The notes under the pieces: generated by a model
What the model saw: the letters and a program-made list of their open reading frames with translations, nothing else
Told to the model about the DNA's origin: nothing
Databases searched by the model: none
Shown here: positions 1 through 64,000 of the stretch, one piece after another
Position numbering within the stretch: position 1 is the first letter of the stretch
Layout of the letters: each line of letters opens with the position of its first letter
Made by a program: the position numbers and the translations under genes
Virus record (IMG/VR): IMGVR_UViG_2908446538_000001
Coordinates: 9,053-73,052 of that record
DNA: 64,000 bases
Reading direction: 5' to 3' (one strand)
From: a virus
Lineage: Duplodnaviria; Caudoviricetes

Positions 1-49
1 GGACATGAGGAATCCTTGCCGCGATGCTCGCAGCGATTGAAGGTGTTGG

Positions 50-166
50 TTATTGGGTGATTCGATCAGCGAGGGCGCTGAGCAGCATCAGGAAGGTGCA
101 GAGGGAGAGGGCAGAGAAAGAGCCGCGCCAGATGAGCAGGCGCCGGGTGCGCTGGCGGGTGGTCAT
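50..166 (-). CDS. Small phage membrane peptide (38 aa, MTTRQRTRRLLIWRGSFSALSLCTFLMLLSALADRITQ)
   Basis: Read manually; ATG overlaps the stop of the 163-510 gene; hydrophobic stretch; below ORF-track cutoff. Confidence 0.55.
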   Translation of the reverse strand: MTTRQRTRRLLIWRGSFSALSLCTFLMLLSALADRITQ

Positions 167-510
167 TGCTGCGCCTCTCTAATCTTCGCAGCAGCCCTCA
201 CTATGGCCCTGCATATGGCAGACTCGGAACGACCACCAACCACGTCCTCACAAGCTTGACCATCGTCGTGATAAGCCTGAACCCATCCAGTCTGAAAGCC
301 GCGCTCAGTCACCACGTTCATGTCGATGCTTATTCCCAAGCGCGCCTGAAGAACAAAAGCGTGGCCGGTATTGAAATCGAGAGGGCTAAAGCAGCCAGAC
401 GAAAAGGTATGGCTGCTCAAGCACACGTAACCATTCTTGTCTGGGTAATGGCCGTTGCAACGAAGGCCAGCAGCTTCGGCGGCCAAATAGAGCATTTCAC
501 GGTCATCCAT
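163..510 (-). CDS. Phage hypothetical protein (early-left operon)
   Basis: 115 aa ORF tightly packed with neighbours on the minus strand. Confidence 0.65.
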   Translation of the reverse strand: MDDREMLYLAAEAAGLRCNGHYPDKNGYVCLSSHTFSSGCFSPLDFNTGHAFVLQARLGISIDMNVVTERGFQTGWVQAYHDDGQACEDVVGGRSESAICRAIVRAAAKIREAQQ

Positions 511-676
511 GACGAACCCTCACCGCGATACGCCCGCCCTTGATCGCAGCAGCAAGTTTTGGCGGTAGTGCCGACACAGGCAGGTCTCGCGGCAGGCCGG
601 CGCCGAGGATTGTCAGGCTGCGTTCGATCTCGGCGATCTGTTCGTCGATCAGTGATTTAACCGGTGCAGTGGTCAT
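503..676 (-). CDS. Small phage hypothetical protein (57 aa, MTTAPVKSLIDEQIAEIERSL...)
   Basis: Read manually; overlaps both neighbours as in a coupled operon. Confidence 0.55.
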   Translation of the reverse strand: MTTAPVKSLIDEQIAEIERSLTILGAGLPRDLPVSALPPKLAAAIKGGRIAVRVRHG

Positions 677-858
677 GCTGCCTCCTTGCGCGAGACCTTA
701 TTGAGGCGTGCGCAGTAGTGGTCGAATTCTTTGAGGGTTAGCGACCGATCAACGAGGAACTGAGTGATCATCCGCTGAACAATTACCGCCTCTTCCTGAG
801 TGCTTGCTGCGTGCTTGAGGCTTTCTAGCGCGTCGTCGATAAGGATGTGAGCGCTCAT
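673..858 (-). CDS. Phage hypothetical protein
   Basis: 61 aa ORF, ATGA overlaps with neighbours. Confidence 0.65.
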   Translation of the reverse strand: MSAHILIDDALESLKHAASTQEEAVIVQRMITQFLVDRSLTLKEFDHYCARLNKVSRKEAA

Positions 859-1292
859 AGGTCACCATCCACGTCGTCTTCGAGCTCTTCCCGTTCTGCT
901 GCAACCGCGTCGGAGGCGTAGGGCCTGAGCAAGTCCATAGCGATCCGTTCCGCGGCTTCGATGGGGCGCTGTTCGCCCATCAGTTCCGCGGCGTGGCCGC
1001 GTGAGTCCGCTTGGCTGCCAAGGATTGAGGACAGGAACAGCCGAGCAAGTGAGTCTCGCTCGTCCAGGCCGTCGATTTGGCGCTGGTTCAGGTGGCCTTG
1101 AAGGTACGTGCAGTAACGATCAAACGTCACCACTTGCGGCTGGCCGTGGCGGCGCTTCCACTTGATGTCCATGCCGCACACCAACTGCTCGGCCGAGTGT
1201 TCCAGCCACTCCTGTTCCGCGCTCGCCTCGCTGACCTCTGGCGGCAACTGAGCGTCGTAACGCTCCTGGCATATCTTCAATGCTGCGTTCAT
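855..1292 (-). CDS. Phage hypothetical protein
   Basis: 145 aa ORF with GGAGG RBS, coupled to downstream gene. Confidence 0.7.
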   Translation of the reverse strand: MNAALKICQERYDAQLPPEVSEASAEQEWLEHSAEQLVCGMDIKWKRRHGQPQVVTFDRYCTYLQGHLNQRQIDGLDERDSLARLFLSSILGSQADSRGHAAELMGEQRPIEAAERIAMDLLRPYASDAVAAEREELEDDVDGDL

Positions 1293-1311
1293 GGTCGCCT
1301 CCAGGGTGGCG

Positions 1312-1737
1312 TTACTCGGTGGGCCGGGTCAGATCGTTGATCGACTTGATAACGTTCAGAATGTGTTGCGCCTGAACTTCCATGGTCTGATCGGACTTGT
1401 TTTGTTGGCAGGTCGAGTCAGAGTCAGCCTGCTGCCAGTAAATCTGCCCAAGGGAGAAAGACCGGCGCAAAGCGCTTTCGACCATTGCAACGATTTCAGC
1501 GGTCCAGGCCGTATCCCGCTGCTGCAATGCGGCGCCATAATCGAGGCGGCTTACAAGCTCGACATGAACGTCATCAATGCTTGTCACGAGGTTGCGCTGT
1601 AGCGCTTCACACTCCGGCATGTCATAGACCATATCGATATCGCCAAGCTCTCGATTATCAAAGATCCCCCCAAGCACAAGAGTCGCCAGGGTTTTAACTT
1701 CACTCAGCTTCTCGCTGCACTTGATCCAATCGCTCAT
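1312..1737 (-). CDS. Phage hypothetical protein (N-terminal 'MSDWIKCSE' DUF551-like start)
   Basis: 141 aa ORF, GGAGG RBS; WIKCSE start is typical of phage accessory genes. Confidence 0.6.
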   Translation of the reverse strand: MSDWIKCSEKLSEVKTLATLVLGGIFDNRELGDIDMVYDMPECEALQRNLVTSIDDVHVELVSRLDYGAALQQRDTAWTAEIVAMVESALRRSFSLGQIYWQQADSDSTCQQNKSDQTMEVQAQHILNVIKSINDLTRPTE

Positions 1738-1758
1738 GGCGACCTCCAGTGTTTGGGG

Positions 1759-2388
1759 TTAGGCGTCTGCGGCAATGTCCGAGAGGATTTGAGCTTTGCG
1801 CTTCTCGAAGCGAGCGCTCCAGGTTGGCCTGCCATCTACGCGCCAGATGGTGGCGCCGCGCTTGCGGAGCTTCCGGGCCCGAGCTGGAGAAATTCGATTC
1901 CCCCATCCCCTGGTGCGGTAAATGTCCTCCCAGTACTCGACGGTCTCGCGCTTGTCGTACTTGTAATAACGGCTGCTCGGCTTGTTCTCGGACAGCCAAG
2001 CCTCTACCAGCGACCTCGCGACAGTGGCTGCACTGAACACGTAGCAACTCTCCAGTGACTCGCGGGTGCCAATGCCGACATGAACCGTGGGGACACCAGG
2101 GTCGCCGCCGGAATCCCAGACCTGGCCTTTGCACTCCAGAGTCGAGCCGTCAGAAAGATTGATGCTGAAAGAGCGACCCGCAAACGCATCACGGGTACCT
2201 GGCACAATCTTCATGAAGTCGAAGAAGCCATCGTGGCTCGAAACAAGCAGGTTGCCGGTGCGCTCGTATACACGGCGTGGCATTTCATCCAGCAGCAGGA
2301 ACATCTGCCCCTGCTTGGTTTTGATCACATCCAAAATCTTTGGCATTTCGGGAGCTCCATTCGTTGGTTCACCTGTATTCGTCAACAC
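1759..2388 (-). CDS. Phage hypothetical protein
   Basis: 209 aa ORF with GGAGG RBS, in line with the operon. Confidence 0.65.
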   Translation of the reverse strand: MLTNTGEPTNGAPEMPKILDVIKTKQGQMFLLLDEMPRRVYERTGNLLVSSHDGFFDFMKIVPGTRDAFAGRSFSINLSDGSTLECKGQVWDSGGDPGVPTVHVGIGTRESLESCYVFSAATVARSLVEAWLSENKPSSRYYKYDKRETVEYWEDIYRTRGWGNRISPARARKLRKRGATIWRVDGRPTWSARFEKRKAQILSDIAADA

Positions 2389-2495
2389 TCATGCCTCCCG
2401 CTGGTTGCCGATGGGCGCGGGGGAGGAGTGCTGACGTAATAGAGGTGGGGAAGGGTAGGTGCCGGTCTTTCCCGGCTGTCATGGCGCTGGTCGTC

Positions 2496-2699
2496 CTACT
2501 CGGCGTCCTGCTCAAGCCAAGCAATCTTCGGCGCCTCTTTGCGAAGCGCGAAGTACTCGACTTGAACCTTGGCGCTGTTGATCATCTTGCCGCCGAGATT
2601 GGCGAGTTCGGCCGCTTCGGCCGGCTTCAGCTCGCCGGCCTGCAATTGGCGGAAAACGTCGGCCAAGTTCTTGCGTAATTCTTCAGCGTTCTTCATCTT
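2496..2699 (-). CDS. Small helical phage protein (MKNAEELRKNLADVF...)
   Basis: Within ORF 2496-2750; start moved to the ATG overlapping the end of the upstream gene. Confidence 0.6.
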   Translation of the reverse strand, partial: KMKNAEELRKNLADVFRQLQAGELKPAEAAELANLGGKMINSAKVQVEYFALRKEAPKIAWLEQDAE

Positions 2700-3234
2700 G
2701 ACTACCTTTAATGAGCCGCCGGAGCAGCATGTGAGCTCGTTTTGCTTCAATTAATATTTTCGGGATATTCGATTTGTTCAGACTTGGCGAGTACTGCCTG
2801 ATGTGAGCGATGACTACAGGGTCAGGCAGGGAGTCCCTGTAGTTTTTCGCCTTCTGCTGAACAAGCGCTCTGTTCCGTTTTCGGCTCTCCCTTTGCTGCT
2901 CGGCAAGCCTTTCCTTGTTGGTGGCCCGATATTGCTTTCTATCCCTCTTAGGCGCTGGCTTGCTCGGAGAGTCAGGCTTAAGCCGATACCTCTCTTTATA
3001 CTCAGCAAGCTTTCCTGGATTTTTAGCGCGCCATTCCGCAGCAATATCGTTTTTCGATTTGCGATATTCGGGATCGGACATTCTTTGTTTGCGCTGGGCG
3101 GCCTCGACCAAATTGCAGCACGTTCTGCACGAAGATCTCAGGCGAGATCCGTTCTTCCGGTAGTCTGACGCTAGCTTAGGAAGGCGGCATATTGAGCAAA
3201 TCCTTGTCTCGATTTTCAATTGATTGCTCTCCAC
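2683..3234 (-). CDS. Basic phage protein with N-terminal CxxC...CxxC zinc-finger-like motif
   Basis: CSIC...CRTC followed by Lys/Arg-rich helical repeats. Confidence 0.6.
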   Translation of the reverse strand: MESNQLKIETRICSICRLPKLASDYRKNGSRLRSSCRTCCNLVEAAQRKQRMSDPEYRKSKNDIAAEWRAKNPGKLAEYKERYRLKPDSPSKPAPKRDRKQYRATNKERLAEQQRESRKRNRALVQQKAKNYRDSLPDPVVIAHIRQYSPSLNKSNIPKILIEAKRAHMLLRRLIKGSQDEER

Positions 3235-3552
3235 TCAATTCAACAATGCCGCCTCATAGAAGCGGCATCAGTAAATCTGTGGGTGCTTCATCTCCACCAC
3301 GCGCATCGCCCGATTCATATCTCTAGTCGGCGTCACACATTTCGTGGACGGTGTTCTTCGCCGACCGGCTTGCGTGGTTTCGCGTACTCACATCTGATGA
3401 GCACGGCCAGTTCCAGAGCTGGCGTGGAGATCGAATTTATTGCTCGCACTGTGCCCATTGCTGGGGATTGATCTGCGAGGTTCCCGTGCTGTTAAAGAGC
3501 GGCGGGCTGTGAGGCCCTTCGCAGTCCCTCGTAAGTCGCTGCGATGGATTAA

Positions 3553-3597
3553 ATCTACAACCAAAAGTTACAGCTTGCAAGCTTTTTGGTTGTAGAT
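3553..3597. promoter_or_regulatory. Putative OL operator region of the leftward early promoter
   Basis: Inverted repeat ATCTACAACCAAAA...TTTTGGTTGTAGAT; same GGTTGTAG half-site occurs between cI and cro. Confidence 0.6.
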
Positions 3598-3697
3598 ATT
3601 TCGATTTAAAGTTGTCGGTGGGTTCTGTCATGGTTGTAGGTCCGAATCCCAGGCATGAAAAAGCCCGCACTTGGCGGGCTCTGGTGACTCTCGGCTG

Positions 3698-4321
3698 TCA
3701 GTCGGTAATGGGGGGATACTTGCCGCTCACCGAGTCCCTGTAAACGATCTCGCTGAATAGCCTGGGGCCGTCGCGCATCGTGACCATGGCTTGCTTGGCT
3801 TCTTCCTTCGTTTCGAATGGGCCGGCACCCACAGCTAGGCCAATCATTGAAACGACCGGAAGCCCGCTACTGGTAATGGCTTCAATGGTTCGCTGCTGCT
3901 CTTCTTCGTCACGGCAGGCAGTTGATGCGACCCACCCATTTTTAAGGCGCGGGGCGGCTACTGGCTCAACATCAGCGCCGCAGTGCTTGCATTTGATGGC
4001 CGCGCATTTGATCGTCTCGGCACAGTAAGGGCAGGCGCGATCACCGGATACGACAAGGCCCTGCGAACTTTTTTCGGCTGGGCTTTCTGTGTTTGCTGAG
4101 GAAGCCCACACCAAGGCTGCAACCCAGCCCAGGAATGTCCACCCCAAGAGCAGGTTCACCAGAAAGATCGAGGTGAAGTTGACGTGCTTGCGATTCGAAG
4201 CAACGAACGTAGGCAGGAAATAGATGACAAAGGCAGCCACAAGAAGAACAAAGCCAGCCCAAGGGCTTCCACTATCCATATCGTAAACCTGATCCATTGA
4301 ATTGAGCTCGCACTCTACCAT
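3698..4321 (-). CDS. Superinfection immunity (T4 Imm-like) membrane protein fused to zinc ribbon and a C-terminal domain
   Basis: IYFLPTFVA...IFLVNLLLGWTFLGWVAALVWA is the Imm signature; CPYC...CKHC zinc ribbon. Confidence 0.85.
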   Translation of the reverse strand: MVECELNSMDQVYDMDSGSPWAGFVLLVAAFVIYFLPTFVASNRKHVNFTSIFLVNLLLGWTFLGWVAALVWASSANTESPAEKSSQGLVVSGDRACPYCAETIKCAAIKCKHCGADVEPVAAPRLKNGWVASTACRDEEEQQRTIEAITSSGLPVVSMIGLAVGAGPFETKEEAKQAMVTMRDGPRLFSEIVYRDSVSGKYPPITD

Positions 4322-4402
4322 TCGTGGCGTACGGCCACCATTGGAAGGCAGGGAAGGGTAGGCGCAAGAAGCCCGGCCCAGTTGAAGGCCAGCAATTCGT
4401 TT

Positions 4403-4729
4403 TCAGAGGGAAGTTGCGATCGCCCGGGCGAGTTGGGCGTCTGACATCAGCGGCGGTGCGGCGTTGGAGCGGTAGTATCTGGAGGCTTGCTCAAACTGCG
4501 CGCCGCGGATCTCGCCATCCGAACCAATGAACGCCAGAGCGTCGGTCTTCGCCGATTTGAAAACCTTTGGCGGCTCGGTCGTGAGGGATGTGGTCGCCCC
4601 AACCAAAATGGTTGGCGCGGAGATTGTGAGAAATATCGCGGCAGCGATAGGGTTGGCGCCATCACCTGATACGGCCTGCGTGCTGAACGATGCCAGTAGG
4701 GCTATCGCCAATGTCTTCCATGACTCCAT
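4403..4729 (-). CDS. DUF2388-like exported protein
   Basis: Signal peptide; DALAFIGSDGEIRGAQFEQA and SDAQLARAI motifs. Confidence 0.75.
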   Translation of the reverse strand: MESWKTLAIALLASFSTQAVSGDGANPIAAAIFLTISAPTILVGATTSLTTEPPKVFKSAKTDALAFIGSDGEIRGAQFEQASRYYRSNAAPPLMSDAQLARAIATSL

Positions 4730-4836
4730 GCTTCATTGCTTCCATTGCGATCTAAGGGCGCCACCATAGCAGGGTAGTGGCTCGCCAGAAACAAGAAGCC
4801 CGACGCAGGGCGGGCTCTATGTAACCGCGTCAGAAA

Positions 4837-5268
4837 CTAACGATGCTTGTTATTGTGTTTATGCTTGTTGTTGCCTTTGTGCTTCTTACCATCCGATCGA
4901 TGATTGCTCTCATCATCCGCCAGGTTGTTTCCAAGCGCGCCACCCGCGGCACCGCCCAGACCTGCGCCGATCGTCGAGCCAGTCGTGCCGCCGAGGCGGT
5001 TACCGATGAGGGAGCCACCAGCCGAGCCGATACCGCCACCTAATGCGGCTTCAGCTCTGTTTCCTCTCTGAGCGCCGACAGCACTGCCCGCAGCACCACC
5101 TACGCCTGCGCCTACCGCCGCGCCAGTTGAGCCTCCCAGCTGTTGGCCTACGATATTGCCAAGTGCACCACCAACGCCGCCTCCAAGGCCGGCTGTGCCG
5201 TCTCCGGCAGCCATTGCTCCTTGCGAAATGAGTACGCCCAAGAATAGGGCGGGCAGTGTCATTTTCAT
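4837..5268 (-). CDS. Glycine-zipper (YmgG-like) exported/membrane protein
   Basis: Signal peptide followed by GGxxGGxxG repeats and His/Lys-rich tail. Confidence 0.85.
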   Translation of the reverse strand: MKMTLPALFLGVLISQGAMAAGDGTAGLGGGVGGALGNIVGQQLGGSTGAAVGAGVGGAAGSAVGAQRGNRAEAALGGGIGSAGGSLIGNRLGGTTGSTIGAGLGGAAGGALGNNLADDESNHRSDGKKHKGNNKHKHNNKHR

Positions 5269-5512
5269 TTTTTGAACCTCTATGGGTTGTCAGCAGGCGC
5301 TCACGGTTTAAAGCACGCCTAGCATTAGGACTGGAGTAGAAGTTTGTAGTTCTCTACGGGCGGTGTATGCGGGCGAATGGTTGTAACAATATATGCCGTG
5401 ATGGATTCGGCTGCAGAGCTCGGGCTAAACGGTTTCACCAGGAGTTGGGATGACCAGAAGAGTCGAGTGTGAAAGAGCAGAAACAAGAAGCCCGGCGCTG
5501 GGCCGGGCTCAA

Positions 5513-5962
5513 TCAGATGAAAGGATTTTCTTGAATATCCGCAGGGGAGGCTACGTCGATCTCGAGTCCTGCACAGTACAGCCTCTCGCCGTCAGCTATG
5601 ACCTCTACGGTCAATTTTCCAGGCCCTTCAATCTGGAAAGGGCTCAGTACAGCCATCAACTGGATATAAGAGCTATGAGCATCAGGTCCAGGTGTTGGGA
5701 GTGATGCGTCCATGGCTCTGATTTCCTCGGGACTCAGAAACATCTCGAATGCTGCCTGGCCTCTAAAAACTCCCCGCACAGAAATATTTTGAAAGGCTTG
5801 GTTCAAAGGTGTTGAGATGTGAACTACGGTACAAAGCTTAGAAATGGTTCCGGGCAGCGCGGATGTAAGCATTTTGTCGTTGTACACACCGATGTAGCTG
5901 TTTTTTCGACCAATTTCGGCGCGAACGTCATCGCAGAAAAATGTATGTGCATAGCGACTCAT
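5513..5962 (-). CDS. DUF6941-like beta-rich protein, third gene of a TA-like operon
   Basis: FCDDVRAE.G.K.SYIGVY motif; ATG overlaps the stop of the HTH gene. Confidence 0.6.
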   Translation of the reverse strand: MSRYAHTFFCDDVRAEIGRKNSYIGVYNDKMLTSALPGTISKLCTVVHISTPLNQAFQNISVRGVFRGQAAFEMFLSPEEIRAMDASLPTPGPDAHSSYIQLMAVLSPFQIEGPGKLTVEVIADGERLYCAGLEIDVASPADIQENPFI

Positions 5963-6456
5963 TTCGGTTCCTTCCGAGCGTTTATTTTCTGCTGGTTCTC
6001 TATCATGCATTGAAAGTCGTTTGGCGTTATTACCAAGGCGTCACACAGCCGTAGAACTGTATTAAACATGACGTTGACCGATCCTTTTTCGATATTAGCA
6101 ACGTGCGGCTGACTAGATCCGATTATTGTCGCCAGCTGCTTTTGCGATAGCCCTCTTCTAAGCCTAACCGTACGAACGGTGTTTTGCTCATCAGGGTAAA
6201 AGCGATCGGCAACCCATACCGCAGCAGCAGCAAGGCCTTCGCGATTTGAGTCGTCACTCTCAAGCTCTAGCTCCAAGTCTGCAAAGTCTTGATGAGCTGC
6301 AGCAATGTTTGACGGCTTTACGCTAAAACTGCCGATGTGAATATTGGAGTGCCGGGTCTCAGTTTTGACTGGCGGAGGCGAATCGCTACCAAAGGCCTTC
6401 GACCAGTCTTTTATAAGAACTGGCGATTCGCTGCGAAATAGGGTGTTTAAGCTCAT
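5959..6456 (-). CDS. XRE-family HTH protein, HigA-like antitoxin
   Basis: VRTVRLRRGLSQKQLATIIGSSQPHVANIEKG is a canonical Cro/CI HTH; follows toxin-like gene. Confidence 0.75.
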   Translation of the reverse strand: MSLNTLFRSESPVLIKDWSKAFGSDSPPPVKTETRHSNIHIGSFSVKPSNIAAAHQDFADLELELESDDSNREGLAAAAVWVADRFYPDEQNTVRTVRLRRGLSQKQLATIIGSSQPHVANIEKGSVNVMFNTVLRLCDALVITPNDFQCMIENQQKINARKEPK

Positions 6457-6832
6457 AATTGAATCTCTCATCGTGTATCACGCCAAATTCAGACTTTTCA
6501 ATCACCGCTAGGAGCACATAGCGATTCTCAGTAGGAAAAAAAGCGTGAATGAACCTATAACCTGCCAGGTCCTCGTCAAAAAAACGAAGCCTCCAAAGGT
6601 TCATTTGGGCGTTTTGCGCTTCAACCCATGGTCCGGTATTGAAGGTGGCTGTTTTGGGGCGAGGCCATTTAGGCGATCCTCCCCAGTCCATTTGTGTCAG
6701 CCTGTCCATCGCATCTTGGTCATCGCGGAGCTGTTGAACCGCCCGATAAACGATCAGGCCCTGCTCCTTGTCTTCCGCGATCACGCCCCGAATGTCAGCT
6801 GTAGCATCGTTGTGAATGATGTACTCGTACAA
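6386..6832 (-). CDS. RelE/HigB-like toxin candidate
   Basis: TTG start with AAGGA RBS; LWRLR...GYRFIHAF...YVLLAVIEK resembles the RelE core; toxin-before-HTH order. Confidence 0.55.
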   Translation of the reverse strand: MYEYIIHNDATADIRGVIAEDKEQGLIVYRAVQQLRDDQDAMDRLTQMDWGGSPKWPRPKTATFNTGPWVEAQNAQMNLWRLRFFDEDLAGYRFIHAFFPTENRYVLLAVIEKSEFGVIHDERFNYELKHPISQRIASSYKRLVEGLW

Positions 6833-7032
6833 TATATCGTCCTTAGTATATTTCTACAACAACGCTCTCGCTTGCAAGGTGTAAAATCCGCTTGCTGCTG
6901 ACTTTTTTGTCCGTATCGGCGATACCTTGAGGAATCTTACCGCCTACCATGCCGATTTGACATGCTGATATGAGCTCTCTCCCCGAGTGAAGCACGCTTA
7001 CAGCCAGCCAAGGGCAAACGTTCGCGCTTGCA

Positions 7033-7251
7033 TCAGCCAAGCACGCCATAGAATTGGTTCAGCGCTATCAGCTCAACCACCGCCACGAAAACGCACAGAG
7101 CAATGAAATTAGGGCTGAATACCCGCTTGCTATTCGATGATCCCCCGCCTGACCAGTTCGCACCAGTATAGATAGTGAGTGTTGCAACGAGTGCGAGCAG
7201 AGCATAGGTCCAAGCCTTGCTCCAAAAGCTTTGCTCTCGCCATGCAGTCAT
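7033..7251 (-). CDS. Small two-TM membrane protein downstream of cI
   Basis: Two hydrophobic segments; ATGA-coupled to upstream gene. Confidence 0.65.
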   Translation of the reverse strand: MTAWREQSFWSKAWTYALLALVATLTIYTGANWSGGGSSNSKRVFSPNFIALCVFVAVVELIALNQFYGVLG

Positions 7252-7493
7252 TTGCGCTGTTCCGCAGTCCGAATTATCCGGCAGTCCTTCACCTCATCCG
7301 CATAACCCTCCAGTCGATCCTCATCAGCATGAAACACGGTGCACATCTTCAGCACGGCCTGGGCGTCTTCCTCATTCCCTGCCAAGCTCAGCCGCTCCGC
7401 AATCCTCATCAGCTCTACGGCTGACCATTTTAGGTCGGAGGCGATGCCTTGCAGGTCACGCTTGAGGTCTTGGTTTGGCTTGGTCAGGGACAT
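7248..7493 (-). CDS. Phage hypothetical protein immediately downstream of cI
   Basis: 81 aa ORF with AAGGAG RBS. Confidence 0.7.
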   Translation of the reverse strand: MSLTKPNQDLKRDLQGIASDLKWSAVELMRIAERLSLAGNEEDAQAVLKMCTVFHADEDRLEGYADEVKDCRIIRTAEQRK

Positions 7494-7509
7494 AGCCGGC
7501 TCCTTTTGG

Positions 7510-8232
7510 TTAGCGGGCGTACATTCCCCACCAGAACACGTGCCCTAGGATGCCGATCTGCTCATCCTGCATCTGCTGGAAGCTATAGTCCTCATCCGGG
7601 TGATCGTCGCGGTTGAAGCTTCGCAACCTGATCCCTGATGGAAGCCTGAAAACCTGTTTAACACGCATCTGGCCATTATGGTTTATGGCGTATAGGTCGC
7701 CATCGATGATGTCGCCCAGGCTCGTTTTGCCCAAGTCGATGCCCACCGTTGCGCCATCGCGCAACACCGGGGTCATGCTGTTGCCACGGACCGTCACGCA
7801 CTTGGCGTTGCTGAACTGAACGCCGTTTTCGCGAAGGTTCTTCTTGCGGAAGCGAAGGCTTTCCCCCTCGTCCTCCTGAATGACAAAGCGGCCCGATCCT
7901 GCGGCCAGTTCGACTTCGCGCAGAAATGGAACCTCAACCTCGTCATCGTCGAGCGGGGTCTTTTCGTCCCAGCCATCAATAGCCTTCATGGAGCTGGCAT
8001 TCGAGTCAGGCGCGGTTCGGCCCGTTTCACCAGGACCGCCATCTATTAAGTAGCCCATCGAAGTGCCGAGGGCCTCAGCCAGGTCGCCCAGCTTGCTATT
8101 CCGTGGCGTAGAGACGCCAGCCTCCCACTTCTGGACAGCCTGAGGGCTCAGCCCCAAACGACGGGCCAACTCCGACTGGCTAAGGCCTGCCGCCTCTCTT
8201 TTTTGCGCGATGCGCTCACCGATATTTTTCAT
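7510..8232 (-). CDS. cI: CI-like repressor (XRE HTH + S24 autopeptidase)
   Basis: HTH LSQSELARRLGLSPQAVQKWE; AAGSG cleavage loop, GNSM catalytic Ser, VK catalytic Lys; start moved to MKNIGERI. Confidence 0.95.
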   Translation of the reverse strand: MKNIGERIAQKREAAGLSQSELARRLGLSPQAVQKWEAGVSTPRNSKLGDLAEALGTSMGYLIDGGPGETGRTAPDSNASSMKAIDGWDEKTPLDDDEVEVPFLREVELAAGSGRFVIQEDEGESLRFRKKNLRENGVQFSNAKCVTVRGNSMTPVLRDGATVGIDLGKTSLGDIIDGDLYAINHNGQMRVKQVFRLPSGIRLRSFNRDDHPDEDYSFQQMQDEQIGILGHVFWWGMYAR

Positions 8233-8241
8233 CGCCGAATC

Positions 8242-8319
8242 ATACAAACAACGGTTGTAGATGTAATTGCGAATTTGAGTTGTAGATAAATACGTCCATG
8301 GGTTAACCTTAGGTTGTAG
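8242..8319. promoter_or_regulatory. Putative OR operators / divergent cI-cro promoters
   Basis: Three (G/A)GTTGTAG half-sites (8253, 8278, 8312), two in imperfect 19-bp palindromes. Confidence 0.6.
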
Positions 8320-8338
8320 CTGTAACTTTGAGGTGCGT

Positions 8339-8560
8339 ATGACGCAGACAGCAATCCAGAAGGCCGCGAAAGCTGCCGGCGGCCAATCCGCCTTAGCCCG
8401 GTCACTGAAGGTCACGCCACAAGCAGTGCAGAAGATGTGCGCCACCGGGCGCGTTCCTGCTGAGCGAGTGCTGGAGATCGAGAAATTAACCGGGGTTCAT
8501 CGCTCTGAGCTGCGCCCAGACCTTTACCCGCCAAGGGTGAAAAGGCCGCAGGCAGCGTAA
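8339..8560 (+). CDS. cro: Cro-like (YdaS-type) regulator
   Basis: GGQSALARSLKVTPQAVQK...LRPDLY signature; divergent from cI; GAGG RBS. Confidence 0.9.
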   Translation: MTQTAIQKAAKAAGGQSALARSLKVTPQAVQKMCATGRVPAERVLEIEKLTGVHRSELRPDLYPPRVKRPQAA

Positions 8561-8614
8561 GCGACATCCCTGTCCGCAGTTCCATTGAAGCCAGATTAGA
8601 AGAGAGCAGTGCCC

Positions 8615-9232
8615 ATGCAAACGTCCAGTTCCAGACACACCGTAGAAACCCGTGATCAGGTGCTGGTCGCCCATGCCCAAAACCAGATCGCCCGCACCAG
8701 CTTGAGCCAGGACGACTTCGCCCAAGCGCTGAGCCGCGAGATCTACCTGACCGTGCCTGCCGCGAAGATCAACGACGCGAAAGTCCCGGACTTCGTAGAG
8801 CTGGCACGCCTGAACGATGTGGGCGAGTTCATTAAGGCCACGGGTCGTTGGCTCAAGCGTGTTCAGCGCTGGCTGTCCGGCGATCAGGAAATGCCGTCCT
8901 GGCTTGAAGAGTCGTGGGTCAACGCCCTTGAACCTGAATACCGCGATCACTGCTTGAACGAGCTGGCGAGCCGCCACGGCTTGACCGGCGCCCGCCAGAT
9001 GACCAGCGACCAATGCGCGAACAAAAGCTTCGGCGCACTGATCCGCGCCCTGGGCGATGTGATCGACACCGGCAGCGAAGTGTTTGATGACCAAGTGATG
9101 TGCGAGCAGGACCTGCCGCACTTGCCAGCGTTCGCCAAACAGTGCCGCCAGGTTGAAGCGAAGGCAGGGGAGTTGCGCCGTAAGGCTGAAGCTCTGCTCA
9201 ACGGCAAGCCAGCACTGAAATCAATCGCCTGA
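8615..9232 (+). CDS. Phage regulatory protein in the cII position
   Basis: ORF directly after cro; function inferred from position only. Confidence 0.6.
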   Translation: MQTSSSRHTVETRDQVLVAHAQNQIARTSLSQDDFAQALSREIYLTVPAAKINDAKVPDFVELARLNDVGEFIKATGRWLKRVQRWLSGDQEMPSWLEESWVNALEPEYRDHCLNELASRHGLTGARQMTSDQCANKSFGALIRALGDVIDTGSEVFDDQVMCEQDLPHLPAFAKQCRQVEAKAGELRRKAEALLNGKPALKSIA

Positions 9233-9301
9233 ATTCCAGGCACAAAAAAGCCGACGTACGAGGTCGGCTTTTTCTACAGCGGTAAACAACTGGAGCGAAT
9301 C

Positions 9302-10153
9302 ATGCACCAACATACAGAATCGATCAATACCCCCAACATTTCCGCGCCACGTTTTTCGCAATCTGAAAACGTGGCGCGTAATTCCTCAGTGATCCCGTTC
9401 GACTTCGACGGCGCGGCGATCCGGGTCATAACTGACAAGCTCGGTGACCCGTGGTTTGTCGCGCGCGATGTCGCTGATGCCCTCGGTTACTCCAAACCGG
9501 AGAATGCCGTGGCCCGCCATTGCAAGGCTGCGACCACTACCCCGAAACAGGGTGGTGGTTTCATGACCATTATCCCGGAGCGGGACCTGTACCGGCTAGT
9601 GATGAAGTCCAAGCTGCCGGCCGCCGAGAGGTTCGAAGAGTGGGTGGTTGGCCAGGTCCTGCCGAGCATCCGCAAGACCGGCAACTTTTCTGCCCAAGGC
9701 CCAAACAACTCCAAAATCGTCGGCGAGCTGGCCATCCTGGAATGCTTTGACCGCCTGTTGAAGCCTGCCAACTCCAGCAAGATGCTGATGCTGGCCAAGA
9801 TTGCCGCCAACAACGGCCTGGACGCTAAATTCCTCCCAGGCTACGCCGTTGATGCCGCCCCTGACGCCGCTGGTGGTTCGTCGATGCCCACCAAGGCAAT
9901 CACCGCCCTGATCAAAGATCACGCCATCGCCAGCACCGCCCGCGGCTTCAACCTTGCTCTTGAGGCCCACGGCTTCCTCAAGGTTCTTCAGCGCAAAAAC
10001 TCCAGGCAGGAAATGGTCGACTTCTGGTCCGTGACCGAGAAGGGCATGGCCTACGGCAAGAACCTCACCAGCCCTCAATGCCCCCGCGAGACGCAGCCTC
10101 ACTGGTACGTGGATCGCTTCCTTGAATTGGCCGCTAAGGTCGGGAAGGCCTGA
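9302..10153 (+). CDS. BRO-N domain antirepressor-like protein
   Basis: PWFVARDVADALGY, IPERDLYRLVMKSKLPAAERFEEWV...VLPSIRKTG. Confidence 0.9.
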   Translation: MHQHTESINTPNISAPRFSQSENVARNSSVIPFDFDGAAIRVITDKLGDPWFVARDVADALGYSKPENAVARHCKAATTTPKQGGGFMTIIPERDLYRLVMKSKLPAAERFEEWVVGQVLPSIRKTGNFSAQGPNNSKIVGELAILECFDRLLKPANSSKMLMLAKIAANNGLDAKFLPGYAVDAAPDAAGGSSMPTKAITALIKDHAIASTARGFNLALEAHGFLKVLQRKNSRQEMVDFWSVTEKGMAYGKNLTSPQCPRETQPHWYVDRFLELAAKVGKA

Positions 10154-10154
10154 C

Positions 10155-11132
10155 ATGCAATACACCGTGACGATTAACCAGGTGAAGGCGCTGGAGTGGG
10201 GGCTGAATTCTCAGCAGGCCCTGCTGTTCGCCTTCATCTACGGCTGCCCGAGCTGGACCAAGCCAATCAAGACTGATGACGGGATCTTCTTCGCGCTGAG
10301 CAAGGCCAAGATCATCGAGGAGCTGCCGCTGCTCACTGATAAGCCGGACACCGCTTACCGCATGCTGAAGGCCCTGGAAGAGGCCGGCTTGATTGAGCTT
10401 TCCAGTACTTCGAACATCACGCTTTTCCGCCTCACAGAGAAGGCCGTCGAGTGGAACCAGAAGCTGGATGGGTCGGAAAAATATCCGACCCCACCAAAAA
10501 ACAAGGGTCGGAAAAATATCCGATCTACCTCGGATAAATCTCCGAGCAAGGTCGGAAAAAAATCCGAACAAGGGTCGGAAAAATCTCCGACAAATCAGGA
10601 TACCAATCATCAGGGTACCAATCAGGACACCAGTCAGGACTTGCAGGACGCCACCGGCAAGCCGGCTCAGTCCCGCGGTCTGGTGCTGGTGGTTGATCGC
10701 ACCGACACCCCACGGGTCGAGATCCCCGCCGACATGCCTGGCCCCAAAGACCAGACCTGCAAAACCTTCAAGGTCTGGGCGAACTACGCCATGGCTTACC
10801 GCAAGCGCTACAGCGCCTGGCCTGTGTGGAATGCCAAGGTCGGCGGCCAGCTCGGACAGTTGGTAGACCGTCTCGGCGCCGATGTCGCCCACCACGTCGC
10901 CGCCCACTTCCTGAAAACCAGTGATGCCGCAGTCTTGCGCAAGTGCCACAGCCTCAACGAGCTGCTGGCCAACGCCGAGAGCTATCACACCCAGTGGGTG
11001 ACCGGGCAGCGCATCAACGGCACAACCGCCCGCCAGATGGAAAGGACGGAGGCGAACCACTCTGCAGCCGAGCAGGCCGCCCAGATGGTTCTGGCCAAAC
11101 GCCAAGCAGGTGACCGCAATGAATACCTCTGA
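10155..11132 (+). CDS. Replication initiator (lambda O analogue) containing the origin
   Basis: N-terminal winged-helix-like region, internal iteron repeats, position after cII. Confidence 0.8.
   Translation: MQYTVTINQVKALEWGLNSQQALLFAFIYGCPSWTKPIKTDDGIFFALSKAKIIEELPLLTDKPDTAYRMLKALEEAGLIELSSTSNITLFRLTEKAVEWNQKLDGSEKYPTPPKNKGRKNIRSTSDKSPSKVGKKSEQGSEKSPTNQDTNHQGTNQDTSQDLQDATGKPAQSRGLVLVVDRTDTPRVEIPADMPGPKDQTCKTFKVWANYAMAYRKRYSAWPVWNAKVGGQLGQLVDRLGADVAHHVAAHFLKTSDAAVLRKCHSLNELLANAESYHTQWVTGQRINGTTARQMERTEANHSAAEQAAQMVLAKRQAGDRNEYL
10471..10591. repeat. Origin iterons (5 copies, consensus TCGGAWAAAWMTCCGA)
   Basis: Copies near 10471, 10506, 10530, 10550, 10573 inside the initiator gene, as in lambda ori. 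Confidence 0.8.
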
Positions 11133-11916
11133 AATGAACGACCACCAGGTCGCCGGGCTTGCCGCCGCCATCTGTGCAACGGCCGAGGCTATGGGCCAGG
11201 AGATGAACCCGGGCACCGCCGCAATGATGGCCGAAGATCTTTGCGCCTACCCGGTGCCGGTCGTCAAAGCCGCGTTGAAGGCTTGCCGCTTCGAGGTGAA
11301 GGGCAAGCTGGCAATGGCCGACATCCTGCAACGAGTCCAGTCCTCGGATGGGCGTCCTGGCAAGGACGAGGCCTGGGCCATCGCCATGACCACCAACGAC
11401 GAATTTGAAACCGTGGTGCTGACCGACGAAATCCAACTGGCCCTGGCTGCCGCGAAACCCATCTTGGATGGCGGCGACAAGATCGGTGCGCGCATGGCGT
11501 TCATCGATGCCTACCAGCGTTTCGTAGGGCAGGCCCGCGAGGATGCGAAACCGGTCAACTGGCACGTGTCCGTGGGCTTCGACTCCAACCGCCGCATCCA
11601 GGCCGTCACCAAGGCTTTGGAGCTGAAACGCATTCCCCAAGAGCACGGCCAGAAGTACTTGGCTGACCTGAGCATCGTGCCAGTTACCGAGGACGGCCGC
11701 GCCATTGCCGGTTTACTCACCGGCGCCGTCACCCAGCCTGCGCCAGTGCTGCGCCAAAGGCTGGAACTGGTCAAAAACTCGATGCTGGAGATGCGCAAGG
11801 CCAGCGCCGAACGGAAAACCGAAATGCGAATTGAAGCGGCCAACGAGTTGGCGGATCGCCGGGCGCTGCTGATACGGCAGGCCCAGGAACTGGAAGAGAA
11901 GAGGGCGGCGCAATGA
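11119..11916 (+). CDS. Second replication protein (P-position, helicase-loader-like)
   Basis: Overlaps the initiator gene; position-based. Confidence 0.65.
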   Translation: MNTSEMNDHQVAGLAAAICATAEAMGQEMNPGTAAMMAEDLCAYPVPVVKAALKACRFEVKGKLAMADILQRVQSSDGRPGKDEAWAIAMTTNDEFETVVLTDEIQLALAAAKPILDGGDKIGARMAFIDAYQRFVGQAREDAKPVNWHVSVGFDSNRRIQAVTKALELKRIPQEHGQKYLADLSIVPVTEDGRAIAGLLTGAVTQPAPVLRQRLELVKNSMLEMRKASAERKTEMRIEAANELADRRALLIRQAQELEEKRAAQ

Positions 11917-12290
11917 ACGACTACACCGAACTCAAGAAGGCCGCCGAATACGCCGCCCAAGACGTGACAAAGTTCGCCGACGAAGGCGAGGAAATGCGAG
12001 CGCTCCAACAGTTCCATGAAGAGGTCGACCCTGAAACGGTCCTGGCCTTGATCAAGGACCTTGAGAGCCACAAACGCATGCTTCTGGCCGCTGCCTGCGA
12101 CCTTGGCGCGATTGGCGAAGCGCTCAAGTCCGACATGGACGCCGATGGGGATGAGTTGCTTGGCATGGTCATCGACCTGAAGGCACAGAACACCCGAATG
12201 CTGGAATGGCTCAAGGACATTAGCCGCACATCCGGCGACAAAGGTGCCGTCATGGGCGCGCGCCAACTGCTCAAGGAGTTCGCCGAATGA
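11913..12290 (+). CDS. Phage hypothetical protein (Ead/Ea22-like)
   Basis: YTELKKAAE...VDPETVLALIKDLE pattern; ATGA coupling. Confidence 0.55.
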   Translation: MNDYTELKKAAEYAAQDVTKFADEGEEMRALQQFHEEVDPETVLALIKDLESHKRMLLAAACDLGAIGEALKSDMDADGDELLGMVIDLKAQNTRMLEWLKDISRTSGDKGAVMGARQLLKEFAE

Positions 12291-12490
12291 ATGACTTCGA
12301 CCAATCGGTGCTCGCGTATTACCAAGAGCAGGGTGGCGCAACCGCCTGGATCTGTTCCGGGGCGTTGAAATGCTCACGTGAAGAGGTCAGCAAGGCGCTA
12401 CAACGCCTGAAGCGTAAAGGCGTCATGAAAAACAAGGGCCCGTTCTGGGAGTGGAAAGCGCCATCGCGTCAGGAGGTCGGCTATGACTGA
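12287..12490 (+). CDS. Small winged-helix-like phage protein
   Basis: EVSKALQRLKRKGVM helix-wing pattern; coupled. Confidence 0.55.
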   Translation: MNDFDQSVLAYYQEQGGATAWICSGALKCSREEVSKALQRLKRKGVMKNKGPFWEWKAPSRQEVGYD

Positions 12491-12953
12491 CAAGATCAGC
12501 GTCAACTGCCGCTCTATGCTCACTGAGGCCATCACCCGCATGTCCAAGATGTTCGAGGACAAGCACTTCGTGGTGGTCTCCCTGCGACCAGGCAAGGACC
12601 GCACGCTCGACCAGAACCGCCTGTGGTTCGCGATGTACAAGCGCATCGCCGAGATGACCCAGATCGGTGACGCTGCTGACGCCCGCAAGTACTGCAAGCT
12701 GCACATCGGCGTGCAGATCCTGCTGAACGAGGACGCCGGCTTCCAGGCCGAGTGGTACCGGGTGATGCGTCACCTGCCGTACGAAACCAAGCTGGACATG
12801 ATGGGCGAGTGTCACCTGTTCGGGCCTGACGGCTTTCCGGTGACCAGCCTGTTCAATCGGGCCCAGGGCATCGCCTACACCGACCGCATCGTCGCGCGCT
12901 TTGCACCGCAGGGCGTGTACTTCTCTGACCTGCTTAGCCAGGAGGCCGCATGA
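12483..12953 (+). CDS. NinB-like protein
   Basis: RTLDQNRLWFAM motif, nin-region position. Confidence 0.65.
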   Translation: MTDKISVNCRSMLTEAITRMSKMFEDKHFVVVSLRPGKDRTLDQNRLWFAMYKRIAEMTQIGDAADARKYCKLHIGVQILLNEDAGFQAEWYRVMRHLPYETKLDMMGECHLFGPDGFPVTSLFNRAQGIAYTDRIVARFAPQGVYFSDLLSQEAA

Positions 12954-13219
12954 GCCATAACTTCAAGCCGGGCGATCTGGCACTGGTGATTTCAGGTGGG
13001 TACCTGGGCGAGACCGCGGAACTGGTGCGTTTTGTAATGCCTGGCGACCTGATCGTCTCACCCACCACGGGCAAGGTTTACGAATTCAGGCCGGCCGCCA
13101 GAGTAGGTGGATGGTTGTGCAAATTCAGATGCAGTCATGCGGTAAAGCACGAAAAGAACCTGATGCCCCTGCGCGGCCGATTCACCCTAGAGCAGCAGAA
13201 AGCCAAGGAGGCTGTATGA
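12950..13219 (+). CDS. Phage hypothetical protein
   Basis: FKPGDLALV start; ATGA coupling on both sides. Confidence 0.65.
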   Translation: MSHNFKPGDLALVISGGYLGETAELVRFVMPGDLIVSPTTGKVYEFRPAARVGGWLCKFRCSHAVKHEKNLMPLRGRFTLEQQKAKEAV

Positions 13220-13848
13220 AGCGCACACCGCTGCAACGAAAGACTCCACTCGCGTCCGGTGGCCCGCGCCGCAAGCGCTGCCCAGAGTGCCGGGTGATGT
13301 TCACGAAAGCGCGTGAGTCGCAGGTGGTGTGCGGCGAGATCGAGTGCGCCATAGCACACGGTAAGTCGGAGAAGGGTCGGACGATCGCCGGGAAAGCCCT
13401 GGCAGAAGTTGGGCGCCGCGAAATCAAGGTCCGCAAGGAGGCCCTGAAGACCAGAGCGGATCACTTGCGCGAAGCTCAGGCGGCGGTGAACGAGTACGTG
13501 CGCCTGCGTGACGCTCACCTGCCATGCATCAGCTGCGACTCCACGCCCAACGACAACGACCTCATGACCGGCAGCCGCTGGGATGCCGGGCACTACCGAT
13601 CCGTCGGCGCCTGCCCAGAGCTGCGCTTCGAGCCGTCGAACATCCACCGGCAGTGCGTGAAGTGCAACCGCAACCTATCCGGAAATGCCGTGGAGTACCG
13701 CATCCGCCTGGTGATGCGCATCGGTGCCGAGAAGGTCGCTTGGCTGGAAGGCCTGCACGCGCCCTGCAAGTACACCGTGGATGAGATCAAGGCCATCAAG
13801 GCCAAGTACCGTGCAATGACCAGAGAACTCAAGAGGGCTGCAGCATGA
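13216..13848 (+). CDS. ninG: NinG/Rap recombination endonuclease
   Basis: VRLRD...PCISC...WDAGHYRSVGA.PELRF...NIHRQC..CN...SGN. Confidence 0.92.
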   Translation: MKRTPLQRKTPLASGGPRRKRCPECRVMFTKARESQVVCGEIECAIAHGKSEKGRTIAGKALAEVGRREIKVRKEALKTRADHLREAQAAVNEYVRLRDAHLPCISCDSTPNDNDLMTGSRWDAGHYRSVGACPELRFEPSNIHRQCVKCNRNLSGNAVEYRIRLVMRIGAEKVAWLEGLHAPCKYTVDEIKAIKAKYRAMTRELKRAAA

Positions 13849-14525
13849 ACTACCAAAACGTCATTTCTGCAGTCGTCCGCGCTCTGGCAGCGGAAACAAT
13901 CAACAGCGCCGGGGGTTGCAACGTCGAGCCGCGAGTGCAGACCAGTAAACTGAAGGGCGAGATCACCGGTAAGGATGCGGCACTGCTCGCCGACTGCATC
14001 GTGCACAAGCTGCTGCACGCCCAGCTCAGCCCGCGCCACTGGAACGCACTGGTGGCGAAGTACAGCACCCACCGCGGGCGCAAGATCGATTCCATTGGGC
14101 GGCTTGTAGCGGTTGTGCCTTCGCCTGCGCCACTGCGCTTCACTCAGCAGGCGGTTCTGGTCTGGGCTGTGCCGCAACAGTCGAAAGGCATCCAGCGCGC
14201 AGTGGTCGAGGTCAAAGCTCCAAAGCATCGGGAAAACAAGGATGAGGGCCAGTGGGATTGGCGAAACAAAGCGGCCGACGCCGATGCTGCCCGCGCCAAC
14301 AAGCACGCCAGGTCAGTGGCTGAAACGAAGCCGGGTGAGATGATCGTCCTCGCCGATTCGAACTACGACATGACGAACTGGGATTCCCAAGGCCTGACGG
14401 AGCGCACCTATCAGCGCTGGAATAAGACCATCAAGGGGGCGCTTGAGTCGATGGTGGACGAGGCTTTGGTCGATGCACAGCACATGCTTGAGGTCGTGGG
14501 AGTGCTGGAGTGCGAAGCGGCGTGA
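13845..14525 (+). CDS. Late antiterminator Q-like protein
   Basis: Last gene of the nin operon, followed by a promoter-terminator unit like pR'-tR'. Confidence 0.7.
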   Translation: MNYQNVISAVVRALAAETINSAGGCNVEPRVQTSKLKGEITGKDAALLADCIVHKLLHAQLSPRHWNALVAKYSTHRGRKIDSIGRLVAVVPSPAPLRFTQQAVLVWAVPQQSKGIQRAVVEVKAPKHRENKDEGQWDWRNKAADADAARANKHARSVAETKPGEMIVLADSNYDMTNWDSQGLTERTYQRWNKTIKGALESMVDEALVDAQHMLEVVGVLECEAA

Positions 14526-14544
14526 AATAGTCCCTCAAAAGGGC

Positions 14545-14574
14545 TTGCAATATCATGTCGCCATGTCGCATTAT
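14545..14574 (+). promoter_or_regulatory. Late promoter pR'-like with CATGTCG direct repeat
   Basis: TTGCAA-18-CATTAT; CATGTCG twice in the spacer (candidate Q-binding element). Confidence 0.55.
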
Positions 14575-14616
14575 TCACCCATCCTGTCATTCCTGCGTGT
14601 GTAGGACTGAGTTACA

Positions 14617-14646
14617 AGAACCCCGGCCATCGTTTCGGGGTTTTTC
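14617..14646 (+). terminator. tR'-like intrinsic terminator
   Basis: AACCCCG-loop-CGGGGTT followed by T run. Confidence 0.75.
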
Positions 14647-14719
14647 GTTATTACCCTTCTGTTAAAAAACTTGGTGACCTACTATGGCCTTTCTCATTGA
14701 TTTGCTAGAGGAAGGCGCC

Positions 14720-15205
14720 TTGACTGATTTTTCGGACATTCGAAACGCGTACGCCAAGCATAAAACAGCGCAGGATGCTTACTGGAATGATCTTCAGACG
14801 AAGGCATACAGTATTTATCGAGGTTTTGAGCATCACGTTGGCTTGGCTGGGCAGAAGTTCGCCACGCCAGGTAAGCCAGAAGAAGCCTACTGTCAGGTTG
14901 GCGTCATGGAGTCGGGCAAATTCAAGCAGGTACTCGGGCCTTCGTTTAGCGGTTCCGATTTGCAAGTTGAGTTTGCTATTCGCCTTGTCGTCGATGAGTC
15001 ACCTATCTCGTTACCGAAAAAGGCTCTGATCATCCAGCTGCGACTTGGAAAGTCCAAGGATGGCTACTTGGCTCGCCTGAAAACGAGCGAAGGCTGGTTT
15101 GATTTCTCTATTTCTTTCGCATTCGCGGAAAGCGAATTGAAGAATCTTTATGAGGCGATTGCGCTGGATGTGATTGACTCAATGGATGAATCAATTTTCG
15201 GTTGA
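14720..15205 (+). CDS. Moron, hypothetical protein
   Basis: TTG start after GAGGAAGG; AT-richer than neighbours; own terminator at ~15220-15246. Confidence 0.7.
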   Translation: MTDFSDIRNAYAKHKTAQDAYWNDLQTKAYSIYRGFEHHVGLAGQKFATPGKPEEAYCQVGVMESGKFKQVLGPSFSGSDLQVEFAIRLVVDESPISLPKKALIIQLRLGKSKDGYLARLKTSEGWFDFSISFAFAESELKNLYEAIALDVIDSMDESIFG

Positions 15206-15261
15206 AGCTTCATTCAAAGAGCCCGGCCACTGAGCCGGGTTTTTTATTGCCTGCGTTTCAC

Positions 15262-15495
15262 TGCAGCCAGGGCAGCCTCACGGAAGGCCTGGACGCTGAT
15301 AAGCCGGTAGTGCAGCGCTACGGAAAAAAACCGGCAGCCCGTGCATCCTGACCTCACTGTGCTTCCAGGGTGGCGCGAGACACGAACGGCGAGATCGGTG
15401 CATTGGGGCGTCGACGCCGGAAAGGTCTTTGGCAGACAGCGCGGAAAGACGCGCGCACCTATTCAGGGCCTCAGCATTCGCTGGGGCTTTTCTCG
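15262..15495 (+). ncRNA. Candidate structured RNA in the late leader
   Basis: Consecutive hairpins found by eye (CCAG/CTGG + GCCT/AGGC, GCCGG/CCGGC, GCGCG/CGCGC); no good ORF. Confidence 0.4.
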
Positions 15496-15511
15496 TTATG
15501 AGGCACAGCAA

Positions 15512-16042
15512 ATGTCCGGCTCTATCCAATCCAGCAACTACGTGCCGGGCGTTTCCGGCTGGAAAATCGATACTGATACGGGATCCTTCGAGCTTGCATC
15601 TGACCGGGTGACAGTTTCAGGGGTTGACCCTAAAGCGGTGTACTGCGGAAAGTCCCGCAAAGAAAGCCATAAGCCATTCATCGTTGTGGACGGCGTGATC
15701 TACATCAGCCAGGCATCCATCGAGGACGCCTCAATCGCTAAGGCCAAAATCGGTAACGAATGGTCGGTAAGGATTTGCGTGACGCCAGACGGTGAAAAAT
15801 ACGCAGCCGGCCTTGGTTTGGGCGTCCATCCGGAGTGCCTAGTGCAGCCTGATCGCTTCGACATCAACGGTCTAGATGCCTCGAAGATCCTTGAGATGCT
15901 AGCGGGCAAGATCAGCAAGACCGAATTGTGCCGCCAGGTACTGGCAAATAGTGATCAGCTCGGATCCAGCTTCGCCGAACAGGTCAAGGATTTGCTCCGC
16001 AAGGAGCTCATGCCTGGCGGTCTGCTGCACCGCTCCCGCTAA
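15512..16042 (+). CDS. DUF1983-like protein composed of tail-tip J segments in reversed order
   Basis: Four blocks match this prophage's own J protein; TGAGG RBS; start at MSGSIQSS. Confidence 0.8.
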   Translation: MSGSIQSSNYVPGVSGWKIDTDTGSFELASDRVTVSGVDPKAVYCGKSRKESHKPFIVVDGVIYISQASIEDASIAKAKIGNEWSVRICVTPDGEKYAAGLGLGVHPECLVQPDRFDINGLDASKILEMLAGKISKTELCRQVLANSDQLGSSFAEQVKDLLRKELMPGGLLHRSR

Positions 16043-16077
16043 TCCATTCCTTCACTCCCTATCGAGCAGGTAAAAAT

Positions 16078-16272
16078 ATGAGCAAGGAGGACGTGGAAAG
16101 AAAAGTCATTGTCCTTGTTCCTTCTGGCGAATTTGATCCACGATCGCTGAGAGCAATGCTCTTAACTACCCAGGGTGAATTCAAAGACACCTTCGTTAAA
16201 GTCCATGACAAGGGCGCCTTGTTTCAGGAACTCAAGCCCGAGCACGGCCTGATAGGTTCTTCCGTTGGCTGA
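16078..16272 (+). CDS. Small hypothetical protein overlapping the protease gene tail-to-tail
   Basis: 64 aa ORF with CAGGT RBS-like site. Confidence 0.45.
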   Translation: MSKEDVERKVIVLVPSGEFDPRSLRAMLLTTQGEFKDTFVKVHDKGALFQELKPEHGLIGSSVG

Positions 16273-16617
16273 GAGCGGGGTTGACACGAAGCTGGCTGCA
16301 TAATGCTCTGAGTGTCCGTCGATTGAAAAAATCGAAGGCCTCTCCTGTGAGGCGAGAGTCCCCGTACCGCCCATCACGTTTATCGTTGCTGCACGGTGAT
16401 AGCTAAAGGCGTTAGCCAGGCCTTCATCCATGTAAAAGCGGTCTGCACCTGTATCTATCAACGCGTAAACGATGACGGGTGTCGAGCCCGCAGCGGGGCT
16501 GTGAAAGTTTTCGGGCGCAGCTGGCTGCATATTTATCGCGATGACCGGAGAGCCGCCCGGAGTGTCGCTGACTAATCCGGCATCAGACATGAATTGAATC
16601 TTGATCTTTGTAGCCAT
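16162..16617 (-). CDS. Retropepsin-like (clan AA) aspartic protease
   Basis: ALIDTGA catalytic motif and VLGLEFL second motif; antisense to late operon. Confidence 0.8.
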   Translation of the reverse strand: MATKIKIQFMSDAGLVSDTPGGSPVIAINMQPAAPENFHSPAAGSTPVIVYALIDTGADRFYMDEGLANAFSYHRAATINVMGGTGTLASQERPSIFSIDGHSEHYAASFVSTPLSANGRTYQAVLGLEFLKQGALVMDFNEGVFEFTLGS

Positions 16618-16740
16618 GCTAGCCGTCCATCGTTTTGCTATAGGGGCAATGACGATAGCACGGAGCCATATGCCCTCCACTGAGCGGGCTTTTTATTCCT
16701 GCGCTCCCAGACCAGGGAGAACAACAAATACGGAGCAACG

Positions 16741-17112
16741 ATGGATCCTACTGACCTCGGCCCGGGCACAGCTACCTGGCTGGGCGGTAGCGCCACCGTG
16801 GTGCTGGGTGGCTTGCTTTGGCTGCGCCGGTTCCTCTCCAAGGATGCGACTGACCGGGCAATGGATAGCGCCGATATCGGCACGCTGAAGCGGCTGAACG
16901 AACTGCTGAACCAAGAGCGCGCCGCCCGCAAAGAAGCCGAGTCCCGCGCCGATCAGTTCGCCAAGGAGCGCAACGACCTTGCCGCCGCAGTAGGCCGCAT
17001 GGAAGGCAAGATCGAGGCCCTGACTAGTCAGGTCGCCCAACTTACTGACCGCGTGACGCAGCAGAGCGACGAGATCACTCGCCTGCGTACCAAGCTGGGA
17101 GGTATCGCCTGA
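16741..17112 (+). CDS. Putative holin-type membrane protein (1 TM + coiled coil)
   Basis: Hydrophobic N-terminus, GGAG RBS, lysis position between Q and terminase. Confidence 0.55.
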   Translation: MDPTDLGPGTATWLGGSATVVLGGLLWLRRFLSKDATDRAMDSADIGTLKRLNELLNQERAARKEAESRADQFAKERNDLAAAVGRMEGKIEALTSQVAQLTDRVTQQSDEITRLRTKLGGIA

Positions 17113-17429
17113 TGGACAGATGCGCATTGGAATTTATCGCCCGCCGCTGGTGGCGCCGGGCCGAAGTATGGGCGATTGCCGTCGTGCTGGTGGGTGGTGG
17201 TGCTGTTCTCGGCTACCAGGCTGCTTACTGGTCGCTCGCCGAGAAGCAGAGCAACCAGGTGACCGACATCCGCAAAGCCTATGACACCGCAATGGGCGAG
17301 CGCGATAAGCGCCTGGAAGAGCTGACCCGCCAAACCGGCACTGCTGCCGACAAGGCGACCAAGGCAGCAACGACTGCGGCCCAGGCTGCCGACAAAGCGG
17401 ATGAAGCCCTCAACCGGGTAACTCAATAA
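17112..17429 (+). CDS. Second single-TM coiled-coil protein (lysis-associated candidate)
   Basis: TM segment AIAVVLVGGGAVLGYQAAYW; coupled to previous gene. Confidence 0.55.
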   Translation: MDRCALEFIARRWWRRAEVWAIAVVLVGGGAVLGYQAAYWSLAEKQSNQVTDIRKAYDTAMGERDKRLEELTRQTGTAADKATKAATTAAQAADKADEALNRVTQ

Positions 17430-17486
17430 GCCGCGCCACGTTTTCGAATGCGCCAAATCGTGGCGCGCAATCATGAGGAATCACCC

Positions 17487-17717
17487 ATGGATAACCAGCA
17501 CAAGAAAATCACCGGCTACCGCGACCTGAGCCAGTCCGAGATCGACGGCATGAATTCCATCAAGGCGCTGGAAGCTGACACCGGCGAACTGTTCAAGCAG
17601 ATCGGCCAGATTGAAGGCGTTGACCCGCGCCTGCTGGCTCTGGCCAAGACCAACCTGCAACAGGGCTTCATGTGGTTCGTGCGCTCTATCGCCAAGCCAG
17701 CCGATCCATTCAGCTGA
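17487..17717 (+). CDS. acb2: Anti-CBASS Acb2 homologue (cyclic nucleotide sponge)
   Basis: [21 protein letters not shown].IK and R..A.AKT.LQ.G.M...R.IA.P match Acb2/Vs.4 family as recalled; GAGGA RBS. Confidence 0.88.
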   Translation: [76 protein letters not shown]

Positions 17718-17908
17718 TGGGCGACGTAACCCGCCTGCGCCATGCGCTACCGATGAGTCAGGACATCAACGCAGCGGTAAGCGCTCTCGACAAGGCCATT
17801 GCTACCGCCGTGGACGCCGCCAAGGCTGCCGGGCTCCCCCAGGGCCTGATCGTTGGATTGCTCCACGGCCATGCCCATGCACAGACACACCAAATGGTGA
17901 CGCAATGA
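17717..17908 (+). CDS. Small hypothetical protein
   Basis: TGATG coupling to acb2. Confidence 0.65.
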   Translation: MGDVTRLRHALPMSQDINAAVSALDKAIATAVDAAKAAGLPQGLIVGLLHGHAHAQTHQMVTQ

Positions 17909-18159
17909 CCGTCAAGGTTCTTGAGTTCAAGCGGGAAGACTGGCGCGACGCCGCGAAGACACTGCGCAAGATCGCCGATGACCTGGATGCCGGTGAACAT
18001 CCCGAGTGCACTGTAGGTGCCTTGACGCTGATCGGTGCGAAGGGAGAGGTGACTGTGTTCGGCCTCGGCCCCAAGTGCGACGACCTGCAATGCCTGGGGG
18101 CGATGCGCCTGGGGGAGCAGAAGCTGATTGATGTGCTGCTCGATGGCGGGGAAGGGTAG
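17905..18159 (+). CDS. Small hypothetical protein (MTVKVLEFKREDW...)
   Basis: ATGA coupling to previous gene. Confidence 0.7.
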   Translation: MTVKVLEFKREDWRDAAKTLRKIADDLDAGEHPECTVGALTLIGAKGEVTVFGLGPKCDDLQCLGAMRLGEQKLIDVLLDGGEG

Positions 18160-18190
18160 GTGTGCCGCAGGTGAGTGCGGCACGGGTGGA

Positions 18191-18385
18191 TCACTGCGCT
18201 TTCAGAGCCTCTTGGATTTTGTCCGCGTAGCTAGAGAGCTTTCCCAACTCTTGGTCTAGATGGTTTCCGTTGGGGGAGGTTGCCCCAATGCGCACAGAGA
18301 TGAGTTCCAGCGCAGCATTTACTGCTAGGCCGCGTTTGTCTGCCGCTGAGCCGTTTTCATACTTGACGTGATCCAAAAGAGCCAT
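18191..18385 (-). CDS. Small antisense moron protein
   Basis: 64 aa ORF with AAGGA RBS. Confidence 0.65.
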   Translation of the reverse strand: MALLDHVKYENGSAADKRGLAVNAALELISVRIGATSPNGNHLDQELGKLSSYADKIQEALKAQ

Positions 18386-18475
18386 GTCGCATTCCTTGCT
18401 GTTGAGTTGATCCTCACCAATACCGGCAAAACCCTAATATTTCAATCACGCCTTTAGGTTTAGCTGAGACAATTT

Positions 18476-19075
18476 ATGACAACCAAGCAGCCCGACTGGG
18501 AGGCAATCGAACGTGCCTACCGGGCCGGTTCGCTTTCCATCAGAACTATCGCTGAGCGCCAGGGCGTGAGCGACACGGCAATCCGGAAGAAAGCCAAGGT
18601 TCAAGGATGGGCGAGAGACCTTTCTGACCAGGTGCGCAAAGAGGTTCGCAGCAAGCTGGTTCGCGGAGAGGTTCGCAACGACCAAGGCGCGAACTGCGAA
18701 CTTGACGCCGAGATCATCGAAGAGGCCGCAGAAGAAGGGGCTCGGGTGGTTCGCAGCCATCGCCGAGACATTCGCAAGGCCACGAACCTTGCGAACTTGC
18801 TGATGGATGACCTGCTTAATACCATCCAGCGCCGCGAAGAGATTGAAGACGCGATCATCGACGAGACTGGCGAGGACAATAACGGGATGCGCCGGGCCTC
18901 GATGCTCGCTGCTGTCGCGCTACCCAGCAATTCCAAAACCCTGTTCCAGCTTTCCTCTGCAATGAAGAACCTGCAAGTTCTGGAGCGTCAGGCATTCAGC
19001 CTGGACGAGAAGGAGAAGACGGACGACGCCGACGAGATCTCGAAGATGATGGACGAATTAACACAGGACGCCTGA
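18476..19075 (+). CDS. terS: Terminase small subunit
   Basis: PDWEAIERAYRAG.LSIR.IA...GVSDTAIRKKAK..GW HTH; precedes terL. Confidence 0.88.
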   Translation: MTTKQPDWEAIERAYRAGSLSIRTIAERQGVSDTAIRKKAKVQGWARDLSDQVRKEVRSKLVRGEVRNDQGANCELDAEIIEEAAEEGARVVRSHRRDIRKATNLANLLMDDLLNTIQRREEIEDAIIDETGEDNNGMRRASMLAAVALPSNSKTLFQLSSAMKNLQVLERQAFSLDEKEKTDDADEISKMMDELTQDA

Positions 19076-19076
19076 C

Positions 19077-20564
19077 ATGAAGCCCGAGCACATGAAGCTG
19101 CTTCGGGATCGGTTCTGGCGACTGAATAACCTCTACTTCATCACCGACAAGCAGGGTAAGAAGGTTCGCTTCCGCATGACGCAGGAGCAGATCGATTACT
19201 TCCAAGGGATGCATACCCGGAACATCATCCTGAAAGCACGCCAGCTTGGCTTCACGACGCTGGTGTGCATCGTCCAGCTGGACGCGGCGCTGTTCGAGGC
19301 TGCCAAGTGCGCCTTGATCGCTCACACATTGAACGATGCCAAGCGACTTTTCAGGGAAAAGGTCAAATACGCCTACGACAACCTGCCGAAAGAGCTTCGC
19401 GCTGCCAACCCAGCACGAAATGACGCCGCCGGTGAGTTGGTGTTTAGCAAGGGCGGTTCGCTGTACGTCAGTACCTCGTTCCGTGGCGGCACGCTGCGCT
19501 ACCTGCACGTATCCGAGTTCGGAAAGATCTGCGCCAAGTTCCCGTACAAGGCGCGGGAGATCGTCACCGGTGCTTTCGAGGCTGTCGCTGCTGAGTGTTT
19601 CGTCACCATCGAGTCGACGGCAGAGGGCAGGGCCGGGTATTTCTTTGATTACAGTCAGTCGGCAGAGCGCCAGCAACTCGCTGGTGTCCCGCTGGGCCTG
19701 CTTGACTGGAAGTTCTTTTTCTTCAGTTGGTGGAACAACAAGGCCTACAGCCTTGATTCGACCGACGTGGTGCTGCCGCAGCGCCTGACCGACTACTTCA
19801 ACGAGTTGTTCGCCAAGCATGGCATCGACACCAGCCCGGGCCAGCGCGCATGGTACGCCGCCAAGGAGAAGACACTCGGCGACGACATGAAGCGGGAGTA
19901 CCCGTCGATCCCCGTCGAAGCCTTCCAGCAGTCGGTCGAGGGCGCCTACTACGCGCAGCAACTGACGAAGCTCTATGCGCAGCAGCGCATCGGCGTGATA
20001 CCGAACAACAGCCACCTGCCGGTGATGACCTTCTGGGACATCGGCGTCGGCGACTCCACGGCCATCTGGTTCGTGCGCCAGGTCGGTGAAGAGTTTCACA
20101 TCATCGACTACTACGAAAACAGCGGTGAGGGCCTTCGGCACTACATGAAGGTGCTCAAGGACAAGGGTTACACCTACTCCGAGCACTGGGGGCCGCACGA
20201 CATTGATAACCGGGAGTTCGGCAGCGATGCCAAGACCCGCCGGGAGTTGGCTCGGGAGGGCTACGAGATCGATGGGCAGATTTACAGCATGACGTTCGAC
20301 GTAGTCCCGAAAATTGGCATCAGCGACGGCATCGAAGCGGCGCGGGAGATTCTTCCGCTCTGTGTGTTCGATGAGGCGAAGTGCGAGCAGGGTGTTTCCT
20401 GCCTTGAGAACTATCGCAAGGAGTGGGACGACAAGCGCGGCTGCTGGAAAGACAAACCTCTTCACGACTGGACCTCTCACGGCTCCGACGGATTTCGGTA
20501 CTTCGCCGTGGCGAAGACCGCCAGGAAGCCGGCCACCTCTATCAAAATGGGATACGCCCGATGA
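19077..20564 (+). CDS. terL: Terminase large subunit
   Basis: ILKARQLGFTT Walker A, LHVSEFG Walker B, TFWDIG nuclease and HDWTSHGSDGFRY motifs. Confidence 0.95.
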   Translation: MKPEHMKLLRDRFWRLNNLYFITDKQGKKVRFRMTQEQIDYFQGMHTRNIILKARQLGFTTLVCIVQLDAALFEAAKCALIAHTLNDAKRLFREKVKYAYDNLPKELRAANPARNDAAGELVFSKGGSLYVSTSFRGGTLRYLHVSEFGKICAKFPYKAREIVTGAFEAVAAECFVTIESTAEGRAGYFFDYSQSAERQQLAGVPLGLLDWKFFFFSWWNNKAYSLDSTDVVLPQRLTDYFNELFAKHGIDTSPGQRAWYAAKEKTLGDDMKREYPSIPVEAFQQSVEGAYYAQQLTKLYAQQRIGVIPNNSHLPVMTFWDIGVGDSTAIWFVRQVGEEFHIIDYYENSGEGLRHYMKVLKDKGYTYSEHWGPHDIDNREFGSDAKTRRELAREGYEIDGQIYSMTFDVVPKIGISDGIEAAREILPLCVFDEAKCEQGVSCLENYRKEWDDKRGCWKDKPLHDWTSHGSDGFRYFAVAKTARKPATSIKMGYAR

Positions 20565-21979
20565 GCAATGACGTCTCCTTCAAGCGGGCGGAATACACGG
20601 CAGTGCTGGACCGCTGGGCGACCGTTCGCGACGTCTGCGCAGGACAGCACCGAGTTGTCGATCGGCTGCCTTACATCAACGCGCACGACAAGTCGCCGGA
20701 GAACGAAGATCGGAACCGGGCTTACCGCGAGCGGGCTGTGTTCAAGAACGCCACCGGGCACACCCGTAACGGGCTGCTGGGCCTGGCCTTCCACAAAGAT
20801 CCGACGCTGACAGTGCCGAAGAAACTGGAATACCTGCAGGACAATGCCAACGGCTCCGGCGTGAGCATCTACCAGCACTCCCAAGGCACGCTTGAGAAGG
20901 TGCTTGAAGCTGGCCGCCACGGTCTGTACGTCGACTATCACCAGGACGACGGCATCGGCGGTCACTCAGTGATCCTTTCCTACTGCGCCGAGGACATTAT
21001 CAACTGGCGCACCGGCATGGTGAATGGTCACAGTGTGCTAACGCTGGTGGTGCTGCGGGAGTCGCCGGAGATACCGGACGGGTTTGGCTACAAGACAGCT
21101 GAGCAGTACCGGGAACTGGCGCTGGAGGACGACGGTTTTGTCTGCCGCGTCTGGCGTCGGTCCGGTCCGAAAGGTGGCGGGCCGCTGGCGGTCATCGAAG
21201 AGTTCAGGCCGGAAGGCGTCACTGGGCGCTTAAAGGAGATTCCGTTCACCTTCGTGGGCGCGCAGAACAACGACTCAAGCATCGACGAATCGCCGCTCTA
21301 CGACATCGCCATGATTAACCTGGGCCATTACCGGAACAGCGCCGACTACGAAGACAGCGTCTTCTGGTGCGGCCAGGCCCAGCCATGGATTTCGGGCCTG
21401 ACCGAGCAGTGGGTAAAGCTGCTCGAAGCAAAGGGGGTTTACGTCGGATCGCGCGCGCCGATGCTTTTGCCTGCTGGTGGTACATTCGGCTACGCGCAAC
21501 CGGCGCCGAACACGCTGGTCAAGGAAGCAATGGCCGACAAGAACCAGATGATGATCGAACTGGGCGCCCGGATGGTGGTTGCGTCTCTGTCGTCCAAGAC
21601 GGCGACCGAGGCCCGGGGCGATCAGTCGGCGTCCACATCAGTGCTGGCTGGCTGCGTGGCAAACGTCAGCGAGGCCTACACCCGGGCAATCATGTGGTGC
21701 TGCGCCTACATGGGTATCGCTGACAAGAAGGTCGCCTATCAGGTGAATCAGGAGTTCGTCGAACTGACGGCCGATCCGCAGATGATCACTGCCCTTGTAG
21801 GGTTGTGGCAGAACGGAGGGTTCGCAAAAGCGGATCTTCGGGCATATCTGCGCAAGCTGGGGCTGATCGCGCCAGAGCGAACTGACGAGCAGATCGACGG
21901 CGAACTGGAAGAGCAGGGCGATGGCCTGGGCCTGGACGACGAGGACAAAGTAGATGGCGGCGAACCAAGCAATACTTGA
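20561..21979 (+). CDS. Portal protein (DUF4055 type)
   Basis: After terL; YRERAVFKNATGHT, IPFTFVG, PLYDIA.INL.HY motifs. Confidence 0.9.
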   Translation: MSNDVSFKRAEYTAVLDRWATVRDVCAGQHRVVDRLPYINAHDKSPENEDRNRAYRERAVFKNATGHTRNGLLGLAFHKDPTLTVPKKLEYLQDNANGSGVSIYQHSQGTLEKVLEAGRHGLYVDYHQDDGIGGHSVILSYCAEDIINWRTGMVNGHSVLTLVVLRESPEIPDGFGYKTAEQYRELALEDDGFVCRVWRRSGPKGGGPLAVIEEFRPEGVTGRLKEIPFTFVGAQNNDSSIDESPLYDIAMINLGHYRNSADYEDSVFWCGQAQPWISGLTEQWVKLLEAKGVYVGSRAPMLLPAGGTFGYAQPAPNTLVKEAMADKNQMMIELGARMVVASLSSKTATEARGDQSASTSVLAGCVANVSEAYTRAIMWCCAYMGIADKKVAYQVNQEFVELTADPQMITALVGLWQNGGFAKADLRAYLRKLGLIAPERTDEQIDGELEEQGDGLGLDDEDKVDGGEPSNT

Positions 21980-23039
21980 CGCAACCATCCGGCACGCTGT
22001 CTTTCTCGAAAAGCTCAAGGCTGGGGAGGTGGGCAAGTTCGCTCCCTTCCTCAAAGAGATCGACCGGTCCGTTCGGGATCGGCTGACTCAGTCGGACCTG
22101 ACCGAGTACAACGTCAAGCGCCTGGAAGCTTTGCTTAAAGAGGTCGACAGTCTGCTACTTGGCATCTTCGACCGCTATAGCGCGCAACTGAACCTCGACC
22201 TGGTGGACATCGCCAATTACGAGGCCGAGTTCGAGGCGACCAGTCTTGCCAGGTCGGCACCGGTTGGCGTGTCGCTGGATGTAGTCGCGCCGACAGCTGC
22301 TGCAATCCGTACCGCCGTGCTGACGAATCCGCTCAGCGTGCGCGGCACCGGTGGCGGCAAGCTGTTGAAAGCCTTCATCAAGGGCTGGACCGGCGCCGAG
22401 CGAGAGCGCGTCACCGGCACCATCCGGCAAGGCTTCTTTGAAGGGCAGACGAACTTCCAGATCATCCGCAACATTCGCGGCACCAAGGCGGCAGGGTACA
22501 AAGACGGCATCCTGGCCACCACCAACCGCAATGCCAGCACGGTTGTGCATACAGCAATCCAGCATGTGTCGTCACAGGCACGCATGGAGGTGGCGAAGGC
22601 CAACACCGACATCGTTGAGGAGATCCAGATAGTCGCAACGCTGGATAGCAAGACAAGCCAGCAATGCCGCTCATTGGATGGTCGTCGGTTTCCCGTAACG
22701 TCGGGGCCGCGACCGCCGTTTCACCCGAATTGCCGCTCCACTTTCATCATGCTGACCAAGCTCAGCGAGATGTTCGCAAAGGGCGCGACGCGAGCAGCAG
22801 TAGGCGCAGGCGGAGCAGGTCAGGTCAGTGCCAGCCTCGATTACTACAACTGGCTGAAAGATCAGCCAGCAGCGTTCCAGGACGAGGCAATCGGGCCGGT
22901 GCGAGCAAAACTGTTTCGCGAAGGGGGCCTGACGGTCGAGCGCTTCACCGAGTTGCAACTCGATCGCAATTTCGCGCCTCTGACGCTTGCCCAAATGAAA
23001 GGGCTGGAGCCTTTGGCATTCGAGCGCGCCGGCATTTGA
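21954..23039 (+). CDS. Head morphogenesis protein (SPP1 gp7 / Mu F family)
   Basis: ATLDSKTSQQCRSLDG...PPFHPNCRS motif. Confidence 0.92.
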   Translation: MAANQAILDATIRHAVFLEKLKAGEVGKFAPFLKEIDRSVRDRLTQSDLTEYNVKRLEALLKEVDSLLLGIFDRYSAQLNLDLVDIANYEAEFEATSLARSAPVGVSLDVVAPTAAAIRTAVLTNPLSVRGTGGGKLLKAFIKGWTGAERERVTGTIRQGFFEGQTNFQIIRNIRGTKAAGYKDGILATTNRNASTVVHTAIQHVSSQARMEVAKANTDIVEEIQIVATLDSKTSQQCRSLDGRRFPVTSGPRPPFHPNCRSTFIMLTKLSEMFAKGATRAAVGAGGAGQVSASLDYYNWLKDQPAAFQDEAIGPVRAKLFREGGLTVERFTELQLDRNFAPLTLAQMKGLEPLAFERAGI

Positions 23040-23121
23040 CGCAAGAAACTCAATCAGCCGCCTTTGGGCGGTTTTTTATTGCCTGCAAAGCGGGCAACAC
23101 ATACCCAAGGGGTGCATCAAC

Positions 23122-23850
23122 GTGGCAGAAGAAAACGAAATCGACCTGGAAAACCCGGCAATCAAGGCCGCTATCGCGACTGCCGTTGAAGCATCCGTTT
23201 CCGGTTTGAAAACCAAGAACTCGGAACTGCTGGGCAAGCTGAAGGAAACCTCCGGCAAGCTGACTCAGTTCGAAACCCAGTTTGAAGGCATCGATATCGA
23301 CGCCGTCAAAGGTCTGCTCAGTCGGGCGGGCCAGGACGAAGAAACCAAGCTGCTGACCGAGGGCAAGGTAGACGAGGTATTCAATAAGCGCACCGAGCGC
23401 CTGCGTGGCGAGCACGACAAGCAACTGAAGACGCTCGCCGGTCGCGCTGAGAAGGCTGAAGCCTTCGCCGCTAAGTTCCAGGGCAAAGTCCTGGGCGACT
23501 CGGTGCGCGGTGCAGCACTGAAAGCCGGCGCATTGCCGGAAGCAACCGACGACATCATCTTGCGCGCCAAAGGCGTGTTCTCACTGAACGAAGAGGGCGA
23601 AGCCGTCGCTGTTGACGAGAATGGCCAGACCATCCTCGGCAAAGACGGCAAGACCCCTCTGACTCCGCTTGAATGGGCTGAGTCTCTGCGCGAAAGCGCA
23701 CCTCACCTGTGGCCAAGGGCTTCAGGGACACATGCCCCGGGCGGGGGCGGCGGCCAGGCTGCATTTAAGCGCTCCGAAATGACTGCTGAGCAGAAGCGCG
23801 ACTTCCAGCGCAAGCACGGCCAAACCGCATATCTCGCATTGCCCAAATAA
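23122..23850 (+). CDS. Capsid scaffolding protein
   Basis: Charged coiled-coil protein between gp7 and capsid gene. Confidence 0.8.
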   Translation: MAEENEIDLENPAIKAAIATAVEASVSGLKTKNSELLGKLKETSGKLTQFETQFEGIDIDAVKGLLSRAGQDEETKLLTEGKVDEVFNKRTERLRGEHDKQLKTLAGRAEKAEAFAAKFQGKVLGDSVRGAALKAGALPEATDDIILRAKGVFSLNEEGEAVAVDENGQTILGKDGKTPLTPLEWAESLRESAPHLWPRASGTHAPGGGGGQAAFKRSEMTAEQKRDFQRKHGQTAYLALPK

Positions 23851-23862
23851 GGGGAAAGACCC

Positions 23863-24825
23863 ATGGCTACAACTGTCAACAGCGACCTGATCATCTACAA
23901 CGATGAGGCGCAAACTGCTTACCTGGAGCGCATCCAGGATAACCTGGACGTGTTCAATGCCTCGTCCAACGGCGCGATCGTCCTCGACAACGAACTGATC
24001 CAAGGCGACTTCCGCAAGCGTGCTTTCTACAAGCTCGGCGGCGGTCTGGAACACCGCGATGTCAACTCCGACGGCAAGGTAACCGCCAAGAAAATCGGCG
24101 CTGGTGAAGCTGTAGGCGTCAAGGCGCCCTGGAAATACGGTCCATACCAAACCACCGAAGAGGCGTTCAAGCGTCGCGGTCGTGCGGTAGATGAGTTTTC
24201 CCAGATCATCGGCGCCGATGTGGCTGATGCGACCATCGAAGGCTTCATCGAGTACGCCACCGGCGCCCTCAAGGCTGCCATCGGATCGAACGCCGCAATG
24301 GTGGTGTCTGCCAACATCGAAACCGACGGCAAGAAGACCCTGACCCGTGGCATGCGCAAATTCGGCGACAAGTTTGGCCGCATTGCGCTGTGGGTCATGC
24401 ACTCGTCTGCCTATTTCGACATCGTTGATGAAGCGATCGCGAACAAGGTCTACGAAGAAGCGGGCGTCGTGATCTACGGCGGCCTGCCTGGCACCCTGGG
24501 CAAGCCGGTGCTGGTGACCGACAAGGCGCCAGTGGATGCGATCTTCGGCCTGCTGCCGAATGCCGTGGTGATCACCGAGTCCCAGGCCCCGGGTTTCCGT
24601 TCTTACGACGTGAACGACGAGGAAAACCTGGCCATCGGTTACCGCGCCGAGGGCACCGTCAACATCGACGTGCTGGGTTACAGCTGGAAGGAAACCACGG
24701 GCGGTACCAACCCGACTCTGGCCGCCGTCGGCTCTGCTGCGAACTGGGTCAAACACTCGGACAGCAACAAGGTCACCGCTGGCGTGATGATCAACCTCAC
24801 CACCACGCCACCAGTCGGCGGCTGA
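23863..24825 (+). CDS. Major capsid protein
   Basis: 320 aa, strongly biased codons, follows scaffold, GGGGA RBS. Confidence 0.88.
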   Translation: MATTVNSDLIIYNDEAQTAYLERIQDNLDVFNASSNGAIVLDNELIQGDFRKRAFYKLGGGLEHRDVNSDGKVTAKKIGAGEAVGVKAPWKYGPYQTTEEAFKRRGRAVDEFSQIIGADVADATIEGFIEYATGALKAAIGSNAAMVVSANIETDGKKTLTRGMRKFGDKFGRIALWVMHSSAYFDIVDEAIANKVYEEAGVVIYGGLPGTLGKPVLVTDKAPVDAIFGLLPNAVVITESQAPGFRSYDVNDEENLAIGYRAEGTVNIDVLGYSWKETTGGTNPTLAAVGSAANWVKHSDSNKVTAGVMINLTTTPPVGG

Positions 24826-24871
24826 TAACCACCCCAGAAAGCGGTCAGTGATGGCCGCTACGGAGATTCCG

Positions 24872-25462
24872 ATGGAACTCGTTTACACAAATCAGCTTGA
24901 AGGCTTCGAGCCTGGCAAGCGTTATCGCGTCCCAGGCCTGTTCCGCAGCATTGAGCGCGATGCAACAGCGGTGACCGTAGTGGGTAACTATCCCGAAATC
25001 GTCACGGCATACGAAGATGTTGGCGTCGATGTTGAGGTGGTCGCGCTGCCAGAGCCTGTTGTTGTCGGCATGCCGGTGGAGGCATCTAGTGAGTTGTCTA
25101 AGCTGCTTGCCGCTCTGCAAGCCGAGAATGGCGCAATGGTTCTGCTGGTCGACGGCCTGGAGGCTGGCGAAATCCACCGTCCAGAGTCTGGCGAACTGGC
25201 GTTGCGCCTGTTTGACGTGCTGGGCACCATCCATGCTTCGGTTGGTGAGTTGACCACTGAGCGTGATGGCCTGGCCTTGACTGTCGACGCGCTGCGCGCC
25301 GAGGTTGAAGCGCTGAAGAAGTCTGCCCTCGCGCCGCCGGTTGATGAGGCCGGTGAAATCGCGGCGCTGAAAACAAAGCTCGACGAAGCCAAGATTCAGT
25401 ATCGGGCCAACGCCTCCAAAGAATCCCTGGAAAAGCTCGTCGCTGAGCTGCCCAAGGAGTAA
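24872..25462 (+). CDS. Head-associated protein with C-terminal HeH/LEM-like helix pair
   Basis: EIAALKTKLDEAKIQYRANASKESLEKLV; position after capsid. Confidence 0.65.
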   Translation: MELVYTNQLEGFEPGKRYRVPGLFRSIERDATAVTVVGNYPEIVTAYEDVGVDVEVVALPEPVVVGMPVEASSELSKLLAALQAENGAMVLLVDGLEAGEIHRPESGELALRLFDVLGTIHASVGELTTERDGLALTVDALRAEVEALKKSALAPPVDEAGEIAALKTKLDEAKIQYRANASKESLEKLVAELPKE

Positions 25463-25521
25463 TACTGCAGGCTGTCGGTGATCCGGCAGCCGCTCATCAA
25501 AACATTCCAGCGAGTTGACGC

Positions 25522-26025
25522 ATGACACTCATCATTGAGGACGGCACTGGCAAGCCAGACGCCGAAAGCTACGCGAGCGCTGAGGACCTGGCTATGTATG
25601 CCGTGAAATTCGGCACGGTCATCCCCGCAGGCGTTCCTGAGCAGGAAGCGTTGCTGCGCCGGGCCGCCTTGGCGATGGATGGCATGACCTGGAAGGGGCG
25701 CAAGATGAGCAGCGAGCAGGGCCTGTCCTGGCCGCGCCGGGAAGTGCTGCTGGATCATGAGATCAAGCCGAACAACTACCTGCCGGCGCGTATTCAGTAC
25801 GGCCAGATGGCCCTGGCCGCCGAGATTCACCAGGACGACATCGACCCAGTGGAGAAGCGCAAAGGTGCTGTCTTACTGGATCGTGTCGAGGGAGCGGTGA
25901 CGCGGCAGTACGCGGCGATCCCATCTACCAGTAACAGGCTGCTGCCGGCGGCGCCGGATCGGCCGAGTGCAACCCAGTTTGCCGACTACCTACAAAAGCG
26001 CGGGTTGTTCGCGATCCGCGCATAG
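25522..26025 (+). CDS. Head-tail adaptor (DnaT-like family)
   Basis: LIIEDGTGKPDAESY...WKG.K....QGLSWPR. Confidence 0.8.
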   Translation: MTLIIEDGTGKPDAESYASAEDLAMYAVKFGTVIPAGVPEQEALLRRAALAMDGMTWKGRKMSSEQGLSWPRREVLLDHEIKPNNYLPARIQYGQMALAAEIHQDDIDPVEKRKGAVLLDRVEGAVTRQYAAIPSTSNRLLPAAPDRPSATQFADYLQKRGLFAIRA

Positions 26026-26042
26026 CTGCAACGGAGACCACC

Positions 26043-26414
26043 ATGGCCACCTTCTACGACGAAATGGCCGTGATGGCTCTGGAGATGATCACAGAGTTTG
26101 GCCAGCCCGTGACCATCAGCAAGACTGAGCCGGGCGAGTACGACCCGGAGACTGGCGGGGAAGCGCCTGGCGCAACAGTCGAGCAAACCGCCCAGGGCAT
26201 CCTGCTCGACTTCACCGGCCAAGAATTTCAAACCAACAGCCTCATCCGGCAGGGCGACAAGAAGCTCAAGATCGCCGCGCAGGGTTTGGCTTGGGTACCC
26301 GGGCTGCTCGACAAGGTGGTCGCTCAGGGGCGCACCTGGTCAATTGTCCCGCCGCTGAAAGAGGTCAACCCGGCGGGCACGCCGATCCTGTATGAGTTGC
26401 AGGTGCGGTCATGA
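26043..26414 (+). CDS. Head closure / head-tail joining protein
   Basis: Position and FGQPVTI...YELQVR pattern. Confidence 0.75.
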   Translation: MATFYDEMAVMALEMITEFGQPVTISKTEPGEYDPETGGEAPGATVEQTAQGILLDFTGQEFQTNSLIRQGDKKLKIAAQGLAWVPGLLDKVVAQGRTWSIVPPLKEVNPAGTPILYELQVRS

Positions 26415-27067
26415 CGAACAAATACGCGAGTATGAACGGCAGCTTTGCCGAGAACATCCGTGACTTCGCCGAACGGGCGAAAGACGGTATCGACGCAACC
26501 ATTCGCGAGATTGTGATTGAGATCGGCAGCAGCGTTATCCTCAAGTCGCCAGTCGGCAATCCTGAAATCTGGGCAGCGAACGTCGTTCACCGACAGGCGA
26601 ACAAGCGAGCCGCCGATGACTACGACTTCAAGGTTTCGGTGCGCAACACGATCATCAACCTCAACGAATCGAACTTCACAAAGGCCGGCAAGCTGCGAAA
26701 GGGCGTGAAGTACGCCAAGCCCCTGACCAAGACCGAGCGCGACCAGAACTTCAACGTGAACGGTTTGGTTGCAGGCAAGGGCTACGTCGGCGGGCGGTTT
26801 CGCGGGAACTGGCAGTTTTCGATTGATACGCCGGCCGAGGGAGTGCTTGACCAGATCGATGTCAGCGGTAACGTCAGCATCGCCGTGCTCAAGGCGCAGG
26901 TTCAATCCCTGACAGCAGGGCAAACGGCCTACATCGTGAATAACCTGCCCTACGGAATCCCGCTTGAGTATGGGCATAGCAAGCAAGCGCCTCACGGGAT
27001 GATTCGGGTCACGTTGTCTCAGTTCCAGAAAACTGTCGATGACGCCATCAGGAATAACCAAGTATGA
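26411..27067 (+). CDS. Neck protein (HK97 gp10-like)
   Basis: SPV...GRFRGNWQ...NNLPY..PLEYGHSKQAP.GM.R. Confidence 0.85.
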   Translation: MTNKYASMNGSFAENIRDFAERAKDGIDATIREIVIEIGSSVILKSPVGNPEIWAANVVHRQANKRAADDYDFKVSVRNTIINLNESNFTKAGKLRKGVKYAKPLTKTERDQNFNVNGLVAGKGYVGGRFRGNWQFSIDTPAEGVLDQIDVSGNVSIAVLKAQVQSLTAGQTAYIVNNLPYGIPLEYGHSKQAPHGMIRVTLSQFQKTVDDAIRNNQV

Positions 27068-27483
27068 GCCACGCCATCATCGCGTCGATCTACGAGGCCA
27101 AGTTGCTTGCCTGGAGCAAGGCGCGGGCAGAACCCATCAAGGTCGTGTTCGAAAACACTCAGTACGATCCGGCGGATGCCGAGACCTATCTGCGGGCGTT
27201 CATGCTCCCAGGCGACACCGCGAGCAGCACGCTCGCTGGCGACCACCGCGCTTTCATCGGCGTCTACCAAGTCAGCATTGTGGCTCCGGCGAACACCGGG
27301 AAGACAAAGACGAACCCACTGGTAGCTGAGCTGACCGCGCTGTTTCCGCTGTACGCGAGAGACACGAAGGCAGGCCTCACCGTCGTTACGATGTCGCCAG
27401 TTGACCCCGGCCCAGGCATCCCCGATCCACCCACATTTACCGTGTCGGTGTCGTTCGAATACCGAGCGGACATCGCCACCTGA
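27064..27483 (+). CDS. Tail terminator protein
   Basis: GVYQVSIVAPANTG pattern; precedes tail tube. Confidence 0.8.
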   Translation: MSHAIIASIYEAKLLAWSKARAEPIKVVFENTQYDPADAETYLRAFMLPGDTASSTLAGDHRAFIGVYQVSIVAPANTGKTKTNPLVAELTALFPLYARDTKAGLTVVTMSPVDPGPGIPDPPTFTVSVSFEYRADIAT

Positions 27484-27555
27484 ATAAGCCCGCTGGGCAA
27501 ACCCCGAAACCCGCCTCTGTGCGGGTTTTGTCATTTATGAAAAGAGGAAACACCC

Positions 27556-28203
27556 ATGCAAATGCCCAACGGCGCCACCCTTGAGATCGCGTCAATCTAC
27601 GGCACGCCGATCCCATTCACCGCCCTGACCAACGCCAATCCAGCCGTCGCAACGGCTGCGGCGCACGGTCTGGCCGAGGGCGACATCATTGCCGTGAATT
27701 CTGGCTGGACCCGCCTCGATGGTCGCGGCGTTCGAGTTGGGACTATTGCCAGCGGCACGTTCGCGCTGGAGAACATCAATACGACCAGCATCCAGCAGTA
27801 TCCCGCGGGCTCGGGGATTGGTTCCGTTCGCGAGGTGACAGCCTTCACCGAGATCTCGCAGATTACTGAGATGAATTCCAGTGGTGGTGATCAGCAGTTC
27901 CTGACCTTCGGCTTCCTGGCCGACGATGATGATCGCCAGATGCCGACCACAAAAAACCCGATCACGCTGACCTTCACGGTCGCTGATGATCCTTCCAAGC
28001 CTTACGTGGCGGTGTGTGAAGCTGCTGACGACGACAAGCAGGCTCGTTTGCTTCGCCTGAACCTGCCGGGCGGCAGCAGCATCATCTACAACGGCTATGT
28101 GTCGATCACGTCGACCCCGACCATGTCCCGCAACAACCTGATGACCCGTGTGATCAGCCTGGCGCTGACCGGTCGCCCAGCCCGTTACGCGGCTGCGGTG
28201 TAA
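27556..28203 (+). CDS. Major tail tube protein
   Basis: MPNGATLEIA...TNANPAVATA; Phage_tail_3-like. Confidence 0.88.
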   Translation: MQMPNGATLEIASIYGTPIPFTALTNANPAVATAAAHGLAEGDIIAVNSGWTRLDGRGVRVGTIASGTFALENINTTSIQQYPAGSGIGSVREVTAFTEISQITEMNSSGGDQQFLTFGFLADDDDRQMPTTKNPITLTFTVADDPSKPYVAVCEAADDDKQARLLRLNLPGGSSIIYNGYVSITSTPTMSRNNLMTRVISLALTGRPARYAAAV

Positions 28204-28206
28204 CCC

Positions 28207-28587
28207 ATGGCCAAGTTCAAGTTGATCCAGAAACCGACCTTCAAGGCACCGGTGATGATCCAGCGCGCCGGCTACAACGCCGAAAAGGTGGAGTTCGAGT
28301 TTAAGTACTTGGACCGCACTGCGCTCGCCGAGCTGTACACCGGCTGGAACGAGCGGCACGACGAACTGGGCAAGCAGGTCGGCGACATGGACCTTAAAGC
28401 TTTCACTGCCGCCCAGATCGCCCTGCAAGCCGACCAACTGCTGGATGTGGTTGTCGGCTGGGATATCGAAGAGGAATTCACGCCTGAAAACGTGCGCATC
28501 CTCGTTAATTCGATCAACTCGGCGCCGAAGGCAGTGTTGAACGCTTACGCCGAAGCCTTCAGCGAAGCACGCCTGGGAAACTCCTAA
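28207..28587 (+). CDS. Tail assembly chaperone (G analogue)
   Basis: Follows tube; ends just after a G GGA AAC slippery site. Confidence 0.88.
   Translation: MAKFKLIQKPTFKAPVMIQRAGYNAEKVEFEFKYLDRTALAELYTGWNERHDELGKQVGDMDLKAFTAAQIALQADQLLDVVVGWDIEEEFTPENVRILVNSINSAPKAVLNAYAEAFSEARLGNS
28575..28581 (+). other. -1 ribosomal frameshift heptamer G GGA AAC (G/GT)
   Basis: X XXY YYZ in frame; -1 frame is open into the 28635-28913 ORF. Confidence 0.85.
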
Positions 28588-28913
28588 GCGCCTCCCGCGC
28601 GCTGTATGAGCCAGGGCCGTCAGATGCAGATCTGATGGCCTTCGGTTTATCGCGCCAGGACATCCCCGACAAGGAAGTCGGCATCTGGCCAGACAACTGG
28701 GACGCCTTCAAAGTCTTCGAGGCCATGAGTACCCAGTGGCGCACGGGCGCGTGCGGCGCAACAGGCATGGACTACAGCGTTCTCTCCGGTGTGATTCGGA
28801 TGTGTGGCGTACCGATCAGCCAGCGACAAACCATTTTCAGCGACTTCCGGCGGATGGAGACCGAAGCCCTGCAGGTGATGGCGGAGCAGAGGGAAAGTGC
28901 GAGGGGAGCCTGA
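28575..28913 (+). CDS. Frameshift extension (T analogue, DUF1799-like)
   Basis: IWPDNWDAF.VF..MSTQWR.G..G.TG.DY motif in the -1 frame. Confidence 0.85.
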   Translation, partial: GKLLSASRALYEPGPSDADLMAFGLSRQDIPDKEVGIWPDNWDAFKVFEAMSTQWRTGACGATGMDYSVLSGVIRMCGVPISQRQTIFSDFRRMETEALQVMAEQRESARGA

Positions 28914-28972
28914 TCCTCAGGCACAAAGACGCAAAACAACCAACATGACGCGGCATGGCCGCAGGAGTGGGT

Positions 28973-29179
28973 ATGCAAAAGAGTGATCAGTTCAGCCCGG
29001 TAATCGCTTGGCGCTCAATGCTGGGGAGCAAGCCCAATCGCGAGCCAGTCGAAGTTGATGTCCAAGATGGGCGCGCCGAGTACTTGCTCAGCGGCCCGTA
29101 TAATCTTTCTGAGGGCGGCAAAATCGAAGTTGTTGGTGGCAAGCTTCTTTTTACAGGCAGCAGAACGAAGATCAGTTGA
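28973..29179 (+). CDS. Small hypothetical protein
   Basis: AGGAG RBS; converges on next gene. Confidence 0.5.
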   Translation: MQKSDQFSPVIAWRSMLGSKPNREPVEVDVQDGRAEYLLSGPYNLSEGGKIEVVGGKLLFTGSRTKIS

Positions 29180-29426
29180 TGTGATGGAAGACCCTGGCGA
29201 ACGTGCCGTCACCTGAGTAGTTCAGATCACCAGCCAAGATCAGCGCATACCCTGGCCCAACGTTTTTGAGTGATTCGGAGATAGTCTCAAAATCAAACTC
29301 CGACAAAAAGGTAATGACGCCACACCCCACTTCAAAACCTTTGTGGGCGAATAATTCCACTACAGGAATGTATTCATTTTTCGACGTGACGATGATGTAG
29401 GGGAAGATGGTTTGTGCTTCGCTCAC
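29172..29426 (-). CDS. Small AT-rich moron protein
   Basis: GGAGG RBS, GTG start, low GC. Confidence 0.6.
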   Translation of the reverse strand: MSEAQTIFPYIIVTSKNEYIPVVELFAHKGFEVGCGVITFLSEFDFETISESLKNVGPGYALILAGDLNYSGDGTFARVFHHIN

Positions 29427-29506
29427 ATTGACCTCCAGGTCATAAACGCGCCGATATTGGCGCTATCCCAGTCCTTGGGCTTGCAGGCGTAGGACTGGGA
29501 AATCCT

Positions 29507-29890
29507 TTAATCGAGCATTTCCCGGCGCATCATGGCCTGGAACTTCTCCCGCTCGATTCTGCCGAGAGCCTCCGCCACTTCGAGTATCTGAGGGCCGAAA
29601 CTGTCTTCATCTTCGGTGCCGGCGGCTGCCTTGGCTTTGCTCATGAGCAAATCGAGGGCGCGGCTGTGCTTGGCGCTTTCCATGCTGAGCCTGGCTATTT
29701 CCCTGTCCAGTTCATCAGCCTTTGCCACCTCAACCTCGTCAAGGGTTCGAGGGGAGAAGCTTTCCTCAAGGCGAGCTGTGATTTCAGCGTTGAGGCTGCG
29801 CTTGGTCTTTCGAGCAGACTCTTCAAGCTTCTCCCGGAGTGGTAGCGGCATCCGCAGCGGGTAGGCGGTTGGCTGAATCTTCTCGCTCAT
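29507..29890 (-). CDS. Arc/Mnt-family ribbon-helix-helix repressor (mnt-like)
   Basis: YPLRMPLPLREKLEESARKTKRSLNAEITARLEESF. Confidence 0.88.
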   Translation of the reverse strand: MSEKIQPTAYPLRMPLPLREKLEESARKTKRSLNAEITARLEESFSPRTLDEVEVAKADELDREIARLSMESAKHSRALDLLMSKAKAAAGTEDEDSFGPQILEVAEALGRIEREKFQAMMRREMLD

Positions 29891-29958
29891 CTTTGTCCTA
29901 GGGGTGAAGGTGTATATGGAGTATGCAAATAGATTTGTTTTGAGATCAAAGAATCTAT

Positions 29959-29987
29959 TTGACGCCACTGATATCTTGATATCTAAT
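29959..29987 (+). promoter_or_regulatory. Pant-like promoter driving arc-ant
   Basis: TTGACG-17-TCTAAT; flanked by AATAGATT/AATCTATT inverted repeats. Confidence 0.65.
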
Positions 29988-30012
29988 AGATTCACACCAC
30001 AAGGAGCCAGCC

Positions 30013-30189
30013 ATGGCAGCGAAGACACCAATCAGTCCATACCCACTGCGCCTGCGGCCGCACGTGAAAGAGGCTGCGAAAGCGCAGTCGGAGCTCTACC
30101 GACGCAGCCTGAATACCGAAATTGAAATGCTTATTGAGGAGGGGCTGAAATGGCGGGAGATGCAGCAGAGCAGGCAGGCGGTAGCCTGA
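30013..30189 (+). CDS. Arc-like repressor (58 aa, not in ORF track)
   Basis: MAAKTPISPYPLRLRPHVKEAAKAQSELYRRSLNTEIEMLIEEGL; AAGGAG RBS. Confidence 0.85.
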   Translation: MAAKTPISPYPLRLRPHVKEAAKAQSELYRRSLNTEIEMLIEEGLKWREMQQSRQAVA

Positions 30190-30259
30190 AACGAAGAAGC
30201 CCCGGCGTGCAGGCCAGAGCTTCAGATAACGAAATCAACTTCGGAGAAGAAAACGTCAT
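30190..30259 (-). ncRNA. Candidate sar-like antisense RNA against the ant ribosome-binding site
   Basis: Extended -10 TGCTAATAT at 30273-30265 on minus strand; hairpin GAAGC..GCTTC + TTCGTTT terminator at 30223-30190. Confidence 0.5.
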
Positions 30260-31130
30260 GAGCGATATTAGCACAGCTGTATCCAATGTCATCCCCTTCA
30301 AGTTCGGCAAACAACAGGTCCGCACGCTGCTGATCGACGATCAACCTTGGTTCGTGGCCAACGATGTTTCTGCTGCGCTTCAGTACGGCGAAGCGTCGGC
30401 GATGACTCGCAATCTGGACGACGACGAAAAGGGTCTGTCTATTGTGCAGACCCTTGGCGGTGATCAGGAGATGCTGGTCATAAACGAATCCGGCCTTTAC
30501 TCGGCGATCCTGCGCAGTCGCAAGGCCGAAGCCAAGCGCTTTAAGAAGTGGGTCACTGCTGAGGTTCTTCCGGCGATCCGCAAGCACGGTCGATATGAGG
30601 ACCAGGGCAAGATGGCTACACTCATGGACGAGCTTATCGGCATGAGCGAGCTGAATGTCATCAAAGGCTTGATCCGCGACAAGTCTAAGGCTGTTTCAGC
30701 TGATCAGCGCCAAGGTTTTCAGCTGGTGATGCACAATCGCCTGCACACCCGCTTCAATGTTCCACGCACTGAGCTGATCCCTGCTGACCAATTCGATCAA
30801 GCCTGCAACTTCATTGGCAGCTATGCACTTGAAGGCGAGTACCTGCCCAAGACAGAGCTGGTCAGCAATACGAATGCACTGTCGGACAAAGAGCTCTACA
30901 ACGTATTTTTCCTGATGCACCACTTCTTGGCGCTGAAGAGGGTTTACGACGAGTACCAGCTTTATAGCGCGCTCAGCATGCTCGGCTCTCAGGCTGGCGC
31001 TGACATGATTGACCACTTCCGCGACCCGATGGTGGCCGTTTCCACTCTGAAGCAACGACTCCCGGACATGGAGGCAGCAGCAGTTCGTATGGGGATGGAG
31101 CCTGGTTTTGTGATGAGGATGGCGGCATGA
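30258..31130 (+). CDS. BRO-N antirepressor (ant)
   Basis: PWFVANDV...INESGLYSAILRSRKAEAKRFKKWVTAEVLPAIRKHG. Confidence 0.92.
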   Translation: MSDISTAVSNVIPFKFGKQQVRTLLIDDQPWFVANDVSAALQYGEASAMTRNLDDDEKGLSIVQTLGGDQEMLVINESGLYSAILRSRKAEAKRFKKWVTAEVLPAIRKHGRYEDQGKMATLMDELIGMSELNVIKGLIRDKSKAVSADQRQGFQLVMHNRLHTRFNVPRTELIPADQFDQACNFIGSYALEGEYLPKTELVSNTNALSDKELYNVFFLMHHFLALKRVYDEYQLYSALSMLGSQAGADMIDHFRDPMVAVSTLKQRLPDMEAAAVRMGMEPGFVMRMAA

Positions 31131-31345
31131 ACTTCACACTCAAAGCTGGCGGTCGCGCTCTGATCCTTTCCCCGGAGCTGCCAAATCTGGTCGGCCGCTC
31201 TGGCCAGCTGATTCGCAAGGTCGACGAAAATTGGCTGATGCTGGTCGAGGGCAAGCGCTACTCGGTCAGCGAGAAAAGTCTGATGCCTCTGGACGGCTTC
31301 AATCCTGGCGCTCCAAGCGCAATGTGTGCGGAGGTGGCGGCATGA
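31127..31345 (+). CDS. Small hypothetical protein
   Basis: ATGA-coupled to ant and to KilA-N gene. Confidence 0.65.
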   Translation: MNFTLKAGGRALILSPELPNLVGRSGQLIRKVDENWLMLVEGKRYSVSEKSLMPLDGFNPGAPSAMCAEVAA

Positions 31346-31854
31346 ATACAGGAATTATTCCGTTCCACTACGAGGGGCAGGCCGTCAGCTTCAATAGTGA
31401 CGGCTGGATAAATGCCACTGAAGTGGCGGCGCGTTACGGGAAGAAGCCAATCAAGTGGCTAGAGCTGGCCAGCACGAAAAACTACATGGCGGCGCTTTCT
31501 CGGCACCTCGGGTTTGATGTCCGCAATTCGGACTTCAAAATGGTCGAGGCGTCCCGGGTTCGTGGTCGCGCCGGTACTTGGCTGCATCCAAAGCTTGCGG
31601 TTGCGTTTGCCCGATGGCTGGATGACGACTTTGCGGTCTGGGCTGACCTTCATATTGATGCGCTCCTGCGTGGCGAACTCAACGAAAAGCAACAATTTGA
31701 CCGGGCATGCAAGGCCCTGAACGACGCTCAGAGCATTGCCAGCCTCAGCGGAAAAGAGCTTTCAAAGTTTCGGTGGAAAAAACCGAAGCTTGTGCACGAC
31801 GTTGATTACTGGCGAGACCAATTGCAGCTCACGCTCGGCCTCGACGCCGCATAG
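31342..31854 (+). CDS. KilA-N domain protein
   Basis: DGWINATEVAARYGKKP..WL...GTWLHPKLAVAFARWL. Confidence 0.9.
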   Translation: MNTGIIPFHYEGQAVSFNSDGWINATEVAARYGKKPIKWLELASTKNYMAALSRHLGFDVRNSDFKMVEASRVRGRAGTWLHPKLAVAFARWLDDDFAVWADLHIDALLRGELNEKQQFDRACKALNDAQSIASLSGKELSKFRWKKPKLVHDVDYWRDQLQLTLGLDAA

Positions 31855-31949
31855 CCTCCCGCGAACCCGAAGAACCCCGCACATGCGGGGCTTTCGTGTT
31901 GCTCCCTTGTTGGTGATAAAGTCCCGCGATATCTCAACGAGGGAACGAT

Positions 31950-32438
31950 ATGAAAATGTTCGTGGGGGCTTTGGCGCTCGTAGCGCTGGCAGGGTGTGGT
32001 GACCAAGGGCCTTGGGATGGGCCTGTTGGCACTAAAATGGGGGTTACAACTTCTCAGCTGGAGAAATATGTCGCCCTGTCAAAAGATGGGGGCGCCGATC
32101 CCCTGGGGCGAACGACCTACTTTTCTCCGCAAGCGCCAAAAAACGAGGCAGGCGCTGATAGGTATTCATATTTAATCGGTGGAAAATCTGGGTTGTGCGA
32201 GGTCGGCCAGTGGTTTCAGAGCATTAACTCTACAAACTCCGACGTTGCAAAGTCGCTTGCAGATAAGTACGGGGCGCCAAACAAGGAGGCTGCGCCAAGC
32301 TGGGGCGTGTCATGGACGGCTGGCGAACATAAGCTTGACCATGACCTTGAGTCCATCAGGATCAAGTTCAGCGGTGAAGAACCCCGTATCTCTGCCTATG
32401 TGAAATACACGTACAAGAACCTGAAAGACTGCAAATAA
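31950..32438 (+). CDS. Lipoprotein moron (superinfection-exclusion candidate)
   Basis: Lipobox LAGC after hydrophobic signal; flanked by terminators. Confidence 0.75.
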   Translation: MKMFVGALALVALAGCGDQGPWDGPVGTKMGVTTSQLEKYVALSKDGGADPLGRTTYFSPQAPKNEAGADRYSYLIGGKSGLCEVGQWFQSINSTNSDVAKSLADKYGAPNKEAAPSWGVSWTAGEHKLDHDLESIRIKFSGEEPRISAYVKYTYKNLKDCK

Positions 32439-32495
32439 ATCTAATTCTGCAAAGAGCCCGCCTAGAGCGGGTTTTTTATTGCCCGGAGAAAACTG

Positions 32496-35400
32496 ATGAG
32501 CACGAACTTCGCCTCGCTGGGCATTTCTGTCGAGTCTTCGCAGGCTGCAAAGGCTGCTGACGATCTGGACAAGTTGGTTGATTCGGCAGTTGATGCCGAG
32601 AAGGCGATTGATGACCTTGGCAAAACTGGCGAAGGATTGGCCAATACCGGAAAGAAGATCACTCAGGCAGAAAATGAGGTAGCCCAGGGTGTCGAGAAGT
32701 CTACGGCCGCGATAGACCGCAAATCTGGTGCAAGCCGCAAAGCAGCCGACAGCGCTGTGGCTGAGATCAACGTGATCGCCCAGCTTGATCGGGCCATGAC
32801 CGGCAATATCACCAGTATGGAATCCCTGATGCAGGCTGAGGGCCTGCTTGAGCGCGCCAAGAAAGGCGGATTGGTCACGGCTGAGGAGCAGATCAAGTAT
32901 CAGGAGCAGTTGGGCAAAGCGTTCGACAAAATAGAGAAGGCGGAAGCCAAGGAAACAGCCCAAAAGCAGCGCCTGATTGACGCAGAAAACCGACAGATTG
33001 AGGCGCTGAAACGCACCGTCAATGGAATTGACCCGGTAACCGCAAAGCTGGCAAAGCTTGAGGCGCAGGAGAAGGCAGCGCACGAAGCGTTCCGTGTTGG
33101 AGCAATTGATGTCGAGGCCTACAACGCCGCCCTGGCGAAGGTCGGAAAAGATCGAGCGGGCGTTACCGAAGTAGGCGGAGCCTTCGACAAGCTGAAGCTC
33201 GGCACTCGGCAAGCCCAAGAAAATGTCATGCAGCTCAGCAATGCCATTCAGTCGGGCGATTGGGGCAGTGGAGCGCGGGCAATTGCGCAGTTAGGCGCCG
33301 GCGCAGGCGAGTCGGCGGGGCGAATGATTTCCTTGGCTGCCCCTGTTGCTCTGGTGACTGCTGCCATCGGCACACTAGCAGCTGCCTACTTGCAGGGCGT
33401 TGATAGAGCAGAAAAATTCAACAACGCGCTTATTGTTAGTGGTGGGGCTGCGGGCAAGACAACTGCGCAGTTAACTGCAATGTCGCTAGCGCTTGGGAAG
33501 GGGGGCAACCTCACTCAGGCGTCAGAGGCTCTTCTCGCAGTCGCAAGTTCTGGAGAACTCACAGGCAGTACTTTTGATTCCGTTGCGCGCGCCGCCACCG
33601 AGCTTTCGGTGGCCACAGGGCGGAGCTCTGGGGAAATCGCCAAGCAGATGGTCGGCAGTAAGGGGGACGTTGCTGCACTCGCAGCTGAGTACAACCGCCA
33701 ATACCACTTCATGAGCAGCGAAACTTACTCGCACATCAAGGTTCTGCAGGAGCAGGGCGATGAAATGGGGGCGTTGGAGCTTCTCACTACTCAGCTTGCC
33801 GACTCAATGGCTAAACGGAACAAGGATATTGAGGACTCGGCTCGCGGTGTCGTCGGTGCGTGGCGCGATGCGAAGAAAGCGTTCAGTGACTACTGGGGGG
33901 AGTTTACGAGCCGTGCAGGCGCAGATAAGGATACGTTTACTCTGCAAGTTAAGCAGGGACAGCTCGAAGACGTTAAGGCCCTGCCTGAAAGCAATCTCCG
34001 AACAAAAGCAATTGCGAACCTTGAGCAAGAGATATCGCTCATCCAGCAGCGTATCGGCGCAAAGCAGAAAGACGCCGAGCAGGATGCCAAGACTGACGAA
34101 AAAACTCAGAAAGGCATTGATGCGGAGCGTGACCTTGAAGTTATTCGCAAGGCTGCCTACACAAACAAGCAAAAGCGAGACAAGGAAGAGGAAAAGTATC
34201 TTCAGAAGATCGCTGACCTGCGCGAGGCGAACCCAAAAAGCCCGCTGCTCGATCAGAAACTGATTGAGCGAGACCTGGACAATATCCGCAACAAGTACAA
34301 AGACCCGAAGGCAGCCTCAACCCAAGTCGATCTGACCAGCTTCAACAACGCCAAGAACAACCTCTCCGATATAGTCAATGAATACCGGAACGCCCAGAAG
34401 GAACTGGAGGCCCAGCAGAAAGCCGGCGTGGTATCGCTCTCGGACTATGCGAAGCAGCGTTCGGCACTGATCAATCAGGAAAAGGACGATGTCACCGCGG
34501 CGTACCAGGCCGAGATTGATGCACTGGAAGCGGCCAAGGCCAAGAAAGGCACGACGGCGGCCCAGAGCATCCAGCTCGACCAGAAGATCGCCGATGCTCG
34601 CACTGGAATGGTCAAAGCGCAAAAGGACGCCGACAGTCAACTGACGATCATCGCCACAAGCGAGAAGGGCCGACTTGAGCAGCTGACGGCCGCCTCAGAG
34701 GCGTACGTCAACCAGTTGGAACGCCAGCGGGCCGCACTGGAAGCCGCTGGCTCCCGCGCAGCAAACGGGCTGGGCCTGGGAGACCGGCAAGCGGCACTGC
34801 AAGCGAGCCTCGACGCAACCACGGACAAGTTCAACGACGAGCGGGCCAAGCTGCTGGATCGCCGCAAGACCGCGCCTGACAAGTACAGCCAGGAAGACTA
34901 CATGCGCGACCTGGCCAGTCTTGAGGATGCGGAAAGGAAGTACCGCGACACTGTGGTCGACAACTACGACAAGATGTCGGAGGCCCAGGGTGATTGGCGT
35001 AGCGGGGCCTCATCGGCTTTCCAGAACTATCTGCAGTCTGCCAACGATGTGGCTGGCCAGACCAAGAGCCTGTTCACGAATGCTTTTTCCAGCATGGAAG
35101 ACGCGGTCGCGAATTTTGCTGTAACCGGCAAATTGTCGTTCTCCGATTTCACCAAATCGATCATCGCCGATATGGCGCGGATCGCGACTCGACAAGCTGC
35201 CTCTGGTTTGCTTTCGAGCATCGCCGGAAGTGCGCTTGGGGCGTACTTCGGTGGCGGTGCGGGTGCTGGCGCTACCAGCTTCGGGTCAGACATTGGTGGT
35301 GCAATCACTGCCAATGCCAAGGGCGGTGTGTACGACTCGCCAAGCTTGTCCAGCTTCAGCAACCAGGTGCACGACAAGCCGCAGATGTTCGCCTTCGCGA

Positions 35401-35714
35401 AGGGCGCGGGCATCTTCGCCGAAGCCGGGCCGGAGGCGATCATGCCGCTGACCAGGACGGCTGGCGGTGAGCTTGGGGTGCGGGCGCTGGGTGGCGGTGG
35501 GGGCGGGGCGGGCGGCGGGAATACCGACTCCAAGATGGAGGTCACCATCAACATCAATCGAGATGGATCTGGCGATGCGACTGCAGATACAGCAATGGGC
35601 CAGAAGCTGGCCCCTCAGTTCCTCGCCATGATCCGAGGTGAGATCGCAGCGAATGAACGCAGAACGTTGAGCCCCAGCGGGGGCGCAACGTGGAGAGCAA
35701 TCAACGGGAGATAA
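32496..35714 (+). CDS. Tail tape measure protein
   Basis: 1072 aa Ala/Gln-rich helical; lambda-type C-terminal ANAKGG...GIFAEAGPEAIMPL. Confidence 0.95.
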   Translation: MSTNFASLGISVESSQAAKAADDLDKLVDSAVDAEKAIDDLGKTGEGLANTGKKITQAENEVAQGVEKSTAAIDRKSGASRKAADSAVAEINVIAQLDRAMTGNITSMESLMQAEGLLERAKKGGLVTAEEQIKYQEQLGKAFDKIEKAEAKETAQKQRLIDAENRQIEALKRTVNGIDPVTAKLAKLEAQEKAAHEAFRVGAIDVEAYNAALAKVGKDRAGVTEVGGAFDKLKLGTRQAQENVMQLSNAIQSGDWGSGARAIAQLGAGAGESAGRMISLAAPVALVTAAIGTLAAAYLQGVDRAEKFNNALIVSGGAAGKTTAQLTAMSLALGKGGNLTQASEALLAVASSGELTGSTFDSVARAATELSVATGRSSGEIAKQMVGSKGDVAALAAEYNRQYHFMSSETYSHIKVLQEQGDEMGALELLTTQLADSMAKRNKDIEDSARGVVGAWRDAKKAFSDYWGEFTSRAGADKDTFTLQVKQGQLEDVKALPESNLRTKAIANLEQEISLIQQRIGAKQKDAEQDAKTDEKTQKGIDAERDLEVIRKAAYTNKQKRDKEEEKYLQKIADLREANPKSPLLDQKLIERDLDNIRNKYKDPKAASTQVDLTSFNNAKNNLSDIVNEYRNAQKELEAQQKAGVVSLSDYAKQRSALINQEKDDVTAAYQAEIDALEAAKAKKGTTAAQSIQLDQKIADARTGMVKAQKDADSQLTIIATSEKGRLEQLTAASEAYVNQLERQRAALEAAGSRAANGLGLGDRQAALQASLDATTDKFNDERAKLLDRRKTAPDKYSQEDYMRDLASLEDAERKYRDTVVDNYDKMSEAQGDWRSGASSAFQNYLQSANDVAGQTKSLFTNAFSSMEDAVANFAVTGKLSFSDFTKSIIADMARIATRQAASGLLSSIAGSALGAYFGGGAGAGATSFGSDIGGAITANAKGGVYDSPSLSSFSNQVHDKPQMFAFAKGAGIFAEAGPEAIMPLTRTAGGELGVRALGGGGGGAGGGNTDSKMEVTININRDGSGDATADTAMGQKLAPQFLAMIRGEIAANERRTLSPSGGATWRAINGR

Positions 35715-35734
35715 GAAGCGGAAATGATTCGCCG

Positions 35735-35956
35735 TTAAATTTCGGTCAGGGATGACCGGACCTTATCAATCACAAGTTGCTCAAGCTGGCGATAGGTCAA
35801 ATCTTTGGCGCCTTCATGCTCGAAAGTCACCCCGAAAGTGCCACCGGCCTGCCCCTCTGCCATCTCCAGCGAAATTTGTACCTTCCCGCCGATGCTGGTT
35901 TTCCCTGCGTCCGGGGTGTCTTCGTAGACGCTTACTTCTGCCAGTTTCATTTTCAT
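35735..35956 (-). CDS. Small antisense moron between tape measure and gpM
   Basis: 73 aa ORF with AAGGA RBS. Confidence 0.55.
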   Translation of the reverse strand: MKMKLAEVSVYEDTPDAGKTSIGGKVQISLEMAEGQAGGTFGVTFEHEGAKDLTYRQLEQLVIDKVRSSLTEI

Positions 35957-36005
35957 GTAATTACCCATTTCCTTGGTCAAAAAAACATTCTACCCCGGAG
36001 CCATC

Positions 36006-36344
36006 ATGGCGATCGAGACATTCACCTGGGCCACCCAGCACGGGGAGGCGCCCGATATTACCTATCGGGTGCGCACCTCGCAGTTCGGGGACGGCTACAA
36101 GCAAGAGGTCGGGGACGGGATCAACAACAAAGTCGATTCCTACCCGATCACCCACACGGGCGGACAGGCGAGAGCGCTGGAAATTATGGCGTTCTTCGAC
36201 CGTCATAAGGGTGCCAAAGCCTTTCTCTGGACAACCCCGCTTGGCCAGCTTGGCCTGTTCACCTGCAAAAACCCAACCCCTACGCCTATGGGCGGGGGAG
36301 TATTCAAATTGACGGCGACGTTCGAGCGCGCTTTCCACCCGTAA
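36006..36344 (+). CDS. Minor tail protein M (distal tail)
   Basis: FGDGY.QEVGDGINN...FFDRHKGAKAFLWTTP. Confidence 0.92.
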   Translation: MAIETFTWATQHGEAPDITYRVRTSQFGDGYKQEVGDGINNKVDSYPITHTGGQARALEIMAFFDRHKGAKAFLWTTPLGQLGLFTCKNPTPTPMGGGVFKLTATFERAFHP

Positions 36345-36354
36345 AGGTCAATCC

Positions 36355-37104
36355 ATGTCGCTGATCAACGCTATCCAGACTCTTGAGCCTGGCAATGAAG
36401 TCATGCTGTTCGAATTGGACGGCAGCGATTACGGCGCCGATGTTCTGCGCTTCCACGGGCACGCAATACCGCATACCCCTGCGGAACTGATCGCCGCCGG
36501 CGGTGACGCCGATCAGCTGCCGGCGAAGTCGATCTGGTGGAAGGGCGAAGAGTACGGCGCCTGGCCCATGCAGTACGAGGGCAGCGAGGCGAACGGCGAC
36601 GGCACTGCGGTAAGGCCCAAGCTGTCGGTCGGTAACGTGAACGGGCGCATCACCGCGCTGTGCCTGGCCTTCGAGGATCTGCTCGAGTTCAAACTGACAA
36701 TTCGCAACACGCTGGCCGAGTTTCTCGACGCGGTGAACTTCGAAGGCGGCAACCCCACGGCCGATCCCACTCAAGAATCGATCGAGGTCTGGTATGTAGA
36801 CCAGAAGGCCAACGAGGACGGCGAGACGGTCAGTTGGGACTTGGCCAGCCCGGGCGATGTCGGCGGCGAGACGATCGGCAGGCAGATGACCACGCTATGC
36901 CACTGGTGCCTCACCGGTGGCTACCGTGGCCCGAACTGTGGATACACCGGCCCATACGTCACCAAGGACGGCGTCGTCACCGACAACCCAGAACTGGACG
37001 TGTGCGACGCCACTCTGGGCAAGGGCTGTATTCCGCGTTTCGGCGAGGGCAATGCCTACCCGTTCGGCGGTTTTCCCGCCGTTTCCTTGATCGCTCGGAG
37101 CTGA
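36355..37104 (+). CDS. Minor tail protein L
   Basis: LCHWC...YRGPNCGYTG...DVC...LGKGC.PRFG...FGGFP Fe-S cysteines. Confidence 0.95.
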   Translation: MSLINAIQTLEPGNEVMLFELDGSDYGADVLRFHGHAIPHTPAELIAAGGDADQLPAKSIWWKGEEYGAWPMQYEGSEANGDGTAVRPKLSVGNVNGRITALCLAFEDLLEFKLTIRNTLAEFLDAVNFEGGNPTADPTQESIEVWYVDQKANEDGETVSWDLASPGDVGGETIGRQMTTLCHWCLTGGYRGPNCGYTGPYVTKDGVVTDNPELDVCDATLGKGCIPRFGEGNAYPFGGFPAVSLIARS

Positions 37105-37106
37105 CC

Positions 37107-37862
37107 ATGCGCAAACACATCATTGCGGCCATTCAGGCGCATGCGGCGGCCGAGTACCCGAAGGAGTGCTGTGGGTTGGTGCTGGCCGTGGGCCGGGCGC
37201 AGAAGTACTTCCCGTGCCGTAACATCGCAACCGAGCCCAACGAAGAGTTCCGGCTTGAGCCAGAGGATTACGCCGCGGCGGAAGACCAGGGCCAGGTGAT
37301 CGGTATCGTGCATTCGCATCCGGACGCCACCAGCAGGCCGTCATCGCGCGACCTGGCGATGTGCGAGGCTACGGCCTTGCCCTGGCACATTCTGTCATGG
37401 CCTGAAGGGGATTTAAGGACGATCACGCCGACGGGCAGCACGCCGCTGCTCAAGCGCCCGTTCGTACACGGCGCCTGGGACTGCTGGCAGGTCTGCGCGG
37501 ATTGGTATCAGCGTGAATGGGGGCTCCAGTTTGAAGCTTTCCAGCGCGCCGATGGCTGGTGGGAGAGTGCAGACAGCACAAGCCTTTATGAATCGAACTA
37601 CGCCGCCGCCGGATTCGAGCAGGTCGACAGCCCGCGGCGAGGCGACATGATCGTAATGGAGGTAGGCCGCACGGCTCACCCGAACCACGCAGGGATCTAT
37701 CTGGGAACTGACCCGTTGCTTCCCGGTGAAGATTCCGGAGTGTTCGGGCCTGGTCCGTTCGTACTGCACCACCTGTATGGCCGTCCGTCCGAGGTGTTCG
37801 TCTACGGCGGTCCGTGGCTCCAGCGCACCCGCTTAATTCTTCGACACAAGGAGGCCCGATGA
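37107..37862 (+). CDS. Tail assembly protein K (JAB + NlpC/P60)
   Basis: IVHSHPD JAB motif; DCWQVCADWY and NHAGIY. Confidence 0.95.
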   Translation: MRKHIIAAIQAHAAAEYPKECCGLVLAVGRAQKYFPCRNIATEPNEEFRLEPEDYAAAEDQGQVIGIVHSHPDATSRPSSRDLAMCEATALPWHILSWPEGDLRTITPTGSTPLLKRPFVHGAWDCWQVCADWYQREWGLQFEAFQRADGWWESADSTSLYESNYAAAGFEQVDSPRRGDMIVMEVGRTAHPNHAGIYLGTDPLLPGEDSGVFGPGPFVLHHLYGRPSEVFVYGGPWLQRTRLILRHKEAR

Positions 37863-38440
37863 GCGCCATCGTTTATTCGCCGATGACCACAATCAAACTG
37901 TCCTGCTCACTGGCTCAGAAGTTCGGCCGGCTGCACCGCCGCCAAGTTTCATCTGGCGACACATGGGAGGTTTTCCGGGCTCTGAAGGCGACTATCCAAG
38001 GTTTCGACGAAGAAATTCGGCGCCTTGACCGACTCGGCATGCGATTTGCCATCTTTCGCAACCGAAAAAATGTCGGTGTCGATGAGTTCGGCATGGGCGG
38101 TGCCAGGGAGATACGCATCGTTCCGGTGGTTGAGGGGTCTAAGCGTGCTGGGCTGCTCCAGACAATCATAGGTGTGGTGCTGATCGCGGCGTCATATTTT
38201 ACCGGGGGTTCTACTCTGGCTTCTGGCATCGCGCTGACTGCGGGAGGCGTTATCCAGATGCTCAGCCCTCAAGCCGCAGGCCTCAAGCAAAGCGCCTCTC
38301 CGGAAAACATGCCCAGCTATGCATTTGGCTCGGCAAAGAACACCACGGCGAGCGGCAACCCCGTCCCCATCTGCATCGGTGATCGCCGGTGGGGCGGGGC
38401 AATCATCTCGGCATCGATCTATGCCGAGGACAAGACATAA
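37859..38440 (+). CDS. Tail assembly protein I
   Basis: IRIVPVVEGSK...SYAFGSAKNTTASGNPVPICIG. Confidence 0.92.
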   Translation: MSAIVYSPMTTIKLSCSLAQKFGRLHRRQVSSGDTWEVFRALKATIQGFDEEIRRLDRLGMRFAIFRNRKNVGVDEFGMGGAREIRIVPVVEGSKRAGLLQTIIGVVLIAASYFTGGSTLASGIALTAGGVIQMLSPQAAGLKQSASPENMPSYAFGSAKNTTASGNPVPICIGDRRWGGAIISASIYAEDKT

Positions 38441-38497
38441 ACGCAACGCAGCGAACAGGCCGCCCAAGAGGCGGTTTTTTATTGCCTGGAGGAAAGC

Positions 38498-41400
38498 ATG
38501 GGCGCAGCACAGAAGCTGGATATACACGGCGCCAAAGGTGGCGAGAGCAAGCCGAAGTCTCCGGTAGAGTCACCCGACAGCCTGCGCTCGACCAACGTGG
38601 CCAAAATCCTGATCGCCGTGGGCGAGGGTGAATTCGACGGAACACCCACTGCGCGCGATATCTTCCTCGACAACACCCCAATCCAGGATGCCAGCGGCAA
38701 CTACAACTTCACCAACGTGAAGTGGGACTGGCGTCCGGGTTCTGTCGAGCAGACCTACATCCCGGGTATACCATCGGTCGACAACGAGACCTCGCTGAAT
38801 ATAGAGCTGCGTAGCGGAACGCCGTGGGTTCAGTCGCTGACCAACCTGCAGCTGTCGGCGGCACGTATTCGCCTGGCTACGCCGCGGCTTGCGAGCCAGG
38901 ACAACGAAGGCAATATTGGTGGTTACAGCATCCAGTACGCGGTCGACGTGGCCACCGATGGTGGGGCCTATCAGGAGGTATTGGTTGGCGCTATTACAGG
39001 CAAAGCCACCACTCGCTACGAAAAGTCCATGCGTATCGATTTGCCGCCGGCCACCAGTGGATGGCTGATTCGCGTTCGCCGCATTACCCCAAACCAGAAC
39101 ACCGACAAGATTGCAGATAGCCTGTTCATCGCCGGCTACACCCAGGTGATCGATGCAAAGCTGCGCTACCCGAACACCGCGCTACTTTTTGTGCAATTCG
39201 ACGCCGAGCAGTTCACCAAAATCCCGGCGGTCACCGTGAAGTGCAAGGCCCGCCGCTGGCAGGTGCCGAGCAACTACGACCCGGTGGCCCGCACGTACTC
39301 TGGCGCCTGGGATGGCACCATGAAGGAGGCGTGGACGAATAACCCCGCCTGGGTCACTTACGGTATCTGCACTCAGGACCGCTTCGGCCTTGGTAAGCGC
39401 ATAAAACCGTGGATGGTCGACAAGTGGGAGCTGTACCGCATCGCGCAGTACTGCGACCAGTTGGTGTCGAACGGTGCCGACGGCGTTGAGCCGCGTTTCC
39501 TGTGCGACATGAACCTGCAGGGCAAAGCCGATGCATGGTCTCTGCTGCGTGATATCGCCGGCATTTATCGCGGCATGACGTACTGGGCTCAAGGTCAACT
39601 GGTCATGCAGGCAGATATGCCGCGCTCGCAAGATATCGACTACGTCTTTACCCGCTCCAATGTGATCGACGGGAAGATCTCGTACGGCAGCGCCTCGGCG
39701 AAAACGCGTTTCACTCGGTGCCTGGTCAGCTATGACAATCCGCTGAACAACTACGACACCGACGTCACCGTCTATTCCGACCTGCCGCTGCAGCGCCGTT
39801 TGGGCGACAAGCCAACTGAAATCAGTGCCATCGGCTGCACTCGGGCATCTGAGGCCCAGCGCCGCGCTAAATGGCTGGTGCTGAGCAACAACCAGGACCG
39901 CACCATCAGCTTCAGGACCGGTATGGAAGGCCGTATCCCGCTGCCAGGGTTCATCATCCCCGTTGCCGACTCGTTGCTGGCTGGTCGGGAGATCGGCGGG
40001 CGCATTGCGGCGGCGTCAGGGAAGGTCATTACCCTGGACCGTGACACCCTGGCCAAGGCGGGTGACCGGTTGGTGGTCAACCTTCCCGGCGGGCGGGCAG
40101 AAGGCCGCACCGTGGAAAGCGTGAGCGATCGCAACGTAACCGTGACCATTGCTTACAGCGAGGCACCAGCTGCACAGCTTCAGTGGGCAATCGACGCTGA
40201 CGACCTGGCAATCCCTCTATATAGAGTGATGAGGACTGCACGGACGCCAGGGGGCGATTACGAAATCAGCGCCTTGCAGTACGAGCCAAGCAAGTTCGCC
40301 AGCATCGACACTGGCGCACGCCTCGAAGACCGCCCGATCAGCGTCATACCAATCACGGTGGTGCCGCCGCCGGAAAGCGTAACCGTCACGTCGAACGTGT
40401 CGATCGACCAGGGCCTGGCCATCAGCACCATGAACATCTCGTGGCCAGCCGTCACCGGCGCGGTCGCCTACGACGTGGAGTGGCGCAAGGACAGCGGCAA
40501 CTGGATCAAGGTGCAACGCACCGGCTCCACCAGCCTTGATGTCACCGGGATTTACGCGGGCGCCTATCTGGCCCGCGTGCGCTCGGTGAGCGCCTTCGAA
40601 ATCTCGTCGATCTGGAAGAGCTCAAACCTGACCAACTTGGAAGGCAAGGTTGGCCTGCCGCCGGCGGTGTCTTCCCTGACCACAACCAGCGAATTGTTTG
40701 GGGTCGGCATCAAGTGGGGCTTCCCACCTGGTGCAGAGGACACCCAGCGAACCGAGGTGTGGTATGGGCCTGCAAACGATCTGGGAGCCGCTACCAAGCT
40801 GGCCGACCTGGCTTACCCGCAGGCTGAATACCGCATGCAGCAGCTGCAGGCGGGCGCAACCCTGTTCTTCTGGGCGCGCTTGGTGGACCGTACCGGCAAC
40901 GTCGGGCCGTTCTATCCGGTTGTCGACGGGGTTATGGGGCAGGCCAGCTCTGAGGCTGGGCCAATCCTCGATCTGCTCGCCGGCAAGGTCACGAAAACTG
41001 AGCTGGGCAAGGATCTTCTGGATGAGCTTGAAGGCCTGCAGGACCAGATCGACTCGCTTGATGGTTTGAAGGGCTACGATCCAGAAGCCACCTACCTGAA
41101 AGGCCAGATGGTGGTGGAGGGTGGGCGAATCTATCAGGCCTTCGTAGATGTTCCGGTAGGCACACCACCGCCGAACGGCGCTTTCTGGCTGGATGTTGGC
41201 CAGTCTGTCGAGACTGCGAACGGCCTGGCCCAGCAAGTGGCAACCAACAAAGCGGACATCACGGAGCTCGACGGCGTCGTCACGGCCCAGGCCAGCATGA
41301 CCAACGCATTGCGCGCCTCGGCGCGCGATGACAGTGGCAGCGGTGCGAAGGCTGATGCACTGAGAGGATACGCCAGCACTGTCGCTATCGTCGAAGAGAG

Positions 41401-41956
41401 CAAGGTCAGGGCTACCGCCATCGAGGCCGAAGCGACCAAGACAACGAAGCTTGAAGCGACTGTTGGACAGAACACTTCTGCCATTCAGCAAACGTCCTCA
41501 GCGTTGGCCAACACCAATGGCCGGCTGCAGACATTGTGGTCAGTGAAGATGGAGACCACCGCCGGTGGACAGAGGTACGCGGCCTCGTTCGGTCTCGGTC
41601 TTCAGGTCGATCCATCTGGTGTGTCGTCACAGTTCGTGGTCAGGGCTGACACGTTCATGCTGTTGAACTTGAATAACGGCACGCCGGTGTCACCGTTCTC
41701 TGTGTCTGGCGGGCAAACCTTTGTCAGTTCGGCGTTTATTCAGGATGGCACCATCACCAACGCTAAGATCGGCGAATACATCAGCTCGACCAACTACATC
41801 GCTGGCCAGCAGGGCTGGATTCTCCGGAAGGATGGATCGTTCGAAATCAACGGGATTGTTCCTGGTCAAGGGCGCTCCATGATGACGAATCGCTCTATGC
41901 GGTTTTGGGATAACAATAACATGAAGAGAGTGCAGCTAGGAGATCAAACCGAATGA
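38498..41956 (+). CDS. Tail tip / central fibre protein J
   Basis: GEGEF start, WTNNPAW, FN3-like repeats, C-terminal DUF1983 region. Confidence 0.95.
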   Translation: MGAAQKLDIHGAKGGESKPKSPVESPDSLRSTNVAKILIAVGEGEFDGTPTARDIFLDNTPIQDASGNYNFTNVKWDWRPGSVEQTYIPGIPSVDNETSLNIELRSGTPWVQSLTNLQLSAARIRLATPRLASQDNEGNIGGYSIQYAVDVATDGGAYQEVLVGAITGKATTRYEKSMRIDLPPATSGWLIRVRRITPNQNTDKIADSLFIAGYTQVIDAKLRYPNTALLFVQFDAEQFTKIPAVTVKCKARRWQVPSNYDPVARTYSGAWDGTMKEAWTNNPAWVTYGICTQDRFGLGKRIKPWMVDKWELYRIAQYCDQLVSNGADGVEPRFLCDMNLQGKADAWSLLRDIAGIYRGMTYWAQGQLVMQADMPRSQDIDYVFTRSNVIDGKISYGSASAKTRFTRCLVSYDNPLNNYDTDVTVYSDLPLQRRLGDKPTEISAIGCTRASEAQRRAKWLVLSNNQDRTISFRTGMEGRIPLPGFIIPVADSLLAGREIGGRIAAASGKVITLDRDTLAKAGDRLVVNLPGGRAEGRTVESVSDRNVTVTIAYSEAPAAQLQWAIDADDLAIPLYRVMRTARTPGGDYEISALQYEPSKFASIDTGARLEDRPISVIPITVVPPPESVTVTSNVSIDQGLAISTMNISWPAVTGAVAYDVEWRKDSGNWIKVQRTGSTSLDVTGIYAGAYLARVRSVSAFEISSIWKSSNLTNLEGKVGLPPAVSSLTTTSELFGVGIKWGFPPGAEDTQRTEVWYGPANDLGAATKLADLAYPQAEYRMQQLQAGATLFFWARLVDRTGNVGPFYPVVDGVMGQASSEAGPILDLLAGKVTKTELGKDLLDELEGLQDQIDSLDGLKGYDPEATYLKGQMVVEGGRIYQAFVDVPVGTPPPNGAFWLDVGQSVETANGLAQQVATNKADITELDGVVTAQASMTNALRASARDDSGSGAKADALRGYASTVAIVEESKVRATAIEAEATKTTKLEATVGQNTSAIQQTSSALANTNGRLQTLWSVKMETTAGGQRYAASFGLGLQVDPSGVSSQFVVRADTFMLLNLNNGTPVSPFSVSGGQTFVSSAFIQDGTITNAKIGEYISSTNYIAGQQGWILRKDGSFEINGIVPGQGRSMMTNRSMRFWDNNNMKRVQLGDQTE

Positions 41957-42282
41957 GTTCTGGATTGCGATTGTGGTCATCAACTGGGGCTCTTGAGTTT
42001 GATACCAGCACATCTACTTACAGAATCGTTCTTTCTGTGCTGGTTTCTTATGCGGGCGAACCAAGGAGTCAAAAAACTTTTTCCGTTCCTGGGTGTAATC
42101 CAAGTAATTCGATCTGCTTTCTTTTGCCGGTTAATAATGATGCGTCGCAAACCGCTACCAATAGGCAACTTGAGTGCCAAATTGGTGAGGGTATTGCCTA
42201 CGTGAGGAACTATCTTGCGTCTAACCCTAATGACTCTATCTCCCAGGCAACAATGCGATTAATGGTTGCGAGGTGGGCTTGA
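41953..42282 (+). CDS. Tail-tip associated protein
   Basis: MSSGLRLWSSTGALEFD start typical of genes after J; low GC. Confidence 0.7.
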   Translation: MSSGLRLWSSTGALEFDTSTSTYRIVLSVLVSYAGEPRSQKTFSVPGCNPSNSICFLLPVNNDASQTATNRQLECQIGEGIAYVRNYLASNPNDSISQATMRLMVARWA

Positions 42283-42929
42283 TGAGCTATGGGCTAACAG
42301 TTATCAATGACTCAAGTGTAGTGTCTATTGATTCGGAATACGCACGGCTTTGCGTATTCCATAAGGGGACTTACACCGCGAACGTAGGCATAACGTTTCA
42401 GAACGTTGTAACTACCCAGGAACCTCCGCTTGTTTTTATAAGGCCCCAGAATAACGGTGCATTCATACAGCTGGGCTTGACTCTAGGCGGTTCCGCCGGT
42501 GCTTGGGCCGGAGCCACTGTTGTTTCGGGGCAGGCTCACTCTGGGGAAATATTTGTAGCGGCATTTTCATCAAAACCCATAACTTCATATGGATTGCGGA
42601 TGTGGGATGCTGACTCAAAGCAGATATTTGACTCTGGAACTCAAGCTGTAATTTTTACTCGCGCGGTTCAAAACTGGAGTTATACACATACTACCTATAG
42701 CTCTCAGGGGTTGCCGACAAATTGGTACGCTATTACTTTGAACTACGCGCTTGGTGATTACCTAATGATAAATAACGCGAGAATGCCCATGATGGGGGCA
42801 AATAACGAGACCCGCTCCGGGGGACTTAGGTATGATTTTGCATCTTCCGTTTTGAGATTTAGTGTTACAACGGTTTCAAATCCATTTTACTTCTCGCTCC
42901 AGGCTATTTTCGGAAAGATTGCAGTCTGA
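42282..42929 (+). CDS. Tail-tip associated protein
   Basis: Two YGL-(T/R)...D repeats; low GC. Confidence 0.7.
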   Translation: MSYGLTVINDSSVVSIDSEYARLCVFHKGTYTANVGITFQNVVTTQEPPLVFIRPQNNGAFIQLGLTLGGSAGAWAGATVVSGQAHSGEIFVAAFSSKPITSYGLRMWDADSKQIFDSGTQAVIFTRAVQNWSYTHTTYSSQGLPTNWYAITLNYALGDYLMINNARMPMMGANNETRSGGLRYDFASSVLRFSVTTVSNPFYFSLQAIFGKIAV

Positions 42930-42999
42930 CATATGACTCTGTAATAAATTGAAGTTTTATACGCCGCCTTGATCGGTTTTTTATTGCTTGGAGAAAGTT

Positions 43000-43728
43000 A
43001 TGGTTTGGCAACGAGCAGGAACTGTTTCTGTGCAAAATGGCAGCACTACAGTCATCGGCACGAACGTAGATTTCGCCGCAAGTAGCAGGAACGGCGACTC
43101 ATTCGTTGGCCCAGACGGGGCGACTTATGAGTTGGCGAACGTCGCAAGCTCCACCGTTATCTCGATCCTGCCAGAGTACAAAGGGCCAACTGTAGCCGGC
43201 GCTGCCTACGCCATCATGCCGGTGCAGGGCTACGACAAAATGCTGTCGGATGCCTTCAATAACTTGAATAACCAGTTCGGTTCGAAGCTGGCGGCGCTGG
43301 GCACCACGGGCAACTACGACATTCTGCCTGTCAGCAAAGGCGGTACGGGTCGCGCATCGGTCGGCACGGCAATTGACTCGGATGTTACGACCGGGGCCAT
43401 ATCCGGTACTGCGGGGCAACTTCTTAAAGTCGGTGACTTCGGTATCGGTTCTACCTCGGTTCCTTATATAGCAAACGTGAACGAGATCTCAAAGGCAGGG
43501 ATTTATAAGTTCGACTCTAATACCCTGGCTCTTCCGTCGGGATTCGGCACCGTCACTCATTGCGCTTATGACGCATCCAGCAGCAACTGGACGCAGCAGG
43601 CCTTCTATATGAACTCTTCTGTGTCCTATTTCAGGCAGTCAATCAACGGATCAATAAGCGATTGGGCGAAGGTTTACACCACCGCCAATACCACCCGAAT
43701 GGCCGACGGTACACTCAAGGCGATCTGA
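43000..43728 (+). CDS. Tail fibre protein
   Basis: W.RAGTVSV.NGS.TV.G N-terminus, LPVSKGGTG repeat, VYTTANTT.MADGTLKAI end. Confidence 0.85.
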   Translation: MVWQRAGTVSVQNGSTTVIGTNVDFAASSRNGDSFVGPDGATYELANVASSTVISILPEYKGPTVAGAAYAIMPVQGYDKMLSDAFNNLNNQFGSKLAALGTTGNYDILPVSKGGTGRASVGTAIDSDVTTGAISGTAGQLLKVGDFGIGSTSVPYIANVNEISKAGIYKFDSNTLALPSGFGTVTHCAYDASSSNWTQQAFYMNSSVSYFRQSINGSISDWAKVYTTANTTRMADGTLKAI

Positions 43729-43730
43729 TC

Positions 43731-44117
43731 ATGGCAAGAGCAGCTTTAAATATCGTCGGCAAGACCGGCGAGAAGTATTTCATGGACTCAATGGGCGGCA
43801 CCGACGTTGGTTGCTACCGCAAAGACGTAGGCGTGTATTGCGTCACCGGCAGCCAAGGCATGGTGCCTTATCCCCCTGAGGATGTGGGCTGGGGCTACAC
43901 ACTTCACCCATCCGAGAGCCGGGCAGAGGTGGAAACGGATTTTCAAGATGGCCTGCTCACCATTTATGTGACCATGCGCGGCGCGCCATACGACCTCAAG
44001 ACCATAATCACTTTGCACATTTTGGTGCCAGACTTGCCTGCGTCGCAGAATCCGCCAATCGTCAGCACCGCGTCAGCGGGAGATCCTCAGCCACTTGGCG
44101 ATACCGCTGAATCCTGA
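43731..44117 (+). CDS. Tail fibre-associated protein
   Basis: Directly follows fibre gene; GVYCVTG motif. Confidence 0.65.
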   Translation: MARAALNIVGKTGEKYFMDSMGGTDVGCYRKDVGVYCVTGSQGMVPYPPEDVGWGYTLHPSESRAEVETDFQDGLLTIYVTMRGAPYDLKTIITLHILVPDLPASQNPPIVSTASAGDPQPLGDTAES

Positions 44118-44173
44118 GAAACGCCAGAACACCACGGCCGCCTTGAGCGGTTTTTTTTCGCCTGGAGAAAAGC

Positions 44174-44599
44174 ATGCCTATCACCGAAACCCGTGGGGTG
44201 CGCAATAAGAACCCCGGCAACATCGACTACAGCCCGGCCAACCAGTGGCAAGGCCAGCTCAAGCCCGACCCGTCCATCGAGAAGCGCTTCGCCAGGTTTG
44301 ACACCGCCGAGAACGGTATCCGCGCCCTGGGCAAGGTGCTGCTGACGTACCAGCGCAAGCATGGCTTGAAGACCGTGGAGGCCATCATTGGCCGCTGGGC
44401 GCCGAGCGGGGAGAATGATACGGCCGCTTACGTCGGTGCCGTCGAAGCGAACACCGGTACCCGGCCAGGTGCCGAAGTCGACCTGACGCGGCCGGCGGTG
44501 ATGACCGGTTTCGTCAAGGCGATCATCCATCACGAAAACGCGGGGTATGCCTACCCTGATGCTGTGCTGGCTGAAGGCGTGCGGCGGGCGCTGGCATGA
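44174..44599 (+). CDS. Probable endolysin (RGVRNxNPGNI family)
   Basis: RNKNPGNI...F..AENGIRA...WAP..ENDT..Y...AII.HEN; coupled to Rz/Rz1. Confidence 0.65.
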   Translation: MPITETRGVRNKNPGNIDYSPANQWQGQLKPDPSIEKRFARFDTAENGIRALGKVLLTYQRKHGLKTVEAIIGRWAPSGENDTAAYVGAVEANTGTRPGAEVDLTRPAVMTGFVKAIIHHENAGYAYPDAVLAEGVRRALA

Positions 44600-45126
44600 T
44601 GCCTGCGCAGAAACTGGTCGGGCTGGCTGTGTTGGTTATGGTGCTGATGGCCGGTGCCTGCGGCGTGACCTGGCAGGTTCAGGACTGGCGCCTGGGGAAG
44701 AAGCTCGCCGAGCAGCTCACGGAGCAGGGCATTGCGCACCAGAAAGATCTGGACGCAATCACCGGCGAGGCCTGGCGTCAGCAGGCCGCCGAGCAAGACA
44801 AGCGGCTGGCCACTGAGCAGCAGCTCGCCACCGTGGACCAACAACACACCAAGGAATTATCCGATGCCCAGCGCAATCAGGCTCTGCTGCGTGATCACCT
44901 TGCTACTACTGAACTGCGGCTGTCAGTCCTTATCGACGCCACGGATTCAGCCAGTGGCTGCGACGTGCCTGCCGCCCCCGGCGCCGCAGGCGTGGTTCAT
45001 GCAGCCCGTCGAGCCCAACTTGACCCAGCGCATGCTCAAAGAATTATCGCCATCACCGACGATGGGGATAACGCCGTGATCGCGCTGCGTGCGTGCCAGG
45101 CGTACGTCAGGGCTGTGGCTCGGTGA
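44596..45126 (+). CDS. Rz / i-spanin
   Basis: N-terminal TM, coiled coil, RIIAITDDGDNAVIALRACQAYV end. Confidence 0.88.
   Translation: MMPAQKLVGLAVLVMVLMAGACGVTWQVQDWRLGKKLAEQLTEQGIAHQKDLDAITGEAWRQQAAEQDKRLATEQQLATVDQQHTKELSDAQRNQALLRDHLATTELRLSVLIDATDSASGCDVPAAPGAAGVVHAARRAQLDPAHAQRIIAITDDGDNAVIALRACQAYVRAVAR
44864..45079 (+). CDS. Rz1 / o-spanin lipoprotein embedded in Rz
   Basis: +1 frame inside Rz; lipobox-like LNCGC; Pro-rich CLPPPAPQAWFM. Confidence 0.8.
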   Translation: MPSAIRLCCVITLLLLNCGCQSLSTPRIQPVAATCLPPPAPQAWFMQPVEPNLTQRMLKELSPSPTMGITP

Positions 45127-45460
45127 CGTTCTTCAACTCCATTAGCAGCCGCTGATTCTCCCTGAGCAGATAGTCGCGCTGTTCGGCAACGAGTTTCATG
45201 CTGAGGATGGCGGGCTCGGAGCATTTCTCTTTGAGCGCGTCGATCTCGACCAGGGCAGCCGTCAGGGCTTCTTCCGCTTTGGCCTTGCCGGTGGCCAGCG
45301 CGTCATTCATCTGCACCAGCCCGGCGATATTCTTCCGCGCCTTGCTCAGCAGCGCCTGGGCTTGGGTCAGCTCGTCCTCCAACAGGGCGCACTGGTGTTT
45401 ATACATTTCCAGGGGCGTAGGGCAGCCGAGCCACGCGGAGGTGTCTTCGTCGATGTTCAT
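45107..45460 (-). CDS. Coiled-coil phage protein with upstream SOS box
   Basis: MNIDEDTSAWLGCPTPLEMY...; converges on Rz. Confidence 0.75.
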   Translation of the reverse strand: MNIDEDTSAWLGCPTPLEMYKHQCALLEDELTQAQALLSKARKNIAGLVQMNDALATGKAKAEEALTAALVEIDALKEKCSEPAILSMKLVAEQRDYLLRENQRLLMELKNVTEPQP

Positions 45461-45478
45461 GGTGAGGTAATCCGAATG

Positions 45479-45494
45479 CTGTATGCACATACAG
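45479..45494. promoter_or_regulatory. LexA (SOS) box
   Basis: CTGTATGCACATACAG is a perfect CTGT-N8-ACAG, 19 bp upstream of the 45460 start. Confidence 0.85.
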
Positions 45495-45625
45495 TAGTCG
45501 AGGCGTTACGGATTTGGGAGTGGTGTTCGTCGGCAGGACGCCGGGGATGGTGTATTTCTGTCTAATACTACCTGTAGCTAACTCGATTTCATTGGCCTTA
45601 AAGCCTCAAAAATCGCGGTATGGTT

Positions 45626-45736
45626 TTAGACATAGGAACCGCGAAAGCCACGCTCTACATGGCTTTCGCATCGATCAAGCCCATACTGCTGCATCATTGG
45701 CGTGTGGGAAGACAGATCGGACGTGTTTTTACTCAT
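45626..45736 (-). pseudogene. mutS: 5' fragment of mutS (18 native codons) fused to prophage sequence; right attachment junction near 45683
   Basis: MSKNTSDLSSHTPMMQQY is the Pseudomonas MutS N-terminus; it diverges (GLDRC...) and stops after 36 aa; orientation fits mutS divergent from the tailocin-cinA-recA side. Confidence 0.85.
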
Positions 45737-46111
45737 TGGATAGTAGGCAAATTCGTTGAAAGTGATGGGGCAAAGGGGGCGCTTGGTCCAGTGTCGATCA
45801 GTTGCGCAGCGCAGGTTTCCAAACGACGCAGGCCGATGTGGGAGCTGTCGAGCCCTAGCGAGGCTGCGAAGGGATCGCCGCGCTGTACCGGCAGGCCGCA
45901 GCCCCTGCATCGCTGAAGTTCGAAAGCTCAACATCGTGCCCAATCGTGGTCGCTTAACTGATCGGCATCGGGCGCTTGGCCCAGCATTTTTGCGATGGGC
46001 GCAAGGTTAACACGCGAAGTCGGGGCTTCGCAGGTCGCAAACGGTTAGGTAAAACACAAAAAAGGGCGGTGCATTTAACTAAATGCGCCGCCCCTTTCTT
46101 TCTTCCGGCTG

Positions 46112-46387
46112 TTACTGAAGGTTACCGGGCGAATCCAACACCTTCACCACATCATCCACCACCGCCTTCACCATCTCCTGCAAGTAATGCGACGCCCAGG
46201 CGTAACGGTCCGTCTCCTTGGTCATCGCCGCATCTTCTGCGAGCTGCTTGGCAACGTGGAGGAGGTCGGAGGCGTGGTGCAAGGCTTCGTGCAGGGAAAC
46301 ACCGCTGTTGACGCGGAATAGAGGTTGGTCGGAGTGGAAGGAGAAGGGGGTGACGCCGAGGGTGGTTAGATCTTGCGCAGCGTTCAT
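46112..46387 (-). CDS. DUF3077 family protein
   Basis: TLGVTPFSFH..QPLFRVNSGVSL.EAL.HASDLL...A.ASHYL.EM.KAV. Confidence 0.85.
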   Translation of the reverse strand: MNAAQDLTTLGVTPFSFHSDQPLFRVNSGVSLHEALHHASDLLHVAKQLAEDAAMTKETDRYAWASHYLQEMVKAVVDDVVKVLDSPGNLQ

Positions 46388-46461
46388 AAAACACCTCCGA
46401 GCGCGGAGGAAATGAACCGGGAAGGATGACGCCGTTTGGTGCGGTAACTGTAGAAGCACAT
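46384..46461 (-). CDS. 25 aa leader peptide (icd-like) coupled to DUF3077
   Basis: Its AAGGA SD lies in the C4 target b2; stop overlaps DUF3077 ATG. Confidence 0.6.
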   Translation of the reverse strand: MCFYSYRTKRRHPSRFISSALGGVL

Positions 46462-46513
46462 AAGTGAAAATTCCTTGATTTGAGGAACTGCCACGAACCT
46501 TCTCACAGGTTTG

Positions 46514-46594
46514 GGTGGCAGCTGTGCGCAGGGTGAGAAACCGGCAATCAAGGCAACCGGTAGACCCGAAGGTCTCCCACGCACAGCCGCCATA
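46514..46594 (-). ncRNA. c4: C4 antisense RNA
   Basis: Closing stem GGCGGCTGTGCG/CGCACAGCTGCC, AGACC-TTCG-GGTCT hairpin, ACCGG/CCGGT hairpin; a' TTCTCAC and b' CCTTGATT have complementary targets on both sides. Confidence 0.85.
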
Positions 46595-47028
46595 AAACGA
46601 TATCGCAGACGAAAAAAAACGCCGCGATAGGGTTCTTGGGCGCTTTGCGCCTTGATTTGCTCGGGTTCTCACACCCGGTCGCTGAATTTGCAGCGACCGG
46701 GGGAGGTTAGCGTGATGGTGGGGTGGGTGCAACTGGGAAACGGCGGACGTCTTTACTTTGCCAGTTGTCAGCGAACCCATGCAGGAGGATATGCCTAGGA
46801 AATGATCACCTAAAGATGTCAGCCCCCTGGCTAGTGGCTTAAAGGTGAAGGCAGCTTTCGGCCCAGAAGCAGAAGTTTGCGAGTGGCGGCTGAGGGCTGA
46901 CCACCGCCTGTCAATACAACAGAAATAGGCCCGGAGCTGGCGTCTAATGTCCAGATGGTAGAGAGTGATCTCTAGCGGCGGAAACGTAGTGGCACACTAG
47001 TCTAATAGCTGTATTGACGTGAGGGGAC

Positions 47029-48750
47029 ATGGACGTGGCACCGACATCTACAGAGTTAGTTAAGTTGTACGAGTGCGGAGAATTCGCCAGCCAAATGGCC
47101 CACCGGTTCGGATTGGGGAGAAGTGCAGAAACTCATTTGGTCGAGGAACTGTGCATAACACTGCACAACTCAGGAGCTATTGACCTATTAGCCCTTGTTG
47201 AAGATCGCACCCTGCAGGAGCTTCCAGGAACCGAGTTCTTTATGGCGTCATATTTTTTTTGCCGTCTTTTGCCGGAGTTAGACGCGACCCCTGAGCGAAT
47301 GATGCGCTGCGTTGATGGATTGGTAACTCGCGGAGGAAATGACGGTGCAGCCAATGAACCCAATGCAGCATTCCGCAAATGGTGCGCGAGCGTTCCTCTG
47401 CGTGCTCTTGAAGTTATCGCCGCAGCGCACGAAGGTAATGAGCTCGCCATCCAACATCTCGCCTTCGCATTAGAGGCTATCAGTAACCTCAGCGAAGCGC
47501 GTCGAATGGCAATTGAATATGAGGACATTCGTCGCCAAGCCGCCATCTCTGCCCTAGGACGTATCGATCACAAAGGTTCAGAGGAGTGTGGCGAGACGTT
47601 TGCAGTTTTCCATTCACTACTTGATGGCAGCATTGGCGATGCTACAAGAGCAAGTGTGCTGCATGCGTCGATGGAAATTCTGAATCGCGGCCAAGATGTT
47701 TCGTCTGCTGATGCGAACTCGCTAATAAGTCGGATAGTGAGCGAGCCCGGTCAGTTCACTATACATCAGTGTGCACGTGCACTCTGGTCGTGCCGACAAG
47801 CACTTACTCAAGATATCGTTTCTTTCTTGCTGGGTGCATTGGAGCACTTGGACTCGGCAAATAAAGGAACGATTGAGGAGGTAGATCTAGGCCTTCATGT
47901 GCTATTGGAACTCGGGTTTGATGAATCGGCCGTTTCTTTCGTAACTATGCTTCTCTCACGTCCAGATAATGAACTAGAACTTGAGGCTTTTGATAGCTTT
48001 ACTCACAATCTGCTATCCGGCTCTCCGGGTCTTATTAGCCGAGTCGTGGTGAAGTGGCTTCAGCTGGGCTCGCCACAACTGTGTAACGGACTTGCCAAGG
48101 CTATAAAGGGCCCCGGACTGGATGGTGTGCCACTGAGCCTTCAGGCTGATGACCTAGCTCTCCCTCCCTCCACACAATTGTTTATCTGTCGAAAAGCATT
48201 GGGTTGGTTCTTCTTTAAACCGACTACGGGAGCATCCGTCCTAGTCTCTGTATTGCGAATTTGCGATTCAGACACAGCTCAAGAGGTACAAAACCTGTTG
48301 GTTAATCCATTGCTTCAAAACTATGGAGGTGTGCGGGAATATCTGGAAAACCTTGCTACGGAGGATGCAGCGACCAAAGCTGTTTCTGGGGCTCTTGCTC
48401 AAAATTTGGCTTATCTCGATGCAAAGCGTTCAGTTCCACTTCTTGTTGAGCTGCAACCAACCGAGCACCATCGCCGTATTGAGCGCTTGCGTATATCAGA
48501 TCAGATGAGGGAAGCGTATAAAGGGGCGGAGAGTGATTCTGTATTCTTGGGACTGGTGAGCCGCTCCGTGCTGCTCTATGGCAATCGCTCACTTAGTTTT
48601 ATCGACGATGGCCAAGACGGGCTTCGCCACGTGGAGGTCGATCTTCAGTCCCATGGTATTTCCTACGAGATGCCGCGAATGGAGGTCGTTGATCCCATTG
48701 GCCTTGACTACATCCTCCGCGTCTTCCGCAATGAGAGGATGGAAAAATGA
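47029..48750 (+). CDS. Large alpha-helical (HEAT/ARM-like) protein, gene A of candidate defence operon
   Basis: 573 aa, Leu/Ala/Glu-rich, GAGGGG RBS, lower GC than host genes; no enzyme motif recognised. Confidence 0.75.
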   Translation: MDVAPTSTELVKLYECGEFASQMAHRFGLGRSAETHLVEELCITLHNSGAIDLLALVEDRTLQELPGTEFFMASYFFCRLLPELDATPERMMRCVDGLVTRGGNDGAANEPNAAFRKWCASVPLRALEVIAAAHEGNELAIQHLAFALEAISNLSEARRMAIEYEDIRRQAAISALGRIDHKGSEECGETFAVFHSLLDGSIGDATRASVLHASMEILNRGQDVSSADANSLISRIVSEPGQFTIHQCARALWSCRQALTQDIVSFLLGALEHLDSANKGTIEEVDLGLHVLLELGFDESAVSFVTMLLSRPDNELELEAFDSFTHNLLSGSPGLISRVVVKWLQLGSPQLCNGLAKAIKGPGLDGVPLSLQADDLALPPSTQLFICRKALGWFFFKPTTGASVLVSVLRICDSDTAQEVQNLLVNPLLQNYGGVREYLENLATEDAATKAVSGALAQNLAYLDAKRSVPLLVELQPTEHHRRIERLRISDQMREAYKGAESDSVFLGLVSRSVLLYGNRSLSFIDDGQDGLRHVEVDLQSHGISYEMPRMEVVDPIGLDYILRVFRNERMEK

Positions 48751-50465
48751 AGCTAATGATTCGGGACTATTTGGCTTCTCTGAAGGAAAGGGATGAGCTG
48801 GATGCGGTGTTACCAGACTTATTGAGTGAATTAGGTTTTAACGTCTATTCACGTCCTCAAAGAGGAACAAGCCAACTTGGTGTCGATATTGCGGCCATTG
48901 GAAAGGACGATGATGGTGAGAAGAAGCTCTTTCTGTTTTCCGTCAAACAGGGTGACCTGACCCGTCAAGACTGGGACGGCAATCCGCAGGCTCTACGATC
49001 ATCATTAGATGAGATCTTAGATGCGTACATCCCCCACAGAGTTCCGACTAGATACAAAGATCTGAAGATTGTTATCTGTCTCGCTTTTGGAGGTGATGTA
49101 AACGAGCAAGTACGAGAGAAGTTAACAGGATTTATCGACAAAAACACTTCGACGAAAATTGCTTTTGATGAATGGAATGGCGATAAGATTGCAGGAATGA
49201 TTTTAAGAGGAATTCTCAGGGAGGAAATCCTTCCAAAGCCATTGCGTAGCAGCTTTCAGAAAGCTGTCGCTATGGTCGATGAATCAGACGTCTCTTATGA
49301 GCACTTTAGTCGCCTTGCTGGAAACCTATGTAAGGCTGGCATGGTGTCGGGAAAATCCCGTATACGCTCTGCCCGACAGTTAAATATCTGTCTGTGGATC
49401 CTGTTTGTTTGGGCCCGTAGTGCAGGCAACATCGAGTCGCCATATCGTGCAAGCGAGCTTGCACTTTTGACGACCTGGGAATTGCTCCGGCCTACCCTTG
49501 GTAGCAATGGGCGGGAGTTGAAAGCACTCAGCATCGTTGTTCGTCAGTTGATCGAGCTACATCTTACTATTTCTATGGAGTTCATCGAGCAACGTGTGTT
49601 GCCGTATGCCGAGATCCCCCATGGGATATCAATGGCCACTGGGTCCAGAAGTTCGTTGGATGTGAACTTAGCGCTATTTGAAGTACTGGCTCGCATTGGC
49701 TTGGCAGGGCTATGGCTCTACTGGCTAGGAGAGCGGGGCGATGAGGCATACAAAGATCAGATAAGCCACCGCGTCGCACAACTCACTCATACGGGACTAG
49801 AGCTAATTAAAAATAACCCCATACTATTTCTGCCGATAACAGATCCGCAAGGAACCAGTATTGCCCTTTTCCTTCAGCTTTGGCTGGTTAGTGGGCTTGA
49901 TGCGACGGGAGTAACTTCTTGGCTTCAGGAAATGGCAAAACGCCTAACGTTCACCATTCACACAAGGGGTCGTTATACCACCTCTCTCTCAGACTACCGT
50001 GATCTTGCTGACCACCCTCGTGATAGATCCGACAACTATTTCAAAGAGGCGACGGCGGGCAGCACAGTCGTTCCCCTGATCGCCGTTTGGCTGCATGCCC
50101 TTGGTGCAACAGAGGCCGTCGAGGCTCTAAGCCGTCTTGCACGGAAAGAGTTAAAACACTGTACGTTACAACTTTGGTTGCCTGATGCCTCGTCGGAAGA
50201 GAAATTCTATGTAGGTGACAACTCTCATGGACGAGCAATTTGTGGATTGCCTTTGGATAAAGGGGGACAGAAGTTACTCGCAACTATCGCAGAGGCATGC
50301 AGTATGAATGCAGACTTGCAGAATTTATCGCCTGTCAAATCAGGCTTCTGGCCGGTCGTAATGGTCGCCTGCCACCATTATGATTTGCCGGTCCCTCCTG
50401 GGTTCTGGATCAATTCATTATTGGATCCAGAGTCGAAACCAGAACTGGAGGCCGATCAAATTTGA
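48747..50465 (+). CDS. Protein with N-terminal restriction-endonuclease-like (Mrr/PD-(D/E)XK) domain, gene B of candidate defence operon
   Basis: ELDAVLPDLLSELGF...GTSQLGVDIAA...LFLFSVKQGD; ATGA overlap with gene A. Confidence 0.7.
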   Translation: MKLMIRDYLASLKERDELDAVLPDLLSELGFNVYSRPQRGTSQLGVDIAAIGKDDDGEKKLFLFSVKQGDLTRQDWDGNPQALRSSLDEILDAYIPHRVPTRYKDLKIVICLAFGGDVNEQVREKLTGFIDKNTSTKIAFDEWNGDKIAGMILRGILREEILPKPLRSSFQKAVAMVDESDVSYEHFSRLAGNLCKAGMVSGKSRIRSARQLNICLWILFVWARSAGNIESPYRASELALLTTWELLRPTLGSNGRELKALSIVVRQLIELHLTISMEFIEQRVLPYAEIPHGISMATGSRSSLDVNLALFEVLARIGLAGLWLYWLGERGDEAYKDQISHRVAQLTHTGLELIKNNPILFLPITDPQGTSIALFLQLWLVSGLDATGVTSWLQEMAKRLTFTIHTRGRYTTSLSDYRDLADHPRDRSDNYFKEATAGSTVVPLIAVWLHALGATEAVEALSRLARKELKHCTLQLWLPDASSEEKFYVGDNSHGRAICGLPLDKGGQKLLATIAEACSMNADLQNLSPVKSGFWPVVMVACHHYDLPVPPGFWINSLLDPESKPELEADQI

Positions 50466-50608
50466 TTTCGATTGGTCTTGAATTCAGTTTTCGGCCAACA
50501 CTGTGGTTTGTCCGCTCCTGGCCGATTTCTGCCTGATATGATTGACCGACATCGACCCACTCAGGCCAGTCGTGACAGGTAGATCCCTGCCATGAAAGTG
50601 CGAACTGT

Positions 50609-50980
50609 ATGGCACCCAAATGTGTGGAGAAAATCGCTGTGCGAGTAAGGAATGAGCAAAGCATTTGTGAATGGCAGGGGGTTACCCCTGATCGACCACA
50701 ATCTGGGTCAAAAATCGGCATAGCGTTGGGGACTCTGGGGCTTCAGCCCATAAATGGGTTAAGGGTTAATCCGGATAACGGTACGAACGGTTGGTACCTG
50801 TGGTGCGGTATGGAGTGGTCTGAGGCTGACGATTTTTTTTCACCCCTGCATGTGGACCACATCACTGACTATCTACCGGAAGTTGTCGGATATCTTGATT
50901 TGCCGCCAGGCTATCGTTTTTACATCGACGGCAATAATTTTGAAGACGTTTGGCTTGACCCAGAGTTGGTACGCACTTGA
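50609..50980 (+). CDS. Imm33-like immunity protein (start may be GTG 50639)
   Basis: PINGLR...GWYLWCG...DDFFSPLHV.H...YL.LPPGYRF. Confidence 0.75.
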   Translation: MAPKCVEKIAVRVRNEQSICEWQGVTPDRPQSGSKIGIALGTLGLQPINGLRVNPDNGTNGWYLWCGMEWSEADDFFSPLHVDHITDYLPEVVGYLDLPPGYRFYIDGNNFEDVWLDPELVRT

Positions 50981-51116
50981 CTCGTCCGGTGAATTGACCT
51001 GAGTTTTCATAGACACATTGAATGAGTACTTCTGGTCGATAGCAGCCTCTCAGATTTTGAAATTGACGAGTGCCCAGGCCCCCATAGCTTACTGACGCGT
51101 TGGTTAACGGTTTCTA

Positions 51117-51139
51117 AATTTGCATAAATTATGCAAATT
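51117..51139. promoter_or_regulatory. Palindromic operator upstream of prtR
   Basis: AATTTGCATA-AAT-TATGCAAATT perfect 10-bp inverted repeat. Confidence 0.7.
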
Positions 51140-51180
51140 AGCATTTGCCAACCCCAAAATCCCCCGTCATCATCCCCCTT

Positions 51181-51915
51181 ATGCAAAAACGCAACGTTTC
51201 AACCGTCTTAAGAGAACTCCTAGACCGCGACCGGATCTCCCCCACGGAGCTTCACCGGCGTACTGGCGTGCCTCAATCCACACTCTCGCGAATCCTCAGC
51301 GGCAAGATCGTTGATCCGTCGGACAAGCATATCTCGCGCATCGCCGAGTACTTCCGTGTCAGCACCGACCACTTGCGCGGGCGCGCGGCGGTGGGGGCTT
51401 TGCGGGATGACGGGCGTGACCCGATGCATTCGGAACTCAAGGACATAAGCCTGTGGGACGACGACACGCCCGTTAATGATGACGAGGTGTCGATCCCCTT
51501 TCTGCGTGAGGTTGAATTGGCTGCTGGATCAGGAAGATTCGTCATCGAGGAAAGCGAGAAGGCCAGCTTGCGTTTCGGCAAGCGCAGCCTGCGGCATAAC
51601 GGTGTGCAGTTTGACCAGGCCAAGTGTGTAACGGTGCGCGGCAACAGTATGTTGCCGGTGCTGCGCGACGGCGCGACGGTCGGGGTGAACGCAGGCAAGA
51701 GTGGCATTGGCGATATCGTCGATGGCGACTTGTATGCCATCAACCACAATGGCCAGCTGCGGGTGAAACAGCTCTACCGCCTGCCTTCGGGGATTCGCCT
51801 GCGCAGTTTCAATCGCGATGAACACCCGGATGAGGACTACAGCTTCCAGGATATCCAGGATGAGCAGATCAGCATCCTCGGTCATGTGTTCTGGTGGGGC
51901 ATGTACGCCCGTTAA
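51181..51915 (+). CDS. prtR: PrtR-like LexA/CI-family repressor
   Basis: HTH + S24 domain (AAGSG, GNSM, RVK) at head of tailocin cluster. Confidence 0.93.
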   Translation: MQKRNVSTVLRELLDRDRISPTELHRRTGVPQSTLSRILSGKIVDPSDKHISRIAEYFRVSTDHLRGRAAVGALRDDGRDPMHSELKDISLWDDDTPVNDDEVSIPFLREVELAAGSGRFVIEESEKASLRFGKRSLRHNGVQFDQAKCVTVRGNSMLPVLRDGATVGVNAGKSGIGDIVDGDLYAINHNGQLRVKQLYRLPSGIRLRSFNRDEHPDEDYSFQDIQDEQISILGHVFWWGMYAR

Positions 51916-52046
51916 CCTCCTTACGTAAGACAAAGCCCGCCAGTGCGCGGGCTTTTTTTCGCCTGTAGAAAACCACCAAACCCTTAACCCACAAGGCCTG
52001 AAATGCACTCGTGCATTTCGATAGTGAAAATAAATGCATTTGCGCA

Positions 52047-52075
52047 TTGACTGTATATGCATACATGCATATTCT
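52047..52075 (+). promoter_or_regulatory. Sigma70 promoter of tailocin operon overlapped by TGCA-type operator repeats
   Basis: TTGACT-17-TATTCT; palindromes GAAATGCAC-TC-GTGCATTTC (52000-52019) and ATGCATACATGCAT. Confidence 0.75.
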
Positions 52076-52080
52076 TCATC

Positions 52081-52442
52081 TCAAGCCAGCCAACAAGGCC
52101 TGGTGGAGGCGGCAAGGATGCTGCCAAGGAAGACAAGGAAGGCACGCAACATCGGCAAGGACGCCATCGAAGCGATGGCAGGGAAGCCAGGCAACACCGG
52201 CAAGGATGCCGACGCTCTTTAGTTGTACCGCTTCAAGAAAACAGGCAGCGATGAACCGGCCTTAACGGTTCAGAGGGTTGGCAACTGACCCGGGTGTGCA
52301 GCGTAAAGCACCAGAAGCAGTTATCCGGCAGACAGGGATCGTGGTCGGAAAAACATCTTAGGAAAGAACCGTACCGCGCCAGTAGCGCCGAACGTTCGAA
52401 TCTGGACCGCATTACTGAAAAGCCCGGGCCACCGGGCTTTTT
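52081..52442 (+). ncRNA. Long tailocin leader with GGA-loop hairpins, ending in a terminator
   Basis: Seven GGA in 52105-52206, several in hairpin loops; AAAAGCCCGG-GCCA-CCGGGCTTTT at ~52418-52442. Confidence 0.5.
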
Positions 52443-52515
52443 GGAATGCCTACCCATAAATGGATTTACCCAAACACCGGCCCGTTGCCGGTAGTGCTCA
52501 GCCAGGAGGCGTGAC

Positions 52516-52854
52516 ATGACAAACGAGCAGCAAGCGTTAGCGGAAATGCCTATCTGGCTGGTGATCGTACTGGCGCTGATCGGCGGTGTATCCGGTGAAA
52601 TGTGGCGCGCCGACAAGGAGGGCGCCCGTGGTTGGTCGCTGATTCGGCGCCTGGCCCTGCGGTCCGGGGCGTGCATGGTGTGTGGGGTTTCTGCCCTGAT
52701 GCTGTGCTACGCCGCCGGTATGTCGATCTGGACGGCCGGCGCCATTGGTTGCCTGACCGCCATGGCCGGCGCCGACGTGGCCATCGGCCTCTATGAACGC
52801 TGGGCCGCCAAGCGTATCGGCGTTAACCAAGGCTCCGGCCAGGACCCGCAATAA
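52516..52854 (+). CDS. hol: Tailocin holin
   Basis: Three hydrophobic segments; MTNEQQALAEMPIWLVIVLALIGGVSGEMWRADK. Confidence 0.9.
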   Translation: MTNEQQALAEMPIWLVIVLALIGGVSGEMWRADKEGARGWSLIRRLALRSGACMVCGVSALMLCYAAGMSIWTAGAIGCLTAMAGADVAIGLYERWAAKRIGVNQGSGQDPQ

Positions 52855-52877
52855 CCGTTGCAAGGACGCTGATCAAA

Positions 52878-53393
52878 ATGGACCTTATCGAAAAACCCTC
52901 CCAATTGCCCCAATCCATCGGCGACGCACTGCGCGCCGCCTTCCCGGACTTGAAGGTCGGTAATCATCAGGACTTTCAAGGCACCGGGGATAAAACCGGC
53001 GTGCTGATCACGGTCGAGGGCAACGGCCCGGGCATTCGCTCCCGTGAGGGCCGTAAAGCTCACGCCTTGTCGATTTCGCTCAAGGCCATGGTCGCGCCGG
53101 GTGCATTGCCGTTCGATGCCTGCGATTTGGCCAGCCAACTAATGGACCTGGTGCTGGATAACCGCTGGAACCTGCCACGGGCTCAGTGTGATTTGCCGAC
53201 CACTATCGTTGCGGCTCCCTCACTGCATGCCACCGCAGAAACGGACTACGACACCTGGACCGTTTCCTTCACGCAAACCCTCTATCTCGGACCGGTGCTG
53301 CTCAACGATCCCACGGGCCAACCGCTGTTTGCCCGCACCTGGGAAGTCTCGAACATCAACGACCCCGATCAATACAAACCACTGGCGGAGTAG
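52878..53393 (+). CDS. Tail completion / hypothetical tailocin protein
   Basis: Position between holin and baseplate spike. Confidence 0.6.
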   Translation: MDLIEKPSQLPQSIGDALRAAFPDLKVGNHQDFQGTGDKTGVLITVEGNGPGIRSREGRKAHALSISLKAMVAPGALPFDACDLASQLMDLVLDNRWNLPRAQCDLPTTIVAAPSLHATAETDYDTWTVSFTQTLYLGPVLLNDPTGQPLFARTWEVSNINDPDQYKPLAE

Positions 53394-53396
53394 CCC

Positions 53397-54005
53397 ATGT
53401 TCGACGCGCTGTTACGCATGCAACTGGGGCCGATCATCGAGCGCTTGGCGGAGATGGAAACCCAGCTCGAAGACCTGTATCGACGCGCTGAAAGTTTCTG
53501 TCGGATTGGCACCTGCCAGGCAGTCGACGCCGCCAGCAGTACCTGCAAGGTCAGTCACGGTGACCTGCTCTCGCCATCGATCCGTTTTTTCAACCCCAGC
53601 GCGGGCGCGCAGAGCGAAACCCGCATCCCATCGGTGGGCGAGCAATGCCTGTTGCTCAACTACGGCGGCGGTGAAGGTGGCGCGCAGTCTGTGGCCTTGT
53701 TCGGTCTTAACAGTAGTCTGTTTCCGCCGGTTTCCAGCGTTGCCTCGCTGACCCGACGCCGCCACCAGGACGGCACCCAAAGCGAGTACGACGACGCCAG
53801 CCACACCTTCAACTGGGTCAACGGCCCCACCACCTTCAGCGGCTCCCGCGAACAGGTCGACGTCAAGGTCGGCGCCGCCAGCCTGACGATCAATGCCCAG
53901 AGCATCACCCTGCAAATCGGCGGCACCCGCCTGTTGCTGGACGCCGGCGGCGCGCACTTCAGCGGCCCGGTGGTGGACCACCAAGGACGCGTCATCAGCC
54001 CCTGA
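53397..54005 (+). CDS. Baseplate assembly protein V (spike)
   Basis: PSVGEQCLLL...QDGTQSEYDDASH. Confidence 0.9.
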   Translation: MFDALLRMQLGPIIERLAEMETQLEDLYRRAESFCRIGTCQAVDAASSTCKVSHGDLLSPSIRFFNPSAGAQSETRIPSVGEQCLLLNYGGGEGGAQSVALFGLNSSLFPPVSSVASLTRRRHQDGTQSEYDDASHTFNWVNGPTTFSGSREQVDVKVGAASLTINAQSITLQIGGTRLLLDAGGAHFSGPVVDHQGRVISP

Positions 54006-54017
54006 TAAGGACATCCC

Positions 54018-54350
54018 ATGATCGGAATCGACAGGAACACCGGGGCAGCCGTCGATGACTGGCTGCAATTCGTGCAGCGCGCCACCCGAGCGCTGACCAC
54101 CCCCGTAGGCACTCGCCAGAAACGGCCGCTGTACGGCTCACTGATCCCGCAATTGCTCGGCCAGAACCTCGGCGACGACCTGCTGATCCTCGCCCAAAGC
54201 CACGCCGCGCAAGCGTTCTACAACACCCAGAACGGCATCGCCGACTTTCAACCCCAGGTCATCGTCGCCACCCGCCAGGGCGCCGGTCTGTTGCTGCGTT
54301 TTGCCGGCACCTGGAAAAACCGCCAACAAACCTTCGAGGTCGTGACATGA
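54018..54350 (+). CDS. Baseplate wedge protein (gpW/gp25-like)
   Basis: GIDRNTG...LTTPVGTRQKRPLYGS.IP.LL. Confidence 0.88.
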   Translation: MIGIDRNTGAAVDDWLQFVQRATRALTTPVGTRQKRPLYGSLIPQLLGQNLGDDLLILAQSHAAQAFYNTQNGIADFQPQVIVATRQGAGLLLRFAGTWKNRQQTFEVVT

Positions 54351-55342
54351 GCATGCTGATCCCCGGCCAGAACCAACTGGCCGAACCGGCCATCATTACG
54401 GTGGATGAGTTCGAGCCGTTGCTGGCGGAATTCAAGGCGTTCGTGGTCGATTACGTCGCCACCCGCGCGCCGCAAAGCGCGGCCAAACTCAAGGTCAGCC
54501 TCGACAACGAAAGTGAGTTGCTGACTCTGGCCCTGGAAGCCTTTTGCGTGCGGCTGCAAACCCATGAGCGCAAATACAACGCCCGCATCAAGCAGATGCT
54601 GGCGTGGTGGGCCACCGGCAGCAACCTGGATGCCCGCCTGGCCGATATGGGCCTGGAGCGCCAAGTGCTTGACCCTGGCGACCCGGCTGCGTTTCCACCC
54701 GTACCGCCGACGTTGGAAAGCGATGACGACGCACGCCTGCGTTATTACCTGGCGCCACATGCCCCGGCAGCGGGGTCGCGAATGCAGTATCGGCGTGAGG
54801 TTTTCACTCTGGGCGAGCGGCCGTCGGTGAAAGTGCAAAGTGCCACGCCGGGCGTGGTAACCGTCAGCTACACCTTTGACCCGGACGGGTATGCGGCGCA
54901 GGTCAAGGACGGCAATGGGCGTCGAACCGCGCCCGGCGAAGTGATGGTCACTGTGCTTTCAAGGGAAGGCGACGGTACGCCGTCCACCGATTTGCTTGAC
55001 GGCGTTCGACGCCATTTCGCACGGCCGGATGTACGACCGGAGACCGACCTGGTCAGCGTACAAGGCGCGCAAATTTTGCCTTACAAAATCCGCGTGGTCG
55101 CAAAGATCAACGCCGGCCCGGATTCCGGACTCACGCAAGTCGCCGCGCAGAAACTGCTGCAGGACTACGCACAGTCCTGTCATCGCCTGGAAGGGCGGGT
55201 TGATCCGAGCTGGATTGACTATGCGATTCACAGTGCAGGGGCTGCGCAATTGCAGATCCTCGAACCCCTGGCGCCGATCATCTGCACCGCATTCCAGGCG
55301 CCGTATTGCACGGGGGTTGAAGTGGAGGTGCATACGCTATGA
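54347..55342 (+). CDS. Baseplate J-like protein
   Basis: LAWWATGSNLD...ESDDDARLR...AAGSRMQY. Confidence 0.9.
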   Translation: MSMLIPGQNQLAEPAIITVDEFEPLLAEFKAFVVDYVATRAPQSAAKLKVSLDNESELLTLALEAFCVRLQTHERKYNARIKQMLAWWATGSNLDARLADMGLERQVLDPGDPAAFPPVPPTLESDDDARLRYYLAPHAPAAGSRMQYRREVFTLGERPSVKVQSATPGVVTVSYTFDPDGYAAQVKDGNGRRTAPGEVMVTVLSREGDGTPSTDLLDGVRRHFARPDVRPETDLVSVQGAQILPYKIRVVAKINAGPDSGLTQVAAQKLLQDYAQSCHRLEGRVDPSWIDYAIHSAGAAQLQILEPLAPIICTAFQAPYCTGVEVEVHTL

Positions 55343-56067
55343 GTGAGCCAAAAGCGAGTTTGTTGCCGGCCAATAGTTCGCCGCTGGAAAAGGCGTTGGA
55401 TTTGGGGTTTGGCAAGTTGTTGGACCGCGTGATGCCGCCGTTTCCGGCGTTGATGAATCCGCTGCAAACCCCGAGCGAGTTTCTTCCTTATCTGGCCGCC
55501 GATCGTGGTGTCAGCGAGTGGGATGCGGACGCCATCGAGGAAGAAAAGCGCCTGACGGTGGCCTTGTCCTGGCAGATCCAGCGCCAGGCGGGTACGCCCA
55601 AGGCCCTGAATTATGCCGTGGAGTCACTGGGTTTCACCCCAAACATCAGCGCCTGGTATCAACAGCGGCCGTTGGGTTTGCCCTACACGTTCGACGTGCA
55701 GGCAATCATCGGGCGCAGTTGGTCCAGCGGTGATCACAATCGACTGATCCGCCGAGTCAATGCCGCACAAAGTGAGCGTGACCAAGCGACGATCACAATC
55801 GTGCATGAAACCTCTCAGGGGTTCCGGCTCGCCGCGGCGGCTGATCCGGGGCTGAGCATTCGGGATGACAGCCAGCCGGGTGCCTTGCCCGAGGTGAAGC
55901 TACACAGCATCACGTCCATTAGCAGCGCAGCCCACACACCACTGACGGATGGCGAGTTGCAGCTGGGAGGCGTATTGCCTGAATTCGGGCTAGCCGCCCG
56001 GCTTAACAGTGCCGGTTTTGCCCGGTACTTCACTATTAACGACTACGACCTCAGGGCGCAGCCATGA
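55339..56067 (+). CDS. Tail protein I-like baseplate protein
   Basis: LLPANSSPLEKAL...FLPYLAADRGV.EWD...GTPKAL. Confidence 0.88.
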   Translation: MSEPKASLLPANSSPLEKALDLGFGKLLDRVMPPFPALMNPLQTPSEFLPYLAADRGVSEWDADAIEEEKRLTVALSWQIQRQAGTPKALNYAVESLGFTPNISAWYQQRPLGLPYTFDVQAIIGRSWSSGDHNRLIRRVNAAQSERDQATITIVHETSQGFRLAAAADPGLSIRDDSQPGALPEVKLHSITSISSAAHTPLTDGELQLGGVLPEFGLAARLNSAGFARYFTINDYDLRAQP

Positions 56068-56597
56068 CAGATGACATTACGCGCCTGGTGCGCTTCACCT
56101 CCAAGGGTTTGGATGAAGTGCTGCAGGCAAAGAACCAAGGCTTGAAAGGCGAAATCACCCACGTCGGCGCTGGCACCGGCCGCTACAACCCCGATGGCAC
56201 AGAAGTGGCCTTGCGCGATGAGCGCCAGCGGGTCGCCATCGTGGATTACGAGGACCTTGGCGACCGACAACTCAGGATGGCTGCGCTGTTTGATGGCGAG
56301 GCTGAGTATGAAATTGGCGAATTCGGTTTTTACCTCGCCAGTGGGACCTTGCTGGCGGTGTATTCCGTAGCGGGGAAGTTGCTGACGTATAAAGCGGCAG
56401 CGGCGCGTGTACTGCAAAAGTTCACGTTGGATATTTCGCCGCTGCCAGCGAACAGCGTGACGATTGTGGTGGGGAGTGACAACCTCAATATTTTGTTGGG
56501 GGAGGATATCGCGGTACTGGCGACGGCGAATATCGACAACATGGCACGTCATACTGAATTGCTGTTTCGTGTGATGTCGTTGGAATCGCGCCGTTAA
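56064..56597 (+). CDS. Proximal tail fibre protein (DUF3751-like)
   Basis: FTSKG...ITHVGAGTG...IGEFGFYLASGTLLAVY. Confidence 0.85.
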   Translation: MTDDITRLVRFTSKGLDEVLQAKNQGLKGEITHVGAGTGRYNPDGTEVALRDERQRVAIVDYEDLGDRQLRMAALFDGEAEYEIGEFGFYLASGTLLAVYSVAGKLLTYKAAAARVLQKFTLDISPLPANSVTIVVGSDNLNILLGEDIAVLATANIDNMARHTELLFRVMSLESRR

Positions 56598-56622
56598 ACA
56601 TAACTAGTTCAGGAGTTTGAAT

Positions 56623-57261
56623 ATGAGTCTAGAAACGACTATTGCGTCGCTGGTGACAGCGGCGAATAACTTGACCACTTCGGTCAATGGAAAAATCGGC
56701 AGTATAAACTCGACGATGGCTGGCGCGTTGGCGCAGTTTAACGAATGGCGAAATCTCAAGGATGTTGAGGGGAGCGCTAATGCGATTGGCTCTGTACGGC
56801 GTAATATTTTTCAGGGGCATGTCTATACTACCGGTGGGATAGATGGGCTGGGTGCGCCTATGAGTGTTTTGTCGGACGGAGATTTCGAATCGACTGATTT
56901 GGGCGGTCTTGAAAAGGTATACGTGCATTTCAAGTTGCCATTGAATATTAACGTTAGTTCTGAAATGTTCTGGTTCAATATTCAGGGGTACAGCTACGGA
57001 ACCGCTAAAATTATTGATGAGACGGTGGTGGGGTATTGCTATAAGCCCAATAGGTCCATTATGAATGTTTCGACGTTTGGTAATATGACGCCCGCAGTTT
57101 ACGCGGATGCCAATGGGAACGTCGTAATGCGAATTCTGGTTCCAAATATCTATTATACGACTGTGCGGGTCGACACGATGAGAGTGGGTAATGGTCGGCT
57201 TTTTAATGTGGGCGAACTGAAGTCTAAGTTGTCGCGGACTGAAAACGTTGTATTTAACTGA
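56623..57261 (+). CDS. Distal fibre / receptor-binding protein
   Basis: MSLETTIASLVTAANNLT coiled start then beta-rich domain; markedly lower GC. Confidence 0.7.
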   Translation: MSLETTIASLVTAANNLTTSVNGKIGSINSTMAGALAQFNEWRNLKDVEGSANAIGSVRRNIFQGHVYTTGGIDGLGAPMSVLSDGDFESTDLGGLEKVYVHFKLPLNINVSSEMFWFNIQGYSYGTAKIIDETVVGYCYKPNRSIMNVSTFGNMTPAVYADANGNVVMRILVPNIYYTTVRVDTMRVGNGRLFNVGELKSKLSRTENVVFN

Positions 57262-57271
57262 GGTGACTAAT

Positions 57272-57529
57272 ATGTCCGATACAGCTATTGACCAGACCCA
57301 AACCGCGCCACTTGCGTTTCCGATGCCGGAAGTGGAGTGGGCCGCTACTCGTGCCCGTCGTGATCAATCTCTACGCGCCACCGATTTTACCCAGTTGCCG
57401 GACTATCCGGCCACCGACGCACAGCGTGCTGAAGTCGCGGCCTATCGCAAGGCATTGCGCGATATTCCTGAGCAGGCAAGTGACCCCTCGAAGCTGATAT
57501 GGCCCGCGCTGCCAGCCTTCCTGAAATAA
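57272..57529 (+). CDS. Tail fibre assembly chaperone
   Basis: RARRDQSLRATDFTQLPDYP...YRKALRDIPEQ...WP. Confidence 0.88.
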   Translation: MSDTAIDQTQTAPLAFPMPEVEWAATRARRDQSLRATDFTQLPDYPATDAQRAEVAAYRKALRDIPEQASDPSKLIWPALPAFLK

Positions 57530-57613
57530 CCCACCGCGAAAGCGGTTTTTTTTCGCCTCTCAAAGCCCCTCCCCGCAGGGGCTTTGGCGTTTTCCATTCG
57601 GAGAGTTCCAACC

Positions 57614-57787
57614 ATGCACAACCGCCAAACCTACACCGTCCTCATCCCATTCCCCATCGGAGGTGGCCATTGGTCCACCGCCGGCGAGGAGCTGGAACTG
57701 CTCGACGTCGAAGCATCCGCGCTACGCACCGCTGGCCGCCTGGAACTGACCAGCGTCCTCAACTCCACCCCCAAGAAGGCTGACTAA
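57614..57787 (+). CDS. Small tailocin protein
   Basis: 57 aa ORF with GGAGAG RBS immediately before sheath. Confidence 0.7.
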   Translation: MHNRQTYTVLIPFPIGGGHWSTAGEELELLDVEASALRTAGRLELTSVLNSTPKKAD

Positions 57788-57789
57788 CC

Positions 57790-58956
57790 ATGGCTGAGGT
57801 TCTTAACTTCGAGCACAACGGCATCACCGTGAATGCCACCGAATCCCCCGAGGCCATGGGTGGCCTTGGCGACAACGTCATCGGCCTGGTCGGCACCGCG
57901 CCGAATGCCCACGCGTCGATTCCAAAAAACGCGCCGTTTCGCATCAACAGCTTCACCACCCAGGCGCTGCTGGACCCCACCGGCGCCGAGGCGGGCACGC
58001 TGTTTCAGGCGGTGTACCAGATCCTTAAAGTGGTGAAGGTGCCGGTGTACGTGGTCATCGTGGAGGAGGGCGCAACCCCGGCCGACACGATCAATAACGT
58101 GATCGGCGGCAATGAGCCGACCACGGGCCGCAAGCTAGGCTTGGCAGCACTGAGCAGCGTGCCCGAAGACCTGACCATCATCGGCGCTCCCGGCTTCACC
58201 GGCACCAAGGCCGTGGCCGGTGAGTTCGCCTCTTTCGGCAAGCGCATCAAGGCCCGTGTGGTGCTGGATGGCAAGGACGTGTCCGTCGCCGACCAAGTGA
58301 CCTACAGCGGCGAGCTGGGCGGTGCCGAGCTCGGTTTCGACCGTTGCCTGGTGGTGCACAACATGCCGTCGGTGTATTCCAAGGCGGCGAAGAAAAACGT
58401 GTTCCTGGCGCCATCCTCGTTGGCCATCGCCGCGCTGGCCAAGGTCAAGCAGTGGGAAAGCCCAGGCAACCAGGTGACGTTCGCCGAGGACGTTTCCCGC
58501 GTGGTCGAGTACAACATCCTCGACACGTCTACCGAGGGCGACCTGCTTAACCGCTACGGCGTGAGCTACTACGCCCGCACCATTCTTGGCGGCTTTTCGC
58601 TGCTGGGTAACCGCTCCATCACCGGCAAGTTCATCAGCTACGTCGGCCTGGAAGATGCCATCAGCCGCAAGCTGGTCAAGGCCGGCCAGAAAGCCATGGC
58701 CAAGAACCTCACCAAGTCCTTCATGGACCAGGAGGTCAAGCGCATCAACGACTGGCTGCAAACCCTGGTCGCCGACGAAACCATTCCTGGCGGCAGCGTG
58801 TACCTGCACCCGGAACTCAACAGTGTCGAGAAGTACAAGAACGGCACCTGGTTCATTGTCATCGACTACGGCCGCTATGCGCCGAACGAACACATGATTT
58901 ATCAACTCAATGCCCGCGATGAAATCATCGAGCAGTTCCTGGAGGACGTTCTCTAA
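57790..58956 (+). CDS. Contractile tail sheath protein
   Basis: HNGITV...VIGLVGTAP...GFSLLGNRS. Confidence 0.95.
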   Translation: MAEVLNFEHNGITVNATESPEAMGGLGDNVIGLVGTAPNAHASIPKNAPFRINSFTTQALLDPTGAEAGTLFQAVYQILKVVKVPVYVVIVEEGATPADTINNVIGGNEPTTGRKLGLAALSSVPEDLTIIGAPGFTGTKAVAGEFASFGKRIKARVVLDGKDVSVADQVTYSGELGGAELGFDRCLVVHNMPSVYSKAAKKNVFLAPSSLAIAALAKVKQWESPGNQVTFAEDVSRVVEYNILDTSTEGDLLNRYGVSYYARTILGGFSLLGNRSITGKFISYVGLEDAISRKLVKAGQKAMAKNLTKSFMDQEVKRINDWLQTLVADETIPGGSVYLHPELNSVEKYKNGTWFIVIDYGRYAPNEHMIYQLNARDEIIEQFLEDVL

Positions 58957-59462
58957 TGTTTACCAACCGTGTAAGACAGGCCATTGCGGCCACCCTTCAA
59001 GGCCTGCCGTTGTCCGCGACCGTGGAGGAGTTCGACCCGCCGAAGATTGAATTCGAGATGGAAGCCATGTCCGGCGGGCGTTTTATCGCCGAAGAAATGG
59101 CCAAGAGCGGCAAAGTGCTCAACGCCACGCTGGTGCTGCAAGGCGCCGGCCCGGAAATCATGCTGGCCCTCGGCGTGCGCCTGGGTGATGACATCTTGCT
59201 GAACGTGCGTGAAGCCGGCCAGGACCAGGACGGCAAGACCTATTTCACTTATCACACCGTCGGCGGCAAGTTGAAATCCCTGGCCGAGGCCAAGCTGAAG
59301 ATGGGCGAGAAGGCCACCACCACGCTGGAGCTGTCCTGCCGCACCTACAACCGCCTGGAAAACGGCATTCCGGTGATCGACATCGATGTGCGTACCCAGA
59401 AGTTCGTGCTCAACGGTGTCGACATTCTCGGTGATGCGCGCCGCGCGGTGCTGATGCCGTAA
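58956..59462 (+). CDS. Tail tube protein (FII-like)
   Basis: EEFDPPKIEFE...VIDIDVRTQKFVLNGVDIL. Confidence 0.92.
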   Translation: MFTNRVRQAIAATLQGLPLSATVEEFDPPKIEFEMEAMSGGRFIAEEMAKSGKVLNATLVLQGAGPEIMLALGVRLGDDILLNVREAGQDQDGKTYFTYHTVGGKLKSLAEAKLKMGEKATTTLELSCRTYNRLENGIPVIDIDVRTQKFVLNGVDILGDARRAVLMP

Positions 59463-59493
59463 GGACGACCGTGGTTTGAAGTGGGCACAGTCA

Positions 59494-59581
59494 TGTGGGA
59501 GCCGGGCTTGCCCGCGATGCAGGCGACTCGGTGTGCCTGGTGTACCCAGGTGATGCCATCGCAGGCAAGCCAGCTCCCACA
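59494..59581. repeat. Pseudomonas REP doublet
   Basis: TGTGGGAGCCGGGCTTGCCCGCGATG ... CATCGCAGGCAAGCCAGCTCCCACA inverted pair. Confidence 0.9.
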
Positions 59582-59633
59582 TTGATTGGCCTCGCTCTGA
59601 GATTTTCATACATGTTCAACAAGGAATTGCCCC

Positions 59634-60206
59634 ATGGCCTGGATGCCACCGCTGCATATTCTGCTGTCTCCGATCACCGCCGACACTGGCGCGACGATCC
59701 AGCAGATTCAACTCAAACCGCTGTTCTACGCCGCGCAGAAAGCCGCGCTGGCCCGGGCCGGTGATGACGAGGACGACCAGTTTTTTGAACTGGCGAAACT
59801 CGCCACCGGCCTGTCGGAAAAAGAGCTCGACCAGCTCAAGCGCCCGGACTACGTGAGCATCGCTCAGTACGTACACGAAATGTCGACGCGCCCTGCGTCG
59901 TTCTTCCTGGATGCGCACGAAGAGGCGACCCACGACCAGCCGGTCCAACTCCTTTTGCCCCTCGACGCAGCCGGTCGCACCCTGACCGAACTGCCCCTGG
60001 AAATGCCCGCCCTGCGCGCCACCAAGGTGATGAAAAAACTCGCCACCAACAAAGAACGCGCCGAGTTCATCACTGCGCACTGCAGCGGCTTGATGCTCCC
60101 CGACCTGGCCGGCCTGACCGTGCCCGACTGGACGCAACTGCAGGAGCGCATCGACGATTTTTTAAATCAACCGGCGGACTTCTTTCGGAGCGCGACATCG
60201 AAGTAA
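59634..60206 (+). CDS. Tail assembly chaperone (gpE-like)
   Basis: Follows tube; duplicated internal motif; slippery site near end. Confidence 0.85.
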   Translation: MAWMPPLHILLSPITADTGATIQQIQLKPLFYAAQKAALARAGDDEDDQFFELAKLATGLSEKELDQLKRPDYVSIAQYVHEMSTRPASFFLDAHEEATHDQPVQLLLPLDAAGRTLTELPLEMPALRATKVMKKLATNKERAEFITAHCSGLMLPDLAGLTVPDWTQLQERIDDFLNQPADFFRSATSK

Positions 60207-60328
60207 TCCTCGATGTAGTGCCGCTGATTTACTCGGTCAATGAGGCGGAAATCCTCGACTGGGACGCCGGAAAAGCATTGCGCCGCTACGACATTGCGAT
60301 CTCTCGCCTTGGCGTCAAACAGGAGTAA
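60158..60328 (+). CDS. -1 frameshift extension (gpE'-like) starting at T TTT TTA
   Basis: In-frame heptamer 60158-60164; -1 frame open to TAA 60326, ending ...EAEILDWDAGKALRRYDIAISRLGVKQE. Confidence 0.75.
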   Translation, partial: FFKSTGGLLSERDIEVILDVVPLIYSVNEAEILDWDAGKALRRYDIAISRLGVKQE

Positions 60329-60333
60329 GCGGG

Positions 60334-61812
60334 ATGCAAGAGACTCAATTTCAGACCAGGCTTGCTCAGGAAGACAAACGTTGGCTGCTGGGCGATGCGG
60401 ACCTCGGCCGTGTGCTGGCACCGTTTTCCGCAGACCTTGCTGCGCCGGTCAGTCTGGAGGCTTCGGCGCCGCAGGTGTCGCCGCAACAGGCGCTGACCAC
60501 GGCGCTGGACAACGTCAGCGTGGACATCAAAGTCCTGACGCTGGAGCAAGTCCAGTTGCGCGAAACGCTGGAGACGCTCAACAGCACGCTGTTCATTACC
60601 GAAAATTCGCGGCTGACCCAGACGGCGGATGTTGGCACTGGAGCCACCCATAGCAAGCAGGAAAAACCTGTACCCGCTCCCCGTTCCTGGAGCGACCAGG
60701 GCCTTGAAATGGGCGCGGACGCGGCTAAGTTTGTGGGCAAGGAGCTGCTCTCCGGTTTGTGGGATAAGGCCAAGGATCGGCTTTCAGGCAACGCGCTTGA
60801 TGCCGTGGCTGACAAGTTTCCAACGGCCGCCAAGTGGCTTAAAGAGGGCAAGGACAAGGACGGTAGCAAAGGCAAGGAGTGCTGCTGCACAGGAGCGCTT
60901 CCTGCTGATATCCGTGGCCCACTGGAGACGGCGACTGCACAGTTGCCTGAAAGTGTGGGCGAGACCACCCGGGAGAACGACAAGGCCCGCTCCAAAAAAG
61001 CCAATAAAAAGGGGCCGCGCGGCAAGCGTAGCAAGACCACTCAATCAAGATCACGCACGGTCAAAACCATCAAGGTCAGCAAATCAGCGGAGGTCAAATC
61101 GCAACGTTCCGCCAACGCGGGCAAGGCCGCGCCCCCGATCAACGTCATGGGCCAGCCGCAGCTTCCCTTCGACAGCAGACGGGTGGGCCAGGCCTCGTCC
61201 CATCTTCCCGGTCATTCGTTCGCGTCCTCTGCTGCACCCTCAACAGCCCTTCCCTTCGCTCGCGGTGCGAGCAAAGGCGTGGCAGCAGGGCTGCCGGGTG
61301 TACTGGCCAAACTTGAATCTTCCGCCGCCCGCCGCCTGGGCCCTTTGAAGTATGTCGACACCGCCATGGATGTGGCCCAGGGCATACGCAACGGCGACGC
61401 CAAAGCCGTCGGTGCCGGCCTCACCACCGCCGGTGGCGCCTGGGCTGGAGCCTCTGCTGGCGCCGCGATCGGCACGCTGATTTTTCCCGGCGTCGGCACC
61501 GCTGTCGGTGGCGCAATCGGCGGTTTGCTCGGCAGTGAGGCGGGCAGTTGGCTGGGCGATAAAGTGTTCGGCCAAAGTGATCGCTTGCCTGCGCCGACTG
61601 CGGTGAGCAAAGAACTTAATAGTGCGCGCGCGGACAGCGTGCAAGTCACCCTCGCACCGAGTATCCAGATCACCGGGGTCAACCCCGCCGATGCCCAGCA
61701 GGTCGTCAATCAAGTGATCCAGGCCCTGCAATTCCAGTGCATGCCGATGGTCACTGACGCCCTCGGTATCCGGCGCAACGTGGCACTGGCTGATCCTTCA
61801 GGAGGTGATTGA
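60334..61812 (+). CDS. Tape measure-like protein
   Basis: Position; C-terminal GAWAGASAGAAIGT...GAIGGLLG glycine zipper. Confidence 0.75.
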   Translation: MQETQFQTRLAQEDKRWLLGDADLGRVLAPFSADLAAPVSLEASAPQVSPQQALTTALDNVSVDIKVLTLEQVQLRETLETLNSTLFITENSRLTQTADVGTGATHSKQEKPVPAPRSWSDQGLEMGADAAKFVGKELLSGLWDKAKDRLSGNALDAVADKFPTAAKWLKEGKDKDGSKGKECCCTGALPADIRGPLETATAQLPESVGETTRENDKARSKKANKKGPRGKRSKTTQSRSRTVKTIKVSKSAEVKSQRSANAGKAAPPINVMGQPQLPFDSRRVGQASSHLPGHSFASSAAPSTALPFARGASKGVAAGLPGVLAKLESSAARRLGPLKYVDTAMDVAQGIRNGDAKAVGAGLTTAGGAWAGASAGAAIGTLIFPGVGTAVGGAIGGLLGSEAGSWLGDKVFGQSDRLPAPTAVSKELNSARADSVQVTLAPSIQITGVNPADAQQVVNQVIQALQFQCMPMVTDALGIRRNVALADPSGGD

Positions 61813-62195
61813 TGCGACAACAAATGGTTCTCGGCGACTTTATCTTTGGCCTGTCTCGAGGCTTTGCCTATTCGTCGCTGGTGCGTACCAACGACGGCGG
61901 CTGGAGTGATTTGACGATTATTGCCAGCAAGCCTCAGTCGCGCCAGAGCGGTCAGAAGCTGGAAAAGCTCACGTTCAGCGGCACGGCGATGTACGCCGTT
62001 GGCATGCAACGCTTGGACGAATTGCGTGCACTGCAAAATGCGCGGGCGCCGCTTCCCCTGGTCGATGGCATCGGCCGCAACTGGGGGCTGTGGCGGATCA
62101 ATTCGGTGGTCGAAACCCAGAGCAATGTGATCGATGACGGCACCGCCATGGTCATGGCCTGGACCCTTGAACTGGAGGAATTCGTCAATGCGTAG
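61812..62195 (+). CDS. Tail protein U-like
   Basis: MVLGDFIF...PLPLVDGIGRNWGLWRI. Confidence 0.9.
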   Translation: MRQQMVLGDFIFGLSRGFAYSSLVRTNDGGWSDLTIIASKPQSRQSGQKLEKLTFSGTAMYAVGMQRLDELRALQNARAPLPLVDGIGRNWGLWRINSVVETQSNVIDDGTAMVMAWTLELEEFVNA

Positions 62196-62400
62196 AGTGC
62201 GAAGTATTGCCGGTGATTCGGTCAACCTGCTGCTCTATCGCGAGTTGGGGCGATGTGATGACGCGGCGGAAGAGACCCTGTGGCGCCACAACCCTTTGCT
62301 TGCCGAATATGGCCCGGTGCTGCCGGCGGGTGTGTGGGTGATCGTGCCGGAAATGCAAGCGCGGCCCGCTGCCGTGCGACCCATTCTGGCCTGGGATTAA
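62188..62400 (+). CDS. Tail protein X-like (LysM-like)
   Basis: GDSVNLLLYRELG...NP.LAEYGPVLPAGV. Confidence 0.9.
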   Translation: MRRVRSIAGDSVNLLLYRELGRCDDAAEETLWRHNPLLAEYGPVLPAGVWVIVPEMQARPAAVRPILAWD

Positions 62401-62409
62401 GGAGGCTGC

Positions 62410-63420
62410 ATGGCACAGGGATTTACCCCGATCGTGGAGTTTTATGGCGCCAACGCGGCGCTGCTCAATCAACGTCTGATGCACTGGAGCCACACCGACG
62501 CTGCGGGCATTGAGGCTGACCGGCTGGAGCTGACGCTCAATATCGAAGGGCTCGAGGGTTTGCCCAGCCTGAACGGCAAGATCGGCCTGCGTGTCGGTTA
62601 TGTGGAATCAGGCTTGGTGGAAAAGGGCGAGTTTGTCGTCAGCCAACGTACGCCCGTGCTGTTTCCCATGCGCTTGATGGTCGTGGCCACTGCCGCGCCC
62701 TTCAGCGTTGCGGACGCCAGCGGCTATCGCCAGCGTCGGTCAGCCAGTTACGGGCCGACCACCCTCGGCGCACTGTTTCGCCAACTGGTCAGCCGTCACG
62801 GCTATTCACCGCGTGTGGCGCCGGCCCTGGAGGGCATTGCCATCGCGCATATCGACCAGTCCAACGAAAGCGACATGGCGTTTATTTCGCGTCTGGCCAG
62901 GCTCTACCGTGCAGTCACCAAACCGATTAACGAACTGTATGTGTTGGCCGAAGCCGGTCGGGTCAATTCGCTCTCCGGCCAGCTACTGCCGGACGTGAAG
63001 CTGTCTGTCACCCAGGACAACCGCCCCGGTGAGCAGAGCTTCATCACCGCCAAACTCGACGAAAAGTCCCGCGCAAAATACGAAGGTTGTCGCGCCAGCT
63101 GGTGGGATGCCGGCGCCGGCAAGCAGCGCGTGGTTCAAGTCGGCAATGCGCCGTTCAAAACCTTGCGCCAACGCTACCAGAACGAAGCCGAGGCCCGCGC
63201 GGTGGCAGAAGGTGAGCTACGCCGTGTGGGGCGTGAAAAGCTGCAATTGCTGATCGATTGCCCAGGCAATCCATTGTTGGCCGCCGAAGGTCTGTTAGTG
63301 CTGGATGAGAGCTGGCCGTCTTATATGCAGGGGCGCTGGTCGATAAAACAAGTGGTGCATGTTGGCGATCCAGCCACGGGATACCGCAGTTCGATCACGG
63401 CGAGCGGGTTGTCGAAATAG
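62410..63420 (+). CDS. Late control D / baseplate hub protein
   Basis: ADRLELTL...HIDQSNESDMAFISRLAR. Confidence 0.92.
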   Translation: MAQGFTPIVEFYGANAALLNQRLMHWSHTDAAGIEADRLELTLNIEGLEGLPSLNGKIGLRVGYVESGLVEKGEFVVSQRTPVLFPMRLMVVATAAPFSVADASGYRQRRSASYGPTTLGALFRQLVSRHGYSPRVAPALEGIAIAHIDQSNESDMAFISRLARLYRAVTKPINELYVLAEAGRVNSLSGQLLPDVKLSVTQDNRPGEQSFITAKLDEKSRAKYEGCRASWWDAGAGKQRVVQVGNAPFKTLRQRYQNEAEARAVAEGELRRVGREKLQLLIDCPGNPLLAAEGLLVLDESWPSYMQGRWSIKQVVHVGDPATGYRSSITASGLSK

Positions 63421-63442
63421 ATAATTTTAAAGAGTAGAACCA

Positions 63443-64000
63443 ATGCTGATAACACTCCCTCAACTGCTGGGTGTGATGCCGGGAGCCCGCCTTAACGCGG
63501 GCGTTTTTTTAGCCCCCTTGAATGCAGCGTTTGCGCGTTACGCGATTAACACGGCCAAACGCGTTGCCGCCTTCCTCGCCCAGGTCGGTCACGAGTCCGG
63601 CGAACTGCGCTACGTGCGCGAGCTGGGCAGCGATCAATACCTCAGCAAATACGACACCGGCACCTTGGCCGCGCGCCTGGGCAACACCCCCGAGGCGGAC
63701 GGCGACGGCCAGCAGTATCGAGGCCGGGGGCTGATCCAGATTACCGGGCGGCGTAATTATCTGGCCTGCAGCCAGGCGCTGTTTGGCGACGATCGGCTGT
63801 TGCGCCAGCCCGAGCTGCTGGAGCAGCCGCAATGGGCATGTGAATCCGCGGCGTGGTTCTGGCAGAGCAACGGTTTGAACGAACTCGCCGACAAGGACCA
63901 GTTCACCACCATCACCCGGCGCATCAATGGCGGGCTGAACGGGCTGGAGGACCGTCTGCAGATGTGGACACGGGCCAGGGTGGTGCTAGGCGTTTCTTAG
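63443..64000 (+). CDS. Glycoside hydrolase family 19 lysin
   Basis: AAFLAQVGHESG, YRGRGLIQITGR.NY, ITRRINGGLNG. Confidence 0.95.
   Translation: MLITLPQLLGVMPGARLNAGVFLAPLNAAFARYAINTAKRVAAFLAQVGHESGELRYVRELGSDQYLSKYDTGTLAARLGNTPEADGDGQQYRGRGLIQITGRRNYLACSQALFGDDRLLRQPELLEQPQWACESAAWFWQSNGLNELADKDQFTTITRRINGGLNGLEDRLQMWTRARVVLGVS

Follow-up and report, generated by a model that had tools for sequence, protein, structure and literature searches.

A small phage protein made of J-type central tail fiber modules in reversed order, encoded at the probable start of a late operon

Recent work on lambda-like phages and F-type pyocins has shown that their central tail fibers drive penetration of the bacterial envelope by a large fold switch, and that several bacterial defenses target these fibers. 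In the F2 and F7 pyocins, as resolved by cryo-EM, the central straight fiber starts at residue ~818-819 and comprises a spine (818-864), a coiled coil able to convert into a beta-prism (921-1083), non-switching prism strands proposed to serve as the seed (1083-1119), an intertwined beta-helix (1119-1167), and, in the remainder, a narrower prism that is the attachment place of the receptor-binding proteins PyoF11/12 (PMC12874032, PMC13455828). Stand-alone paralogs of fiber parts are a known phenomenon, an example being gp56 of the Pseudomonas aeruginosa podovirus DEV, a gpJ-like trimeric short tail fiber found in the virion as a protein of its own (PDB 9ZE4; PMC12892993). On the side of defense, Tai blocks the assembly of tails by way of the C-terminal region of J, to which escape mutations map, and in phage phi80 the counter-defense is Ati, whose small gene belongs to the Q-controlled late operon and precedes the packaging module (PMC11364771). 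In the Bil system, a ubiquitin-like protein becomes conjugated to the central tail fiber (10.1101/2023.09.04.556158).

Within the window, by which we mean the whole stretch of 64,000 nucleotides that was analyzed, a stand-alone J-like gene (P0001; 15512-16042, plus strand) encodes a protein of 176 aa that belongs to phrog_18217, a stand-alone family within PF09327. Its ATG start is preceded by the Shine-Dalgarno sequence GAGG 8 nt upstream, as read from the sequence; an alternative GTG start at 15341 is unlikely, as the intervening stretch is a conserved non-coding leader. The phage's own J, the central tail fiber or tip attachment protein (38498-41956, plus strand; 1152 aa), represents the type of protein from which the modules of the small protein derive. 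When the two proteins were compared by BLASTP, exactly four significant local matches were found, with E-values of 6e-5 to 1e-3 that apply to this single comparison. From the N-terminus of the small protein, and all on the plus strand, these are block D (15524-15595; residues 5-28), which bears the family-invariant motif QSSNYVPGVSGWK and matches J 1095-1117 (41780-41848; E 1e-3); block C (15674-15754; residues 55-81), with the pattern PFIVVDG..YI...I..AKIG and homologous to J 1066-1092 (41693-41773; E 1e-4); block B (15761-15877; residues 84-122), with WSVR...GEKYAAGLGLG...DRF, matching J 1014-1059 (41537-41674; E 6e-5); and block A (15875-15943; residues 122-144), with ILEMLAGKISKTEL, homologous to J 819-841 (40952-41020; E 1e-4). 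The blocks, which are 40-55% identical to their counterparts, stand in the order D-C-B-A in the small protein and A-B-C-D in J, and they are followed by a family-specific C-terminal helix with the motif V+xxIRxELxPGGLLHRSR (15983-16039, plus strand).

Searches with profiles gave the same picture. A profile built from 30 family members picked out these four regions of J as well, likewise reversed (i-E 8e-4, 9e-5, 3e-8, and 5e-5), and the small protein scored 58.9 bits against Pfam PF09327, Phage_Tail_Tip or DUF1983 (cut-off 22; E 6e-16), in three separate, non-colinear stretches of which the best covers only profile positions 65-99 of 139, whereas J matches that profile colinearly over positions 1-133. 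The original prediction had given these coordinates and this reversal from inspection alone and had held that neither a simple duplication nor a circular permutation could produce it; the BLASTP comparison, the family profile, and the PF09327 stretches bear out the observation, including the significance of the block similarities, and we agree with the argument, which extends to tandem duplication. The Pfam search of the small protein returned PF09327 as the sole match at E <=1, with no Tfa-type fiber chaperone domain and without the N-terminal hub and FNIII domains PF13550 and PF24801, both of which are present in the window's J, along with its FNIII-A and Phage-tail_3 domains. We regard the ORF as a genuine and probably late gene of a small fiber-type protein, assembled by shuffling of J modules.

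The nature of the modules can be read from the solved pyocin fibers, since J of the window is closely related to the F2-pyocin tail fiber (PDB 25vf) and aligns with it over J 9-995 and 938-1119. On this alignment, block A would correspond approximately to the start of the spine, B to the seed prism, C to the beta-helix, and D to the narrow prism, an assignment that is approximate in that F2 and F7 numbering differ slightly. The small protein thus appears to consist of non-switching fiber modules, with neither the hub nor the switching coiled coil. A possible route to the new order is visible at one module border: block C ends in I-x-x-AKIG in both proteins, with block D as the next block in J and block B in the small protein, and long members of the family carry a C-tail-like 'AIEKAQVG' before D, as in J. 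Re-use of such a shared junction can explain, in a simple manner, how modules were re-ordered by recombination.

On the 3' side of J, genes of 109 and 218 aa (phrog_7961 and phrog_3370) occupy the position of PyoF11/PyoF12 within 41953-45126, followed by a side-fiber gene (42988-43728), an endolysin gene (44174-44599), and an Rz-like spanin gene (44596-45126); with endolysin and spanin genes placed after J, lysis functions are thus found at both ends of the late region. Farther along, 51145-64000 holds a separate contractile-tail cluster with a CI/PrtR-like repressor (51145-51915), baseplate wedge and tape-measure-like genes, a sheath (57790-58956), and a tube (58956-59462), which looks like an R-type tailocin beside the prophage.

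The J-like gene lies ~22 kb upstream of J and outside the tail-tip cluster that follows the L, K, and I genes. The gene order around it is NinG (13111-13848), a phrog_3412 protein, leader RNA, J-like gene, lysis genes, acb2, and terS. Upstream of the leader, an accessory ORF of unknown function (phrog_5091; 14684-15205) is closed by an intrinsic-terminator-like hairpin with a T-run, read from the sequence (15221-15246, plus strand). The leader itself, ~235 nt in length and conserved (15261-15497, plus strand), stands directly upstream of the J-like gene and resembles the late-operon leader of these Pseudomonas phages. Its first 79 nt (15261-15339) match the Proteo-phage-1 RNA, Rfam RF03044, at 78.6 bits. 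The same RNA is found upstream of J-like homologs in two other types of prophage, after the gene for antiterminator Q (L004, 7734-7813; L006, 7802-7882), and at L004 the J-like gene follows a Phage_antitermQ gene; between the RNA and the J-like gene of L004 there is also a weak match to the tRNA model (7878-7944; 30.9 bits, gathering score 29). In phage phiAH14a, a leader 88% identical to that of the window directly precedes the lysis genes, with no J-like gene between them. The J-like gene is therefore probably the first gene of the late operon, and this slot, first after the late leader or Q, is occupied in the window and in at least five other prophages. From such a position, co-expression with the tail genes would be expected despite the 22 kb that separate it from J.

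The surroundings of the gene also have the character of an accessory region. The GC fraction at the J-like gene is 0.47-0.56, compared with 0.60-0.65, and the low-GC island spans 14500-16750. The island includes a convergent ORF (16162-16680, minus strand; 172 aa) with a weak, retropepsin-like match to PF13975 (E 1e-3, below the cut-off), for which we found neither a PADLOC match nor conserved linkage to the J-like gene. The acb2 gene, of the anti-CBASS sponge family (17448-17717; PF24729, E 1e-18), is ~1.4 kb downstream of the J-like gene in the window and ~570 bp downstream in another genome, G134. The ORF that follows it (17758-18183, minus strand; 141 aa) adjoins acb2 in G134 as well, and the two may form a conserved accessory unit of two genes. 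A search for conserved neighbors found no accessory ORF flanking the J-like gene in the window that accompanies it elsewhere, and the J-like ORF and its neighbors had no match in PADLOC-DB at E <=0.01. A two-gene cassette in the manner of Tai/Ati was considered and rejected, there being no conserved neighbor or opposite-strand partner. The original prediction had described the gene as far from the tail genes and among morons near acb2. The distance of 22 kb, the low-GC accessory stretch, and the proximity of acb2 all stand, but the description is misleading, as the gene heads a probable late operon and is found inside the tail module in related phages.

This second slot, flanked by the genes for the tail terminator and the tail tube, recurs in Medea1, Aurca01, and a P. 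brassicacearum prophage, the last of which has a head and tail module matching that of the window (terL 91% and tube 87% identical). The tail-module copies have their own Shine-Dalgarno sequence 7 nt upstream of the start and a terminator-like hairpin downstream, and the same two genomic slots are used in unrelated phage backbones. All eight prophages whose available sequence extends as far as the J locus carry a J of this type (8/8), and the prophages with such a J mostly have PyoF11/12-like and side-fiber genes as well. On a metagenomic phage contig with a family member, the portal protein (L039, 7849-9654; 601 aa) also matches PF23474 (Acb1) and may be a portal-Acb1 fusion.

The family to which the small protein belongs is already cataloged but uncharacterized. 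The ORF matches phrog_18217, a family of unknown function, with an E-value of 1.7e-33 (residues 4-175 on profile positions 2-216 of 216). The family comprises more than 130 clusters, with members of 75-400 aa that, wherever a source is named, come from Pseudomonas and are annotated as 'DUF1983 domain-containing' or 'phage tail tip fiber protein'; more than 130 relatives are of 96-308 aa and 19 further ones of 309-400 aa. A search for longer relatives found none above ~400 aa and turned up no J of full length in which the order is reversed. A search of the literature on DUF1983 gave nothing on the small family, and we found no published description of a module inversion of this kind, which is apparently undescribed.

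The alignment of the family has 12 invariant columns and three strongly conserved regions, namely the invariant N-terminal motif QSSNYVPGVSGWK that is block D, PFIVVDGVTYI at the start of block C, and the C-terminal V+xxIRxELxPGGLLHRSR. Conservation is strongest at the protein's own N-terminus and at the C-terminal motif, and the PGGLLHR motif is found neither in J nor elsewhere in this genome. An exhaustive search with the C-terminal 57 aa against 1.8 billion representative proteins returned 11 matches; every one is a small member of the family that bears the motif at its very C-terminal end, and the motif was not seen in any large protein. The middle of the protein is variable: an Ala/Ser-rich segment resembling the fold-switching strands of J sometimes takes the place of block B, some members have neither block A nor block B, and the long forms (280-370 aa) have a coiled-coil-like extension at the N-terminus and, separating D from C, an insert of ~110 aa. 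When members were compared with the J of their own prophage, all four blocks were reversed in G118 and G293 and subsets were reversed elsewhere. In a matrix of similarities between the small proteins and cognate and foreign J proteins, there was no enrichment along the diagonal.

The original prediction had also proposed asking whether the reversed order is conserved and kept by selection. The reversal does recur against the members' own J proteins, and pairwise dN/dS of the family genes is 0.28-0.44, so that every pair stays below 0.45. For the closest pair of genes, dS calculated by segment runs from 0.05 in the first 30 codons to ~3.0 in block A, a swing that implies a recombination mosaic, as is seen in fiber genes. 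The gene is sporadic, occurring in 8 of the 301 species-representative genomes of the genus, and three of nine species-representative copies are disrupted, by two frameshifts at different sites and one in-frame TAG (G118, loci L031-L032; G245, L028-L029; G127, L020-L021), while each of these prophages retains an intact J gene. The TAG removes the C-terminal motif from the copy in which it occurs. The sporadic occurrence of the gene and its absence from close relatives such as phiAH14a imply that it is dispensable for tail assembly.

Models of the single chain were of low confidence, as would be expected for intertwined trimers: the AF2 monomer of P0001 had a pLDDT of 60.7, and that of the long form P0026 a pLDDT of 67.9. 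Within the latter, the N-terminal unit of block D plus insert was modeled confidently, and the beta strands of this unit weakly resemble the spike prisms of phages and type VI secretion systems (VIA-align, Z ~4, best 4.7). Foldseek returned no match in the PDB at E <=0.001, and a fold search of the ESM Atlas returned only the family's own clusters.

Taken together, we tentatively favor the view that the J-like protein is an optional trimeric fiber or adaptor protein of the tail. The small protein would most likely form a short homotrimeric rod, and this rod could be a dispensable, interchangeable structural addition to the tail, in the form of a mini-fiber or an adaptor, with the conserved termini making contacts and the variable middle being exchanged by recombination. 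We infer trimer formation, association with the virion, and any binding partner from several considerations. The modules map to obligate-trimer segments of the solved F-type pyocin fibers (PMC12874032, PMC13455828); the gene is placed late, several phages have it within their tail module, and its mosaic evolution is like that of fibers; conservation of the family extends across more than 130 clusters with invariant terminal motifs, and all eight prophages have the same J type; and there is the precedent of DEV gp56 and the confident D-plus-insert unit with its weak resemblance to spike prisms. Against a fiber, the gene is sporadic and not needed for tail assembly, the short forms have no recognizable receptor-binding or attachment domain and no adjacent gene for a receptor-binding protein or chaperone, the low-GC accessory island beside acb2 and the terminator-like hairpin in the tail slot are moron-like, three of nine copies are disrupted while J is intact, and the monomer models are of low confidence.

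The original prediction had suggested a J mimic that co-assembles with or chaperones the J trimer, a decoy for tail-sensing defenses, or an inhibitor of tail assembly in competing phages; its account is supported in part, for a stand-alone, conserved gene of J modules, but for none of these roles in particular. A possible, if doubtful, alternative is that the gene encodes a non-structural, late-made mimic of the conserved J modules that acts in conflict. It might do so as a sponge or decoy that spares nascent J from Tai-like inhibitors or from conjugation by the Bil ubiquitin-like system, or as a subunit that poisons the tails of related phages infecting the same cell. That the published Tai and Bil defenses act on the central fiber makes a decoy more plausible, and the gene sits in the same genomic hot spot as Ati of phi80, on an accessory, sporadic, low-GC island with acb2 nearby (~1.4 kb downstream, or ~570 bp in G134). 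Standing at the head of the late transcript, the gene would yield its product earlier than J, and its evolution is relatively fast. However, the blocks are only 40-55% identical to those of J and no more similar to cognate than to foreign J, whereas the specificity of Tai is lost by single substitutions (PMC11364771), and the best-conserved parts are the family-specific termini, which have no counterpart in J. The reversed order would, moreover, block in-register co-trimerization with J past one block. The degree of identity, the lack of a cognate preference, and the conserved non-J termini together disfavor both co-assembly with J and mimicry of the phage's own J. The slot in the tail module of several phages, and the lack of similarity to TaiEcA or AtiEcA, of a PADLOC match, and of a conserved partner gene, also count against a role in conflict. 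A closely related reading, in which the family is a late-made, off-virion mimic of the non-switching modules (seed prism plus spine, beta-helix, narrow prism) that works in one of two ways, the first of them as a sponge or a substrate sacrificed to keep Tai-like or Bil-like defenses from nascent J, seems to us marginally more doubtful.

A role in building the fiber tip, as a morphogenetic factor that is not retained in the virion, appears decidedly unlikely. Such a factor could act as a trimeric template or clamp that folds or stabilizes the metastable coiled-coil J, or it could help to load PyoF11/12-like receptor-binding proteins or side fibers. It would fit with the fact that the small protein holds exactly the seed prism and the spine, which flank the fold-switching coiled coil in the F7 pyocin, and with its late co-expression in a phage that has PyoF11/12-like and side-fiber genes after J. 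Yet the gene is not beside J or the fiber genes, many phages with the same type of J are without it, it does not co-vary with the cognate J, and the Pfam search found no similarity to known tail-fiber assembly proteins. It is very improbable that the gene is merely a functionless leftover of fiber-gene fragments joined by illegitimate recombination. The frameshifts or nonsense codon in three of nine representative copies and the variable architectures would be in keeping with decay, but the architecture is kept over more than 130 clusters at 30-70% identity with 12 invariant columns, no pair reaches a dN/dS of 0.45, the start of the gene is conserved and preceded by a Shine-Dalgarno sequence of its own, and the gene recurs in the same two slots of unrelated phage backbones.

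Whichever of these accounts applies, the J-like protein is a conserved, mobile mini-protein that contains only non-switching fiber modules, re-ordered, and that would be made at the start of late transcription. If structural, it would be a compact natural case of fiber modules that have been re-ordered and yet kept by selection, and it could be of use for the engineering of tailocins and phage fibers. If a mimic, it would represent a new type of counter-defense or a regulator of the fold switch. On either reading, it offers a defined and cheap target for experiments, being one protein of 176 aa with isolated carriers in Medea1 and Aurca01.

Among the known systems, Tai/Ati and Tab/anti-Tab are tail-assembly interference systems, and the resemblance to the former is one of position: the hot spot in phi80 is the same, a Q-controlled late region before the packaging genes, the target of Tai is the C-terminal part of J, and Ati is small and late-expressed like the J-like protein. 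Ati is, however, a protein of 76 aa that is not reported to be J-like, in contrast to the 176 aa of the J-like protein, and BLASTP of the ORF against AtiEcA and of the neighboring ORFs against TaiEcA gave only E >=1.7, the phi80 ORFs having been taken as Tai and Ati from their order and orientation. Another such system is DEV gp56, which is likewise a free-standing protein of J C-terminal fiber modules in which the C and D motifs are recognizable, and to which the ORF has a weak sequence match (9ZE4 chain N; E 0.059). The differences are that gp56 is 429 aa in length, with the modules in J order, C-D at the C-terminus, and an N-terminal attachment knob, and that its gene is followed by adaptor and receptor-binding protein genes (gp55 and gp54), whereas the J-like ORF is followed by a convergent ORF and lysis genes. 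A further comparison is with gpJ of lambda and the central fiber proteins of the F2 and F7 pyocins (PF09327), to which all four blocks are homologous and with which the junction motif I-T/S-x-AKIG is held in common. Compared with those proteins, the small protein is only 176 aa long, without hub, FNIII domains, or coiled coil and with an additional C-terminal motif, and where they run A-(coil)-B-C-D, it runs D-C-B-A and is encoded outside the tail-tip cluster.

What the first reader, a model, noticed from the sequence alone, without database searches (positions are those of the whole stretch)
45626..45736. Prophage integrated inside the start of mutS: possible reversible mutator switch
Seen: native promoter region and MSKNTSDLSSHTPMMQQY run into phage DNA and stop after 36 aa; an 8-bp inverted repeat GAAAGCCA-N9-TGGCTTTC lies just inside the junction. 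Known: MutS continues with W-R/K-L-K and is essential for mismatch repair; a Streptococcus element toggles mismatch repair by integration/excision. Inference: either the phage supplies a replacement promoter and N-terminus at attL, putting mutS under phage control, or the lysogen is a mutator until excision.
Basis: partly seen in the sequence, partly recalled or inferred. Interest (0 to 1): 0.8.

Follow-up and report, generated by a model that had tools for sequence, protein, structure and literature searches.

The report
Prophage in mutS with replacement start
A complete 57-kb Pseudomonas prophage sits inside the first codons of the mismatch-repair gene mutS but carries its own replacement gene start, so mutS stays intact; this behaviour was published in 2017, so it is a clean new example and not a new phenomenon.

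Summary
On the minus strand at 45736-45626, the native mutS promoter region and first 18 codons (MSKNTSDLSSHTPMMQQY) run into phage DNA and stop after 36 codons. The inverted repeat is real, and is in fact 10 bp long.

The rest of mutS lies 11 kb left of the window, at the other end of a 56,952-bp lambdoid prophage. There, a tyrosine integrase gene is followed after 51 nt by a phage-borne start (MTDLSSHTPMMQQY). This start is fused in frame to an intact 859-aa MutS with all five MutS domains. It is the only mutS in the genome.

A 17-bp core (CCAATGATGCAGCAGTA) is identical and in the same codon phase at both ends, so excision should restore the native gene without a scar. The packaged phage phiAH14a carries the same mutS-mimicking attP.

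All 11 related integrases found in 400 Pseudomonas species were checked. Ten lie in a locus that also holds mutS with an element-type start. For the eleventh the locus was too short, but its mutS is intact 2.2 kb away.

This is the class described by Chu et al. 2017 (mBio), who list P. fluorescens-group strains. This scan has also reported it before on other genomes. The "mutator until excision" reading is not supported. Which promoter now drives mutS remains untested.

The parts
45626..45736 (-). Orphaned native 5' end of mutS: 18 host codons (MSKNTSDLSSHTPMMQQY), then 18 phage-coded codons and a stop
   Evidence: native N-terminus confirmed in empty-site relatives
45684..45700 (-). attR core: 17 bp CCAATGATGCAGCAGTA (codons P-M-M-Q-Q-Y), identical to the attL core at G000:C1:1547207-1547223 (L002:3708-3724)
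45641..45669 (.). Perfect 10-bp inverted repeat in the P' arm, 15 nt from the core. An inverted repeat recurs at the same position, with other sequences, in related attR/attP sites
45559..45632 (.). P' arm with two copies of the arm-type 8-mer: ATTAGACA at 45559-45566 in the mutS direction, and TTTAGACA at 45625-45632 inverted. Two more copies lie in the P arm between the integrase stop and the new mutS start
   Evidence: 4 of 6 copies in 61 kb lie within 125 bp of the cores. Conserved in all related loci
45737..46100 (-). Native mutS upstream region, now uncoupled from the gene. It contains a REP-like repeat near 45822-45913
1..45683 (+). Right-hand 45.7 kb of the 56,952-bp prophage; the left 11.3 kb, with the integrase, lies outside the window in L002. 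Includes CI-like repressor 7510-8445(-), TerL 19077-20564, portal 20423-21979, major head 23863-24825, tape measure 32496-35714, tail tip J 38498-41956, endolysin 44174-44599 and Rz 44596-45126
45107..45494 (-). Orphan 117-aa ORF (45107-45460) preceded by a LexA-box-like palindrome CTGTATGCACATACAG (45479-45494). It is an insertion relative to phiAH14a, between Rz and attP, and lies downstream of the orphaned host mutS promoter

Best explanation
A complete lambdoid temperate siphovirus related to Pseudomonas phages phiAH14a and PseuP_222 has integrated by tyrosine-integrase site-specific recombination into a 17-bp core. That core encodes the P-M-M-Q-Q-Y part of the conserved HTPMMQQY motif at the start of mutS. 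The phage attP carries, just downstream of int, a mimic of a Pseudomonas mutS start (ATG + T-D-L-S-S-H-T-P + core). Integration therefore swaps the host's first 12 codons and promoter for phage-borne ones and leaves a full-length, in-frame MutS that is 4 aa shorter (859 aa). The host promoter and first 18 codons are left as a 36-codon stub at attR. Excision within the identical cores would rebuild the native gene exactly.

Shown here: the anatomy, the reading frame, the intact domains, the attP in a free phage, and recurrence in other species.

Inferred: mutS in the lysogen is transcribed from a phage-side promoter in the roughly 100-nt P arm, or by read-through from int. The lysogen is therefore repair-proficient, with at most altered regulation.
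For: - **Single mutS.** The genome has only one MutS_I match, 11 kb left of the window.
- **Intact gene.** L002:1169-3748(-) is an 859-aa ORF with MutS domains I-V.
- **Integrase next to it.** L002:3800-4789(-) matches PF00589 and ends 51 nt before the new ATG.
- **Cores.** The 17-bp cores are identical and in the same phase.
- **Free phage.** The phiAH14a genome (83% nt identity over int) has an intact attP: int stop, arm sites, ATG-ACC-GAC-CTC-TCC-AGC-CAC-ACC, the core, then the P' arm.
- **Recurrence.** 11 of 400 Pseudomonas species carry a related integrase (59-97% identity). Ten of those loci also hold mutS with an element-type start.
- **Selection on the phage-borne codons.** They differ mostly at synonymous sites: CTT/CTC, TCA/TCC/TCT, CAC/CAT, ACT/ACC/ACG, CCA/CCG.
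- **Other lysogens.** mutS has no stops in five other lysogens.
- **Empty sites.** Relatives with an empty attB have the native N-terminus.
- **Excision and induction genes.** A DUF4224 Xis-like ORF and a CI/S24 repressor are present, together with full packaging, head, tail and lysis modules.
- **Published precedent.** Chu et al. 2017 describe the same class and show scar-free excision in P. putida F1.
Against: - No sigma-70 consensus promoter and no strong Shine-Dalgarno sequence was found between int and the new ATG. Expression of the chimeric mutS is therefore not demonstrated.
- In four related elements, a cargo gene convergent with int lies between int and the P arm. Int read-through therefore cannot be the general route.
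- Nothing here measures mutation rate or excision in this strain.
- The integrase shows no significant similarity to the integrase-like protein of the E. coli 536 mutS element. Common descent with all of Chu's elements is therefore not shown.
Confidence: 0.87

Rival explanations
1. Mutator lysogen: integration separates mutS from its only functional promoter, so the lysogen is mismatch-repair deficient until the prophage excises. This would be a SpyCIM1-like switch.
For: The native promoter is 57 kb away from the gene. No consensus promoter was found upstream of the new start.
Against: The phage carries a dedicated start codon and in-frame mutS codons that are kept at amino-acid level across diverged elements. 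mutS is full-length in six lysogenic species. No terminator was found between int and mutS. In V. splendidus, the integrated state is the repair-proficient one (PMC5296598).
Confidence: 0.07
2. Excision-scar hypermutator, as in Vibrio splendidus 12B01: excision removes 2 bp and frameshifts mutS, so that loss of the prophage creates the mutator.
For: This mechanism is documented for one element of the class.
Against: The attL and attR cores are 17 bp, identical and in the same codon phase, so any crossover within them gives an in-frame native gene. The predicted attB matches the empty sites of relatives. Excision in P. putida F1, E. coli 536 and B. multivorans CF2 left no scar.
Confidence: 0.03
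3. Fixed, no longer mobile prophage: the arrangement is a permanent re-heading of mutS with no switching at all.
For: No excision data exist for this strain. Some relatives show decayed or tandem arrangements at the same site: a truncated second integrase in G174 and an attP-like internal junction in G395.
Against: The element has an intact integrase, a DUF4224 Xis-like ORF, an S24 repressor, all virion and lysis modules, perfect cores and conserved arm sites. A close relative, phiAH14a, was induced with mitomycin C and packaged (abstract, PMC4936722).
Confidence: 0.1

Closest known systems
Mobile elements integrated in the HTPMMQQ motif of mutS (Chu et al. 2017, mBio 8:e02045-16, PMC5296598; V. 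splendidus 12B01, E. coli 536, P. putida F1, B. multivorans CF2; Table S2 lists P. fluorescens WH6, P. chlororaphis O6 and P. synxantha BG33R)
   Same: Same target motif. An orphaned host start lies upstream of the element. The element supplies a start fused in frame to mutS. An integrase sits at the mutS-proximal end. Some members are full prophages. Scar-free geometry, as in P. putida F1.
   Different: The integrase is co-oriented with mutS and only 51 nt upstream. It shows no significant similarity to the divergently oriented DUF4102 protein of the E. coli 536 element. No 2-bp offset like that of 12B01. Excision and mutation rate were not measured here.
Pseudomonas phage phiAH14a (KU708004; Dziewit and Radlinska 2016, PMC4936722)
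   Same: 83% nt identity over int and the P arm. About 84% identity over 40% of the structural region. Same attP layout, with the mutS-mimicking start, the 17-bp core and the arm-type sites.
   Different: phiAH14a lacks the 117-aa ORF with a LexA-like box between Rz and attP. Its paper does not contain the words mutS, attP, attB or 'integration site'.
   Same: A mobile element at the 5' end of a mismatch-repair gene, which could in principle couple repair to excision.
   Different: SpyCIM1 silences downstream repair genes while integrated. Here the element supplies a replacement start and the gene stays whole. This element is also a complete virion-encoding prophage.
Gene-restoring attP sites such as phage 21/e14 in icd, and tRNA-gene integrators (general knowledge)
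   Same: attP carries a copy of the part of the target gene that integration displaces, so the gene is rebuilt.
   Different: Those restore 3' ends and keep the host promoter. Here the 5' end is replaced, so promoter and translation start must come from the phage.

Membership tests
mutS HTPMMQQ-integrating mobile elements (Chu et al. 2017) | Orphaned host-derived mutS start upstream of the element, matching the native start of related strains | tested here: met
   The stub MSKNTSDLSSHTPMMQQY equals the native N-terminus in the empty-site relatives G005 and G007 and in the attR of four other lysogens.
mutS HTPMMQQ-integrating mobile elements (Chu et al. 2017) | Insertion point within the HTPMMQQ motif | tested here: met
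   The shared core CCAATGATGCAGCAGTA encodes P-M-M-Q-Q-Y.
mutS HTPMMQQ-integrating mobile elements (Chu et al. 2017) | Element-supplied translation start giving an in-frame, full-length mutS | tested here: met
   MTDLSSHTPMMQQYWRLKN...; 859 aa; Pfam MutS_I to MutS_V all present.
mutS HTPMMQQ-integrating mobile elements (Chu et al. 2017) | Integrase gene at the mutS-proximal end of the element | tested here: met
   329-aa protein matching PF00589, ending 51 nt before the new ATG. Of its 11 relatives in 400 Pseudomonas species, 10 lie in a locus that also holds mutS with an element-type start. Not similar to the E. coli 536 protein.
mutS HTPMMQQ-integrating mobile elements (Chu et al. 2017) | Element-supplied promoter for mutS | tested here: inconclusive
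   No sigma-70 consensus match and no terminator in L002:3500-5400. In four relatives a convergent cargo gene leaves only about 100 nt of conserved P arm upstream of mutS.
mutS HTPMMQQ-integrating mobile elements (Chu et al. 2017) | Excision to a circle that regenerates attB and attP | not testable with these tools
   Indirect support only: the identical 17-bp cores, and an intact matching attP in the packaged genome of phiAH14a.
V. splendidus 12B01-type scar-forming switch | Crossover geometry that removes 2 bp from mutS on excision | tested here: not met
   The cores are identical and in phase, and the predicted attB equals the empty sites of relatives.
SpyCIM1-like repair-silencing island | Integration leaves the repair gene without a start or promoter of its own; the element lacks virion genes | tested here: not met
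   A replacement start is present. Full head, tail and lysis modules are present.
Lambdoid temperate siphovirus (phiAH14a / PseuP_222 relatives) | Integrase plus Xis-like gene, CI-type S24 repressor, TerL, portal, major head, tape measure, J-type tail tip, endolysin and Rz | tested here: met
   80-84% nt identity over 40-48% of the structural region to PseuP_222 and phiAH14a.

The most novel reading that the evidence does not exclude
The phage-side control region makes MutS levels in the lysogen differ from those of the native promoter. For example, MutS could be tied to int/early-region transcription or to SOS induction. At the same time, the orphaned host mutS promoter is re-used to transcribe the stub and the LexA-boxed 117-aa phage ORF behind it. 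The prophage would then tune host mutation rate and borrow a host promoter.
Probability: 0.15. Interest if true: 0.5.

Novelty: new member of a known kind. Interest (0 to 1): 0.25.

Why it matters
It shows that an apparently disrupted mismatch-repair gene in this genome is whole, so the strain should not be annotated as a mutS mutant or a mutator.

It adds a well-resolved, complete-prophage example to the published class of mutS-targeting elements: core, four arm-type sites, Xis-like gene, and a matching attP in a packaged phage. It also identifies phiAH14a, an inducible and packaged phage, as a tractable member for testing whether such elements change mutS expression. That question was left open by Chu et al. 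2017.

Tried and rejected
- **Second mutS or MutS_I copy in the genome:** none found.
- **Second core copy inside the window:** none; the partner lies outside it.
- **tRNA target:** no tRNA genes in the window.
- **Consensus promoter or terminator between int and mutS:** none found. Manual inspection of hexamers in the P arm gave only weak candidates (TAGTAT as -10, TTGTCA as -35, with no partner at the right spacing), so I make no promoter claim.
- **Inverted repeat as an intrinsic terminator:** no U-tract follows it on either strand, and the terminator scan does not call it. It remains either a hairpin or a protein site.
- **attP mini-ORF (32 aa in phiAH14a and as reconstructed here) as a conserved peptide:** rejected, because the frame stops early in the G174 and G127 attR sites.
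- **Class-wide survey with the integrase (400 Gammaproteobacteria):** only relatives of 26-43% identity (mostly about 33%) were found, and none has a mutS motif within 1.5 kb. The mutS-specific clade of this integrase was therefore seen only in Pseudomonas.
- **Similarity to the E. coli 536 element's integrase-like protein:** none.
- **Papers on phiAH14a and PseuP_222:** neither mentions mutS or att sites.

Full report
**Observation**

The plus strand at 45626-45736 is the reverse complement of a short ORF. Read on the minus strand from 45736, it gives MSKNTSDLSSHTPMMQQY, then GLDRCESHVERGFRGSYV, then a stop, for 36 codons in all.

The first 18 residues are a genuine native MutS N-terminus. 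In relatives with an uninterrupted gene (G005/L029 and G007/L038), the same residues continue as WRLKNQHPDQLMFYR.

The inverted repeat is real and longer than reported: GCGAAAGCCA-N9-TGGCTTTCGC at 45641-45669. Perfect 10-bp stems of this kind give 11 hits at about 8 places in the window, against 0.8 hits expected in shuffles.

Everything to the left is phage. PHROGs and Pfam identify the following:
- Rz, 44596-45126
- endolysin, 44174-44599
- J-type tail tip, 38498-41956
- tape measure, 32496-35714
- major head protein, 23863-24825
- portal, 20423-21979
- large terminase, 19077-20564

A CI-type HTH + S24 repressor lies at 7510-8445(-).

**Where the rest of mutS is**

The window is G000:C1:1558476-1622475. 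The genome holds a single MutS_I match, at 1546891-1547226(-), which is 11 kb left of the window.

In L002 (G000:C1:1543500-1558600):
- The ORF at 1169-3748(-) is 859 aa and carries MutS domains I to V.
- Directly upstream on the same strand is a 329-aa tyrosine integrase (PF00589) at 3800-4789(-).
- The integrase is preceded by a 64-aa DUF4224 ORF at 4800-4994(-), the usual position of an excisionase.
- After the integrase stop come 51 nt, then ATG ACA GAC CTT TCA AGC CAC ACT CCA ATG ATG CAG CAG TAC TGG CGT CTG. This reads MTDLSSHTPMMQQYWRLKN.

**att sites**

Aligning the two junctions gives a 17-bp block, CCAATGATGCAGCAGTA, identical at both ends and in the same codon phase. It lies at G000 1547207-1547223 and 1604159-1604175, the latter being window 45684-45700. 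The element is therefore 56,952 bp from core to core.

A crossover anywhere in the core rebuilds the native 5' end joined to the body of mutS, in frame. The predicted attB matches the empty sites of relatives.

An 8-mer, (A/T)TTAGACA or AATAGACA, occurs six times in the 61 kb examined. Four of the copies lie within 125 bp of the cores:
- two between the integrase stop and the new ATG (P arm);
- two in the P' arm, at window 45559-45566 and, inverted, at 45625-45632.

The same motifs are conserved in all related loci. I read them as arm-type integrase sites. This is an inference.

**Independent evidence that attP carries the mutS mimic**

The integrase region matches Pseudomonas phage phiAH14a (KU708004) at 83% nucleotide identity over 99% of a 1.2-kb query. 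phiAH14a is a prophage of an Antarctic Pseudomonas that was induced with mitomycin C, packaged and sequenced (PMC4936722).

In that free phage genome, the integrase stop is followed by the same arm motifs. Next come ATG ACC GAC CTC TCC AGC CAC ACC, the same core, and then a P' arm homologous to the phage side of our attR. The replacement start is therefore a standing feature of the phage, not something created after integration.

The phiAH14a paper does not contain the words mutS, attP, attB or "integration site".

The structural region of our prophage is 80-84% identical, over 40-48% of its length, to PseuP_222 and phiAH14a.

**Recurrence**

Among 400 Pseudomonas species genomes, 11 carry an integrase 59-97% identical to this one.

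In ten of the 11 loci, the locus also holds mutS with an element-type start in frame. The starts are MTDLSSHTP, MDLSSHTP, MSSLSDHTP, MSDLSAHTP, MDVSAHTP and, in G174, MESLSSHTP. In G174 that start belongs to the P arm behind a truncated second integrase. The eleventh locus was too short to reach mutS, which is intact 2.2 kb away.

The element-borne codons vary mainly at synonymous positions (Leu CTT/CTC, Ser TCA/TCC/TCT, His CAC/CAT, Thr ACT/ACC/ACG, Pro CCA/CCG). This argues for selection on their coding capacity.

In five complete lysogen genomes, mutS is full-length with no stops and is 88-98% identical to ours. Four of them have an attR with the same native stub 35-40 kb away.

The phage-borne N-terminus resembles the short N-terminus seen in other Pseudomonas lineages (MSDLSAHTP...). 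It is 4 aa shorter than this host's own.

**The inverted repeat**

At the same distance from the core, related P' arms carry inverted repeats of different sequence: GGCCGCG-N5-CGCGGCC in G395 and GCCACG-N5-CGTGGC in G205. phiAH14a, G245 and G174 have imperfect versions.

No U-tract follows the repeat on either strand, and the terminator scan does not call it. It is probably a structural feature of the P' arm. It could be a hairpin that hinders transcripts crossing att (from int in the free phage, or from the orphaned host promoter in the lysogen), or it could be a protein site. I cannot decide between these.

The downstream reading frame of the stub is not conserved: it stops early in G174 and G127. 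The 18 phage-coded residues therefore have no evident meaning.

**Expression of the re-headed gene**

This is the open step. No sigma-70 consensus promoter and no intrinsic terminator were found from mutS codon 80 to beyond the Xis-like gene. In this strain, read-through from int is therefore possible.

In four related elements (G293, G245, G112, G190), a 264-300-aa cargo gene convergent with int lies between int and the P arm. It leaves only about 100 nt of conserved P arm ahead of mutS. That argues that a promoter lies in the P arm, but I could not identify a convincing one.

**Comparison with the literature**

Chu et al. 2017 (PMC5296598) describe exactly this class:
- Mobile elements, some of them prophages, sit within the HTPMMQQ motif of mutS across Beta- and Gammaproteobacteria.
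- The elements supply a new start and upstream region.
- Excision was shown by PCR in E. coli 536, P. putida F1 and B. multivorans CF2 without a scar.
- In V. splendidus 12B01, a 2-bp scar on excision creates a hypermutator.

Their Table S2 lists P. fluorescens WH6, P. chlororaphis O6, P. synxantha BG33R and others.

I looked at the E. coli 536 locus directly. There, a DUF4102 integrase-like gene lies divergently, 220 nt upstream of a replacement start MSTPENFDAHTPMMQQY. It has no significant similarity to our integrase. More than one recombinase lineage therefore seems to use this site.

A class-wide survey with our integrase found only relatives of 26-43% identity (mostly about 33%), none of them next to mutS.

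This scan has already reported the same phenomenon on other genomes, with the same verdict.

**Verdict**

The "replacement N-terminus at attL" alternative is right. The "mutator until excision" alternative is not supported at sequence level. The system is a new, well-resolved member of a known kind. The only untested part is how mutS is transcribed in the lysogen and whether its level differs from the native state.

Noticed in passing
window 47029-50465 (+): The two coupled genes (573 and 572 aa) between the mutS promoter region and the tailocin cluster match the PADLOC models OloA (E 3.6e-97) and OloB (E 3.9e-197). They are an Olokun-type anti-phage defence pair, not an uncharacterised system.
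   Followed up: partly
window 45107-45494 (-): An orphan 117-aa ORF with no Pfam, PHROG or PADLOC hit lies behind a LexA-box-like palindrome, CTGTATGCACATACAG. It is absent from phiAH14a at this position. It lies antisense to the Rz end and downstream of the orphaned host mutS promoter. It may be an SOS-controlled moron or antirepressor.
   Followed up: partly
L002:8106-9269 (-), prophage early region outside the window: A 387-aa reverse transcriptase (Pfam RVT_1; PHROG 1423 E 8e-116; PADLOC generic RT E 4e-38, weaker matches to DRT classes). It may be a prophage-borne RT defence gene or a retron; the type was not resolved.
   Followed up: partly
L007, L008, L010, L012 (G293, G245, G112, G190), between int and the P arm: Related mutS-integrating elements carry a 264-300-aa cargo gene convergent with int, immediately upstream of the replacement mutS start. 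Its function was not examined.
   Followed up: no
L021 (G395) and L005 (G174): In G395 the distal junction has an element-type start (MSDLSAHTPMMQQ) joined to a P' arm, so it looks like an attP and suggests tandem elements in mutS. In G174 a truncated second integrase (178 aa) with its own different P arm sits between the full integrase and mutS, suggesting a remnant of an earlier element.
   Followed up: partly
L061:38976-40000 (E. coli 536, NC_008253): The published E. coli 536 mutS element ends in a 249-aa DUF4102 protein that is divergent from mutS, followed by a 220-nt intergenic region and the replacement start MSTPENFDAHTPMMQQY. It has no detectable similarity to the Pseudomonas integrase, so different recombinases appear to have converged on the same motif.
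   Followed up: partly
window about 45822-45913: A segment of about 90 nt upstream of the native mutS start matches many dispersed places, on both strands, in related genomes. It appears to be a REP-like repeat.
   Followed up: no
window 46112-46780 (-): The long ORF contains a DUF3077 domain (E 2.8e-34) at residues 140-214. The real gene is probably shorter than the 222-aa frame listed.
   Followed up: no

What the first reader, a model, noticed from the sequence alone, without database searches (positions are those of the whole stretch)
47029..50465. Two-gene candidate anti-phage system: large helical protein + restriction-endonuclease-like protein
Seen: 573 aa and 572 aa genes with ATGA coupling, lower GC than host genes, inserted in the mutS-tailocin hotspot, with no methyltransferase, ATPase or transposase nearby. 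Gene B begins with an Mrr/PD-(D/E)XK-like core (E..., GVD, then SVK where E/Q-x-K is usual) followed by ~400 aa of helical sequence; gene A looks like a helical-repeat scaffold with a distinct C-terminal segment. Known: helical sensor plus nuclease effector is a common defence architecture. Inference: A senses a phage protein and activates B. I cannot match it confidently to a named system; two-gene systems such as Aditi or Olokun must be excluded.
Basis: partly seen in the sequence, partly recalled or inferred. Interest (0 to 1): 0.85.

Follow-up and report, generated by a model that had tools for sequence, protein, structure and literature searches.

The report
Olokun anti-phage defence gene pair
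The two overlapping genes are an ordinary copy of Olokun, a named and tested bacterial anti-phage system made of a helical-repeat protein and a DNA-cutting enzyme, carried on a small foreign island next to a tailocin cluster.

Summary
Two ORFs of 573 aa (47029-48750) and 572 aa (48747-50465) overlap by ATGA. They have low GC (0.495; GC3 0.48, against 0.74-0.84 in neighbouring tail genes). No methylase, ATPase or transposase lies beside them.

The system is not unnamed. PADLOC's profiles match both proteins end to end: OloA at E 3.6e-97 and OloB at E 3.9e-197.

- OloB residues 1-161 form a PD-(D/E)XK nuclease fold closest to the FokI cleavage domain (Z 10.4). E14, E17, D47 and K67 are invariant, and Ser65 stands where the second acidic residue usually sits. 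About 400 helical residues follow.
- OloA is an ARM/HEAT solenoid with a small C-terminal beta/helix module.

A 2025 preprint purified a Pseudomonas-type Olokun as a 2:2 OloA-OloB complex that cuts some phage DNAs in vitro.

Compared with sister genomes, the pair lies on a ~5 kb island (about 46089-51120) at the mutS-tailocin junction, beside a ~57 kb prophage. Close homologues sit in unrelated, partly mobile contexts.

Verdict: a real defence system of an already known kind. Interest is low. The scan noted the same stretch once before, in an overlapping window of this genome.

The parts
47029..48750 (+). oloA: 573 aa ARM/HEAT-type alpha-solenoid (residues ~1-470), followed by long helices and a small C-terminal beta-sheet/helix module (~505-570)
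   Evidence: PADLOC OloA PDLC03925, E 3.6e-97, residues 10-572 against profile 14-595/596. AF2 pLDDT 86.1. Foldseek matches importin-alpha, PP2A PR65 and CRM1, probability 1.00, E 8e-5 to 1e-3. Pfam gives only a sub-threshold HEAT_2 match.
48747..50465 (+). oloB: 572 aa nuclease effector. Its start overlaps the oloA stop (ATGA)
   Evidence: PADLOC OloB PDLC03926, E 3.9e-197, residues 1-557 against profile 1-553/556. More than 1273 homologues. AF2 pLDDT 85.5, pTM 0.81.
48747..49229 (+). OloB residues 1-161: PD-(D/E)XK nuclease domain of the FokI-cleavage-domain type, with E14/E17 (before and in helix 1), D47 (start of strand 2) and S65-V-K67 (strand 3)
   Evidence: VIA-align: FokI 2fok_A Z 10.4, 146 aligned, model 1-161. 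N.BspD6I Z 8.9. AF1548 Z 9.3. R.BspD6I small subunit Z 8.4. Hna Z 8.0. Top Foldseek hit is MspJI. Invariant residues. This is the lowest-entropy part of the protein.
49230..50462 (+). OloB residues ~162-572: all-helical domain, the likely OloA-binding and regulatory part
   Evidence: AF2 secondary structure. Only generic helical-repeat or toroid matches, all below the Z that is meaningful for helical proteins. The OloA contact is taken from the preprint's AlphaFold3 model, not tested here.
46089..51120 (.). ~5.0 kb low-GC island that carries the system. It is missing from this junction in the sister genomes compared (DUF3077 copies occur elsewhere in them) and holds DUF3077, oloA, oloB and an Imm33-like gene
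   Evidence: In G031, G005, G025 and G002 the sequences matching window 45684-46088 and 51118 onwards lie 0-1 kb apart, without the middle. Island GC is 0.507. No flanking repeats or recombinase were found.
46112..46780 (-). DUF3077 protein gene, co-resident cargo of the island; not an Olokun component
   Evidence: Pfam PF11275, E 2.8e-34. No PADLOC match. Paralogous copies occur elsewhere in this genome and in relatives.
50609..50980 (+). Imm33-like (polymorphic-toxin immunity family) gene, co-resident cargo; not an Olokun component
   Evidence: Pfam PF24719, E 2e-37. No PADLOC match.
51145..51915 (+). Context only: HTH + S24 peptidase repressor that opens the P2-like R-type tailocin cluster (holin, baseplate V/J/I, tube)
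   Evidence: Pfam Peptidase_S24 and HTH_3. Downstream Phage_holin_3_5, Phage_base_V, Baseplate_J, Tail_P2_I and Phage_tube.

Best explanation
The pair is an intact Olokun anti-phage defence system (OloA + OloB), acquired horizontally and sitting on a ~5 kb island at the mutS-tailocin junction of a Pseudomonas fluorescens-group chromosome.

OloB is the effector. Its N-terminal 160 residues form a metal-dependent PD-(D/E)XK nuclease domain of the FokI cleavage-domain type, followed by a ~400-residue helical domain. OloA is an ARM/HEAT (adaptin-like) solenoid.

From published biochemistry on a Pseudomonas-type Olokun, two OloA and two OloB form a 2:2 complex. OloA holds OloB's helical domain, and the two nuclease domains lie side by side. 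As in FokI, that arrangement would allow double-strand cuts.

The complex most likely protects by cutting incoming phage DNA while sparing host DNA. OloA would act as the regulatory or specificity subunit.

Shown here: identity, domain folds, conserved catalytic residues, operon coupling, foreign origin and mobility. Taken from the literature: complex stoichiometry, phage-DNA cleavage and defence. Inferred: the role of OloA, and what cue separates phage from self.
For: - Identity: full-length PADLOC matches to OloA (E 3.6e-97) and OloB (E 3.9e-197). The genome holds one copy.
- Operon: the same A-then-B order recurs in four other genomes (G013, G059, one P. fluorescens, one P. chlororaphis; a second P. 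chlororaphis record, L023, repeats it), with the 4-bp overlap seen in the called genes and implied by the ORF frames in G013.
- Nuclease: OloB 1-161 aligns with the FokI cleavage domain (Z 10.4, 146 residues), BspD6I nickase and small subunit, AF1548 and Hna. MspJI is the top Foldseek hit. E14, E17, D19, D47 and K67 are invariant in 25 homologues, and this domain is the most conserved part.
- OloA: an ARM/HEAT solenoid.
- Literature (10.1101/2025.07.10.664194): PfOlokun is ~278 kDa by mass photometry, modelled as a 2:2 complex with adjacent nuclease domains. It degrades T7, SECphi17 and SPO1 DNA and nicks plasmid, but does not degrade E. coli genomic or plasmid DNA. Every operon in that panel defended against at least one phage. 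PMC10121019 credits the system's description to its ref. 7, which it lists under the title 'expanded arsenal of immune...'. From my own knowledge that is Millman et al. 2022.
- Foreign origin: GC3 is 0.48 against 0.74-0.84, and the island is absent at this junction in sister genomes.
- Mobility: full-length OloB matches (both with OloA) occur in 2 of 60 other genomes of the genus, plus three weak partial matches to the OloB profile, at other loci. One sits in an integrase/resolvase island.
Against: - No experiment exists on this copy.
- The strand-3 motif is S-x-K rather than (D/E/Q)-x-K, so the full set of metal ligands is not obvious from sequence.
- In the preprint, the OloB active-site mutant lost complex formation, so loss of activity was not cleanly separated from loss of assembly.
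- In vitro activity needed 1 uM protein and only partly matched the in vivo defence pattern.
- The preprint describes OloA as contacting an 'N-terminal helical domain' of OloB. In this model the helical domain is C-terminal to the nuclease.
- No promoter-like or terminator-like site was found around the pair with the simple scan.
Confidence: 0.93

Rival explanations
1. Same system, different trigger logic. OloA is a sensor that binds a specific phage protein and only then releases or activates the OloB nuclease, possibly with abortive-infection cutting of host DNA as well.
For: - Solenoid proteins are typical protein-binding scaffolds.
Faster change is expected of a surface that tracks phage proteins.
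- In vitro cleavage needed high protein concentration and only partly matched in vivo defence, which the authors read as a possible need for activation.
Against: - The purified complex cuts several phage DNAs with no phage protein present, and spares E. coli DNA.
- Faster divergence is also the norm for helical repeats under weak constraint.
- No escaper or trigger data exist.
Confidence: 0.3
2. A decayed or domesticated relic: the genes are Olokun homologues but no longer defend, for example because the S-x-K site is inactive and the pair is kept for another role.
For: Ser replaces the second acidic residue of the canonical motif. Olokun fragments exist in other genomes of the genus (G054, G030, G021).
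Against: - Both ORFs are full length against the profiles, with no stops.
- S65 is a family-wide feature, at least 90% conserved in homologues.
- All other invariant family residues are kept.
- Translational coupling is intact.
Confidence: 0.04
3. Not a defence system: a 'chemotaxis protein', as many database records name OloB homologues, or a new unnamed system.
For: NCBI and UniRef names for homologues read 'chemotaxis protein' or 'hypothetical protein'. Pfam and NCBIfam have no model for either protein.
Against: No chemotaxis-related domain matched in Pfam at E up to 1. The N-terminal fold is a nuclease. There are strong full-length matches to a defence family that has been tested experimentally.
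Confidence: 0.01

Closest known systems
Olokun defence system (OloA/OloB). PMC10121019 credits its description to its ref. 7; biochemistry of 'PfOlokun' in Ragucci et al., bioRxiv 10.1101/2025.07.10.664194
   Same: Both genes match the family profiles over their whole length. Same order, same strand, overlapping stop and start. Same domain content: an adaptin/HEAT-like OloA and a PD-(D/E)XK OloB. The closest named homologues come from Pseudomonas fluorescens, P. farris and P. chlororaphis (OloB 93% and 86%; OloA 85% and 76%).
   Different: Nothing of substance. This copy sits at the mutS-tailocin junction, whereas the other copies examined sit elsewhere. The preprint's wording places OloB's helical domain N-terminal, whereas here the nuclease is N-terminal.
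FokI and BspD6I type IIS cleavage domains
   Same: Best structural matches to OloB 1-161 (Z 10.4, 8.9, 8.4). They are non-specific PD-(D/E)XK cleavage modules that need pairing for double-strand cuts. This fits the side-by-side OloB nuclease domains modelled in the 2:2 complex.
   Different: 7-10% sequence identity. OloB has no DNA-recognition domain of the type IIS kind and no methyltransferase partner. It has S-x-K where FokI has D-x-K (FokI residues from memory).
MspJI / Mrr-type modification-dependent nucleases
   Same: Top Foldseek match for the nuclease domain. From memory, MspJI also carries a non-acidic residue (Q-x-K) at the strand-3 position.
   Different: Foldseek E is only 0.02. 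No Pfam Mrr_cat match. No SRA-like or winged-helix DNA-reading domain. OloB needs a separate solenoid partner.
Hachiman HamA, Hna, Lamassu LmuA (defence nucleases with partner proteins)
   Same: A PD-(D/E)XK-type effector controlled by a large partner. Weak structural matches: Hna Z 8.0; HamA and LmuA among the Foldseek rows.
   Different: Those partners are helicases or SMC ATPases. OloA and OloB have no conserved Walker A motif (checked against the OloB alignment).
Aditi (two genes of unknown function)
   Same: A two-gene defence system without Pfam domains.
   Different: No PADLOC Aditi model matched either protein at E up to 1.

Membership tests
Olokun | A protein matching the OloA profile | tested here: met
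   PDLC03925, E 3.6e-97, 325 bits, residues 10-572 against profile 14-595/596
Olokun | A protein matching the OloB profile | tested here: met
   PDLC03926, E 3.9e-197, 655 bits, residues 1-557 against profile 1-553/556. The same match was found by six-frame genome search.
Olokun | The two genes adjacent on one strand as one operon | tested here: met
   4-bp ATGA overlap at 48747-50. The same A-then-B arrangement is seen in L007, L008, L021, L022 and L023.
Olokun | OloB carries a PD-(D/E)XK nuclease domain | tested here: met
   Model residues 1-161 against the FokI cleavage domain, Z 10.4, rmsd 4.0, 146 aligned. BspD6I, AF1548 and Hna also match. D47 and K67 are invariant. The middle acidic residue is Ser throughout the family.
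Olokun | OloA is an adaptin/HEAT-like helical repeat protein | tested here: met
   AF2 all-alpha solenoid. Foldseek matches importin-alpha, PR65 and CRM1 at probability 1.00. Sub-threshold Pfam HEAT_2.
Olokun | 2:2 OloA-OloB complex | not testable with these tools
   Reported for PfOlokun by mass photometry and AlphaFold3. No multimer prediction is available here.
Olokun | Protection against phage infection | not testable with these tools
   Reported for tested operons in the literature. This copy is untested.
Aditi | Matches to the Aditi protein profiles | tested here: not met
   The PADLOC scan at E up to 1 returned only OloA and OloB.
Mrr-like restriction endonuclease (Pfam Mrr_cat) | Match to the Mrr catalytic domain profile | tested here: not met
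   No Pfam family matched OloB at E up to 1. The general PD-(D/E)XK fold is nevertheless shared.
Nuclease-NTPase systems in the strict sense (nuclease plus P-loop/helicase partner) | Conserved Walker A/B NTPase motifs in one component | tested here: not met
   No Walker A in OloA. The single pattern match in OloB (residues 197-204) lies in a variable helix and is not conserved in the alignment. The preprint's list of P-loop accessory proteins also omits Olokun.

The most novel reading that the evidence does not exclude
Olokun's nuclease may work with an unusual active site. Ser65 stands where PD-(D/E)XK enzymes place the second metal-binding acid, with the acid supplied from helix 1 (E14/E17). 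OloB's large helical domain keeps a set of invariant or near-invariant His/Cys residues (H423, H471, C518, C542, H544) and gave weak LanC-like toroid matches. It may be a ligand- or metal-binding sensor rather than a mere OloA dock. That would make OloB, not OloA, the sensing subunit.
Probability: 0.1. Interest if true: 0.4.

Novelty: already known. Interest (0 to 1): 0.1.

Why it matters
It matters little for discovery. Standard defence annotation (PADLOC, DefenseFinder) would label this pair Olokun automatically.

Its use is as annotation. The strain carries one Olokun copy on a ~5 kb foreign island at the mutS-tailocin junction, which also took up a ~57 kb prophage. That is a tidy example of this junction acting as a landing site for mobile cargo in the Pseudomonas fluorescens group.

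Olokun's trigger and self/non-self rule remain open. The conserved-residue map and domain boundaries given here (nuclease 1-161 with E14/E17, D47, S65, K67; helical domain 162-560; OloA C-terminal module 505-570) could guide mutagenesis, though any Olokun copy would serve equally well.

Tried and rejected
- Pfam and NCBIfam scans of both proteins gave nothing above threshold, only a sub-threshold HEAT_2 on OloA.
- Aditi and all other PADLOC models gave no match.
- Profile searches of the PDB sequences found no solved Olokun structure. For OloA there were only E>0.2 chance-level rows.
- Whole-model Foldseek of OloB gave no hit at E<=0.001. The domain-level answer came from VIA-align.
- LanC-like or alpha/alpha-toroid reading of the OloB C-terminal domain: nisin cyclase Z 9.5 and GCR2 Z 8.0 are below the level that is meaningful for helical proteins. 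Pfam gave no LANC_like hit. I left this as a lead only.
- The ESM Atlas search with OloB 160-572 returned only an unnamed cluster at 0.86.
- Walker A search: one chance match that is not conserved.
- Mobile-element ends for the island: no flanking direct or inverted repeats of note, and no recombinase in the island.
- The simple promoter/terminator scan found nothing useful between 46500 and 51100.
- The 2022 preprint version of the discovery paper (10.1101/2022.05.11.491447) does not contain the word Olokun in its text. The donor organism and phage panel of the original test could therefore not be read here.
- No supplementary tables were held for the 2025 preprint, so the PfOlokun accession and mutated residues are unknown to me.
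Full report
**Observation**

The two ORFs are exactly as described. One runs 47029-48750 (+, 573 aa) and the other 48747-50465 (+, 572 aa). The stop of the first overlaps the start of the second as ATGA. Each start is preceded by a purine-rich ribosome-binding site.

The pair has GC 0.495 and GC3 0.48. Neighbouring tail genes have GC3 of 0.74-0.84, and the window as a whole has GC 0.575.

Neighbour scans gave the following:
- Upstream: a lambda-like tail tip protein J, tail fibre, endolysin and Rz spanin.
- Just upstream, on the minus strand: a DUF3077 gene.
- Downstream: an Imm33-like gene, an HTH/S24 repressor and a P2-like contractile-tail cluster (holin, baseplate V/J/I, tube).

No methyltransferase, ATPase, integrase or transposase lies nearby.

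**What it is**

A scan against PADLOC's defence profiles settles identity. Gene A matches OloA (E 3.6e-97, residues 10-572 against profile 14-595 of 596). Gene B matches OloB (E 3.9e-197, residues 1-557 against profile 1-553 of 556). No other model matched at E up to 1.

Pfam and NCBIfam have no model for either protein. Databases call OloB homologues 'chemotaxis protein' or 'hypothetical'. That explains why a reader working from memory could not place it.

The genome holds one copy.

**Anatomy of OloB**

An alignment of 25 homologues (55-94% identical) shows invariant E14, E17, D19, G45-V46-D47 and K67. S65 is at least 90% conserved. The first 100 residues are the most conserved part of the protein.

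The AF2 model (pLDDT 85.5, pTM 0.81) gives helix-strand-strand-strand-helix-strand topology for residues 1-157. D47 sits at the start of strand 2 and S65-V-K67 on strand 3, which are the canonical PD-(D/E)XK positions. About 400 residues of helices follow.

An exhaustive structural comparison aligns residues 1-161 with several nuclease domains:
- the FokI cleavage domain (Z 10.4, 146 residues);
- N.BspD6I (Z 8.9);
- the BspD6I small subunit (Z 8.4);
- AF1548 (Z 9.3);
- the Hna nuclease domain (Z 8.0).

MspJI tops the Foldseek list.

The Ser is a family-wide trait, not a defect of this copy. The helical domain matches only generic repeats and toroids at uninformative Z values.

**Anatomy of OloA**

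The AF2 model (pLDDT 86.1) is an alpha-solenoid to about residue 470. Long helices follow, then a three-strand sheet plus helix at 510-568. The solenoid matches importin-alpha, PP2A PR65 and CRM1. This confirms the 'helical-repeat scaffold with a distinct C-terminal segment'.

Neither protein has a conserved Walker A motif. No solved structure of either family is detectable by sequence in the PDB.

**What is known about the system**

PMC10121019 credits Olokun's description to its reference 7, which it lists under the title 'expanded arsenal of immune...'. From my own knowledge that is Millman et al. 2022.

The only mechanistic work found is Ragucci et al., bioRxiv 10.1101/2025.07.10.664194. 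It reports the following:
- Purified 'PfOlokun' is ~278 kDa.
- It degrades T7, SECphi17 and SPO1 DNA and nicks plasmid.
- It does not degrade E. coli genomic or plasmid DNA.
- It is active only at 1 uM.
- An OloB active-site mutant lost complex formation.

The FokI and BspD6I resemblance found here fits that picture: a non-specific cleavage module that must pair to make double-strand breaks and is governed by another domain or subunit.

One discrepancy stands. The preprint's text calls OloB's helical domain N-terminal, whereas in this protein the nuclease is N-terminal.

**Mechanism**

Most likely (inference resting on the literature), a pre-assembled OloA2-OloB2 complex cuts incoming phage DNA. 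OloA acts as the regulatory or specificity subunit.

This stays open at about 0.3. The in vitro data also hint at a missing activator. Against it, cleavage occurs without any phage protein.

**Genomic setting**

mutS lies about 11 kb before the window, as an 864-aa open frame.

In sister genomes G031, G005 and G025, the mutS start is about 160 bp from the homologue of the tailocin repressor. Here, two elements lie in between:
- a ~57 kb prophage, whose tail and lysis genes fill the window up to about 45.1 kb;
- a ~5.0 kb low-GC island (about 46089-51120) carrying DUF3077, oloA, oloB and the Imm33-like gene.

G002 also has about 41 kb inserted at this junction. No repeats or recombinase mark the island.

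Elsewhere the pair sits in unrelated places:
- next to guaA (G059);
- near a PAAR-Ntox44 effector (G013);
- in an integrase/resolvase island beside purC in a P. fluorescens record (93% identical OloB);
- in a variable region with HNH and MazG-like genes in P. chlororaphis.

Full-length OloB matches (both with OloA) were found in 2 of the 60 other genomes sampled from the genus, plus three weak partial matches to the OloB profile. This patchy, mobile distribution is what a defence system shows.

**Verdict**

The functional class is right. The novelty is refuted, and the specific sensing model is unproven. This is an ordinary, intact member of a named and tested defence family. The same stretch was also noted by this scan in an overlapping window of the same genome.

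Noticed in passing
window 45684-46088, plus the genome upstream of the window (G000:C1:1544.7-1547.3 kb): The sequence that in sister genomes directly adjoins the mutS start is here separated from mutS by about 57 kb of prophage. mutS itself still reads as an 864-aa open frame about 11 kb before the window, so it does not look truncated. A 15-nt direct repeat (45777-45791 and 45970-45984) brackets about 190 bp that the closest relatives lack.
   Followed up: partly
window 46112-46780 (-): A DUF3077 gene shares the island with Olokun. Related DUF3077 sequences (72-90% identity at the DNA level) occur at several other loci in this genome and in most relatives, so it is a dispersed multi-copy family of unknown role.
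   Followed up: no
window 50609-50980 (+): An orphan Imm33-like (polymorphic-toxin immunity) gene lies just downstream of oloB, at the same low GC (0.49). No cognate toxin gene was seen in the island.
   Followed up: no
OloB residues ~200-560 (window 49345-50426): The helical domain gave weak LanC-like toroid matches (nisin cyclase Z 9.5 over 253 residues; GCR2 Z 8.0). It keeps invariant or near-invariant H423, H471, C518, C542 and H544. This may be a metal or ligand site, but the scores are below the level that is meaningful for helical folds.
   Followed up: partly
window 7508-7971 (G000:C1:1565983-1566446, - strand): A second stretch, 75% identical to part of the tailocin S24 repressor gene, lies inside the prophage. 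It is presumably the prophage's own repressor, which raises the possibility of cross-talk between prophage and tailocin induction.
   Followed up: no
L022/L023 (P. chlororaphis), 2550-4860: Upstream of the Olokun pair in P. chlororaphis lie an HNH-domain gene and a MazG-like gene followed by a 327-aa unknown. This may be another defence module in the same variable region.
   Followed up: no
Database names of OloB homologues: Many NCBI and UniRef records name OloB homologues 'chemotaxis protein'. No domain evidence supports that, and it looks like a propagated mis-annotation.
   Followed up: partly
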